From a virus: a stretch of DNA of 39,311 bases. The translations under genes and the position numbers were made by a program. The notes under the pieces are model-generated. The model was not told where the DNA came from and searched no databases. It was given only the letters and a program-made list of their open reading frames with translations. This document shows, in pieces, positions 1 through 39,311 of the stretch; positions within the stretch are counted from its first letter, which is position 1; every line of letters begins with the position of its first letter. The stretch lies in IMG/VR virus record IMGVR_UViG_3300029713_000019. One strand, given 5' to 3'.

Positions 1-117
1 ACATTAAACTTCACTTGTCCTAATGGACTACTTGAGTTTAATGTACTTTGTAGGGAAAAAATAACAATGGATTATCCACACAGTTAAAGAAGGTAAATAT
101 CAAGCGAATTGTCTTTG
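1..117. repeat. 117-bp terminal direct repeat, identical to 39195..39311 (circular-closure overlap)
   Basis: Bases 1-117 are letter-for-letter identical to the last 117 bases of the window; the repeat contains the 3' end of the serine recombinase gene and a ~48-bp imperfect palindrome. Confidence 0.9.
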
Positions 118-1406
118 TGGACGACTATATGATCAATCAAATTTCGCCAAAATATAGCCTTTTGTTTTCTATCGAATTTCTCATAAATTGATGATATATC
201 CGACTCGAGTAAAACATTTAACTTTTCATTCCTTCTGATTACTGCTGCACTTCCATCCGCATCAATTTGTACCAATCTAGAGTTTATGTCGTAAGATTTA
301 TCATCGAACTCTTCTCTTGAAATGTATCCATCGATATATAGTTCTTTGACTCTTTCAAGTTTTTGTTTTAATTTCTTTATTTCTTCCTCGTGGTTTTCCG
401 CAAGATCCTTTTCAGATACTGAAACAATGTTATTTTTGATGACTGTTTTTATATTTTTTAACAACTCTTTTTCAATTTTTTTCTCGCTTTTACAAAAGTG
501 CTGAATGGTGCCACCCTTTACTTTTTTTTGGCATGTGTAATAGTAATTGATATTCTTTCTTATGCGATAATATGAAGACATCCTATGACCACAAACTTCA
601 CAGCGCAATAAGCCGCTGAAAAGATATGTTACATTTTTCTTATTGTTTTTTACATATCTTTCTTTATATACTTTGTTTGCCTCATAAAATGTATCTACAT
701 CTATGATTGGCGGAAAGTAATTATTTATACCTCTGTACTTTCCGATATATTTCTCATTCGCAATGATCTGTTGAACGGTTGACGGGCACATTGGTTTTGA
801 ATACTTTGCAATAACTTCACGTACCGTTTCATTTAGATTTCCACACTGAATATAGGTATCAAAGATAAAGCGAACAATCTCGGCATCGAATTCGTTGATA
901 CACGGCTTTTTTGAACGAACTACGTAGCCTAAAGGCATTTGACCGGTCAATACCTCACCCTTTTTTAGTTTGCTCTCAAACACGTCTAAAATACGCTCAG
1001 AATCCTTTTCAATCTCTCGCTGTGAAAGGGAAACACGCAAATTAAACATAAACATGCCGTCGGCCGTTGATGTATTGATATCGTCTTCGAAAATAGAAAT
1101 GATATACACTTTTTTTTTGTTCAATTCTTGCACGGTCTTGTTTGCATCTAAAACGTTTCTTGAAAATCGGTCCAAACGAGTAAATAGTATGTAGTCACCC
1201 TCATTCGACTCCTCGATCATTTTTAAAAAACTTTTCCTTTTTGTTATGGAAGATGCAGATATACCATTGTCGATATATGTGTTAATCACTGTAAACTGAT
1301 TGTTCTTACAGTATTCTTTAAGTGATGCGATCTGTACAGGGATTGATATGTTCTTCTTTTTCTGTTCTACAGTAGAAACTCTTGCGTATAATCTAGCTTT
1401 TTTCAT
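84..1406 (-). CDS. large serine recombinase (phage integrase)
   Basis: N-terminal resolvase-type catalytic domain (YARVSTVEQ with catalytic Ser); recombinase domain; C-terminal Cys-x2-Cys...Cys zinc ribbon and coiled-coil; 440 aa; first gene of the lysogeny module. Confidence 0.85.
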   Translation of the reverse strand: MKKARLYARVSTVEQKKKNISIPVQIASLKEYCKNNQFTVINTYIDNGISASSITKRKSFLKMIEESNEGDYILFTRLDRFSRNVLDANKTVQELNKKKVYIISIFEDDINTSTADGMFMFNLRVSLSQREIEKDSERILDVFESKLKKGEVLTGQMPLGYVVRSKKPCINEFDAEIVRFIFDTYIQCGNLNETVREVIAKYSKPMCPSTVQQIIANEKYIGKYRGINNYFPPIIDVDTFYEANKVYKERYVKNNKKNVTYLFSGLLRCEVCGHRMSSYYRIRKNINYYYTCQKKVKGGTIQHFCKSEKKIEKELLKNIKTVIKNNIVSVSEKDLAENHEEEIKKLKQKLERVKELYIDGYISREEFDDKSYDINSRLVQIDADGSAAVIRRNEKLNVLLESDISSIYEKFDRKQKAIFWRNLIDHIVVHKDNSLDIYLL

Positions 1407-1480
1407 TCGTACCCATCCTTTCTGCTTTCCACTTTTTGCATATTTGAAGCGATTAGCTATTTATGGTAAAATGGGTACAT

Positions 1481-1512
1481 AAAAAGATACATGCTTGCCT
1501 AGCATTCTTTTT
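1481..1512. terminator. bidirectional hairpin terminator (ATGCT-TGCCT-AGCAT flanked by A-run and T-run)
   Basis: 5-bp stem with A6 upstream and T-run downstream, about 70 nt after the stop of the minus-strand gene 1582..2343. Confidence 0.3.
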
Positions 1513-1581
1513 ATGTACAAGGTGTATTGCCGTACACCTCTTTAACACTTCCTTCAGTATTGCCAATACTGGAGGATTTTT

Positions 1582-2343
1582 TTATGTTATAATTTTATCA
1601 GGTTTCGGTATCCCGTGTGGACCGAGGTCTTTTTTTAGTTTGATTTCATTTTTTTTTGTTAATATCAGGACTCCAGCAATTATGCACAGAATCAATTGAA
1701 CTGCAACATTTAGGAATGCTGAAGGGAATAATATGATCGAAAGTAAATATAATCCTGCAGCGATGAAAGCTACAATCCAACTTTTTGATATGGCACCAAT
1801 GAAGTTGGCAACTGCAGCAATAACTTCACAGATGAAGAATGGTAGCATTGCTCTTAATGCAATATATGTTCCTAGTTCTACTCCAGCATCTGCCCATGCA
1901 TTACCAGTGTCAACAGGCGTGGTCGAAGCGGTGTAGAATATGTAGAACATATATACCGCATAACCAATGCTTAGAATTGCTGAAATAATGAGTAATACGG
2001 TTGCTGCAATATGTTTTTCCTTGGAAACTTCTTTTTCCAGTTCTTCAACCGGTTCATCATCCACTACAGGTGGAGGAGTTGTGTTATTTAAAACATTCCT
2101 GTTTATAACTTTAATCAATGCTGATGCTTCTTTTTTGAATTGCTCATCAAACGGAATTGTATATGTAGATACAGTCCCATTTTCATTAATAACACGAGCA
2201 ATGATTTCTGCTCCGTCTATTTTGATACTTTTTAAATCAGTATAATTTATAGTGATTTTATCAAGACTTTCAAGGGGCGTAAAAGTAAAACTATCATCTC
2301 TGAAAACGTTCTCAATCCCGTCATGTAGTATTTTTCTTTCCAT
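1582..2343 (-). CDS. membrane protein (soluble N-terminal domain, Pro/Glu-rich linker, 4-5 C-terminal TM helices); candidate superinfection-exclusion protein
   Basis: Long hydrophobic segments in the C-terminal half; located between the repressor and integrase genes, the classical position of sie genes in Firmicute temperate phages. Confidence 0.5.
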   Translation of the reverse strand: MERKILHDGIENVFRDDSFTFTPLESLDKITINYTDLKSIKIDGAEIIARVINENGTVSTYTIPFDEQFKKEASALIKVINRNVLNNTTPPPVVDDEPVEELEKEVSKEKHIAATVLLIISAILSIGYAVYMFYIFYTASTTPVDTGNAWADAGVELGTYIALRAMLPFFICEVIAAVANFIGAISKSWIVAFIAAGLYLLSIILFPSAFLNVAVQLILCIIAGVLILTKKNEIKLKKDLGPHGIPKPDKIIT

Positions 2344-2386
2344 AATTTTATTTCCTCTTTTCTGTAATTCAACTTTCTGATTGAAT

Positions 2387-3016
2387 TTATTGTTCTATCG
2401 AAAATTTAAATTTATACTTACCAATAACTCTGAAACATTCATCCGTTAAATCTACTTCAATAGGTTGATATGCCTCATTAGCACTTTCTAATAAAATCAT
2501 ACCACTAGGTAATTTTCTAAATGTTTTACAAACAGCTTCAGACTCGCCAACACAAAAAGCTCCAATTTCGCCATTTTCTATAATGTTTGTTTTTTCAAAT
2601 ACCAAAACATCGCCTTCTTTGATTCCTTTTCCAATCATGCTGTCTCCTGAAGCTGTGTTAGCAAAATAGTCATGCCCAGGTTTTATATATTTATCAGGAA
2701 TTGCAATATAATCTTCAACCTGATCATCTACAAAAAGACCAGTTCCACATGATATAGAAGTATAGAGTGGAATACGTTGTATTGCTTTTTGATTGATTGC
2801 AAATGCTTGTTCTCCATCCAAACAGTCAAATAGTTGTTGTGAACTTAATCCCATTGCTTTAGCAATTTTGCCAAGAACATCAAGACTAGGGTTTTTATCT
2901 GATCCATTTACAATGTTCGATATATATGTATTTGAAAGGTTTGATTTACGTGCAAATTCTCGCACTGATATATCATGTTCTGATATATAGCTTTTAATTA
3001 TTTCACCTAACTTCAT
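2387..3016 (-). CDS. CI-like repressor: XRE-family HTH plus S24 (LexA-like) self-cleaving peptidase domain
   Basis: N-terminal HTH (SVREFARKSNLSNTYISNIVNG); C-terminal S24 motifs (ASGDSM serine, downstream Lys); GGAGG RBS 7 nt before the ATG at 3016 (the ORF-track start 3049 is upstream of the RBS). Confidence 0.8.
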   Translation of the reverse strand: MKLGEIIKSYISEHDISVREFARKSNLSNTYISNIVNGSDKNPSLDVLGKIAKAMGLSSQQLFDCLDGEQAFAINQKAIQRIPLYTSISCGTGLFVDDQVEDYIAIPDKYIKPGHDYFANTASGDSMIGKGIKEGDVLVFEKTNIIENGEIGAFCVGESEAVCKTFRKLPSGMILLESANEAYQPIEVDLTDECFRVIGKYKFKFSIEQ

Positions 3017-3040
3017 ATACTCCTCCTTTATGTCAACTAT

Positions 3041-3069
3041 ATAATACAATAAATTTAATGTTCACACAA
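3041..3069 (-). promoter_or_regulatory. putative repressor-maintenance promoter (minus strand: -35 TTGTGT, 17-nt spacer, -10 TATTAT)
   Basis: Reverse complement of 3041-3069 gives TTGTGT-N17-TATTAT upstream of the repressor RBS. Confidence 0.4.
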
Positions 3070-3087
3070 CAAAAATGTAAATTATTG

Positions 3088-3116
3088 TTGACAACATATA
3101 TACTGTAAACTATAAT
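3088..3116 (+). promoter_or_regulatory. early lytic promoter (consensus TTGACA-N17-TATAAT) driving cro-like gene
   Basis: TTGACA at 3088-3093, 17-nt spacer, TATAAT at 3111-3116; divergent from the repressor promoter, with repeated TGTAAAYTAT motifs (3075-3085 and 3103-3113) that could be operator half-sites. Confidence 0.55.
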
Positions 3117-3139
3117 TGACAATGAAAGGAGAGGATAGC

Positions 3140-3331
3140 GTGGACAACAAAGTGAAAGAGATAAGAATTAAAAAAGGATTATCTCAAGAAGAATTGGCGA
3201 ATAAGTCAAATATATCTAGATATTTAATATCTAAAATTGAAAATGGAGAAGATGTTAATTTAACTAAGAATACCATGATTTCAATTTCCAAAGCTTTAGA
3301 GAAACCAGTAATCGAAGTTTTTATGCTTTAA
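3140..3331 (+). CDS. Cro-like XRE-family HTH regulator
   Basis: HTH motif (LSQEELANKSNISRYLISKIENG); AAAGGAGAGG RBS 5 nt before the GTG at 3140; divergently transcribed from the repressor. Confidence 0.7.
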   Translation: MDNKVKEIRIKKGLSQEELANKSNISRYLISKIENGEDVNLTKNTMISISKALEKPVIEVFML

Positions 3332-3389
3332 TTGTAAACTATAGTATGATATGATGTGTTCAGGAAAGGAATAGGGAAGAGGTGTAGAA

Positions 3390-3491
3390 ATGGAAATATT
3401 TATTGTTTGTTTATCGGCTAATATATTGGGCATGATTTTGGGCCATATCATATATCAAATATATGATGAGAATAAAAGAAATGATGTTTAA
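3390..3491 (+). CDS. small hydrophobic peptide (33 aa)
   Basis: ORF MEIFIVCLSANILGMILGHIIYQIYDENKRNDV with purine-rich RBS; below the 60-aa cutoff of the ORF track. Confidence 0.25.
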   Translation: MEIFIVCLSANILGMILGHIIYQIYDENKRNDV

Positions 3492-3550
3492 AACAATCAA
3501 AAAATATCTCTCAATCTAAGAACATTCTACTACAGAAAGGGGATGAGAAA

Positions 3551-3730
3551 ATGAATAAGGTAAAAGACGGAGATTTCATTGACACGAACGCATTCAGTTG
3601 GTGTGAATGGCCAGAAGAGCATAAAGAGAAAAAACGGCGATTAAATCCAGCAGTCTTATTTGTAGCTGGATTGATCATAGGTTGTTTCATCACTTATGGA
3701 CTCATGGTGTTGAGCACAATACTTGGATAG
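3551..3730 (+). CDS. small membrane protein (59 aa, one C-terminal TM helix)
   Basis: AAAGGGGATGAG RBS; basic KEKKRR segment followed by the hydrophobic helix AVLFVAGLIIGCFITYGLMVL. Confidence 0.35.
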   Translation: MNKVKDGDFIDTNAFSWCEWPEEHKEKKRRLNPAVLFVAGLIIGCFITYGLMVLSTILG

Positions 3731-3744
3731 AAAGGAGGTAATTC

Positions 3745-3876
3745 ATGATTTATGGAACATTAAAAGAAAGTCGCTTAAAAGAAGCCTTAGAAAGAGCACT
3801 GAATCTTAATAGATCAACAAAAGTTTCAGTGCAAATAAAAAAAGCGCCTTCCGCCGACCAAAGCAAGAGCGCTTAA
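3745..3876 (+). CDS. small hypothetical protein (43 aa)
   Basis: Strong RBS AAAGGAGGT 7 nt upstream of the ATG; followed by a terminator hairpin. Confidence 0.3.
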   Translation: MIYGTLKESRLKEALERALNLNRSTKVSVQIKKAPSADQSKSA

Positions 3877-3877
3877 T

Positions 3878-3909
3878 AGTGGATAGCCTAAAATATCCAC
3901 TCCTATTTT
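3878..3909 (+). terminator. rho-independent terminator (AGTGGATA-gcctaaaa-TATCCACT then T-rich tract)
   Basis: Perfect 8-bp inverted repeat followed by CCTATTTTA. Confidence 0.45.
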
Positions 3910-4092
3910 AACACAGAAAGTTCCTGGCTTACAAGCAGAACATCGGAGTTGCGTGAGTCCTACATTCTGAATCAGTTCTTATAAGCTATACAAATCCAAT
4001 TGATAATGTGCAGACAGATTGGTGTTTCATATCGAAAAAACTTTTACCGGTGTTCTGCTTATAGGTCAGGAGCAATAGAAGGAGATTAAAAA

Positions 4093-4302
4093 ATGAAACA
4101 AATAACATTAACAGAAGAAAAACTTAAAAATTCAATAGTTTTAGCCGTGTCTAATATTATGAACAAAGCACCACAGGGAGAAGGTTTTGTAGATTTTCTT
4201 TTCATAAACGCGACAGTTGCGGGAATGATTGAAGCTGAGTTAAACAAGATCTTGTTTGGTGATATGGAAAATAATCAGAACAATGAGGATGTAAAATCAT
4301 GA
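4093..4302 (+). CDS. hypothetical early protein
   Basis: ORF with GAAGGAGATT RBS. Confidence 0.5.
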   Translation: MKQITLTEEKLKNSIVLAVSNIMNKAPQGEGFVDFLFINATVAGMIEAELNKILFGDMENNQNNEDVKS

Positions 4303-4607
4303 TTTCAGATGATCGAAAACTGGTGTTTTTATCTTTAACTCAGCCTCCAATTCCAATTATTAAAGATGCAGAAAATGAAATGGATGTAGTTATTGAGTGT
4401 CCATACTGCGGTCATAGAACAAAGGTTGGAGATACATTGATGATAAGCGGTTTCGTTGGTTGTGATCATTGTTACTTCGTACCTGGAGGTTTGCAAGAAA
4501 CAGTTATGTATGTCAAAAAAAATGATAAATCGAATTACATCGGCGGAAAGTTTTATGATGAGGGATTTGAACATAACAGGAATAAGAAGAAAGGTAAAGA
4601 ACTATGA
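4299..4607 (+). CDS. hypothetical zinc-ribbon protein (CPYCGH...CDHC)
   Basis: Four-Cys motif; start overlaps the stop of the upstream ORF (ATGA), indicating operon coupling. Confidence 0.5.
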   Translation: MISDDRKLVFLSLTQPPIPIIKDAENEMDVVIECPYCGHRTKVGDTLMISGFVGCDHCYFVPGGLQETVMYVKKNDKSNYIGGKFYDEGFEHNRNKKKGKEL

Positions 4608-4933
4608 AAGAAGATATCTTGATCGACCTTCTGCAAAGGACCGGAAAGCAGTCAAGAGACAAACTGGTCAAAGCTTTAAATCTTGACAAGAACAACAAGC
4701 ATTCGGACAGACAGCTACGTATCATCAAAGAGCACATCAATCTGTCAGATGGGAAATATAAGGATGTTCTGATTGTTGGATTCAGTGCCAGCAAAGGATA
4801 TAAGATTGCCGACACAGAGGAAGAGTATAAACATTTTATAACAGAGATGAAGGCAAGAAAGAGTTCTATGGATATTCAGATTGAAAAGGCCGAAAGGTTA
4901 TTAAAGGAATTGGAAGAAAGTGACCATGAATGA
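4604..4933 (+). CDS. hypothetical protein
   Basis: ORF with translationally coupled start. Confidence 0.5.
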   Translation: MKEDILIDLLQRTGKQSRDKLVKALNLDKNNKHSDRQLRIIKEHINLSDGKYKDVLIVGFSASKGYKIADTEEEYKHFITEMKARKSSMDIQIEKAERLLKELEESDHE

Positions 4934-5123
4934 ATTAAACGAATTTATTAACCTTCAGATTAAGAACTCGGAATACCTTTTAGCATTTTATCGTCAAAAG
5001 ATAATGACATTGGAAGATGGTACGAGCGAAAAAAATCAATATAAGATACAGCTCATCGATAAAGAAATTGAGTTAGAGAAATGGAAGTATTGTTTGAGCA
5101 TTTTGCAACAGAAGGAGAAATGA
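4920..5123 (+). CDS. hypothetical coiled-coil protein
   Basis: ORF overlapping the neighbouring genes by a few nt. Confidence 0.4.
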   Translation: MTMNELNEFINLQIKNSEYLLAFYRQKIMTLEDGTSEKNQYKIQLIDKEIELEKWKYCLSILQQKEK

Positions 5124-5125
5124 AC

Positions 5126-5773
5126 ATGAGTGCATCAAATTATCTTGTGATCCAGGACTGGATGATAGAGGAACTGAAATTGAAGGGCATGGATCTGATC
5201 ATCTATGCTATCATATTTGGTTTTTCACAGGGCGAAAAATCCGGATTTGTAGGAAGCCAAAAGTACCTAGCATTCTGGTGCAATTCGTCCATAAGAGGGG
5301 TCCAGAAATCACTTAATAAATTGACCCAAAATGGCCTCATTTATAAGTCGGATTCAGGTCTTAGAACAAGAAGTCTAGACGAACTAAGTTCGTTAAAAAG
5401 CGAACAAAGTTCGTGTGAACAAGACGAACTTTGTTCCGAAAAAGACGAACTTTGTTCCGAAAAAGACGAACTCAGTTCGCCCAATAATATAGATAATACA
5501 TTTATATTAAAAGAAAAAATAAATAAAAAAGAAAAGTTGGATGCAGACGATGACGAAAAGAAACGATTCAAAATACCATCGGTCATTGAAATTGCATCCT
5601 ATTGTAGGAAGAGAAATAACACTGTCGATGCACAACGTTTTTTTGATTTTTATGAATCCAAAGGCTGGATGATTGGAAAGAACAAGATGAAGGATTGGAA
5701 AGCAGCTGTTAGAACGTGGGAGAACCAGGAGCGAAAGAGAAGGAAAAGCAATGATACATTGCCATACGTCTAG
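5126..5773 (+). CDS. replication initiator / replisome organizer (N-terminal winged-helix DNA-binding domain; iteron array inside the gene)
   Basis: AAGGAG RBS 8 nt before the ATG at 5126; N-terminal motif YAIIFGFSQGEKSGFVGSQKYLAFWCNSSIRGVQKSLNKLTQNGLI; internal tandem DNA repeats; immediately upstream of the DnaB-like helicase. Confidence 0.6.
   Translation: MSASNYLVIQDWMIEELKLKGMDLIIYAIIFGFSQGEKSGFVGSQKYLAFWCNSSIRGVQKSLNKLTQNGLIYKSDSGLRTRSLDELSSLKSEQSSCEQDELCSEKDELCSEKDELSSPNNIDNTFILKEKINKKEKLDADDDEKKRFKIPSVIEIASYCRKRNNTVDAQRFFDFYESKGWMIGKNKMKDWKAAVRTWENQERKRRKSNDTLPYV
5379..5480. repeat. iteron array: five copies of CGAAC-N3-GTTCG/C dyad motif spaced 21-24 bp (candidate origin of replication)
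   Basis: acgaactaagttcgt (5379), cgaacaaagttcg (5401), cgaactttgttcc (5425), cgaactttgttcc (5446), cgaactcagttcg (5467); two copies are within an exact 21-bp tandem duplication; embedded in the initiator gene as in lambda O and many Firmicute phage oris. Confidence 0.6.
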
Positions 5774-5785
5774 AGGTGATGTCTG

Positions 5786-6994
5786 ATGATCTCAGAAAAA
5801 CAGGGAACCCTGGAATATCATCTTGCAGCGATTGCCTGCTTTGACGATAAGTTCATCCAGGACCCGAACTTGAAGATCGAACTGTTCACCAATTCAGGTC
5901 TTAGAGAAATCGTCCGTGTATGCAAGAAAGTTTTTTCTGCCAAGCATACGCTGGCAATGGAAGACATCGTACTGGAATTATCAAAGGAAGGTCTGGAGAA
6001 CACATATATATCGTTGATGGATCATGCATATGAAAAATCAAGGTATGATGATCTGCTGGATCAATTGCAGACAAGCTGGATGATTCGTGAATCATATGCA
6101 AAGCTGGAAAGTGTCAATGCCGAAGAGATCACATTTGATGAATATCAGTCTCAGGTTGCTTCACTTGGTAAGGATTTCAACCTGGGCACAGCGTCCAAAT
6201 GGTCCGAACAGAAGATCCTGGATGAGCTGCAGCGCAAGGAAGAAAAGATCCATTTCAGGAAGATGGCCTTTTATGAAGAGATCGTGGCTCCATCCAAGAA
6301 AACGGTTAACGTGATTGCTGCTAGGACCGGTGTTGGTAAATCGGCCTATGCGTTGAATATCATGAACGATTTGGCCGAGAAGTACAAATGTCTGTACTTC
6401 AACCTGGAGATGACAGAGAAAGAAATCTATCAGAGGTTAATGGCCATCCAAAGTGGTGTTCCGATTCGAAACTTTACTTTTATGAAACAGAATGAATTTG
6501 TTCGATTTCAGGATGCTGCAAAAAGGTTTGATCAAAAGATGAAGGTGCGAATCTATTCAGGGTCCAAATCGATCGAAGGGGTTCGAAAAATCATAGCAAG
6601 AGAATCCAGGAACGAGCATTGCCTGGTGTTTATCGATCATATTGGCTATATCACCAATCGAAAGATCAATAACACACGTGAACGAGTGCAGCAGATCATG
6701 ATCGATCTGAATAATATTTCAAAGGATTTCGATTGTACCATATTTGCGTTAAGCCAGTTGAATCGTAATGCGGATGATTCACCAAAGCTGATCGATCTAA
6801 AGGATTCAGGAGAAGTTGAACAGACAGCTCATTCAGTTGTTCTATTGAATGACTGTACCAAGGATTACTCTGATTCGACACCAAGGTACGAGCTGATCTG
6901 TGCCAAAAATAGAGGTAGGACCGGAAAAAGAGAAGTTGTATTCAACAAAAACAACCAACAGTTTCAGAACTTAAAAGGAGGGCTAGTCGTATGA
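5786..6994 (+). CDS. DnaB-family replicative DNA helicase
   Basis: Walker A AARTGVGKSAYALN, Walker B LVFIDHIGYI, C-terminal RecA-like helicase motifs (LSQLNR); 402 aa. Confidence 0.85.
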   Translation: MISEKQGTLEYHLAAIACFDDKFIQDPNLKIELFTNSGLREIVRVCKKVFSAKHTLAMEDIVLELSKEGLENTYISLMDHAYEKSRYDDLLDQLQTSWMIRESYAKLESVNAEEITFDEYQSQVASLGKDFNLGTASKWSEQKILDELQRKEEKIHFRKMAFYEEIVAPSKKTVNVIAARTGVGKSAYALNIMNDLAEKYKCLYFNLEMTEKEIYQRLMAIQSGVPIRNFTFMKQNEFVRFQDAAKRFDQKMKVRIYSGSKSIEGVRKIIARESRNEHCLVFIDHIGYITNRKINNTRERVQQIMIDLNNISKDFDCTIFALSQLNRNADDSPKLIDLKDSGEVEQTAHSVVLLNDCTKDYSDSTPRYELICAKNRGRTGKREVVFNKNNQQFQNLKGGLVV

Positions 6995-7206
6995 TCGCAA
7001 CCTGCATGAGAGATAAAGCTAAATCCAATGTCCATATCGCATCATTCAAGAACCAGATGAAATATGGTGCCGAGTATGAAGAGGAGATTGTACCAGGGAC
7101 AACGATGCTTTTGATACCGGTGGAAAATGAAGAAATACCGGAAAGTCAAAAATACAGACATTTCATCGTGAATGGAAAGGTATATTCATGCCTTTTCGTA
7201 AAGTAG
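6991..7206 (+). CDS. hypothetical protein
   Basis: ORF coupled to the helicase stop. Confidence 0.4.
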   Translation: MIATCMRDKAKSNVHIASFKNQMKYGAEYEEEIVPGTTMLLIPVENEEIPESQKYRHFIVNGKVYSCLFVK

Positions 7207-8105
7207 GTGATTCGAAGAAAAAAGAAAACTTAAGAAGAAAAATCAATTCTTTTATCGAAGAAGAGATATTCGATGAAAAATCATCCAAAACGATATCTGC
7301 ATATCGCCGTATCCCTTCTGATTTTGTCAATCAACTAAAAGATGGCCAGGAAGTTACAAAAAAAGATCTTTTATCATATAAGGATCATTTGATCAAAAAA
7401 TACAAGCCATCAACGGTTAATGTATATCTTACGATCCTGAATAAATTTATTAAATATTGCGAGGTCGTAGAAAACACAGATGAGTTTGATTTCACGATGT
7501 TGAAAAAACACTATTCAAAAAATGTCGTAAAGAACATTCGTATTCAGGCTCCGGACTCTTTGGACGACATCCTAAATCCATCCGATTTCAAGAGGATGAG
7601 ACGAAAGGCAAAGGAAAAGGGAGACAAGCGAACATATCTCATCTTATCGGTATATGGGTTCACAGGCATCCGCGCAAAGGAAATTGATTTCTTTACAGTG
7701 GATGCGTTAAAAGCATCCAAGGATTTTGTACAGGTGACAAACAAAGGAAAGACACGAAAAGTGCCGGTACCAGGAACATTGAGAAGAGATCTTCTTCGAT
7801 ATGCCAAAGAAAATCATATTGATTCAGGTCCTATATTCAGAAATCCGGATGGACAGCCATTGTCCTATTCCAGGATCTATCGATGTTTGAAAGACCTGGC
7901 AGGAGAATGTAGAGGAATCAAGAAATCAAAGGTACATCCTCACAGTTTTAGACATTTATTTGCTTATTATTTCCTGGAAGGCAATGAAAGCCGATTGGCA
8001 GAACTGGCTGACATACTTGGCCATAGTTCATTAGAAACGACAAGGATTTATCTAAGAACGACGATAAAAATGAAAAAACAAAAAATGGAAAGGATTAGGT
8101 ATTAG
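7188..8105 (+). CDS. tyrosine site-specific recombinase (XerC/D-integrase family)
   Basis: C-terminal catalytic motifs HPHSFRHLFA and LGHSSLETTRIYLR (R-H-R-Y); N-terminal SAM-like core-binding domain. Confidence 0.8.
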   Translation: MPFRKVGDSKKKENLRRKINSFIEEEIFDEKSSKTISAYRRIPSDFVNQLKDGQEVTKKDLLSYKDHLIKKYKPSTVNVYLTILNKFIKYCEVVENTDEFDFTMLKKHYSKNVVKNIRIQAPDSLDDILNPSDFKRMRRKAKEKGDKRTYLILSVYGFTGIRAKEIDFFTVDALKASKDFVQVTNKGKTRKVPVPGTLRRDLLRYAKENHIDSGPIFRNPDGQPLSYSRIYRCLKDLAGECRGIKKSKVHPHSFRHLFAYYFLEGNESRLAELADILGHSSLETTRIYLRTTIKMKKQKMERIRY

Positions 8106-8109
8106 CTTT

Positions 8110-8802
8110 ATGAAGCACATGGTCCAGTTTAGCGGTGGAAAAGATTCTACTGCGATGCTAAAGAAAATGATTGAGCAAAAGTGGGATATAGATGAAGTCG
8201 TGTTTTTCGATACTGGCTGGGAATTTAATGCAATATATCAATCAATCGAAGATATGAGAATTTTTCTCAAAAAGATGGGTATAAAGTTCACAATCCTAAA
8301 GTCTGAAAGATCTTTTGATTACTTGGCTTTTGAAAAAGAAGTTCATAAGCGAAACGGAACCGTCCAAAACGGATATGGATGGTGTGGAGGTTTATGTCGA
8401 TGGGGAACAACAGAAAAACTGAAAGCATTGGAACGTTACTGCAAAGGAGAAATTGAATATGTTGGTCTTGCCTTTGATGAACAAAAAAGAATACAAAAGG
8501 AAAGAAAAGGTATCAAAGTTTTTCCTTTAAACGATTGGAAAATGACAGAAGCAGATGCATTGCAGCATTGTTATGAAACAGGAACACTTTATGAAGAACA
8601 TGGTTTCAAATTATATGACATTCTTGATAGAGCTTCCTGCTTCTGCTGCGCTAATAAGAACCTGAAAGAGCTAAGAGGTATTTATCGTGATCTTCCAGAT
8701 TATTGGGAAAGGTTAAAGGTTATGCAGCAAAGAACTCCTTGGCTTTATAAAAAGATTGGAATTGATGCATTGGAACATCGATTTGAAGAAGAACTTTTAT
8801 GA
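8110..8802 (+). CDS. PAPS-reductase family (PP-loop ATP pyrophosphatase) protein
   Basis: N-terminal PP-loop FSGGKDS; C-terminal Cys cluster (CGGLCRWG, CFCC). Confidence 0.7.
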   Translation: MKHMVQFSGGKDSTAMLKKMIEQKWDIDEVVFFDTGWEFNAIYQSIEDMRIFLKKMGIKFTILKSERSFDYLAFEKEVHKRNGTVQNGYGWCGGLCRWGTTEKLKALERYCKGEIEYVGLAFDEQKRIQKERKGIKVFPLNDWKMTEADALQHCYETGTLYEEHGFKLYDILDRASCFCCANKNLKELRGIYRDLPDYWERLKVMQQRTPWLYKKIGIDALEHRFEEELL

Positions 8803-9017
8803 AAGGAAGTGAAGATATGAATGAATTAAAACCATGTCCGTTTTGCGGAGGTAAAGTGAAAAAAGCAAAAAATCCATTAACAAGAGCAATATTATTTATT
8901 TGTGATCATTGCGGTGCTGATGTTTGCTTCTATGAAGCAGAACACGATCCAAAAGCAACTGAAGCATGGAACAAACGAATATCATACGATTACGAAGGGT
9001 TTACAGAATGCAAATGA
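8799..9017 (+). CDS. Lar-family restriction-alleviation-like zinc-ribbon protein
   Basis: LKPCPFCGG ... CDHCG ... EAWNKR pattern matches my recollection of the Lar family; not checked against a profile. Confidence 0.5.
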   Translation: MKGSEDMNELKPCPFCGGKVKKAKNPLTRAILFICDHCGADVCFYEAEHDPKATEAWNKRISYDYEGFTECK

Positions 9018-9051
9018 AAGAAAAAATAATTCTTTTGTGTGGAGGAAAATT

Positions 9052-9357
9052 ATGGATTTAAAAACCGATTTTAAAACATATCTTGAATCACATTTTTACG
9101 ATAATAGAAACATACAAAGGAATCGTTGGATTTTTAGATTTAGCGGTAATAAAGGTTTGCTTGTAATATGCAATCTTTACAAAGGTAAAGTTGTATCGTT
9201 TGGTTGCAAGACAGCGCCTTTTGAGGCATATGATATCCATTTTGTTTATGATTATGAAATAAAAAGAGATGGCATGCAGATAACGCGTTGTGTTGGAAAT
9301 TATCTATCAGAAGAACGTATCAATGAAATTCTTCATGAGATGGATAATCAAAAATAG
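9052..9357 (+). CDS. hypothetical protein
   Basis: GGAGG RBS before the ATG at 9052; the ORF-track start 8902 overlaps the upstream gene and lacks an RBS. Confidence 0.45.
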   Translation: MDLKTDFKTYLESHFYDNRNIQRNRWIFRFSGNKGLLVICNLYKGKVVSFGCKTAPFEAYDIHFVYDYEIKRDGMQITRCVGNYLSEERINEILHEMDNQK

Positions 9358-9440
9358 AAAGAAACATTGAATACGAGTTTAACTCGATAAACTAGAAAAA
9401 AAACTCGAATAAATATCAAAATAGGAAAGCAGGTTATTCA

Positions 9441-9623
9441 ATGAAAATATTGTTATTGATTTTGGATTTTATATTTTACAGTATAATTTACTTTTCGATG
9501 AAGTTAGGTCTTGAATCAATTGGGATAACAGGTTTATTGAATTGGATTATCTTAATTGTTTCTATAATTACTTATGATTTAATTAATTATTATTTAGAAA
9601 TCAGGTGGGAGAATGAATATTAA
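9441..9623 (+). CDS. small membrane protein (two TM helices)
   Basis: Highly hydrophobic 60-aa ORF. Confidence 0.35.
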   Translation: MKILLLILDFIFYSIIYFSMKLGLESIGITGLLNWIILIVSIITYDLINYYLEIRWENEY

Positions 9624-9918
9624 GTTTTATGCACCTAAAGAGGAAGTAATTCCTACTAGATTAAGGTTAATGGTTGACGGAAAACAGGTTGATTATAAAA
9701 GAGTTGATAATGAATTTGCTTATGATTTTCAATTTTATGATACAGAAGTAAATGAATGTTTTGAGATTGCAAGGGAAATATCAAAAATCATGTGTTCACA
9801 GTCTAATGACCACGGTGCTAGATGGGTAGTAACTGATATTTCTCTAGTAGAGCAAGAAGAACGATATTCTGTTGGAGTGATTGTACGTGTTGATTTTAGG
9901 ATTAGAGATAGTTATTGA
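9613..9918 (+). CDS. hypothetical protein
   Basis: ORF in a co-directional early gene array. Confidence 0.45.
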   Translation: MNIKFYAPKEEVIPTRLRLMVDGKQVDYKRVDNEFAYDFQFYDTEVNECFEIAREISKIMCSQSNDHGARWVVTDISLVEQEERYSVGVIVRVDFRIRDSY

Positions 9919-9943
9919 TAGCAGGTGGAAGCATGATTAAAAA

Positions 9944-10162
9944 ATGACGAATAGAGAATACTTAATATCTCAATTAAATGATGAAGACTTTATCGATGAT
10001 GGTGGGGCTAGCTATGAAGCAACGATTTATAACAGTATTTCTTGTCCTTATCTTCTCGGAGATAAAAGAGCCTTATGCAATGATGTTTCTATAGATAAAG
10101 TTGATAGAGATATGTGTTTTAGATGCAAAGAAAAATGGTTGAATAGTGAAGTTGATGAATAA
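9944..10162 (+). CDS. hypothetical Cys-containing protein
   Basis: ORF. Confidence 0.4.
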   Translation: MTNREYLISQLNDEDFIDDGGASYEATIYNSISCPYLLGDKRALCNDVSIDKVDRDMCFRCKEKWLNSEVDE

Positions 10163-10318
10163 AGGTGAAGAATGAAGAAATACATTGAGTGGTTTATAAA
10201 TTATGGGTTTGAAATTCTTTTAATCTCTATATTCGGAATTATGATGCTTTTAGGAATTATTGGAATAATAAGTTTATTCGTTTTAATTAAAATGATTTTT
10301 TAGAAAGAAGGAGGAAGT

Positions 10319-10702
10319 ATGAAAATTGAAACATATTTATCAAAATTAATGGACATTTTTCCAGATAGTTTTATAAACCGTTTAAATGAACTTATTTTGA
10401 TTCCTGAAACAAATTTATATTTTCGTTTAAACGATGTTGAATCTGAATTTGACGTTAAATGTAAGCTTCTTGAATGGTGTTCCAGAGATGCAACAAAGGC
10501 AATGCCTTATCAAATCGATAAAAGAAACAAAATTTACCAAGATATAGTTCGTGTAAGAATAAATAAGTATCTTGGAACTAATTTCAATAGAGAACAAATG
10601 GAAGTTATTTATTGTGAACTTGGAAATAAAATCAATCATTCTCTAACAATTAAGTTCATTGAAAATAGTTATGATTTTAATGTTTTTGAGGTAGAAGAAT
10701 GA
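10319..10702 (+). CDS. hypothetical protein
   Basis: GAAGGAGGAAG RBS before the ATG. Confidence 0.45.
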   Translation: MKIETYLSKLMDIFPDSFINRLNELILIPETNLYFRLNDVESEFDVKCKLLEWCSRDATKAMPYQIDKRNKIYQDIVRVRINKYLGTNFNREQMEVIYCELGNKINHSLTIKFIENSYDFNVFEVEE

Positions 10703-10881
10703 ATGAGCAAGGATCATTATCAAGATTATCTTCAAAATGCAGGAACTGTAGATATGTTAAAACCTGTAATCATAAGAAGATGGAAGCATTAGCGTATTTA
10801 CTACCAACAATAAATAATTTAGAAAATTCAATAGTTCAACAAATAGCAAGGAAAAGAAAGGTTAAATATAGGTAAAATATA

Positions 10882-11373
10882 ATGTTAACAAATGAAGAAA
10901 TAAATAAATTAAATGAAATTAGTATGATGCAGGATAAACTAGATGAAGAAATTTTAAAAGTTCATGAATGCAATTTTGATTTAGAAAAATCAAAGCTTGC
11001 CTTAATTGATGAACTTGGTGAAACAAATCATGAGAATAAAGCTAATTGGTGCTGGTGGAAGTTTACTCAGGAACCTGTTAACAAGTCAAAGCTTTTAAAG
11101 GAATTAGTTGATTGTTGGCATTTTGCTATGAGTATTTATAACCATACAAGAACAGATATGGATATAAAAAGAAATGTTAAAAGTTATGAAGTTGAAAAAT
11201 ATCAAAGATATGAACTTTCAAAATTAATAGCATGGGTAATATTAAAAACAGAAAATATTTTAGCTATCATGATTGCAATTACGAATAAACTAGGTTTTAC
11301 AATTGATGAAATTTATACAGCATATGTTGCAAAAAATAGAGTAAATTATGAACGTTTAAAAAATGGATATTAA
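10882..11373 (+). CDS. dimeric (all-alpha) dUTPase-like nucleotide pyrophosphatase
   Basis: Motifs ALIDELGE, WCWWK, ELVDCWHFAMS and C-terminal YTAYVAKNRVNYERLKNGY resemble the dimeric dUTPase family (Y..K..N..R...GY). Confidence 0.55.
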   Translation: MLTNEEINKLNEISMMQDKLDEEILKVHECNFDLEKSKLALIDELGETNHENKANWCWWKFTQEPVNKSKLLKELVDCWHFAMSIYNHTRTDMDIKRNVKSYEVEKYQRYELSKLIAWVILKTENILAIMIAITNKLGFTIDEIYTAYVAKNRVNYERLKNGY

Positions 11374-11403
11374 AAAATAATTTTTTGAAAGAGGAGAAGA
11401 AAA

Positions 11404-11808
11404 ATGATAAATAAAGCCGTTTTGATTGGACGACTAACTAGAAGTATTGAAATAAGAAAAACACCTTCTGGCACAAGTGTATGCGACTTTACTTTGACAG
11501 TTAATAGAAATAAACAGGTAGAAGGTCAACCAGATGCTGATTTTATAGGTTGTATAGCTTGGAACAAGACTGCTGACCTTATGTTCCAATATCTCCACAA
11601 AGGTTCATTAATTGCAGTTGAAGGAAGAATACAAACAAGCTCATATGATAATAAAAAAGGCGAAAGAGTATATAAAACTCACGTAGTTGCAGAAAACATT
11701 CAATTTTTAGAACCAAAATCTAATGATAAATATACGAATGATGAAGATATAACAATGCAGGCAGAGAAAGAATCATCATATATAAGTAATGAAGATCTTC
11801 CTTTTTGA
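11404..11808 (+). CDS. ssb: single-stranded DNA-binding protein
   Basis: OB-fold SSB N-terminus (MINKAVLIGRLTRSIEIRKTPSG ... DFIGCIAWNKTADL ... VEGRIQT) and acidic C-terminal tail ending DLPF. Confidence 0.9.
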   Translation: MINKAVLIGRLTRSIEIRKTPSGTSVCDFTLTVNRNKQVEGQPDADFIGCIAWNKTADLMFQYLHKGSLIAVEGRIQTSSYDNKKGERVYKTHVVAENIQFLEPKSNDKYTNDEDITMQAEKESSYISNEDLPF

Positions 11809-11866
11809 TTCTGTATATGTATATTTAGACAGATTTTATAAGTAATTCAAAAGAAGGAGGAAAAAC

Positions 11867-12247
11867 ATGAAAAAAATAATATCAGTCATTTTACTTAGTT
11901 TATTGTTGGTTGGATGCTCAGAGGCAGATCGTGTATCGCATAATTTATCACAGGAAGCAGACAATTTTAACGATGTTAGACAAATTACTGTAATGAATTG
12001 CCTAAAAGGTGAAGTTCTGTTCCAAATGACTGGGAAAATGTCAATTTATGCAGATACATCAGACAATCAACTTGAGGTTACGGTCGAAGACGAGAATGGA
12101 GAATACAAAAAACATTTTATTGGTCTATCAGATAACGTTACATATGTAATAGAAGATATTACGACTGGGGATGTTAGCAAATATAAATACACTTTGAATT
12201 TCAATCCAAACATGGTCATTCCATTTGACGCGGAAACAATCGATTAG
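11867..12247 (+). CDS. lipoprotein (signal peptide plus lipobox LLVGC)
   Basis: MKKIISVILLSLLLVGCSE; strong GGAGG RBS; candidate surface-exposed exclusion or moron protein. Confidence 0.6.
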   Translation: MKKIISVILLSLLLVGCSEADRVSHNLSQEADNFNDVRQITVMNCLKGEVLFQMTGKMSIYADTSDNQLEVTVEDENGEYKKHFIGLSDNVTYVIEDITTGDVSKYKYTLNFNPNMVIPFDAETID

Positions 12248-12260
12248 GAGGAAATAGACG

Positions 12261-12635
12261 ATGACTAATTTAGAATGGGTAAAAAATAATTTTAATAGGC
12301 TTGAATTATCTAATGATGATTTATTTTGTGATATTGCATTTATATCTAAAACTGGTAAAAGTTGCGTGGAGTGTAAAGGAACATGCTGTAGTGAATGCCA
12401 ATTTAGAAATATTAGACGTGCAATAGATTTTCTTTTACAAGAACGCAAAGAACCAATCAAATTAAAAAAATGGGAGTATGACCTGATACGAACAAATGAT
12501 CACTCACATGAAAATTTATTTTATACTTTTGCCACGTATAGGAATATGAAAAGAGTAGGACATTTTTCAGGCATTAAAGATACATCAATGACTCTTGAAG
12601 AAATCCTGAACAATTGTGAGGTAGTGGATGATTAG
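12261..12635 (+). CDS. hypothetical Cys-rich protein (CVECKGTCCSEC)
   Basis: ORF with AGGAGG RBS. Confidence 0.45.
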   Translation: MTNLEWVKNNFNRLELSNDDLFCDIAFISKTGKSCVECKGTCCSECQFRNIRRAIDFLLQERKEPIKLKKWEYDLIRTNDHSHENLFYTFATYRNMKRVGHFSGIKDTSMTLEEILNNCEVVDD

Positions 12636-12927
12636 AAAGTATTTACCTCTTATCATATTGATTCTTGCTTTATGGCTTATGGAAATCATCAGTTTTCCTT
12701 TGTTAAAAGATTCAGGACCTATGCCAGGTCAGGAGGGATATCATGAAATTTCTTGAAGTGTTTGTTATTGCTTTAGAAATTTTATTAATTGCAGCATTAA
12801 TAGGAATTTTGATACAAGTTTTGGCTGATGTAGTTTACTGGCCAATTTTATGGATATTTGAATTATCTAAGTATGTTTTATGATTTTTAAATAAATATGA
12901 ATCCAAAAAAGAAAGAAGGTCGATATA

Positions 12928-13593
12928 ATGCCAAAGATTATCGAATTTCTAATGCTAGACCCAAAAGACCCAACAATCATCGTTGGAGAAACAACTAGTA
13001 AGGATATCCGTAATGAACTGAATATTAGTGGGAATCAATTTCAGTATTGGCTTTCTAAGAACGAAACTTACAAAGGATGCATTATTGTAGAAAAAAATAT
13101 TAATGATATTTCAGATGATGAAAAACAATTTGATCAACTAATTTGTATTAATTCTAGAGGTTGGAAATATTATGCAACACCTGAGTGTAAGATTTATGTT
13201 TTACATAAAGGAAGTAAGAGAAAATACCTATCACTATATAAGAAAACAAATCGTGATAATTTGTATTTTGTTAAGATCAATGGAAAAGAAGAATCAGCAA
13301 TACGTATATTTGCTAAAGCATTTCTTGGATTAAAACCAAATCAAGTTTGCTATTTACAAGGAAAATTATCACTAGAAAACATTAAAATTTATAGCAAACA
13401 ACATTTAGCTAGAAAAACAGGAAAGATGGCAAAATCAATTCCTGTAGGATTATTCATAAATAAAAAGAAAGTTAATGAATGGACAAGCGCTAGGGATGCT
13501 GCAAAAGATTTGTATATAAGTAATCAGACTGTATGCGACTACTGCAATCAAAAAACAAAAAAGCCTTTATATGATTTAAGATGGCTTGCTTAA
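12928..13593 (+). CDS. HNH_3/NUMOD-like homing-endonuclease-related protein with C-terminal HTH (possibly catalytically degenerate)
   Basis: Segment YFVKINGKEESAIRIFAKAFLGLKP parallels the HNH_3 core (NGY..V.L....K....VHRLVAEAF.P) but lacks the His; C-terminal NEWTSARDAAKDLYISNQTV resembles the NUMOD1/IENR DNA-binding helix. Confidence 0.35.
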   Translation: MPKIIEFLMLDPKDPTIIVGETTSKDIRNELNISGNQFQYWLSKNETYKGCIIVEKNINDISDDEKQFDQLICINSRGWKYYATPECKIYVLHKGSKRKYLSLYKKTNRDNLYFVKINGKEESAIRIFAKAFLGLKPNQVCYLQGKLSLENIKIYSKQHLARKTGKMAKSIPVGLFINKKKVNEWTSARDAAKDLYISNQTVCDYCNQKTKKPLYDLRWLA

Positions 13594-13739
13594 TAAAATT
13601 CTTAAAAAAATAGAATGAAAAATCTTAAAAAGTTTTTGTAGTAAAAAAAGTAAACTTTTATTCGATAAATACTGGTTATTTTTGAAGTTAGAAACAGTGA
13701 AGATAATATGTAGTAATCTACACATAGAAAGGAGGAGCC

Positions 13740-13946
13740 ATGATTGACAAATTAGTCGATAGAGGATTCGATAAAGTGTGTGATAATCAGGTCCTTTTGA
13801 TATACGAAAAGGGGATGGACAAAATCACCATCAATAAGATAGCCAAGACGATAAAAGCAGAAAACACATTCAATGGAAGAGGGCTTGAGTTATCGTTTAT
13901 AGAATTAAAGATCATTTATGAGATGATCAGTGAAATGGAGGATTAG
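13740..13946 (+). CDS. hypothetical protein
   Basis: AAAGGAGGAG RBS. Confidence 0.4.
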   Translation: MIDKLVDRGFDKVCDNQVLLIYEKGMDKITINKIAKTIKAENTFNGRGLELSFIELKIIYEMISEMED

Positions 13947-14139
13947 GAAGAAAAAAGAAAACAAGGAACTAAATGACATGATTGCTCGTCAAATCCAGAA
14001 GAGTTACACAGCTGACGAGCAGAAAAGAAAAGTTCATAAGTTAGGCACGATTTGCGTGCAAAACGGAATTGATGAAAACGATCTTTTTAAAATGATCAGA
14101 GATAGAAAATCGATCGAAGACTATGATTGGACATCCTAG
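13930..14139 (+). CDS. hypothetical protein
   Basis: ORF overlapping upstream stop. Confidence 0.4.
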   Translation: MKWRIRKKKENKELNDMIARQIQKSYTADEQKRKVHKLGTICVQNGIDENDLFKMIRDRKSIEDYDWTS

Positions 14140-14152
14140 GAGGTAAGAGTAA

Positions 14153-14611
14153 ATGGACAGAAAAGACTATATCCGAGCTAAGACAGATATTCTTTGGAGC
14201 AAGTTATATAACTATCGTAGATTTAATACGGAATACTTGTTTCTTCAAGATGAACTGGCAAAGTTGGATGAGAAGGTAAAGGATCTTCAAAAGCCAAAAG
14301 GAATATCATTAAGTGATGATCGTGTACAGAATCCAAAAAGCCAGGACACGATATTGTTGGAAATATTCACGAAACAAAAGCAAGTGGAAAAAGAAATGCT
14401 ACTTGCGTTTGGTAAAATGAGTGAAATACGAACGATCATCAACCTTATAGAAGATGAGGACATCAAGGGTATAGCAATTAAGAAGTTCATCAATGATGTA
14501 TCCTGGGATGAATTAGCACATGAGTATTGCTGCGATCGAGGCACTTTGGTCTATAAGATAAAAAAGGAACTTTCGAAATTTCTTCATTTTTCACAATGTG
14601 AAAAGGATTAG
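14153..14611 (+). CDS. ArpU/RinA-like late-gene transcriptional activator
   Basis: About 150 aa with a sigma-70 region-4-like C-terminal helix (SWDELAHEYCCDRGTLVYKIKKEL); positioned immediately upstream of tRNA-like elements, HNH and terminase genes as in many Firmicute phages. Confidence 0.5.
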   Translation: MDRKDYIRAKTDILWSKLYNYRRFNTEYLFLQDELAKLDEKVKDLQKPKGISLSDDRVQNPKSQDTILLEIFTKQKQVEKEMLLAFGKMSEIRTIINLIEDEDIKGIAIKKFINDVSWDELAHEYCCDRGTLVYKIKKELSKFLHFSQCEKD

Positions 14612-14641
14612 TGTGTTATTATGATATCGTCGAAAAGATCA

Positions 14642-14668
14642 GGACAAGAGAGTCTTGGTCTTTTTTTT
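14642..14668 (+). terminator. rho-independent terminator (imperfect hairpin then T8)
   Basis: GGACAAGAGAGTCTTGGTC followed by TTTTTTTT (14661-14668) after the ArpU-like gene. Confidence 0.5.
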
Positions 14669-14800
14669 GCATCGTTATGCTTAACTGGAAAGCAAGTGTA
14701 AATGTTCTGTATAGGTCTTTATCTTGTAGGTACTGACTTCATTTATATGGGGGCGGTTCACGCTGACCTCTTATGAGTTCGAATCTCATACGATGCACCA
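14669..14800 (+). ncRNA. 132-nt tRNA-like element with a large (~60-nt) insertion in the variable-arm position, ending ACCA
   Basis: Acceptor GCATCGT pairs with ACGATGC before A-CCA (14798-14800); canonical U8-A9; D-arm TGCT/taactggaaa/AGCA; T-arm ATGAG-TTCGAAT-CTCAT; an extra AGGTC...GACCT stem encloses ~47 nt. Confidence 0.3.
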
Positions 14801-14803
14801 AAT

Positions 14804-14877
14804 GGCAGACTAGTGTAACGGTAACATAGCAGTCTCTTCAGCTGTTGAAGATGGTTCGACTCCATCGTCTGCAACCA
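14804..14877 (+). tRNA. candidate tRNA (anticodon CTT, Lys?) with atypical features
   Basis: Perfect T-arm GATGG-TTCGACT-CCATC, acceptor GGCAGAC/GTCTGCA (G1-A72 mismatch), discriminator A, encoded CCA; D-arm GTGT/aacggta/ACAT; anticodon stem has two G-U pairs and C37 is unusual. Confidence 0.35.
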
Positions 14878-14896
14878 AAAAGAAAGGTGGATATTC

Positions 14897-15205
14897 ATGG
14901 ACTATAGCAGTAGCCGATGGCGCAAGAAGCGATTGCATATTCTCAAGAAGGATAAGTATATCTGTCAAGTCATGAAGTGGTATGGCTTGAGGGAAGAAGC
15001 TACGATCGTGCATCATATCTATCCTGCAGATGAATATCCTGAATATAGATTCTGTGATTGGAACCTGATATCCGTATCAGCCAATGGACACAATAAGTTA
15101 GAGAATCGATTGACTGGAGAGTTGACTGATCTTGGACGTTGGTTGATGGAAAAGACGATACCTGGACAGGACTGGCGAACAAGCAAAGAGAGGTATTCAA
15201 TATGA
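14897..15205 (+). CDS. HNH endonuclease (terminase-associated)
   Basis: HNH motif (CQV...VHHIYP...NLISVSANGHNKLEN); directly upstream of terminase small and large subunits, as in HK97-like cos phages. Confidence 0.85.
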   Translation: MDYSSSRWRKKRLHILKKDKYICQVMKWYGLREEATIVHHIYPADEYPEYRFCDWNLISVSANGHNKLENRLTGELTDLGRWLMEKTIPGQDWRTSKERYSI

Positions 15206-15342
15206 CGGAATTACTTGAATCAATCGACATGACATTGAAGATATATCTTGGCTATCGTGCCGGTCTGATCACGCAAAAACAAATTGCAGAATATCTAGGC
15301 ATCGACATCGATGCGCTGGAAAAAGAAAAATATTTTTTATAG
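15202..15342 (+). CDS. small hypothetical protein (46 aa, HTH-like QKQIAEYLGID)
   Basis: GAGAGG RBS before the ATG at 15202 overlapping the HNH stop; the ORF-track start 15139 lies inside the HNH gene. Confidence 0.3.
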   Translation: MTELLESIDMTLKIYLGYRAGLITQKQIAEYLGIDIDALEKEKYFL

Positions 15343-15457
15343 ATCCCCCCCTGTTTTTGAAATCGATTTGTAATCAACGAATCTGGGGGAGTGGAGGTTT
15401 TTCCAACTCTGGTTGATTTTTGGAGTTAAAGAGAGGCAAGGAGGTGAGGTTCGAAAA
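15343..15457. other. C/G-tract intergenic region, candidate cos site
   Basis: C7 run (15345-15351) and G5 run (15385-15389) forming a partial inverted repeat (CCCCCCTG / CTGGGGGAG) in an otherwise AT-rich genome, between the HNH gene and terS. Confidence 0.3.
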
Positions 15458-15805
15458 ATGGCCAATAGAAAAGTGTATGATCGAAAATATCAAATCGTTA
15501 AGAAAACCAAAGAAAACATGCAGAATCTGGGCACTTTCAAAAAAGAGTTCGAACCTACGATCCGAAGATATGCAGATGTAAGAATCCAATATGATTCTTT
15601 AAACCGTTCAATCGCAAAATCTCTAAAAAACTCTGAAGACATTCCACCTTCATATTTCAAATCAATTGATAATTTACAGAAACAATTGCTCGTACTTGAA
15701 GATACATTGGGTTTGACTCCAAAAGGATTAAAGACTTTACAAAGGCATGGCTTAGAAACGAAGAAAGTATCCATGTTAGAAAAGGCTTTAAGTGGCGGAA
15801 TTTAG
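15458..15805 (+). CDS. terminase small subunit (P27-like)
   Basis: About 115 aa; GAGGCAAGGAGGTGAGG RBS before the ATG at 15458; immediately upstream of and overlapping terL. Confidence 0.6.
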   Translation: MANRKVYDRKYQIVKKTKENMQNLGTFKKEFEPTIRRYADVRIQYDSLNRSIAKSLKNSEDIPPSYFKSIDNLQKQLLVLEDTLGLTPKGLKTLQRHGLETKKVSMLEKALSGGI

Positions 15806-17537
15806 TGGTAAGTATGCATCGGATGTCCGATGGTATTGCGAGCAAAGACTTTCTGGAAAGGTCAAATGTAATGAGTACCAGTTAAAAGGGATTGAAAGAT
15901 TTTACCGAGATCTTGAAAATGACAAATATGAATTCGATTCAAAGGATGCGGATTTCGTAATCGGTATTATTGAAAAAACGATTTGTCACATGCAAGGTGA
16001 AACACAAGAAGGAGAACCTTTACGAGGGACTCCTTTTCTTTTGATGCCTTTTCACAAATTCATTGTGTATAACATTTTGGGATTTTATCACAAAGGAACT
16101 TCGATCAAGAAGTTTCATGAAGCTTTGATCTTCATTCCAAGAAAAAATGTTAAAACAAGTTTCTCCGCATCCTTGGCTTATGCGCTTGGATTGCTTTATA
16201 GAAAGAGTGGTTCAAAAGTTTATGTTGTTGCTGCTGCATTGAATCAAACTTTGGAAACATTCAATTTCTTGAAGTACAACATCAAACACATGGGAGAGGA
16301 TGATAATGACGGTGGTCATTTTCATATCATCGACAATAATAACGAACATTCCATCAAGGCGGAGATTGCCGATGGAATGTTTGAGTTGAAGGCTTTGGCC
16401 GCCAATCCAGATGCGCAGGATTCTTTCAACTGTAACGTAGCAATTGCGGATGAGATCCATGCTTTTAAAAAGCCGAAACAATATAACCTTTTCAAAGAAG
16501 CGATGAAAGCTTATACCAATAAGCTCATGATCGGTATCTCTACTGCCGGTGATGATCCAAACAGTTTCTTAGCGCAAAAGGTCAAATATTGCAAACGTGT
16601 ATTGGATGGTGAAATCGAAGATGAACAATACTTCATCTTTATAGCGGAAGCCGATATGTCAACCAATGATAAAGGTGGTAAGTATTTAGATTATTTGAAT
16701 CCAGATGTGCAGGCAATGGCCAATCCAGGAATTGGTCAAAGCGTACGTGCTGCGGACCTGATGAACGATGCGATCCAAGCGCAGAATGATCCACAACAGA
16801 GAAAGGACTATTTTGCAAAATCGTTGAATGTATTCACAAATCAGATCGATACATATTTCGACATGCCTTTGGTTGTAGCATCGGATATGAAGTACGATTG
16901 GACGATCGAAGAACTGGCCAAGTTACCAATCAAATGGTATGGCGGTGCGGACTTATCCAAACTCCATGACTTGACCGGTGTGTGTATCTATGGCCGATAC
17001 AAAAATGTCGATATCTGTATCAGCCATGCGTTTATTCCAAAATCCGTTGCCAACTTAAAAGCAGATGAGGATAACATTCCAGTATTTTGGTGGGAAGAAG
17101 AAGGATGGTTGACGATCTGCAATAGCAACGTGATCGAATATGAAGAAGTTGTGAATTGGTTTATCAAAGTTCGAAAAGCCGGATTCAAGATTCGATGGGT
17201 CGGATATGACAGGCGATATTCAAGAGAATTCATATTGAAAATGAAACGTGCTGGATTCAAGATCCGAGATCAAAAGCAGTTATATGTTGAAAAGACGGAA
17301 GCCTTTCGAGAAATCGAAAAGAAATTCAATATGCAGGAATTCTATTACTTGCATAACAAAGCTTATGAATATTGTGTCGGGAATGTCAAAGTTGTTGAAG
17401 ACAGTGACGATTTTGTAAGATTTCAAAAAGTCATGCCGAACCAACGTATCGACTTGTTCGATTGCAGCGTGATCGGATGTAAACAAATGTTGATTGCGAA
17501 TGAGAAGTCGACATCCGCATCGATGTTTATTGATTAG
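15792..17537 (+). CDS. terminase large subunit (GTG start)
   Basis: 581 aa; N-terminal ATPase with Walker-A-like IPRKNVKTS; C-terminal nuclease region; GTG start at 15792 overlapping terS. Confidence 0.9.
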   Translation: MAEFSGKYASDVRWYCEQRLSGKVKCNEYQLKGIERFYRDLENDKYEFDSKDADFVIGIIEKTICHMQGETQEGEPLRGTPFLLMPFHKFIVYNILGFYHKGTSIKKFHEALIFIPRKNVKTSFSASLAYALGLLYRKSGSKVYVVAAALNQTLETFNFLKYNIKHMGEDDNDGGHFHIIDNNNEHSIKAEIADGMFELKALAANPDAQDSFNCNVAIADEIHAFKKPKQYNLFKEAMKAYTNKLMIGISTAGDDPNSFLAQKVKYCKRVLDGEIEDEQYFIFIAEADMSTNDKGGKYLDYLNPDVQAMANPGIGQSVRAADLMNDAIQAQNDPQQRKDYFAKSLNVFTNQIDTYFDMPLVVASDMKYDWTIEELAKLPIKWYGGADLSKLHDLTGVCIYGRYKNVDICISHAFIPKSVANLKADEDNIPVFWWEEEGWLTICNSNVIEYEEVVNWFIKVRKAGFKIRWVGYDRRYSREFILKMKRAGFKIRDQKQLYVEKTEAFREIEKKFNMQEFYYLHNKAYEYCVGNVKVVEDSDDFVRFQKVMPNQRIDLFDCSVIGCKQMLIANEKSTSASMFID

Positions 17538-17551
17538 TAGGAGGTGATATC

Positions 17552-18748
17552 TTGTCAAAGAAAAAGAATATTAAAAGAAAACAAACAAGATCTACTTCAA
17601 AACAAGATAGATCTTCCTTTGGATTATGTGTGAGTGACTGGGATTCCATCATTACCGATGGATATATTCCTTTATCCCAGAATCCAGAAATTATAAGTGC
17701 AGTCAATAAGATTGCCAATTTGGTAGGAACCATGACCATTTATTTGATGGAAAACCGAAAGAATGGGGACTATCGAATTAAGAATGCTCTATCTAAAATG
17801 GTGGATGTAACTCCAAATCCTTATATGACACGATCAACATTTATTGCAGGAATCGTGCGTTGCCTACTTTTGGAAGGCGATGGAAATGCAGTGATTTTTC
17901 CAAGCACGAAAAGTGGATTGTTGGAAGGTTTGTATCTGTTGTCACCTGGAACTGTCTCATTTATTCAAGATGGTTTTGCATACAAGATGGGATACAATGG
18001 AAAATACTATTCGAATGATGAATTGATCCATGTGGTGATGAATCCAGATCCATATTATCCTTGGAAAGGGACTGGATATCGGAAGTCTTTGAAGTCGGTT
18101 GCAAATACATTGAACCAAGCTTCATCGACAAAAAAAGAATTCATGGAAAGCAAATGGAAACCTTCAATCATTGTCAAAGTAGACAGTATGACCGATGAAT
18201 TTTCTTCAAAAGAAGGAAGATCCAAGTTGCTTGAAAAATATGTTTTATCAAATGAAGCCGGAGAACCTTGGTTGATACCAGCCGATGGCTTCGATGTAGT
18301 ACAAGTGAAACCATTATCACTGAATGATCTAGCGATCAGTTCCAGTGTGGAAATGGATAAAAAGACGGTGGCCTCTTTATTAGATGTGCCGCCTTTTGTT
18401 TTGGGTGTTGGGAATTTCAATCGTGATGAATGGAACAATTTTATCAACACTCGAATCAATGTGATATGCACTGCAATCCAGCAGGCATTCACACGATCAT
18501 TGTTGATCAATCCAGATTGGTATTTCAAATTCAATCGCAGATCGTTGATGTCTTATGACCTTCAAACATTGTCGACGGTGGCATGTGATTTGATGGCTCG
18601 AGGCATCATTTCTAGAAACGAAGCTAGAGATTCTATGGACTATTCACCGAGGGAAGGCCTAGATGAACTGGTAATGCTTGAGAATTATATACCGGCAGGA
18701 ATGATCGCAGATCAAAAGAAATTGAATCAAGGAGGTGAGAACAAATGA
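17552..18748 (+). CDS. portal protein (HK97-like)
   Basis: 398 aa immediately after terL; position and size typical. Confidence 0.7.
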   Translation: MSKKKNIKRKQTRSTSKQDRSSFGLCVSDWDSIITDGYIPLSQNPEIISAVNKIANLVGTMTIYLMENRKNGDYRIKNALSKMVDVTPNPYMTRSTFIAGIVRCLLLEGDGNAVIFPSTKSGLLEGLYLLSPGTVSFIQDGFAYKMGYNGKYYSNDELIHVVMNPDPYYPWKGTGYRKSLKSVANTLNQASSTKKEFMESKWKPSIIVKVDSMTDEFSSKEGRSKLLEKYVLSNEAGEPWLIPADGFDVVQVKPLSLNDLAISSSVEMDKKTVASLLDVPPFVLGVGNFNRDEWNNFINTRINVICTAIQQAFTRSLLINPDWYFKFNRRSLMSYDLQTLSTVACDLMARGIISRNEARDSMDYSPREGLDELVMLENYIPAGMIADQKKLNQGGENK

Positions 18749-19317
18749 GAAAAGAAAGACAGATAAGAAGTATCCATTCAAAATTTGAAACTCGTGAAGA
18801 TGAGGGGAAGAAATTCATTAGTGGATATTTCGCAGTATTCAATTCAAATTACGAATTGTGGGACAAAGCATCTGAAAGTATTGATCCGCATGCTTTTGAT
18901 GAAACATTAGGAAATGATGTTCGTGCATTGATTGATCATCAGACACATTTGGTTTTAGGTCGAAACAAGGCCGGAACATTGACATTACGCATTGATTCCA
19001 GAGGGCTTTGGGGAGATATCGAAATCAATGAGTCGGATCAAGATGCAATGAATTTATATGCTCGTGTTCAACGAGGGGATGTTGATCAATGTTCTTTTGG
19101 ATTTGACATCCAGGAAGAAAAATTCGAAGAACGTGAAGATGGTTCAGTGCATTGGACGATCTTAAAAGTGGATCTTTATGAAGTATCTGTTTGTACATTC
19201 CCAGCGTACGAAGAAACATCAGTTTCTGCACGTAAGGCCGACTTGAAATCAATTGAAAAAAGAAAGGTCGATCGATTTAAATCCGATCTTTTAAAACGTT
19301 TGAAAGGAGACAAATAA
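18745..19317 (+). CDS. prohead maturation protease (HK97 family)
   Basis: 190 aa; conserved block VRALIDHQTHLVLGRNKAGTLTL; between portal and capsid genes. Confidence 0.65.
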   Translation: MRKERQIRSIHSKFETREDEGKKFISGYFAVFNSNYELWDKASESIDPHAFDETLGNDVRALIDHQTHLVLGRNKAGTLTLRIDSRGLWGDIEINESDQDAMNLYARVQRGDVDQCSFGFDIQEEKFEEREDGSVHWTILKVDLYEVSVCTFPAYEETSVSARKADLKSIEKRKVDRFKSDLLKRLKGDK

Positions 19318-19319
19318 GT

Positions 19320-20993
19320 ATGTCATTAAGAGTTTTGATGGCTCGAAAAAAAAGAGATAACGCTAAAAAGCAACTAGAAGCTTTAAGAGCAAAAGATGCT
19401 GAATTTGAAAAAAGAGAAGCTGAATTAGCTGAAGCTGTAGAGGAATTAAACGAAGAATCTACTGAAGAAGAAAGAGCAGCAGTTCAAGAAGAAGTCGATA
19501 AATTCGAGCAGGAAAAAGCGGATCATGAACAAGCTAAACAAGATCTAGAAAAAGATATCGAAGAAGTAGAAAAAGAAATCGAAGAAGTCGAAAGTAAACA
19601 TCCGGAAGAACCAAAGAATCCGGAAGTTCCAACAGATGGTGAAGGTCAAGAAAGATCAAAAGGAGGATTTAAACCAATGAACAAAAGAAGCAAATACTTT
19701 GGAAATACGATTCAGGAACGTGATGCATTCTTTGCTCGTGAAGATGTAAAATCATTCTTAGGTAATGTTCGTACTGCAATCAAAGAAAAACGTGCAATCG
19801 ATAATGCAGGTCTTTTGATTCCTGAAGTTATGTTGCCAATCATTAAACAGATTGCAGAAGAAAATTCTAAATTATTGAAACATGTAACAGTTCGTAATAT
19901 TTCTGGTACAGGACGTCAGAATATCATGAATGATATGCCAGAAGGTATCTGGACTGAAATGTGCGCTTCATTGAATGAATTATCTTTAGGATTTAATGAT
20001 GTCGAAGTGGATGGTTATAAAGTTGGTGGTTACTTCGCAGTATGTAATGCAACTTTAGAAGATAGCGATGAAAACTTAGCTGCTGACATTGTGGAAGCAT
20101 TAGGGAAAGCAATTGGGAAGGCAAAAGATAAAGCGATCCTTTATGGATTTGGTACAAAAATGCCATTAGGTATTGTAACTCGATTGATGCAAGAATCTAA
20201 ACCAAGTGATTATTCAAACACTGCACGTGTTTGGAAAGATCTACATACATCAAATGTATTTACTGGTACAAACTTAAAAGGTGTTGCATTATTCCAAGAT
20301 ATCGTTGATAAATCATCTTGCACATACAACGATTATTCAAATAGTGAATTGACTTGGGTGATGAATAAAAAGACTAAGAATAAATTGATGATCGAAGCAA
20401 TGGGTACAAACATGAACGCTGCAATCGTAAGTGGTATGAATAATACGATGCCAGTTGTTGGTGGAGCAATCGAAACATTGAATTTCATTCCTGATAACAC
20501 GATCATCTTTGGACAATTTGATTGCTACTTATTTGCAAATCGTGCTGGACAGAAAATTGAACAATCTAAAGAATGCCGATTCTTAGATGATCAAACAGTA
20601 TTCAAAGGTACTGAACGTTGCGATGGTACACCAGTCATTGCAGAAGCCTTTGGTATCATGACTATTGATGATACTGCTCCTGTTAAGACAATCGCATTCA
20701 CAGCAGATACAGCTAATGATGCAACTTTGGAAAACTTGACATTAGGTTCTGAAACATTATCATTCAGTCCAGATACTTACGCATATTCAGTAACAGCTAC
20801 AGGTGCGGATGCTCAAGTAGATGCAGTAGCAGTACAAGATGGCGCACGTATCACTGTGGAATATGACGGAAAGAAAATCAACAATGGTTCAAAGATCAAA
20901 TTTGAAACAACAGAAAAAACATTGAAGATCAATGTTAAACATGGCATGGGAAATACAACTTATACCGTTAAAGTTAAGAAAGCGTCTGAGTAA
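19320..20993 (+). CDS. major capsid protein (HK97 fold) with N-terminal Glu-rich coiled-coil delta/scaffold domain and C-terminal Ig-like domain
   Basis: EEE/KKK coiled-coil N-terminus (about 120 aa), central capsid region, C-terminal beta-rich Ig-like segment (TYAYSVTATGADAQVDAVAV...TYTVKVKK). Confidence 0.7.
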   Translation: MSLRVLMARKKRDNAKKQLEALRAKDAEFEKREAELAEAVEELNEESTEEERAAVQEEVDKFEQEKADHEQAKQDLEKDIEEVEKEIEEVESKHPEEPKNPEVPTDGEGQERSKGGFKPMNKRSKYFGNTIQERDAFFAREDVKSFLGNVRTAIKEKRAIDNAGLLIPEVMLPIIKQIAEENSKLLKHVTVRNISGTGRQNIMNDMPEGIWTEMCASLNELSLGFNDVEVDGYKVGGYFAVCNATLEDSDENLAADIVEALGKAIGKAKDKAILYGFGTKMPLGIVTRLMQESKPSDYSNTARVWKDLHTSNVFTGTNLKGVALFQDIVDKSSCTYNDYSNSELTWVMNKKTKNKLMIEAMGTNMNAAIVSGMNNTMPVVGGAIETLNFIPDNTIIFGQFDCYLFANRAGQKIEQSKECRFLDDQTVFKGTERCDGTPVIAEAFGIMTIDDTAPVKTIAFTADTANDATLENLTLGSETLSFSPDTYAYSVTATGADAQVDAVAVQDGARITVEYDGKKINNGSKIKFETTEKTLKINVKHGMGNTTYTVKVKKASE

Positions 20994-20995
20994 TC

Positions 20996-21271
20996 ATGCT
21001 TTTCTATGATGAAGAAAAACTAGAAATTCTGAAAATGAACCTACAGCTACATACAACCGCCAACGATCAATTTTTAAAAGCTCTTTTAAATCAGGCAGAA
21101 GGCTTGATGGAAAGAAGAGGTATCAAAAAAGAAGATACGTACGAGTATCATATGGCACAGATCGATTATGCAGCTTTTTTGTTCCGTAAACGTGCGAATC
21201 TGGAATCATCTATCCCATCTCATCTGAAACAGGAGCTTAGAGATATCTTATTCTCTCAGAAAATGAAATGA
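20996..21271 (+). CDS. head-tail connector (gp6-like) protein
   Basis: 91 aa, position after capsid gene. Confidence 0.5.
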   Translation: MLFYDEEKLEILKMNLQLHTTANDQFLKALLNQAEGLMERRGIKKEDTYEYHMAQIDYAAFLFRKRANLESSIPSHLKQELRDILFSQKMK

Positions 21272-21621
21272 CATTTGATGATGGAATCGTCAAGGTTTAT
21301 GAAAAAATCAATAGAGCCGGCAAAGGGGAACTACCTAAGCCGGTTCTTTCTTTAAAATCTTGGCATTATTTTTCATACGGAGTATTGGGATATGGACGTT
21401 ATTACGAAGCAAAGAGGCTCGATGAACAGCTGGAAGACGTGATCAATATAGAAAGGAATCGTCAGATTCATGTCGATGATATCGTCATTCTTGAAGATGG
21501 AACACAGTGCAGGATTTCCACTGTAAAGCATGTAAAAGATGAAGATGGAATCGAATATACAGAACTGGCACTGGCACATATCAATGAAAAGTTTGATATC
21601 GAAAATCAAGAAATTCAATGA
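21268..21621 (+). CDS. head closure / head-tail adaptor protein
   Basis: Synteny. Confidence 0.4.
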   Translation: MTFDDGIVKVYEKINRAGKGELPKPVLSLKSWHYFSYGVLGYGRYYEAKRLDEQLEDVINIERNRQIHVDDIVILEDGTQCRISTVKHVKDEDGIEYTELALAHINEKFDIENQEIQ

Positions 21622-21922
21622 TGCGATCAAGTCGATCAGTATTGATGATGTATATCACTATGATGCATCCACCAGTTCGAGCCATCGATATGTTGTATGG
21701 GCAGAAGAAACGGAATCTGATTCGCTGGATCTGAATAATCATCTGGATGAACAGGTCATAAAAGGTTCTGTTGATCTATTTACAAATAAAGAATTTGATT
21801 CATTGGTCGATGAGATCCAGGAGACGATGGACAATAACGATATATCCTTTTCATTATTCAATGTTCAGTATGAAACGGAAACCGGATATATCCATTACAC
21901 CTGGAACTGGGAGGTATCCTGA
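21584..21922 (+). CDS. tail-completion / neck protein
   Basis: ORF overlapping upstream gene; the ATG at 21584 is the first in-frame start that does not run deep into the preceding gene. Confidence 0.35.
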   Translation: MKSLISKIKKFNDAIKSISIDDVYHYDASTSSSHRYVVWAEETESDSLDLNNHLDEQVIKGSVDLFTNKEFDSLVDEIQETMDNNDISFSLFNVQYETETGYIHYTWNWEVS

Positions 21923-22389
21923 TGGCCAAGATCGAGTTGGGTAAAGGGTTCGATGAATATGTAGCTATGTTGGAAAAACTACAGAAAGAAGATAACATAC
22001 CTATTATGAAAATGTCGGTATATGAAGGAGCCGGGGTCGTGGTCGATGCACTTCGTGAAGAGATTTCTTCTTGGTCAGGAGCGAATCCACAAAATGGTCC
22101 GACAACGACAGATAAAAAAGATCTTTTACAAGGATTGGGTGTTTCCAATATGGAATACAAAGCGGACGATGTAAATGTCAAAATAGGGTTTGCCGGATAT
22201 GGTCATAAAACAAAAAAGTATTCAGCCAAAGGAACACCAATTCCTATGATTGCTCGAAGCATCATTGCCGGTACTTCCTTTCGACCTAGATATGACTTTG
22301 TTGGCAGAATTGTACGACAAAATAGAAAAAAAGTGATCCAGATAATGGATAATAAGATAAATAAAGAGATAGAAAAGAGGTTTAAATAA
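21922..22389 (+). CDS. HK97 gp10-like tail component protein
   Basis: N-terminus MAKIELGKGFDEYVAMLEKL resembles HK97-gp10 family starts; synteny. Confidence 0.5.
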   Translation: MAKIELGKGFDEYVAMLEKLQKEDNIPIMKMSVYEGAGVVVDALREEISSWSGANPQNGPTTTDKKDLLQGLGVSNMEYKADDVNVKIGFAGYGHKTKKYSAKGTPIPMIARSIIAGTSFRPRYDFVGRIVRQNRKKVIQIMDNKINKEIEKRFK

Positions 22390-23006
22390 TGGCAAAAAAG
22401 GGACTATCAAGATTGTTCTTTGCAAAATATCAGTATGATACTGTTGGCGGTGCCAAATATACAGGCGGTTGTGAAACTGAAAAACTGGCATCCTATTCAA
22501 CAGAATTGGAATCGAACGATGATAATGATCTGTATTTAAATAATGGAATTGCCGAAACAGAAAAAGGAAGTTTCAGAAGCGGAACTCTAACACATACGAC
22601 CGGCGATCTAACTAATGAAACATCTTTATTAATTTTAGGTGCAAAGAAAAATACACCGAAAATCGAAGGGATTGAAGACGATATTGAGGAAATCGTATAT
22701 GACGATGATATCAAACCATCTGAATTAGGTGTTGGATTGATCGAATTGCATCAGGTTGATGGGAAAGAGTTCCATCGAGCAATTGTACTGGCTCGTGTAT
22801 TGTACAACCTTCCAAATGATTCAGCCAATACAAAAGGGGAATCTGTGGAATGGCAGACACAGGAAGTTTCCGGTAAGATCCTTCGTTCTGAACAGAACGA
22901 TTCTACTTACAAACATCCTTGGAAATTCAGTGCAGACTTCTCAACAGAAGATAATGCAGTTAAATACATCAAGTATAAATTGAATATTACTGATTCAGCT
23001 GGATAA
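22389..23006 (+). CDS. major tail protein
   Basis: 205 aa directly upstream of the G/GT chaperone pair. Confidence 0.55.
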   Translation: MAKKGLSRLFFAKYQYDTVGGAKYTGGCETEKLASYSTELESNDDNDLYLNNGIAETEKGSFRSGTLTHTTGDLTNETSLLILGAKKNTPKIEGIEDDIEEIVYDDDIKPSELGVGLIELHQVDGKEFHRAIVLARVLYNLPNDSANTKGESVEWQTQEVSGKILRSEQNDSTYKHPWKFSADFSTEDNAVKYIKYKLNITDSAG

Positions 23007-23024
23007 AAAAGAGGGAATTGATCA

Positions 23025-23435
23025 ATGCTTACGAAAGTAACTTACATCGATATTGAAGGGAAATCCTATCCAATGGTTTTTTCTTTAGCCTGTTTAAAAC
23101 ATATGGATGGTATTCAGGAAGTTTCAAAAAAAGCTAAACAAAATCAAAGCCTTTCGGATTCGGCAGACATCATCATTCGAATGTTAACTGCTATGATGAC
23201 AAGTGGGTGTTATTACTGCAATAATATGAATTTAACAAACTATCCGCATAGTCCGGCAATAAACGGAAAAATCAAACCTCTTAGTGAAGATCAAATCATG
23301 CATATGATTTCTGCAACGGAGGAAAATCTGAAATACCTGATCAAGAAAATTCAGCTATGTGTGAATGTTTCAAATTCAAAATCCATTCAAGCAGTAAATT
23401 CTGTCACATCAAAAAAAAAGAAGAAAAAACATTAA
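23025..23435 (+). CDS. tail assembly chaperone (gpG-like)
   Basis: 136-aa ORF ending in a poly-Lys tract encoded by a poly-A run, followed by an overlapping -1 frame ORF. Confidence 0.6.
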   Translation: MLTKVTYIDIEGKSYPMVFSLACLKHMDGIQEVSKKAKQNQSLSDSADIIIRMLTAMMTSGCYYCNNMNLTNYPHSPAINGKIKPLSEDQIMHMISATEENLKYLIKKIQLCVNVSNSKSIQAVNSVTSKKKKKKH

Positions 23436-23617
23436 GAGGTGATCCAGACTTATATCTCTATAGCCGTGCTATCGGTATGGGGATGCATCCCTCTTTTGTG
23501 ATGCATATGCCGAGAGGTGAATTGTCTGAAATCATTGATTGCAATTTGATCCTGAATGGATATTGCGATGAGTCGATTGTAAAAGATGATTCATATATAG
23601 ACATAGATCTGAAATAG
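23025..23617 (+). CDS. tail assembly chaperone GT fusion via programmed -1 frameshift at A AAA AAG (23414-23420)
   Basis: ORF 23357..23617 is in the -1 frame relative to the G ORF; the slippery heptamer A-AAA-AAG lies 5 codons before the G stop; conserved G/GT arrangement upstream of the tape measure gene. Confidence 0.5.
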
Positions 23618-23781
23618 GAGGTGGATAGAAGGCATACGACATTGGACCGAGAATATCCATCAAGGGGGAGCAGGAATTTAATTCTGCGATCCAAAAGATC
23701 AATCAAAGTTTAAAAGAGTATGGTTCTGAATTAAAGTCGGTATCTAGTCAGTTCGATGATAATGCGAACAGTCAGGAAGCT

Positions 23782-25779
23782 TTGATCCAAAAGAACCAGA
23801 CCATGCAGAAGCAGTATGATCTGCAGCAACAAAAGATTGAACTGTTGAATAATCAACTTGCCAAGCAGACAAAGTTTCTGGAAGAGCAGAGAAATGAAAT
23901 CGCACGATTAACAGCTGAGTTCGGTGAAAATTCAGCAGAAGTGCAGAAAGCACAGAATGCCTATGCATCCACCGAAACAACGATCTCAAAGTTGAGGGTT
24001 TCCATTAATGAAACTAAAAACTATACAAATCAACTTTCAAACAACATTAATAAAAACAATAAAATGCTGGATGAAATGGCATCTGGTTCAAGAGATGCAG
24101 CAACAGGTCTTGAAAAGGTTGGGGATTCTGCTAATTCTACAGAGAATGAAATCGATTCATTAAGTGATTCAGCTGATGATTTAAATAATTCTTTGAAAGA
24201 AGCGTTCAGTGCCGATGCTGTTGGTGAGTTTGCTTCCGGTATGATCGACAATATGAAAGGCATTGTCGAAGAATCCAAAGAGTATCTAAAGATCATGGGC
24301 TCTTTAAAAACCGCATCCGAAGGATTAGGATATACCAACGAGGAAACAACGAGCACATATAATCTTTTGTATTCTGTTTTGGGAGATACGCAGACGGCAG
24401 CAACTACAACTTCTAACTTACAAGCTATCGGCTTGGAACAAAGCAAATTGACTGAGATAACAAAAGGAGCAATTGGAGCCTGGGCACAATATGGAGATTC
24501 CATTCCTATCGACAGTTTGGCAGAGTCTGTGAATGAAACGATTCGTGTTGGTACTGTTACAGGAACCTTTGCAGATATGCTGAACTGGGCAGGAACCAGT
24601 GAAGATGCATTCAATGAAAAGTTGGCTAAATGTTCAAGTGAGAGTGAACGTGCCAATCTCGTTTTGCAGGAAATGTCCAAACAAGGGTTGATGGAATCGG
24701 CAGATGCATGGTTATCCAACAATAAAAATCTAGTCGATTCCAATATTGCTCAGGAGGAATACAACAAAACACTGGCAGATCTATCTGAAACGATTATGCC
24801 TTTGTTCACGGAAGTGATGAAGATTATGACAGTCATTATTCAGCTATTCACTTCTTTGCCAGAGCCGATTCAGATTGCAGTGGTAGCGATCCTTGGCATC
24901 ATTACAGCACTGTCGAGCCTGGCTCCGATCATCACCGCCATTGGATTTGCAAGCAGTGGTGCAGCTGTAGGAACAGGCGCATTGTCTACGACTTTATTGC
25001 CGATTGCAGGTATCGTTCTAGGAATCATAGCCGTCATTACTGCATTGATCCTTGTCATTCAGAATTGGGGCGCTATCAGCGACTGGATCGGGCAAAAATG
25101 GGAAGAATTGAAGCAATGGTGTTCCGATTTATGGAACGGCATCGTCAATTCCTGGAATACCGGGATAGAGAATGTAAAGAATAAACTAAATGAATGGGTT
25201 CAAAATATAGCAGATGGTTTTTCTTCTGCGTTGAATTCAGCTAGTCAGTGGGTGTCGGATATGGCCTCTGCGATAGCTCAATGGGCTTCGGATATGTGGA
25301 ATGGTAGTGTCAATGCTGTCAGCGATTTTGTAAGTAATATTGTAAACGGAATTGCTTCTCTTCCAGGCAAGTTCCTGCAGTGGGGGCGAGATATGATTGA
25401 TAATTTTATCAATGGTGTAAAAGAAAAATTAGGCGGACTGTTTGGTATATTTGACAACATAACCGGATGGATTCGATCTGTATTTCATTTTTCTGTACCG
25501 GATCAGGGACCTTTGGCCGATGCGGATACGTGGATGCCTGATTTTATGGATCTTTTAACAAAAGGTATTAAGGACAATAAACAAAAGGTGCAGAAAGAAA
25601 TATATGACCTTGCCAATATGATGACATTGCAACCATCCTATACCGCATCCAGTCGCACGGTAACCAATCCAACTGTGATCGTAAATTCAACGACTACATT
25701 GGACGGACGTGTCATTTCGAAAAACACGGAAAGACATATTGGAAACCGACAGGATAATCTAGAATTGATGAAGGGGTGA
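23782..25779 (+). CDS. tail tape measure protein (start uncertain; open frame extends upstream to 23629)
   Basis: 665 aa, coiled-coil N-terminal half, central hydrophobic segment (AVVAILGIITALSSLAPIITAIGFASSGAAVG...LVIQNW), repeated W-rich motifs; first canonical start is a TTG at 23782 but the frame is open from 23629 just after the AGGAGGTG RBS at 23616-23623. Confidence 0.75.
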   Translation: MIQKNQTMQKQYDLQQQKIELLNNQLAKQTKFLEEQRNEIARLTAEFGENSAEVQKAQNAYASTETTISKLRVSINETKNYTNQLSNNINKNNKMLDEMASGSRDAATGLEKVGDSANSTENEIDSLSDSADDLNNSLKEAFSADAVGEFASGMIDNMKGIVEESKEYLKIMGSLKTASEGLGYTNEETTSTYNLLYSVLGDTQTAATTTSNLQAIGLEQSKLTEITKGAIGAWAQYGDSIPIDSLAESVNETIRVGTVTGTFADMLNWAGTSEDAFNEKLAKCSSESERANLVLQEMSKQGLMESADAWLSNNKNLVDSNIAQEEYNKTLADLSETIMPLFTEVMKIMTVIIQLFTSLPEPIQIAVVAILGIITALSSLAPIITAIGFASSGAAVGTGALSTTLLPIAGIVLGIIAVITALILVIQNWGAISDWIGQKWEELKQWCSDLWNGIVNSWNTGIENVKNKLNEWVQNIADGFSSALNSASQWVSDMASAIAQWASDMWNGSVNAVSDFVSNIVNGIASLPGKFLQWGRDMIDNFINGVKEKLGGLFGIFDNITGWIRSVFHFSVPDQGPLADADTWMPDFMDLLTKGIKDNKQKVQKEIYDLANMMTLQPSYTASSRTVTNPTVIVNSTTTLDGRVISKNTERHIGNRQDNLELMKG

Positions 25780-25783
25780 TCAA

Positions 25784-26485
25784 ATGAAAGATGATATTTT
25801 CTTAAATGATAGATCATGTATCAAGATGGGGCTTCTTCCAGTGAAGCCTCCTGTTATCCCTACTCCTAAAAAAAGATATAACGAGGTATCGATTCCTGGG
25901 CGAGATGGTGTATTTTATGAAGATCTTGGAACATATGATGATATAACGTTACCTGTAGAATTCAATTTTTGCTCCAAAGATAAAACAGTCGATCAAAGAT
26001 TCAGATATTACAGGAATGTATTGTTTAAAGCTAAGGAATTAATGCGAAGCAGTGATCCAGATATGTTCTTTAAAATCAAGAAGATCGATATTGGAGATCT
26101 TGATCGAGGGACATCAGATACGATAGGAACATTTCAATGCGATTTTACGCTAGATCCTTATGCATATCTGCGTTCAGGAAAGGAAAAGCTAAGTCTTTCA
26201 AGAGTTCTGTATAATCCATATGCATTATGCCATCCAACCTATTATTTGACCGGTGAAGGAAACTGCGAAATCAAGGTGAATGGCATCATAGCTGCATGTA
26301 ATGTAACAGGAACTGTGATCATTGATACAGATCTTCAGCTGTGTTATCGAGAGGATGGATCATTGATTAATACAGAACTATCTAGTAATTACGATGATAT
26401 GTATTTGTTGCCTGGAAAAAATGGAATAGAAGTATCGGACGGATTCGATATCCAAATCGTACCAAACTGGAGGACCGCAGCATGA
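25784..26485 (+). CDS. distal tail protein (Dit)
   Basis: 233 aa directly after the tape measure gene; N-terminal pattern IPGRDG typical of siphovirus Dit proteins. Confidence 0.6.
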   Translation: MKDDIFLNDRSCIKMGLLPVKPPVIPTPKKRYNEVSIPGRDGVFYEDLGTYDDITLPVEFNFCSKDKTVDQRFRYYRNVLFKAKELMRSSDPDMFFKIKKIDIGDLDRGTSDTIGTFQCDFTLDPYAYLRSGKEKLSLSRVLYNPYALCHPTYYLTGEGNCEIKVNGIIAACNVTGTVIIDTDLQLCYREDGSLINTELSSNYDDMYLLPGKNGIEVSDGFDIQIVPNWRTAA

Positions 26486-28323
26486 TTGATATTTATTCTC
26501 CAGGAAATGATGATTTTGAAAAAAATGGCAATTGCACATTATTACCAACATCATGTATCGCACATTTTGAAATAAATGGTGAGTGGACCGTTTCATTAAT
26601 ACATCCATTGAATGAAAGATCTGATTATATCGAAAGAGATGCGATCATCCGTGTACCGACACCATACGGAAAGCTTCTGTATCAGATCAAGAAATATAAC
26701 AAATCTGATTATGATATACAGGTGACTGCATATCCTATCTTTTTAAGAGTCAAAGGTTTGGCTCCTTTTTTATGGGATCGAAGAGCTGTGAACTGCAATG
26801 GCCAGCAAGCTTTGGATATTATCCTGGAAGGTTCATCTTTTATTGGTGAGTCGAATATTTCAAAGATATCTACCGCTTATTTTGAACAGATGAATGTGAT
26901 CCAGGCCATCAATGGCGATGTAGATAATTCATTTATCAATCGATGGGGTGGCGAGATCGCCTGGCTGAACAATAAAATATTGATCAATGATAGGCTTGGT
27001 TCAGAAAACCGGTTTCGTGCAGAATTTGGATACAATCTAAATGGTGTTGAGGAAGACTTCGATGAATCCGAGGTCATCACTCGAATTTATCCAAAATCGT
27101 ATAACGGGTATATGCTGCCTGACAATGAATCCATCGATAGTCCATATATAGATAGATATTCAGAACCACATCCTCAAATCGTTGAGTATTCTGATATCAA
27201 ACTAAGGGCCGATGCTTCTGAAGATGATAAAGAAAATGGAATCATCGTATGCGATACGTTGGATGATCTATATGATGCTTTGCGCGAAGCAGCTAGAAAT
27301 GACTTTGAAAATGGCTGTGATCTTCCAAAAATAACATATACGGTATCTTTGGTGGATCTATCAAGACTGGATTCATATAAAGAATTCAAAGATCTGGTAA
27401 CGATCAATCTTGGTGATTCTGGAAAGATCCGTCATAAAAAAATGAAGATTGAGACCAGTCAAAGGGTAATCTCGATGGATTATGACTGCATCTTGGAAAA
27501 AATTGACAGTATGACATTAGGAAGCGATACAGCTTCCTTTTTTGACAGGGTAGGTACAGTAACAAGTTCTGTCACTAAAGTTGTTGATACTAAGAACAAT
27601 ACCATCATTGCAGAAAAGATACAGGGCATCATCAATGCAGCTAAAGCGAATTTGAAAGCTCAAAAAGACGTGGCACATAAACAGGATGTAAGAGCCATGT
27701 TATTTGAAGATCTTGACCCAGATAGTCCTACATATGGTGCGATGTGCGCAGGAACACAGGGAATCCAGATTTCAAAGAAGAGAAATGAGACGGATACGGA
27801 CTGGGTATGGGGTACCGCCATCGATTTTGAATCTGTTATAGCAGATTACATCATTACCGGTATCTTATCTGATAAGACAGGTAATTTTTATTTGAACCTG
27901 GATACAGGAGAACTGGTCATGAATGATGGAACGTTCAAGGGAAACCTTGAAACGAACAAATCTATCAAGATTGGTGAGTATTTGATATTAGCAAATGAGA
28001 TGAATAACTATGGAAATGGTAACGAAGGGGTTATTTATGTCGGAAAGGATCATTCAGATGCTTATATCTTGATGAGAGAATCAAAAGATTTTCCTACAGC
28101 TGGCCAGATTCAAAAACGTATATCTTTGATTGCAGGGAAAGCTTCAGTTTCAATTATTGATGATTCTGTGACAGGTGTTAGTGTCGAAATAGATGCAGAC
28201 GGTACCGCTTTTAGCATCAAAAATGATGGTATTTATGCCAATGGTTCTAAAGGAATCAGTGGAACGGTTCGAGTAGAAAATTCATTAACCACCGTGAATG
28301 GATTGGTTACAGGAGCCAGCTGA
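26482..28323 (+). CDS. tail-associated lysin/Tal-like baseplate hub protein
   Basis: 613 aa following Dit; synteny. Confidence 0.55.
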   Translation: MIDIYSPGNDDFEKNGNCTLLPTSCIAHFEINGEWTVSLIHPLNERSDYIERDAIIRVPTPYGKLLYQIKKYNKSDYDIQVTAYPIFLRVKGLAPFLWDRRAVNCNGQQALDIILEGSSFIGESNISKISTAYFEQMNVIQAINGDVDNSFINRWGGEIAWLNNKILINDRLGSENRFRAEFGYNLNGVEEDFDESEVITRIYPKSYNGYMLPDNESIDSPYIDRYSEPHPQIVEYSDIKLRADASEDDKENGIIVCDTLDDLYDALREAARNDFENGCDLPKITYTVSLVDLSRLDSYKEFKDLVTINLGDSGKIRHKKMKIETSQRVISMDYDCILEKIDSMTLGSDTASFFDRVGTVTSSVTKVVDTKNNTIIAEKIQGIINAAKANLKAQKDVAHKQDVRAMLFEDLDPDSPTYGAMCAGTQGIQISKKRNETDTDWVWGTAIDFESVIADYIITGILSDKTGNFYLNLDTGELVMNDGTFKGNLETNKSIKIGEYLILANEMNNYGNGNEGVIYVGKDHSDAYILMRESKDFPTAGQIQKRISLIAGKASVSIIDDSVTGVSVEIDADGTAFSIKNDGIYANGSKGISGTVRVENSLTTVNGLVTGAS

Positions 28324-28823
28324 TGGCACAGTCATTTCAAACGTTCGTAGATACATACAACGGGACCGGTCATGATGTTGACGGATATTACGGTGCTCAG
28401 TGTTGGGATGGGTATGCTTACTATGATCAATGGCTAGGGTACAATCCGATTCATTGTACTGCGACCGGAGGAGCCCGTGATTTATGGGAGCAGAGGAATA
28501 GTAATGGAATTCTGAACAATCATGATATTGTGACAGGTAATCCTCAAAACGGTGATATTGGAGTATGGACCAATGCATACGGTGGAGGATATGGTCATGT
28601 TGCTATGTATTACAACGGTCAATGGATGGGGCAGAATCAAGGAGGTGCTGCTTATCCAGGTGGTGGTGCGGTATTTAACATCGTTTCTCTATCTTGGCCA
28701 GACGGTGGATTGTTGCGACCGAAATGCTACTCAGGAGGTTCTGGAGGAACTAAAAAAGTGTTAGAGCTCGATCTTAAAAACGGAATTGTAATTGGAGCTC
28801 GATGGGTTGAAGTAGAAATATAG
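28323..28823 (+). CDS. tail-associated CHAP-domain peptidoglycan hydrolase
   Basis: CHAP motifs YYGAQCWDG (Cys) and GHVAMY (His); closely similar to the N-terminal domain of the endolysin at 36005. Confidence 0.65.
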   Translation: MAQSFQTFVDTYNGTGHDVDGYYGAQCWDGYAYYDQWLGYNPIHCTATGGARDLWEQRNSNGILNNHDIVTGNPQNGDIGVWTNAYGGGYGHVAMYYNGQWMGQNQGGAAYPGGGAVFNIVSLSWPDGGLLRPKCYSGGSGGTKKVLELDLKNGIVIGARWVEVEI

Positions 28824-28832
28824 GAGGATATC

Positions 28833-29507
28833 ATGAAATATATATCTTTAAACAAAAAAGACATCACTCATGTGATCGACTCCATGCAGTACGATACAAA
28901 TCGCAATGCTGAATTTTTGATCGAAGAGGATGTACAGGATAAATATTGTAAATATGAAATAGAGACATCAACTGGCAAGGAAGTTCAGGGAGACTGCAAT
29001 GTATCAGAAGATAATGTGGTCTCTTTTTTTATACCTGAAAACATCACTGCAAAACCAGGTAACTACAAGGGACAATTAATCGTTAAAGAAACGAGTGAAT
29101 CATCCGATCGATTAGGTAGCTTCCCATTTTTAATCAGCGTAACAGAAGCACCGCATCAAAGTGATGATCCATATGAAGTCGCATTGTCTGAAGTACGACA
29201 AGCAACGCAAGAGTGTATCGCAGCAACAAATGAACTTGAATCGATAAAGACTGCAGCCGAAGATGCGACAAGTGCTGCAAATAGTGCTGCTAGTGCTGCA
29301 AACAGTGCAGCAGATCAATGGAATGAGATGAAACCTGATATCGATAGCAAGATGCAAGAAATGAATAACATCATCAATCGATTTGGAGATATAAATCCAG
29401 AAGATTTGGTGACTCCTCAAGAATTACAAACAGCAATCAACGAGGTAAAACAATTGATCAATGAAATGAAACTAGGATCAACCGATGTCATGGTTGAAGA
29501 GGAATAA
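28833..29507 (+). CDS. baseplate/tail fibre-associated protein
   Basis: 224 aa with AANSAASAANSAA coiled-coil segment; synteny. Confidence 0.4.
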   Translation: MKYISLNKKDITHVIDSMQYDTNRNAEFLIEEDVQDKYCKYEIETSTGKEVQGDCNVSEDNVVSFFIPENITAKPGNYKGQLIVKETSESSDRLGSFPFLISVTEAPHQSDDPYEVALSEVRQATQECIAATNELESIKTAAEDATSAANSAASAANSAADQWNEMKPDIDSKMQEMNNIINRFGDINPEDLVTPQELQTAINEVKQLINEMKLGSTDVMVEEE

Positions 29508-29509
29508 AT

Positions 29510-30937
29510 ATGGATATTAAAGTATATAATGACCGTCGCGTAAGACCTACGTTTATTACTGTGGCTAATCAACATGAGAATATGACAAGGACAATTGATT
29601 TTGATTTTATTGATTGTATGCAAGGGCATCGGTATTTGATATTGACAATAGATGGAAAATCAACCCCTTTTTTAATATTAGGAGACAAATTGAACATCAC
29701 ATCTGTAATAAGTCAGAATAACGTTAAATATCTCGCAAATATTGTTATTTCGGATAAAGAGATAACAGATCGTATCGATCCAGATAACATTCTTTTTATT
29801 TCAGATACATTTTATATAAAAATTCAAGGGAATGATATCAATGTGAAGGAAATTTCTGAGTTTCCGATACCACCAGAATTACAACTTCCATATGATGAAT
29901 TACTTGATCTTATCGAGGAAATTGATCATAAACTATCTGATGGAGAATTTAATGGAAAATCAGCATATGAAATAGCAGTTGAAAACGGATTTGAAGGAAC
30001 AGAGGAAGAATGGTTAGAAAGCCTTAGATATGACCATTCAGACGAATTCGAAAAACTAGCAGAGCAAGTGAAACAAGACGCTCAATCGTCGGCGGAAAAT
30101 GCCTCGAAAGCGGAACAAGCCATGACCCAAGCAAATCAAACCGCACAAGCCAATCTGGAGGCTATACAAAGCGCTAGCAAAACCGCGCAAAGCGATATCA
30201 GTACAGCCAAACAGGACGCGGTAAATGCGGTAGAACAGGCTCAGAAAGATGCGGAACAGTCTATAGCTACAAAGCACAGTGAAGCCGTACAAGCGGTAGA
30301 ACAAGCACAAAGCACAGCTGAAACCGCAATCAACGCGAAACAAGCTGAATCTGTAAATGCGGTAGAAACAGCTAAAGAGGAAGCGACAAAGGCAATCGAA
30401 ACGGGAAAAGCCGAAGCCGTGGAAGCTATAACGACCGCTAAAGATGAAGCAATAGAGGAAATCGAAAACACGGGTGTACCGCTTGAAGATATTGAGAAGT
30501 TAGCGATAAAGGAAACCGCCGAGGGCAATCCAACGATTATCAACGATAGCGCAGACTGGCGATTGCAGAATTTAAATGTGTACGGTCAAAGTGAACAAGC
30601 AAGTACAACAGGGGCTCAATTATTAGATTCTAGTTTATTTGAATCGAATGATATCACTAAAAACGGTATTCGTTTTGTTAAAAATTCGGATGGAAGTATT
30701 TCAGTCAGTGGTACATCAACAGGATTTTCAACGTACAATCTTGGTTTAAATCGATTAGAAAACGGTACTTATTTCATAAATGGTTCAAAAAATAATACCT
30801 ATGTTTATATGTATATTAAAAAAACAAATGGTGAAAGCTATATTGAAAATAATTCTTTTACTATTGATGGTACAGAAACTTTAATTACAGTTTATATACA
30901 AATAAACCCTGAAATGCTATTATTTATCCAATGTTAA
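29510..30937 (+). CDS. tail fibre protein with Ala/Glu/Gln-rich coiled-coil repeat region
   Basis: About 22-aa periodic repeats (AVEQAQ.., AVQAVEQAQ.., NAVETAK..) encoded by a locally GC-rich segment (about 30060-30540). Confidence 0.5.
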   Translation: MDIKVYNDRRVRPTFITVANQHENMTRTIDFDFIDCMQGHRYLILTIDGKSTPFLILGDKLNITSVISQNNVKYLANIVISDKEITDRIDPDNILFISDTFYIKIQGNDINVKEISEFPIPPELQLPYDELLDLIEEIDHKLSDGEFNGKSAYEIAVENGFEGTEEEWLESLRYDHSDEFEKLAEQVKQDAQSSAENASKAEQAMTQANQTAQANLEAIQSASKTAQSDISTAKQDAVNAVEQAQKDAEQSIATKHSEAVQAVEQAQSTAETAINAKQAESVNAVETAKEEATKAIETGKAEAVEAITTAKDEAIEEIENTGVPLEDIEKLAIKETAEGNPTIINDSADWRLQNLNVYGQSEQASTTGAQLLDSSLFESNDITKNGIRFVKNSDGSISVSGTSTGFSTYNLGLNRLENGTYFINGSKNNTYVYMYIKKTNGESYIENNSFTIDGTETLITVYIQINPEMLLFIQC

Positions 30938-32016
30938 ATTTAGGAAATACAGCTAAACCTTTTGAACCATACACAGGCGGTAAACCTTCCCCTAGTCCTG
31001 ACTATGAACAAGAAATAATTTCAAAAGAAGTAAGTGAGATTAAGTTTACTGGTAAGAATTTATTCAATGTGGAATGGATAAAAGGTTTGAATACGTATGA
31101 AAATCAAAGTAAAAATGTAGCACGTTTGCCAAAAGGTAAATACACTTTAAAGGTTCATGGGTTAACGGAAGCTGACCTAAAAAGTGGTTCTTATTTTGCA
31201 ATTAGAATAAAGGTTGGAGATACATATACAAATACATATTGGATAATGCATCCAGGCACTCCAAATACTAAATGCTTAACAGGACTTAAATTCGATATCG
31301 TTAACGATTTTGAGATTAATTTGTATATCTATAATAACACAGAAGAACAGCTTCAATACGCATATGATACTTTAAATGGGCATATACAAATAAATAATGG
31401 TTATGAAGAATCCCAATTTGAACCATACAAAGAGCAAGTCGTCAATCTAACTTCGCCAATTACTTTACGAGGCATTCCAGTAGATAATGGTGGAAATGTA
31501 ACAATAGACAGACAACAGTATGTAGCTGATGTAATCACAGAAAAGGACGGAGTTATTGGGGTTGTAAGGAATGCAGAAAGCTTTAGTTTATTGATTAAAG
31601 ACATGAATAACAACGATAGTTATCCAGGTTGGAAAGGCTTAGACATTGTTGAGAAAATTCTTCCACCGCAAGCTAATGATACACAAATTCCTACTTGTTT
31701 ATGCACTATTCAAAGTCGAGTGATTTATGCTCGCCGAGATTTCAAGACTATATATTTCACGTATGATGAGCTTGGAAAAAATCAAACAGAATTGAAAGAA
31801 CAATATCCTGATTTGAGTGTCAATTTTATAGCCATAAATTATCAACCAACCTTTGAACCACTACCAGAAGCCGACCAAGAAGCAATCAGAAAGCTAAAAA
31901 CATTCTATCCAAATACTGTGATAGACGCTAATTGCTTTACGAAGATAAAATATGTAGCAGATACAAAGTTATATATTGATAAAAAAGTACTAGATGCTAT
32001 ACAGGAGGTTATATGA
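30931..32016 (+). CDS. tail fibre / receptor-binding protein
   Basis: 361 aa, beta-rich; overlaps neighbours by a few nt. Confidence 0.45.
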   Translation: MLNLGNTAKPFEPYTGGKPSPSPDYEQEIISKEVSEIKFTGKNLFNVEWIKGLNTYENQSKNVARLPKGKYTLKVHGLTEADLKSGSYFAIRIKVGDTYTNTYWIMHPGTPNTKCLTGLKFDIVNDFEINLYIYNNTEEQLQYAYDTLNGHIQINNGYEESQFEPYKEQVVNLTSPITLRGIPVDNGGNVTIDRQQYVADVITEKDGVIGVVRNAESFSLLIKDMNNNDSYPGWKGLDIVEKILPPQANDTQIPTCLCTIQSRVIYARRDFKTIYFTYDELGKNQTELKEQYPDLSVNFIAINYQPTFEPLPEADQEAIRKLKTFYPNTVIDANCFTKIKYVADTKLYIDKKVLDAIQEVI

Positions 32017-32453
32017 GTTTATTCAAATTTAAGTCAAGAGGAAAAATAAGACAAATGGTCGACCTGGTATATCCGGTCGGCTCTATTTATATTAGCACTG
32101 CTGCGACGAATCCAGGAACCTTGTTTGGTGGTACTTGGGAAGCGTTTGCACCTGGTCGAGTTTTGATCGGTGCCGGTCAAGGAGATGACGGTACTACAAG
32201 TATGTCTTTTACTGCTCTGGGAGAGTATGGTAACTATCAACATAAATTAACGATAGATGAGTTAGCTAGGCACAAACATAATTACGCTCCTTCATGGGTT
32301 ACTCAAAGTCAATCAAATACAGGCATATTTGGTATGGCAGGAAGTGACGAAAATTATACCTACGGTGGGGGTGTTGAATATGTAGGAGAAAACACTCCAT
32401 TTGATATCATTCAGCCTAGTATATGTGTGTTTATGTGGAAACGCATATCTTAG
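32013..32453 (+). CDS. receptor-binding tip protein with invertible C-terminus: 63-aa constant region fused in frame to MSFT cassette 1
   Basis: Constant N-terminus (PVGSIYISTAATNPGTLFGGTWE) up to codon 63; codon 64 onward (MSFTALGEYGNY...IQPSICVFMWKRIS) begins exactly at the 13-bp repeat TATGTCTTTTACT (32201-32213), which recurs at the start of five downstream promoterless cassettes. Confidence 0.6.
   Translation: MSLFKFKSRGKIRQMVDLVYPVGSIYISTAATNPGTLFGGTWEAFAPGRVLIGAGQGDDGTTSMSFTALGEYGNYQHKLTIDELARHKHNYAPSWVTQSQSNTGIFGMAGSDENYTYGGGVEYVGENTPFDIIQPSICVFMWKRIS
32201..32213 (+). repeat. shufflon crossover repeat 1 (TATGTCTTTTACT), inside the expressed gene
   Basis: 13-bp core shared by six sites; flanking 25-30 bp also similar because of the conserved MSFT(A/S)LG(E/T)YG coding. 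Confidence 0.7.
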
Positions 32454-32459
32454 TTTATG

Positions 32460-32472
32460 TATGTCTTTTACT
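32460..32472 (+). repeat. shufflon crossover repeat 2 (TATGTCTTTTACT)
   Basis: Identical to repeat 1 core. Confidence 0.7.
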
Positions 32473-32712
32473 ACTTTGGGTACTTATGGAAAATACGATC
32501 ATATTCTAAATGTAGATGAAATGCCTAATCACGCTCATAATATACCTGCGCTTAATTATGAAGTTCAAGAACATGGTGGAAGCGGAATAGCTTCTCATAA
32601 AATAACTGAACCTGTTGATCAAATGCAACCTACATCATATGAAGGTAAAAACAAATCGTTTAGTCTAATTCAACCATCAATTGCAGTAAATATTTGGAAA
32701 CGAACAGCGTGA
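32461..32712 (+). CDS. silent alternative C-terminal cassette 2 (MSFTTLGTYGKY...IQPSIAVNIWKRTA)
   Basis: Begins at repeat TATGTCTTTTACT (32460-32472); conserved N-terminal and C-terminal motifs, variable middle with HAHN motif; no RBS of its own. Confidence 0.5.
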   Translation: MSFTTLGTYGKYDHILNVDEMPNHAHNIPALNYEVQEHGGSGIASHKITEPVDQMQPTSYEGKNKSFSLIQPSIAVNIWKRTA

Positions 32713-32718
32713 TAAAAG

Positions 32719-32731
32719 TATGTCCTTTACT
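32719..32731 (+). repeat. shufflon crossover repeat 3 (TATGTCCTTTACT)
   Basis: One mismatch to repeat 1. Confidence 0.7.
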
Positions 32732-33025
32732 TCTCTAGGAACATATGGAAAATACAAGCATCAGCATAATCCTGGAACACTTGGAGCAGACTGGAACCAT
32801 TTCGTAAGCGGCAACCGAATGTATATGGATTATCGAGAAATCAATAATGGAACAAATTATCCCGAGAACATGCGACTCTATATTGGATCATCAGATTTAC
32901 AGTCAATGAACGATCGAACTGATAATGAAACAAATGCATCTCAAATTGGGATATCTGGCAAAACTGAAAATACAGATAATATCATGCCTGGCATTGGTGT
33001 ATATATGTTTATACGAACCGCTTAG
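32720..33025 (+). CDS. silent alternative C-terminal cassette 3 (MSFTSLGTYGKY...IGVYMFIRTA)
   Basis: Begins at repeat TATGTCCTTTACT (32719-32731). Confidence 0.5.
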   Translation: MSFTSLGTYGKYKHQHNPGTLGADWNHFVSGNRMYMDYREINNGTNYPENMRLYIGSSDLQSMNDRTDNETNASQIGISGKTENTDNIMPGIGVYMFIRTA

Positions 33026-33026
33026 G

Positions 33027-33039
33027 TATGTCCTTTACT
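33027..33039 (+). repeat. shufflon crossover repeat 4 (TATGTCCTTTACT)
   Basis: Same core. Confidence 0.7.
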
Positions 33040-33291
33040 GCCAATTCTAAAGGTGGGTTATATAAGGCTCCTTTAGAAGTTGAGAACATTCCAGATCATC
33101 GCCATGACCAGTTTCAACACTATGATGGACAGGCAGATACAAGTACTTCTTACATATGTAATAGCGCTGTCTGGTCCTATGCAGCAAAAGAAAGTTATTC
33201 GACAGGAGACATAACGAACAAAGAAACAACAACACCTCACTCTAATATCCAACCTTATATTGGAGTATATATGTGGAGAAGAGTTAGTTAA
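33028..33291 (+). CDS. silent alternative C-terminal cassette 4 (MSFTANSKGGLY...IQPYIGVYMWRRVS)
   Basis: Begins at repeat TATGTCCTTTACT (33027-33039); HRHD motif. Confidence 0.5.
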   Translation: MSFTANSKGGLYKAPLEVENIPDHRHDQFQHYDGQADTSTSYICNSAVWSYAAKESYSTGDITNKETTTPHSNIQPYIGVYMWRRVS

Positions 33292-33532
33292 CTCTCTTCC
33301 ACATGTTAACAACGATATAAGGATTTTGAATGTTTATAGCATCGTTGTTACAGTTTTCTCCACCATTGGTTGTACCATAAGTGGCGTTTGTTCCTGATCC
33401 AATTTGTGATCTATCTCCAGCACCGGCAATCATTAAAGGTCCACCCATACCTGTATGTGTGTGCTGTGGCAATTGAGATTCCAATAATTTAATTAAATAA
33501 TTTCCACCTTCTGCTCCAGACGTAAAGGACAT
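33284..33532 (-). CDS. silent alternative C-terminal cassette 5, inverted orientation (MSFTSGAEGGNY...IVVNMWKRVN)
   Basis: Starts at inverted repeat (reverse complement of 33521-33533 = TATGTCCTTTACG); HTHTG motif. Confidence 0.5.
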   Translation of the reverse strand: MSFTSGAEGGNYLIKLLESQLPQHTHTGMGGPLMIAGAGDRSQIGSGTNATYGTTNGGENCNNDAINIQNPYIVVNMWKRVN

Positions 33533-33533
33533 A
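33521..33533 (-). repeat. shufflon crossover repeat 5, inverted (TATGTCCTTTACG on minus strand)
   Basis: Plus-strand CGTAAAGGACATA. Confidence 0.7.
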
Positions 33534-33540
33534 CATTAGC

Positions 33541-33801
33541 TTATGCTGTTCTTTTCCAAAAATATACAGATTTACTTGGTTGTATGTTCTCATGTGGTTC
33601 ACCATTCCCACTATCATTGGTTATATATGCATCATTAGTATTACCAACATTATTCATAATAGGCACAACATATGTAGAACCGCCCATTGATGCATTTTCT
33701 ACTTTTTTATACTGACTCGGTGTATGATGATGCTTTCCGTTTTGCTCAGATGTTAGCGAAACCTTATATTTACCATATTCACCAAGAGCTGTAAAGGACA
33801 T
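33541..33801 (-). CDS. silent alternative C-terminal cassette 6, inverted orientation (MSFTALGEYGKY...SVYFWKRTA)
   Basis: Starts at inverted repeat (reverse complement of 33790-33802 = TATGTCCTTTACA); HHHT motif; abuts the recombinase stop. Confidence 0.5.
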   Translation of the reverse strand: MSFTALGEYGKYKVSLTSEQNGKHHHTPSQYKKVENASMGGSTYVVPIMNNVGNTNDAYITNDSGNGEPHENIQPSKSVYFWKRTA

Positions 33802-33802
33802 A
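33790..33802 (-). repeat. shufflon crossover repeat 6, inverted (TATGTCCTTTACA on minus strand)
   Basis: Plus-strand TGTAAAGGACATA. Confidence 0.7.
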
Positions 33803-34717
33803 CTAATGATCATAGTAATCTGCTAACAGTTCAACACACTTTCTTTTTAGTTCAAGTTGAGGATGAACATATAAATTCATTGTGATTGACACATTTGAGT
33901 GTCCTAAAAGCTCAGATAGGCTTTTGTAGTCGCATCCACATTCAATGCATCTTGTAGCAAACGTATGTCTTAGCGAATGGAACTTTCTATGTGGTAAATC
34001 TAGATCCTTAAGTTGACGATTGTAATAGAGCCTGTATTTATTAGGTTCTATATATTTTTCTTTTCCTGTAATGATATATTCGTTTTCTGATCCACGCAAT
34101 AGTACAGCGTATTGCATGATCCACTTATTTAAAGGAATCGTGCGTATGCTAGAACGTGTCTTAGGTGGTGTGATATTCAGTTTTGATCCATCTTCCTTAG
34201 TGTATGTTCGTATCATCGTTTTATTAATATGTAAAAGTTGAGTGTCGAAATTAATATCAGACCATCTAAGAGCACAGAGCTCACCTATACGCAAGCCGGT
34301 GTGAATTGTGAGCAATATGCCAAAGTTCTTATGACAGATATTAGATTGGAGGGAATTAATCAATGCTACTTGATCTGATTTTTCAAAAATCTCTACCTCC
34401 TTAGACGGAGAATAAGGAAGCTGTATTTCTACTTCTTTTCCTAAAGTAAGTTTTAATACAGTGATAATGTCTTGAGCGTATTTTTGAGAAATACCTCCTT
34501 TTCCATCGCATCGACCTTCCTTTAATCGATTCAAAATGAATTCTTGAAGTATGTCATTATTCAATTGATCTACTTCATAATTTCCAAGATTAGGAATGAT
34601 TTGGTTGTGTGAGATATTACAGTAGTTTGTAAATGTAGAATATTTCAGATAAATCTTTTGGTTTTTTAACCAGTCTAAAACTAGATTTTTGTATAGCATG
34701 AGAGCACTTCCTTTCAT
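33803..34717 (-). CDS. tyrosine recombinase (Rci/shufflon-type DNA invertase candidate)
   Basis: Catalytic motifs HSLRHTFAT and LGHSNVSITMNLYVH (R-H-R-Y); convergent with and abutting the cassette array, the arrangement of rci next to the R64 shufflon. Confidence 0.8.
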   Translation of the reverse strand: MKGSALMLYKNLVLDWLKNQKIYLKYSTFTNYCNISHNQIIPNLGNYEVDQLNNDILQEFILNRLKEGRCDGKGGISQKYAQDIITVLKLTLGKEVEIQLPYSPSKEVEIFEKSDQVALINSLQSNICHKNFGILLTIHTGLRIGELCALRWSDINFDTQLLHINKTMIRTYTKEDGSKLNITPPKTRSSIRTIPLNKWIMQYAVLLRGSENEYIITGKEKYIEPNKYRLYYNRQLKDLDLPHRKFHSLRHTFATRCIECGCDYKSLSELLGHSNVSITMNLYVHPQLELKRKCVELLADYYDH

Positions 34718-34747
34718 GCTTTTTATTTTATAGAAAGAGGTAAGAAT

Positions 34748-35497
34748 ATGAGTGAAGAAGTTAAGAACAATGAAGAGATCTATAATGATGATCCAATCTA
34801 TGAAGAACCTTCAAAAAACATCAAAATCGGTGATCTAGATATCACACTTTGCAATGAATTGATCCAGGAAATCAATGATAATCTAAACATCACATTTGTT
34901 TGTGAATCTGAAATCGATGTTATTCAAAATGCGTTCGAAGCAAACAAGAATCCTATCGTGTATGGTGATGATTCTTATAATGGTTATACCATTATTGATG
35001 AATTTGGTTATAAGGTAGATAAACAAGATAAAACTATTTATCGCATTACTTTATCCAAACCAGAAGGAGAAGAACCGGAAGGTGGCTTAACACAAGAACA
35101 GGCATTTGCCATTGCATATGCAATTCCTTTGATGACAAATGATCAAATCTTACAATGTGTATCTGTATTGACTGAATGGAAAGAATTCATTGGTGGAAAG
35201 ATGGAAGCTAACCAAAGATTCCAATTCAATAAAGAGGCATGGGAATCAAGACAAGAAATTCCGGTTGTTTTAGAAGGGCAAGAACCTGGAATCAACACTG
35301 CAGCACTATATCAGAGAATTGAAAGTTCACATGCAGGAACCAAAGAAGATCCTATTCCATATTCACAATTGATGTGCGTATATAAAGATAAATATTATAC
35401 AGAAAATGGAGTCTTATACCTTTGTTTAGAAGATAGTGAACAGCCTCTATACGCATCATGCGAATCCGTCCCACGTTATCTTCAAAAAGCTGAATAG
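34748..35497 (+). CDS. hypothetical acidic protein
   Basis: 249-aa ORF with AAAGAGGTAAG RBS. Confidence 0.5.
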   Translation: MSEEVKNNEEIYNDDPIYEEPSKNIKIGDLDITLCNELIQEINDNLNITFVCESEIDVIQNAFEANKNPIVYGDDSYNGYTIIDEFGYKVDKQDKTIYRITLSKPEGEEPEGGLTQEQAFAIAYAIPLMTNDQILQCVSVLTEWKEFIGGKMEANQRFQFNKEAWESRQEIPVVLEGQEPGINTAALYQRIESSHAGTKEDPIPYSQLMCVYKDKYYTENGVLYLCLEDSEQPLYASCESVPRYLQKAE

Positions 35498-35502
35498 AAA
35501 GA

Positions 35503-35976
35503 GTGAGGTTAATGAAAAAAATGAAGATGTTTGATTTTATGGACGCATATAATTCACTTTTAGGAGCGATTATTGCATTCTTAACGATGATTTTCGGTGA
35601 ACATTGGTTTTTGTTCGCTTTTTTCTTGGTTTTAAACGTCATCGACTGGATCACTGGTTGGATGAAATCAAGAATGGCCGGAAAAGAGAATAGTGTCAAA
35701 GGCTGGCAGGGAGTTCTTAAAAAATTAGGATACTGGTTGATGATCGCCTTTGGCTTCGGTATTGCAGCGTGTCTGATTGAAGTAGGTTCTACGATTGGTA
35801 TTGATCTGCAGGTCACTACGGTGCTTGGATGGTTTGTCCTGGCTTCATTAATTGTTAATGAAGCAAGATCAATCATTGAAAACTTTGTCGAAGCTGGATT
35901 CAATGTACCTATGGTATTGCAGGAAGGATTGGAAGTTGCAGATAAATTGATTAATAAAGAAAATGAGAGCGAATAA
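35503..35976 (+). CDS. holin (phage_holin_4_1-like)
   Basis: Three hydrophobic helices, motif VLNVIDWITGWMKS, charged C-terminus; directly upstream of the endolysin. Confidence 0.7.
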   Translation: MRLMKKMKMFDFMDAYNSLLGAIIAFLTMIFGEHWFLFAFFLVLNVIDWITGWMKSRMAGKENSVKGWQGVLKKLGYWLMIAFGFGIAACLIEVGSTIGIDLQVTTVLGWFVLASLIVNEARSIIENFVEAGFNVPMVLQEGLEVADKLINKENESE

Positions 35977-36004
35977 TCGCTCTTTTCTTTAGGAGTTTAA
36001 AATT

Positions 36005-37501
36005 ATGAACTATATCGATTTTAAAAATCAAGTATTAGGACGTGCCTATGATCTAGATGGGTATTATGGAGCCCAGTGCTGGGACGGTGCAATGTACTAT
36101 CTAGAACGATTGGGATACAGTCGCATCCATTGTTCAACATCCGGTTATGTTAAAGACATTTGGAACAATCGTGCATCGAATGGTATCTTGAATTTCTGCG
36201 ATGAAGTCAGCGTGATGCAACCAGGAGACATTGCAGTGTTCTTTGAATGTTCTGCGACTCCTTATTCTCATATTGCAATCTTTGACAGTGATGCAGGTGG
36301 AGGATATGGTAATTTCTTAGGCCAGAACCAAGGAGGCGCTGGTGGAGCTTTTAACATCGTAAGGCTTCCATACAGTGCTACATTCGCTACTGCCTTCAGA
36401 CCTAAATGTTTCAGTGGTGGTGGAAGTGCATCCGATAGTTATGATCCAAGCATGCTGATACCTGAAATTGGCGTTGCTACTTTTAGAAACGATATTCCAA
36501 TCACAGTGCATCGTGATAGTCCAACTGGTCCTGCTTTTGGCGCAATGTATAAAGGAGAAGTCCAACAGTATGATTACAAATTAGTTGGATTTGGGCATCG
36601 TTATATCTCATGGAAATATGACAAAGACCCAAGCATTCGTGTCTTTGCAGCAGTATCACCTACCGAAGCTAGACCAGCTGAAGGCAGTGATGATCAATGG
36701 GCAACTTTTAGTGAAGTAAAGGAAGAGAATCCATCTGTTCCGGTTGATCCAGAAAGACCGGATGAAGAACCGGAGAAACCGGATTTCTCTGAAAAGGTAA
36801 AACATTGGGGTTGTGATATTTCGGAACATCAAGGAGACTTTGATGTATCGAAGTATGAATTTGTAATCATTCGTGCAGCATATGGTACGAATGAGGATAA
36901 ATACTTCTTAAAAAATGTAGAAAAATGTAGAAAAGCTAACATTCCATTTGGTGTGTATCTATATGACTATGCGCTAAATGATGAGCAAGCACTGGAACAA
37001 GCTAGATTCCTTTACAATTTATTAAAAGAACATGATATCGTGCCGGATCTTGGTATCTGGTTCGATATGGAAGATGCAGATGGTTACAAAGGCAAAAATG
37101 GTGTGATGAATAAAGATAGATGCACCAGTTCTTGTAAAATCTTCTGTGAATATTTCAAAGAGCGCGGATATTATGTAGGAATTTACGCATCGGAGAGTTG
37201 GTTTGGAACATATATCGAAGAAACAGGCTATCCTAAATGGATCGCTGCTTGGATCTCAAATGATGGCAATCTAAATGCGGATCGTTCCGAATTATGCGAC
37301 CTATATCAATACACTTCGAATCCAATTGATAAAGATGTAATGTATGTAGAATTTGATGTATTTAAATCAAAACCAATTGAAGTGGAAGATCCAGAAGATA
37401 AACCGGATATTCCAACATTCCCTCAATTCGATACAGAAGCCTTAAATGAATATTTAAAAGTTTGGGCAGAAATCGGTAATCGAATTTTGGGAAAGAAATA
37501 G
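36005..37501 (+). CDS. endolysin: N-terminal CHAP peptidase plus C-terminal GH25 muramidase
   Basis: CHAP (YYGAQCWDG, HIAIF); Pro/Glu-rich linker; GH25 hallmarks (WGCDISEHQGDFD, VIIRAAYG, GVYLYDYA, FDMED). Confidence 0.8.
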   Translation: MNYIDFKNQVLGRAYDLDGYYGAQCWDGAMYYLERLGYSRIHCSTSGYVKDIWNNRASNGILNFCDEVSVMQPGDIAVFFECSATPYSHIAIFDSDAGGGYGNFLGQNQGGAGGAFNIVRLPYSATFATAFRPKCFSGGGSASDSYDPSMLIPEIGVATFRNDIPITVHRDSPTGPAFGAMYKGEVQQYDYKLVGFGHRYISWKYDKDPSIRVFAAVSPTEARPAEGSDDQWATFSEVKEENPSVPVDPERPDEEPEKPDFSEKVKHWGCDISEHQGDFDVSKYEFVIIRAAYGTNEDKYFLKNVEKCRKANIPFGVYLYDYALNDEQALEQARFLYNLLKEHDIVPDLGIWFDMEDADGYKGKNGVMNKDRCTSSCKIFCEYFKERGYYVGIYASESWFGTYIEETGYPKWIAAWISNDGNLNADRSELCDLYQYTSNPIDKDVMYVEFDVFKSKPIEVEDPEDKPDIPTFPQFDTEALNEYLKVWAEIGNRILGKK

Positions 37502-37552
37502 TGACAGAAACACTTAAAAACAACAATTGAATAACTACTTAAACTAACTGTG

Positions 37553-37592
37553 TAAAAAAGCCTGCCTTCTAACGAGGGCAGGTTCTTTTTTT
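37553..37592. terminator. bidirectional rho-independent terminator (GCCTGCC-ttctaacga-GGCAGG, A6 upstream and T9 downstream)
   Basis: Lies between the convergent endolysin (+) and ImmA-like (-) genes. Confidence 0.55.
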
Positions 37593-38137
37593 TATGCTTT
37601 GATGTTTGGAACTGGTCCTATATTATATTCATAGCATTCTTTGATTTCTTCATAACTGAAATCATTCATCAATTCTTGGATGCGTTTCTTCAGCAATTCT
37701 TGATCGCAGTTCACTTCAAAATCTTTTTTAAAAACAACGTTTATGATCAACTTGGAAAAAGCATTGGCATCGATTTCGATTGACTGGTTTTCGTATCCTT
37801 CAATATCTGATCCATTATAATTCAGTATTTCTTCTTTCCATGTTTCTGCCATTGGTTCTTCCCAGGATGGATGCATGATCGATTGGTATTGGTATATGTG
37901 TCTTAATTCATGAGCTAATATGGTATATATCATAGCTTTATCGATCACATTCATATCGATGTATATTTTGTTTTCCTCTACAATGGTGGTAGCTGCAGAA
38001 CTATCTTTCAATTCAAATGATTCTGTCGATACACCATCAATATCTTTGAATCCTCCTTTGTCCACAATATAAATATTTGGTTGATCAATGACCATGAGGT
38101 CACATAGAAAGTTAACGAACTTCTTAATCCTTGTCAT
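37592..38137 (-). CDS. ImmA/IrrE-family zinc metallopeptidase
   Basis: HEXXH motif (ILAHELRHIYQYQ); co-operonic with and overlapping an upstream XRE-type HTH gene, the ImmR/ImmA arrangement. Confidence 0.7.
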   Translation of the reverse strand: MTRIKKFVNFLCDLMVIDQPNIYIVDKGGFKDIDGVSTESFELKDSSAATTIVEENKIYIDMNVIDKAMIYTILAHELRHIYQYQSIMHPSWEEPMAETWKEEILNYNGSDIEGYENQSIEIDANAFSKLIINVVFKKDFEVNCDQELLKKRIQELMNDFSYEEIKECYEYNIGPVPNIKA

Positions 38138-38369
38138 CTTCTATGTCCTCTTTTTCAAAAATTATCAAAGGCTTGTTCTGCTCATCCAGGAAAGCCAGCT
38201 TTGTTCCAGTCACATTTGCCAGAACGATTAGATCTTGTATTTTAAAAGATCCTCTTACATATTTTGTATTAAGAGCTGCTGAATTACTAAGGTTCAATGC
38301 AGCTGCATAATCTTTTGATTTTACATTACTCATTTTTAATAAAGCTCTAATTTTATCTGAAATAATCAT
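38124..38369 (-). CDS. XRE-family HTH transcriptional regulator (ImmR-like partner)
   Basis: HTH-like segment (SKDYAAALNLSNSAALNTKYVRG); 14-nt overlap with the metallopeptidase gene. Confidence 0.55.
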   Translation of the reverse strand: MIISDKIRALLKMSNVKSKDYAAALNLSNSAALNTKYVRGSFKIQDLIVLANVTGTKLAFLDEQNKPLIIFEKEDIEDDKD

Positions 38370-38453
38370 GTTCTCACCTCACATTTAGTATATCTAAAAC
38401 TTTAAAATATTTCAATATAATATAAAAATAATTCAAAATAATATAAAAATGTA

Positions 38454-38481
38454 TTGACAAATTATATCAAAATGATATAAT
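38454..38481 (+). promoter_or_regulatory. putative sigma-A promoter (TTGACA-N16-TATAAT)
   Basis: TTGACA at 38454-38459 and TATAAT at 38476-38481; preceded by two 12-bp direct repeats TAATATAAAAAT (38418-38429 and 38439-38450); divergent from the HTH/ImmA operon. Confidence 0.4.
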
Positions 38482-38511
38482 TATAGTGTAAAGAGGAAAG
38501 GAGGTAAAGAG

Positions 38512-38622
38512 ATGAGCAAGAAAAAAAGATCTAAAATCGATTGGAAGGAATTACTAATATCCTCGATTATAGATCTTATAATTGGTATAGCGTTGATCGC
38601 TATAGAGAAGTTACTCCCCTAA
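38512..38622 (+). CDS. small membrane peptide (36 aa: MSKKKRSKIDWKELLISSIIDLIIGIALIAIEKLLP)
   Basis: AAAGGAGGT RBS 8 nt upstream; basic N-terminus plus one TM helix. Confidence 0.3.
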   Translation: MSKKKRSKIDWKELLISSIIDLIIGIALIAIEKLLP

Positions 38623-38760
38623 CTTCTCTTCCAATTATAACTCATTTTAAGATAATATGTTAGTAAAATTAGGAGTTTTTCTTATAGCGATAGGAATCGC
38701 TAAACTAATCGTTTCAATCATTTTAAAAAACAGAGATAAAAAATAAGGAGGATAAATAAT

Positions 38761-38967
38761 ATGATTAAATTATTTGTAAGTGAAGAAGCAATCCAAGAAA
38801 AGGGAATTTTTGAAGATTATTCATTAAGCGATTTGAAACGAATCGCAGATCCAAATGGCTATGTAAAATTAGATGATGGGTTGTTATTATCCAGAGATGA
38901 TATGGATAATCTATATATAAGCAAAACTGAAGAAGATGAATGTTTCGAAGAAATGAAGCTAGACTAA
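38761..38967 (+). CDS. hypothetical acidic protein
   Basis: AAGGAGGA RBS; stop lies inside the loop of the downstream terminator hairpin. Confidence 0.45.
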   Translation: MIKLFVSEEAIQEKGIFEDYSLSDLKRIADPNGYVKLDDGLLLSRDDMDNLYISKTEEDECFEEMKLD

Positions 38968-38984
38968 ATGGTCTAGCTTTTTTA
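38956..38984. terminator. bidirectional terminator (9-bp stem AAGCTAGAC-taaatg-GTCTAGCTT then T-run)
   Basis: Perfect 9-bp inverted repeat between convergent genes 38761..38967 (+) and 38959..39198 (-). Confidence 0.6.
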
Positions 38985-39198
38985 AATATTCAGATAAATC
39001 GATTTTCTCTCTTGATCCATCGTCTTTGATTCCAAACACTTCTATCCTGTTAATATTATTAGGCCCAATCTTATCTAAAAATAAAGATAGATCTTCAGGC
39101 TTGATTTCAATTTCCAATTTTATCACCTCCTGATTAATAGTGTAGTGATCAAATCTTACAAAATCCTGACATTTTGAGATAAATTTAAAAAAGTACAT
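38959..39198 (-). CDS. hypothetical protein (79 aa), first gene downstream of attP candidate on the minus strand
   Basis: ORF ending 4 nt inside the terminal repeat. Confidence 0.4.
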   Translation of the reverse strand: MYFFKFISKCQDFVRFDHYTINQEVIKLEIEIKPEDLSLFLDKIGPNNINRIEVFGIKDDGSREKIDLSEYLKKLDHLV

Positions 39199-39240
39199 TA
39201 AACTTCACTTGTCCTAATGGACTACTTGAGTTTAATGTAC
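39193..39240. other. candidate attP for the large serine integrase (48-bp imperfect palindrome; second partial copy at 1..46)
   Basis: GTACATTAAACT (39193-39204) and its exact reverse complement AGTTTAATGTAC (39229-39240) flank an inner GTCC-TAAT-GGAC palindrome; the site lies immediately 3' of the serine recombinase gene; size and imperfect dyad architecture are typical of serine-integrase attP sites. Confidence 0.4.
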
Positions 39241-39311
39241 TTTGTAGGGAAAAAATAACAATGGATTATCCACACAGTTAAAGAAGGTAAATATCAAGCG
39301 AATTGTCTTTG
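39195..39311. repeat. second copy of the 117-bp terminal direct repeat
   Basis: Identical to 1..117. Confidence 0.9.

What the first reader, a model, noticed from the sequence alone, without database searches (positions are those of the whole stretch)
32013..34717. Shufflon-like multiple-inversion system swapping the C-terminus of a tail receptor-binding tip protein
Six copies of a 13-bp core TATGTCYTTTACN sit in the last 2.5 kb of the tail module: four in direct orientation (32201, 32460, 32719, 33027) and two inverted (33521, 33790). Copy 1 lies inside the expressed gene 32013..32453, exactly at codon 64 (ATG of MSFT is in frame). Each other copy opens a promoterless, RBS-less cassette beginning MSFT(A/S)LG(E/T)YG(K/N)Y and ending I(Q/M)P(S/Y)I.V..WKR(T/V)(A/S), with a divergent middle that carries an HxH motif. 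A tyrosine recombinase gene (33803..34717) converges on the array and its stop abuts repeat 6. This mirrors the R64 shufflon, where Rci and sfx repeats rearrange pilV C-termini. It contrasts with the serine-invertase Gin/Cin systems of Mu and P1. Recombination between copy 1 and an inverted copy would fuse the 63-aa constant region to cassette 5 or 6. Successive inversions would expose cassettes 2-4. This gives six host-range variants from 1.6 kb of DNA.
Basis: seen in the sequence. Interest (0 to 1): 0.9.

Follow-up and report, generated by a model that had tools for sequence, protein, structure and literature searches.

The report
Phage tail-tip cassette inversion switch
A virus of human-gut Erysipelotrichaceae bacteria carries six interchangeable end-pieces for a tail-tip protein, plus its own DNA-flipping enzyme to swap them; the trick is known from Bifidobacterium phages but is built here from unrelated parts.

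Summary
Six copies of GTATGTCYTTTAC lie in 1.6 kb, four direct and two inverted, against 0.6 expected by chance. Copy 1 sits at codon 64 of a 146-aa Gp10_C-type tail-tip gene. Each other copy opens a promoterless 82-101-aa cassette. An armless tyrosine recombinase with a complete catalytic hexad abuts copy 6. A separate large serine integrase sits 32 kb away.

Related loci show the shuffling. Window-type cassettes 2, 3, 4 and 5 occur fused in frame to the constant region in relatives, with breakpoints exactly at the core. Cassette 1 occurs there as a silent copy. Two 99.97%-identical phages differ by the predicted inversion. Silent cassettes are under the same purifying selection as expressed ones (dN/dS 0.18).

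The kind is already known. The Rin shufflon of Bifidobacterium and Eggerthella prophages (2018, 2022) has the same layout. Here the recombinase is only 26% identical to Rin and 23% to R64 Rci. The target fold and the 13-bp site also differ, and the hosts are Bacillota. I rate it a new variant of a known kind.

No read-level heterogeneity could be tested. About ten assemblies of this exact strain show a single arrangement.

The parts
32013..32201 (+). Constant 5' part (63 codons) of the expressed tail-tip gene. It carries the only good ribosome-binding site (GGAGG at 32001-32005) and encodes the N-terminal part of the Gp10_C domain.
   Evidence: ORF list. Pfam Gp10_C 8.5e-25 covers residues 15-145, spanning the junction. 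The same 63 aa, 88-98% identical, are fused to other cassettes in P0007, P0009, P0011, P0015 and P0018.
32200..32212 (+). Core site 1 (GTATGTCTTTTAC), inside the expressed gene. Its ATG is codon 64.
32202..32453 (+). Cassette 1 (83 aa plus stop), currently fused to the constant region and so expressed.
   Evidence: It occurs as a silent inverted copy in L001 (98% nt, frameshifted) and in L083 (96% nt).
32459..32471 (+). Core site 2
32461..32712 (+). Cassette 2 (83 aa), silent, direct orientation.
   Evidence: An 83%-identical cassette is fused to the constant region in P0007. The virtual fusion gives a full-length Gp10_C match, 3.1e-24.
32718..32730 (+). Core site 3
32720..33025 (+). Cassette 3 (101 aa), silent, direct orientation.
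   Evidence: Expressed (fused to the constant region) in L003, L051, P0015 and P0018. Silent and inverted next to the recombinase in L001.
33026..33038 (+). Core site 4
33028..33291 (+). Cassette 4 (87 aa), silent, direct orientation. Its end overlaps the end of cassette 5 by 8 nt.
   Evidence: A 90%-identical cassette is fused to a 98%-identical constant region in P0009/L082.
33284..33532 (-). Cassette 5 (82 aa), silent, inverted orientation.
   Evidence: Fused to the constant region exactly at the core in L001 (91-92% nt) and in P0011/L083.
33522..33534 (-). Core site 5 (inverted)
33541..33801 (-). Cassette 6 (86 aa), silent, inverted, directly downstream of the recombinase stop codon.
   Evidence: The virtual fusion gives a full-length Gp10_C match, 1.3e-23. 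No expressed counterpart was found among the relatives.
33791..33803 (-). Core site 6 (inverted). Its first base is the G of the recombinase TAG stop codon.
   Evidence: In 46 of 48 related loci the first core lies 3-29 nt past the end of the recombinase match.
33803..34717 (-). Armless tyrosine recombinase, the putative invertase. The likely real start is 34699 (298 aa). Catalytic residues are R143, K186, H247, R250, H273 and Y283.
   Evidence: Pfam Phage_integrase plus SAM_3. Catalytic motifs located. Below every NCBIfam cut-off. Nearest solved structure is Tn1549 Int, 6emy. 26% identical to Rin and 23% to Rci.
34695..34720 (+). Terminator-like hairpin plus T-run on the tail-gene strand, overlapping the recombinase start. 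It would end late transcripts that read through the array antisense to the recombinase.
   Evidence: Consensus scan only. The function is inferred.
29510..32016 (+). Two upstream tail-fibre-like genes (475 and 361 aa), given as context. In most relatives the constant region is instead the C-terminus of one 530-900-aa fibre protein.
   Evidence: PHROG tail-fibre hits for the 475-aa protein. Upstream ORF lengths in relatives.
84..1406 (-). Large serine recombinase, the phage integrase (context). It shows that the tyrosine enzyme is a second recombinase.
   Evidence: Resolvase plus Recombinase plus Zn_ribbon_recom. phrog_95 integrase, 3.4e-97.

Best explanation
This is a multiple-inversion switch, a shufflon, in a temperate siphovirus-like phage of Erysipelotrichaceae.

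Only one gene is expressed: 32013..32453, with its own ribosome-binding site at the end of the late tail operon. Its first 63 codons are constant. Codon 64 lies in a 13-bp site, GTATGTCYTTTAC. Five further copies of the site each head a promoterless cassette encoding the C-terminal 82-101 residues of the same Gp10_C-type domain. That part includes the HxH motif and a hypervariable middle.

The adjacent armless tyrosine recombinase pairs the in-gene site with any inverted site and flips the DNA between them. This joins the constant half in frame to a new cassette. Inversions between other inverted pairs reorder the array. All six cassettes are reachable in at most two steps.

The site lies in what is a variable loop in homologues that lack the SMSFT motif. 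The invariant SMSFT peptide of this clade would therefore reflect a DNA constraint.

Shown: the anatomy; the alternative fusions and inversion isomers among relatives; purifying selection on silent cassettes; a separate integrase.

Inferred: that this recombinase is the catalyst; that switching occurs in this very strain; that the protein is the receptor-binding tip, so that switching changes host range.
For: 1. Six exact cores against 0.62 expected, all within 1.6 kb.
2. The expressed protein and all five virtual fusions give full-length Gp10_C matches (profile positions 1-139 of 139), with E-values from 4e-17 to 3e-27. There is also a sequence match to the T4 gp10 C-terminal domain, 2fkk.
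3. Relatives carry the same cassettes at 83-98% identity in other positions, orientations and fusion states, with breakpoints at the core. L001 has constant region plus cassette 5. L003 and L051 have constant region plus cassette 3. P0009 has constant region plus cassette 4. P0007 has constant region plus cassette 2.
4. Across 57 loci there are 167 cassettes in 86 clusters. Fourteen clusters are seen both expressed and silent.
5. L033 and L041 are collinear except for a 586-bp segment inverted between two cores.
6. L010 and L012 are 99.97% identical over 3.28 kb. They diverge 7 nt after the recombinase-adjacent core. The L012 tail (56 of 56 nt) equals the cassette that is fused to the constant region in L010.
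7. dN/dS is 0.18 for silent-silent, silent-expressed and expressed-expressed cassette pairs alike. Of 130 silent sites, 119 are intact ORFs with the conserved C-terminus.
8. The recombinase has the complete RKHRHY hexad. It abuts the array in 46 of 48 loci. Loci with a truncated recombinase (L047, L050, L051, L052) retain 0-1 silent cassettes, against a median total of 3 cassettes, expressed one included.
9. A separate large serine integrase is present.
10. Of 53 related contigs, 14 end within about 1 kb after the recombinase stop. Three MAG contigs end 18-99 nt after it. This is what assemblers do at heterogeneous repeats.
11. SMSFT is confined to this clade. Distant Gp10_C homologues have a variable loop at that position.
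12. The same layout is experimentally supported for the Rin shufflon (PMC6109161).
Against: - No reads were available, so orientation heterogeneity within one population was not tested.
- About ten assemblies carry this exact sequence. Two were checked and are 100% identical across the array. All show the window's arrangement. Scans for alternative junctions found only diverged relatives. Switching in this strain may therefore be rare, selected against, or lost.
- No biochemical link exists between recombinase and site.
- It is unexplained how deletion between the four direct copies is avoided. L082 looks like such a deletion product.
- The receptor-binding role rests on homology to the T4 gp10/gp12-type domain and on gene position. 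The AlphaFold model was poor, with pLDDT 62.
- No expressed counterpart of cassette 6 was found.
Confidence: 0.88

Rival explanations
1. Frozen shufflon. The locus evolved as an inversion switch, but in this particular phage it no longer flips, or flips only very rarely. It would then be a fixed tail-tip gene followed by fossil cassettes.
For: About ten independent assemblies carrying the identical proteins show one arrangement. The genome assembled as an unbroken circle through the array, with a 117-nt terminal overlap. Locked derivatives do exist in the family, for example L051 with a truncated recombinase.
Against: All six cores are exact and all six cassettes are intact. The recombinase keeps its full catalytic hexad. 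Assemblers report the majority orientation, so a minority of flipped molecules would go unseen. The 99.97%-identical pair L010/L012 shows recent switching in the family.
Confidence: 0.08
2. Cassette exchange occurs by general homologous recombination or gene conversion between co-infecting phages. The tyrosine recombinase would serve another role, such as dimer resolution or a second integration function.
For: The module is mosaic and occurs on a different phage backbone in L083. Cassette starts can be mosaic. The recombinase's best database matches are named integrases or Xer.
Against: Breakpoints coincide with a 13-17-bp identity, which is too short for RecA-type exchange. The flanks on the cassette-upstream side are not conserved. 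The recombinase stop abuts the last site in 46 of 48 loci. The phage already has a serine integrase. The recombinase lacks an arm-binding domain, as do Rin and Xer-type enzymes.
Confidence: 0.03
3. The cassettes are separately translated small proteins, for example alternative tip subunits or decoys, and are not silent gene segments.
For: Each cassette starts with ATG. The direct cassettes follow the previous stop codon by 2-10 nt, and cassette 6 starts 1 nt after the recombinase stop, so translational coupling is conceivable. They are under purifying selection.
Against: There is no Shine-Dalgarno sequence before any cassette. Each encodes only the C-terminal part of one Gp10_C domain. Half of them lie antisense to the late operon. 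The same cassettes are found fused to the constant part in relatives.
Confidence: 0.01

Closest known systems
Rin shufflon of Bifidobacterium breve/longum prophages (Mavrich et al. 2018, PMC6109161), also reported in Eggerthella lenta clade 1 prophages (PMC8778435)
   Same: The layout is the same. A constant 5' part of a tail protein gene is followed by several small promoterless 3' cassettes in both orientations. Each cassette is headed by a short asymmetric repeat, and one repeat lies inside the expressed gene. A convergent tyrosine recombinase bounds the array; it has no arm-binding domain and is distinct from the phage integrase. Rin loci fetched here confirm this picture: rix sites in both orientations, and rin ending about 30 nt from the last site. 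Both recombinases have the SAM_3 plus catalytic domain architecture.
   Different: The recombinases are only 26% identical. That is no closer than the window enzyme is to ordinary integrases, at 29-31%. The site is the 13-bp GTATGTCYTTTAC, against the 11-bp TTCCCTAACCC or the 8-bp ttccgtat. The Rin target protein has no Gp10_C match and is described as TP901-1/1358-like. Here the site cuts through a single small domain, and the constant part is only 63 aa. The hosts are Bacillota (Erysipelotrichaceae), not Actinomycetota. The phage integrase is a serine enzyme, not a tyrosine enzyme.
R64/IncI1 plasmid shufflon (Rci recombinase, sfx sites, pilV adhesin)
   Same: A tyrosine recombinase drives multiple inversions. 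These swap C-terminal segments of a surface-recognition protein onto a constant N-terminus. The sites are asymmetric, with one conserved and one non-conserved arm (the sfx property is from my own knowledge).
   Different: Rci is 384 aa. It aligns only over 176 catalytic-domain residues, at 23% identity. The sfx 19-mer GTGCCAATCCGGTNNNTGG is unrelated. In R64, rci is co-directional with pilV; here the recombinase is convergent. The target is a type IV pilus adhesin on a plasmid, not a phage tail protein.
Serine-invertase tail-fibre switches: Gin (Mu), Cin (P1), Min (p15B)
   Same: They are phage-encoded DNA inversions that exchange tail-fibre C-termini to change host range. Min is also a multiple-inversion system (summarised in PMC6109161).
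   Different: They use small serine invertases with an enhancer and Fis, and their invertible segments also carry matched chaperone genes (own knowledge). Here the enzyme is a tyrosine recombinase, the cassettes are about 85 aa, and there are no chaperone genes. The only serine recombinase in the window is the large integrase 32 kb away.
hsdS inversion loci of type I restriction systems with a tyrosine invertase (PsrA/CreX type), in Streptococcus pneumoniae and many other bacteria (PMC7672463; PMC9881135)
   Same: An adjacent tyrosine recombinase inverts partial gene copies, changing the specificity domain of an expressed gene in Bacillota.
   Different: The target protein and the repeat structure differ. 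The window recombinase matched no PsrA-type NCBIfam model at E <= 0.01.
T4 gp10 C-terminal domain (Pfam PF21939; PDB 2fkk)
   Same: The expressed protein and all virtual fusions match the whole profile. The N-terminal strands and the C-terminal IQPYI.VY.W.R strand align to gp10.
   Different: Here the domain stands alone as a 146-aa protein, or caps a long fibre in relatives. Its middle is hypervariable and exchangeable.

Membership tests
Rin-type phage shufflon (tyrosine-invertase switching of a tail protein C-terminus) | An armless tyrosine recombinase flanks the cassette array and is distinct from the phage integrase | tested here: met
   The protein has SAM_3 plus a catalytic domain only, in 298-304 aa. 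A serine integrase lies at 84..1406. The recombinase is adjacent to the array in 46 of 48 relatives.
Rin-type phage shufflon (tyrosine-invertase switching of a tail protein C-terminus) | One constant 5' gene part plus several promoterless 3' cassettes in both orientations, each headed by a short repeat that also occurs inside the expressed gene | tested here: met
Rin-type phage shufflon (tyrosine-invertase switching of a tail protein C-terminus) | Inversions at the repeats observed between related genomes | tested here: met
   L001, L003 and L051 against the window. L033/L041. L010/L012 at 99.97% identity. Fourteen cassette clusters are seen in both states.
Rin-type phage shufflon (tyrosine-invertase switching of a tail protein C-terminus) | Orientation variants coexist within one lysogen or lysate (read level) | not testable with these tools
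   No reads were available. Identical assemblies show one arrangement. Contig ends are enriched in the array, which is only suggestive.
Rin-type phage shufflon (tyrosine-invertase switching of a tail protein C-terminus) | Recombinase orthologous to Rin, and site similar to rix | tested here: not met
   26% identity to Rin from a rix-bearing locus. The core sequence is unrelated to TTCCCTAACCC.
R64-type shufflon (Rci/sfx) | Rci-family recombinase | tested here: not met
   23% identity over 176 aa only, and the Rci C-terminal extension is absent.
R64-type shufflon (Rci/sfx) | 19-bp sfx repeats and a PilV adhesin target | tested here: not met
   The R64 repeats are GTGCCAATCCGGTNNNTGG. The target here is a Gp10_C tail protein.
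Serine invertase switches (Gin/Cin/Min/Hin) | A small serine recombinase next to the invertible segment | tested here: not met
   The adjacent enzyme is a tyrosine recombinase. The only Resolvase-domain protein is the 440-aa large serine integrase at 84..1406.
Tyrosine recombinase superfamily | Catalytic R-K-H-R-H/W-Y residues | tested here: met
   R143, K186, H247, R250, H273 and Y283. Pfam PF00589, 1.6e-25.
Gp10_C domain (PF21939) tail/baseplate proteins | Full-length profile match above the gathering score | tested here: met
   88.7 bits for the expressed protein. 63.8-96.7 bits for the five virtual fusions, each covering profile positions 1-139 of 139, against a cut-off of 27.
Receptor-binding protein (host-range determinant) | Binds a host surface receptor, and variants change adsorption | not testable with these tools
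   Inferred from the position at the end of the tail module, from PHROG tail-fibre hits, and from the hypervariable cassette middles.

The most novel reading that the evidence does not exclude
This would be an independently evolved, portable host-range module, not a diverged Rin. A recombinase lineage no closer to Rin than to ordinary integrases has been recruited. Its 13-bp site sits in a surface loop in the middle of a single small Gp10_C domain. Cassettes of 82-101 aa then re-tip a constant 63-aa stub. The module, meaning tip gene plus array plus recombinase, moves between unrelated phage tail backbones. It draws on a pool of at least 86 cassette types in gut Erysipelotrichaceae phages. If so, tyrosine-invertase tail shufflons have arisen repeatedly and are a general, overlooked feature of gut temperate phages.
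Probability: 0.55. Interest if true: 0.62.

Novelty: new variant of a known kind. Interest (0 to 1): 0.55.

Why it matters
Host range is the main practical limit on using and understanding gut phages. This locus shows a compact natural solution: six alternative tail tips in 1.6 kb.

The phage group infects common human-gut Erysipelotrichaceae (Holdemanella, Floccifex). The switch is widespread there, with more than 56 viral contigs and 86 cassette types.

It extends tyrosine-invertase tail shufflons from Actinomycetota phages to Bacillota phages, using non-orthologous parts. That points to repeated invention.

It offers a small engineering kit: a 13-bp site, a recombinase of about 300 aa, and cassettes of about 85 aa on a constant scaffold.

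It explains two annotation and assembly problems. The recombinase gets labelled as an integrase, and contigs break just after it.

The equal dN/dS of silent and expressed cassettes is a simple sequence-only test for active shufflons. It could be applied elsewhere.

Tried and rejected
- Megablast of the region against GenBank phages found nothing.
- Exact-protein look-up of the 304-aa recombinase failed, because gene callers use the 298-aa start.
- AlphaFold2 with 51 homologues gave a poor monomer model (pLDDT 62). Foldseek against the PDB returned only weak gp10 hits (E 0.015). I therefore used no structural argument beyond the Pfam and PDB sequence matches.
- Scans of metagenome and viral contigs for alternative junctions on the window's own constant-region allele found nothing exact. 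With degenerate positions they found only copies of the arrangements already seen in L001, L003 and L051.
- I asked whether more distant recombinase homologues (31-39% identity) also flank tail cassette arrays. They do not. Three faecal phage contigs have the recombinase gene itself bracketed by perfect 24-29-nt inverted repeats. A Bacteroidales locus has it between inverted copies of outer-membrane-type genes.
- R64 under accession AP005147 is not in the plasmid collection, so I used NC_005014 instead.
- I looked for dyad symmetry around the core. Only GTA/TAC flank a 7-bp centre. The cassette-upstream arm is not conserved in silent sites, so the site is asymmetric.
- The variable eighth base of the core tracks neither the cassette type nor the left flank consistently. 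The crossover point could not be mapped more finely than the shared 13-17 nt.
- Literature searches found no report of such a system in Erysipelotrichaceae or other Bacillota phages, within the library searched.

Full report
**1. Observation**

The pattern TATGTCYTTTAC occurs six times in the 39,311-bp window, all exact, against 0.62 expected. None of 100 dinucleotide-preserving shuffles reaches six. All six lie between 32200 and 33803.

Aligning the sites with their flanks shows that the invariant block is GTATGTCYTTTAC. Four copies are on the + strand, at 32200, 32459, 32718 and 33026. Two are on the - strand, at 33522-33534 and 33791-33803.

The ATG inside each core opens a reading frame. 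In copy 1 it is codon 64 of ORF 32013..32453 (146 aa). That ORF has a GGAGG ribosome-binding site and overlaps the stop of the upstream tail gene. In the other five copies the ATG starts ORFs of 82-101 aa with no Shine-Dalgarno sequence.

The six cassettes are 30-41% identical. They share MSFT..G.Y at the start, an HxH motif, and xP..V..(W/F)xR at the end. A 304-aa ORF on the - strand (33803..34717; probably 298 aa from 34699) ends with a TAG whose G is the first base of core 6.

**2. What the parts are**

The 146-aa protein matches Pfam Gp10_C (PF21939) over residues 15-145, at 8.5e-25. The recombination site therefore lies inside a single domain. The protein also hits the crystal structure of the T4 gp10 C-terminal domain, through its N-terminal strands and its last strand. 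PHROG matches are tail, tail-fibre and baseplate families.

Joining the 63 constant residues to each of cassettes 2-6 in silico gives five proteins. Each matches the complete Gp10_C profile (positions 1-139 of 139, 64-97 bits, cut-off 27).

The recombinase has Phage_int_SAM_3 and Phage_integrase domains and nothing else. It has all six catalytic residues: R143, K186, H247, R250, H273 and Y283. It falls below the cut-off of every NCBIfam model; Xer-like models score best. Its nearest solved structure is the Tn1549 integrase core.

The phage has its own integrase, a 440-aa large serine recombinase at 84..1406. The window is a circular assembly with a 117-nt terminal overlap and 35.8% G+C. It has a siphovirus-type tail module, a holin and a CHAP/GH25 lysin.

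**3. Evidence that the cassettes really move**

A scan of IMG/VR with the recombinase returned 56 loci. A scan of GTDB genomes returned five more in Erysipelotrichaceae: Holdemanella, Floccifex, an unnamed Erysipelotrichaceae MAG (two loci), and 'Firmicutes bacterium M10-2'.

The closest relatives carry the window's own cassettes in other places:

- In L001 (recombinase 96% identical) the constant region is joined, exactly at the core, to cassette 5. Cassettes 3 and 1 lie inverted next to the recombinase. That silent copy of cassette 1 has a frameshift.
- In L003 the constant region is joined to cassette 3.
- In L051 the recombinase is truncated after residue 106 and the array is deleted. This leaves a locked fusion of constant region plus cassette 3.

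The large protein database holds in-frame fusions of an 88-98%-identical constant region with window-type cassettes:

| Window-type cassette | Protein | Cassette identity |
|---|---|---|
| 2 | P0007 | 83% |
| 3 | P0015 | 91% |
| 3 | P0018 | 95% |
| 4 | P0009 | 90% |
| 5 | P0011 | 94% |

Across 57 loci I catalogued 167 complete cassettes in 86 clusters (>=85% aa identity). Fourteen clusters occur both fused to the constant part and silent. Arrays hold 2-8 cassettes with a median of 3, so the window's six is at the rich end.

L033 and L041 are collinear except for a 586-bp segment inverted between two cores.

The most telling case is L010 and L012, which come from different samples. They are 99.97% identical over 3.28 kb that includes the recombinase, and they diverge 7 nt after the recombinase-adjacent core. 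The remaining 56 nt of L012 are identical to the cassette that is fused to the constant region in L010. That is the product expected from one inversion between the outermost sites.

**4. Selection and association**

Of 130 silent sites, 119 head intact ORFs with the conserved C-terminus. Most of the rest are contig ends or off-array chance matches.

Pooled Nei-Gojobori estimates within cassette clusters, skipping the first 12 codons, give dN/dS of 0.18 for silent-silent pairs (123 pairs), silent-expressed pairs (89) and expressed-expressed pairs (16). The pairs are not phylogenetically independent. Even so, silent cassettes are clearly kept functional, which requires that they are expressed from time to time.

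In 46 of 48 loci the first core lies 3-29 nt past the end of the recombinase match. The four loci with truncated recombinases have 0-1 silent cassettes.

Fourteen of 53 contigs end within about 1 kb after the recombinase stop. Three MAG contigs end 18-99 nt after it. This pattern is expected where assemblers meet a repeat with mixed orientations. It is suggestive, not proof.

**5. The site**

A logo of 154 distinct sites gives A-N-G-T-A-T-G-(T/A)-C-N-T-T-T-A-C-N-N-C. The cassette side is moderately conserved, because it encodes MSFTxxxxGGxY. In silent sites the other side is not conserved. Only GTA/TAC flank a 7-bp centre, so the site is asymmetric, as reported for rix and, from my own knowledge, for sfx.

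Distant Gp10_C homologues have a loop of variable length and sequence where this clade has the invariant SMSFT. The peptide therefore looks like a DNA constraint laid over a tolerant loop.

**6. Mechanism proposed**

The late tail operon expresses only the constant part plus whichever cassette follows core 1. The recombinase synapses core 1 with an inverted core and inverts the DNA between them.

From the window's arrangement, pairing core 1 with core 5 gives constant region plus cassette 5. Pairing core 1 with core 6 gives constant region plus cassette 6. Either event turns cassettes 1-4 into inverted copies, so each is reachable at the next step. L001 has the arrangement expected after an inversion of the core 1 by core 5 type.

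A terminator-like hairpin at 34695-34720 on the tail-gene strand overlaps the recombinase start. Late transcription probably runs antisense through the recombinase gene and stops there. This step is inferred.

How deletion between the four direct sites is avoided is unknown; the same open question was raised for Rin. L082 has the constant region joined to cassette 4, with cassettes 1-3 absent. It looks like such a deletion product.

**7. Comparison with known systems**

The closest precedent is the Rin shufflon of Bifidobacterium prophages. It has the rin tyrosine invertase, the constant Rc part, Rv cassettes and 11-bp rix sites. Variants were seen in prophage and virion sequence (PMC6109161). 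It was later reported in Eggerthella lenta prophages with an 8-bp site (PMC8778435).

I fetched 60 rix-bearing loci. Their recombinase is 24-26% identical to the window's, with the same two-domain architecture. That is no closer than the window enzyme is to ordinary integrases, at 29-31%. The Rin tail protein has no Gp10_C match.

R64 Rci aligns only over the catalytic domain, at 23% identity. The sfx repeats are unrelated. The Gin, Cin and Min switches use serine invertases.

The locus therefore works like a Rin or R64 shufflon but belongs to neither family by descent. I found no report of such a system in phages of Erysipelotrichaceae or other Bacillota within the library searched.

**8. Limits**

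No reads could be examined. The exact strain occurs in about ten assemblies. Two were checked and are 100% identical across the array. All have the window's arrangement. Active switching in this strain is thus inferred from its intact parts and from its relatives.

The receptor-binding role is inferred. The structure prediction was too poor to use.

**9. Verdict**

The kind is already known (Rin, 2018). This is a new variant: a different recombinase lineage, a different site, a different target fold, a different host phylum, and a module that also occurs on another phage backbone (L083). Interest is moderate to good at 0.55. Confidence in the mechanism is 0.88.

Noticed in passing
window 1-117 and 39195-39311: The first 117 bases repeat exactly at the end of the window. 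The window is therefore a circularly assembled, probably complete phage genome of about 39.19 kb, with G+C of 35.8%.
   Followed up: partly
window 84-1406 (-): A large serine recombinase (Resolvase plus Recombinase plus zinc ribbon; phrog_95 integrase) is the likely integrase. The phage therefore carries one serine and one tyrosine recombinase with different jobs.
   Followed up: partly
window 33253-33322: The convergent ends of cassettes 4 and 5 overlap by 8 nt and form a 34-nt imperfect palindrome (76% complementary, 2-nt gap), because both encode the conserved C-terminal strand. It could act as a bidirectional hairpin.
   Followed up: no
window 34695-34720 (+): A terminator-like hairpin with a T-run on the tail-gene strand overlaps the recombinase start codon region. 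Late transcription would run antisense across the whole recombinase gene before stopping.
   Followed up: no
window 34748-35497 (+): A conserved 249-aa protein of unknown function (phrog_30034) sits between the recombinase and the holin. A 250-aa gene occupies the same position between recombinase and holin in L083, which has a different tail backbone. It may belong to the module.
   Followed up: no
L083 (ENA ERZ28615237 scaffold_1115), 1-12438: The same tip-gene, array and recombinase module (constant region plus a cassette-5-like cassette, with a silent cassette 1 at 96% nt) sits on a different phage backbone. That backbone has SPP1_Dit, Sipho_Gp37, a collagen-repeat protein and another holin type. 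The module is exchanged between phages.
   Followed up: partly
related loci L005-L049: In most relatives the constant region is the C-terminus of one tail-fibre protein of about 530-900 aa. Only the window's lineage (window, L001, L003, L051) has it as a separate 146-aa gene with its own ribosome-binding site.
   Followed up: partly
L051 3949-4349 (also L148, L153): A locked derivative. The recombinase is cut after residue 106, and cassettes 6, 5 and most of 4 are deleted. This leaves a fixed fusion of constant region plus cassette 3.
   Followed up: yes
L144 (MT837341) 1063-2502; L145 (MT835594) 1576-2996; L146 (MT836186) 4599-6009: The nearest homologues of the recombinase outside the family (34-39% identity, human faecal phage contigs) have the recombinase gene itself bracketed by 24-29-nt inverted repeats that are perfect or near-perfect (97-100% complementary). 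This suggests that the recombinase gene lies inside an invertible or mobile segment.
   Followed up: partly
L063 (Bacteroidales RUG720) 1966-10583: A 37%-identical recombinase sits between two inverted 750-nt copies (78% complementary) that encode 245-aa outer-membrane-like proteins. Each copy is next to a coiled-coil lipoprotein-like gene of about 1000 aa. This may be a different, non-phage inversion locus.
   Followed up: partly
P0006, P0033, P0042: Some database proteins with this constant region are broken at or just after the SMSFT junction, by frameshift or deletion. These may be imprecise recombination products or assembly chimeras across mixed orientations.
   Followed up: no
L084-L143: The published 11-bp rix site, used as a spaced pair, retrieved 60 IMG/VR contigs. 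Rin-type shufflons are therefore common in human-gut viral contigs, well beyond the few prophages described.
   Followed up: partly
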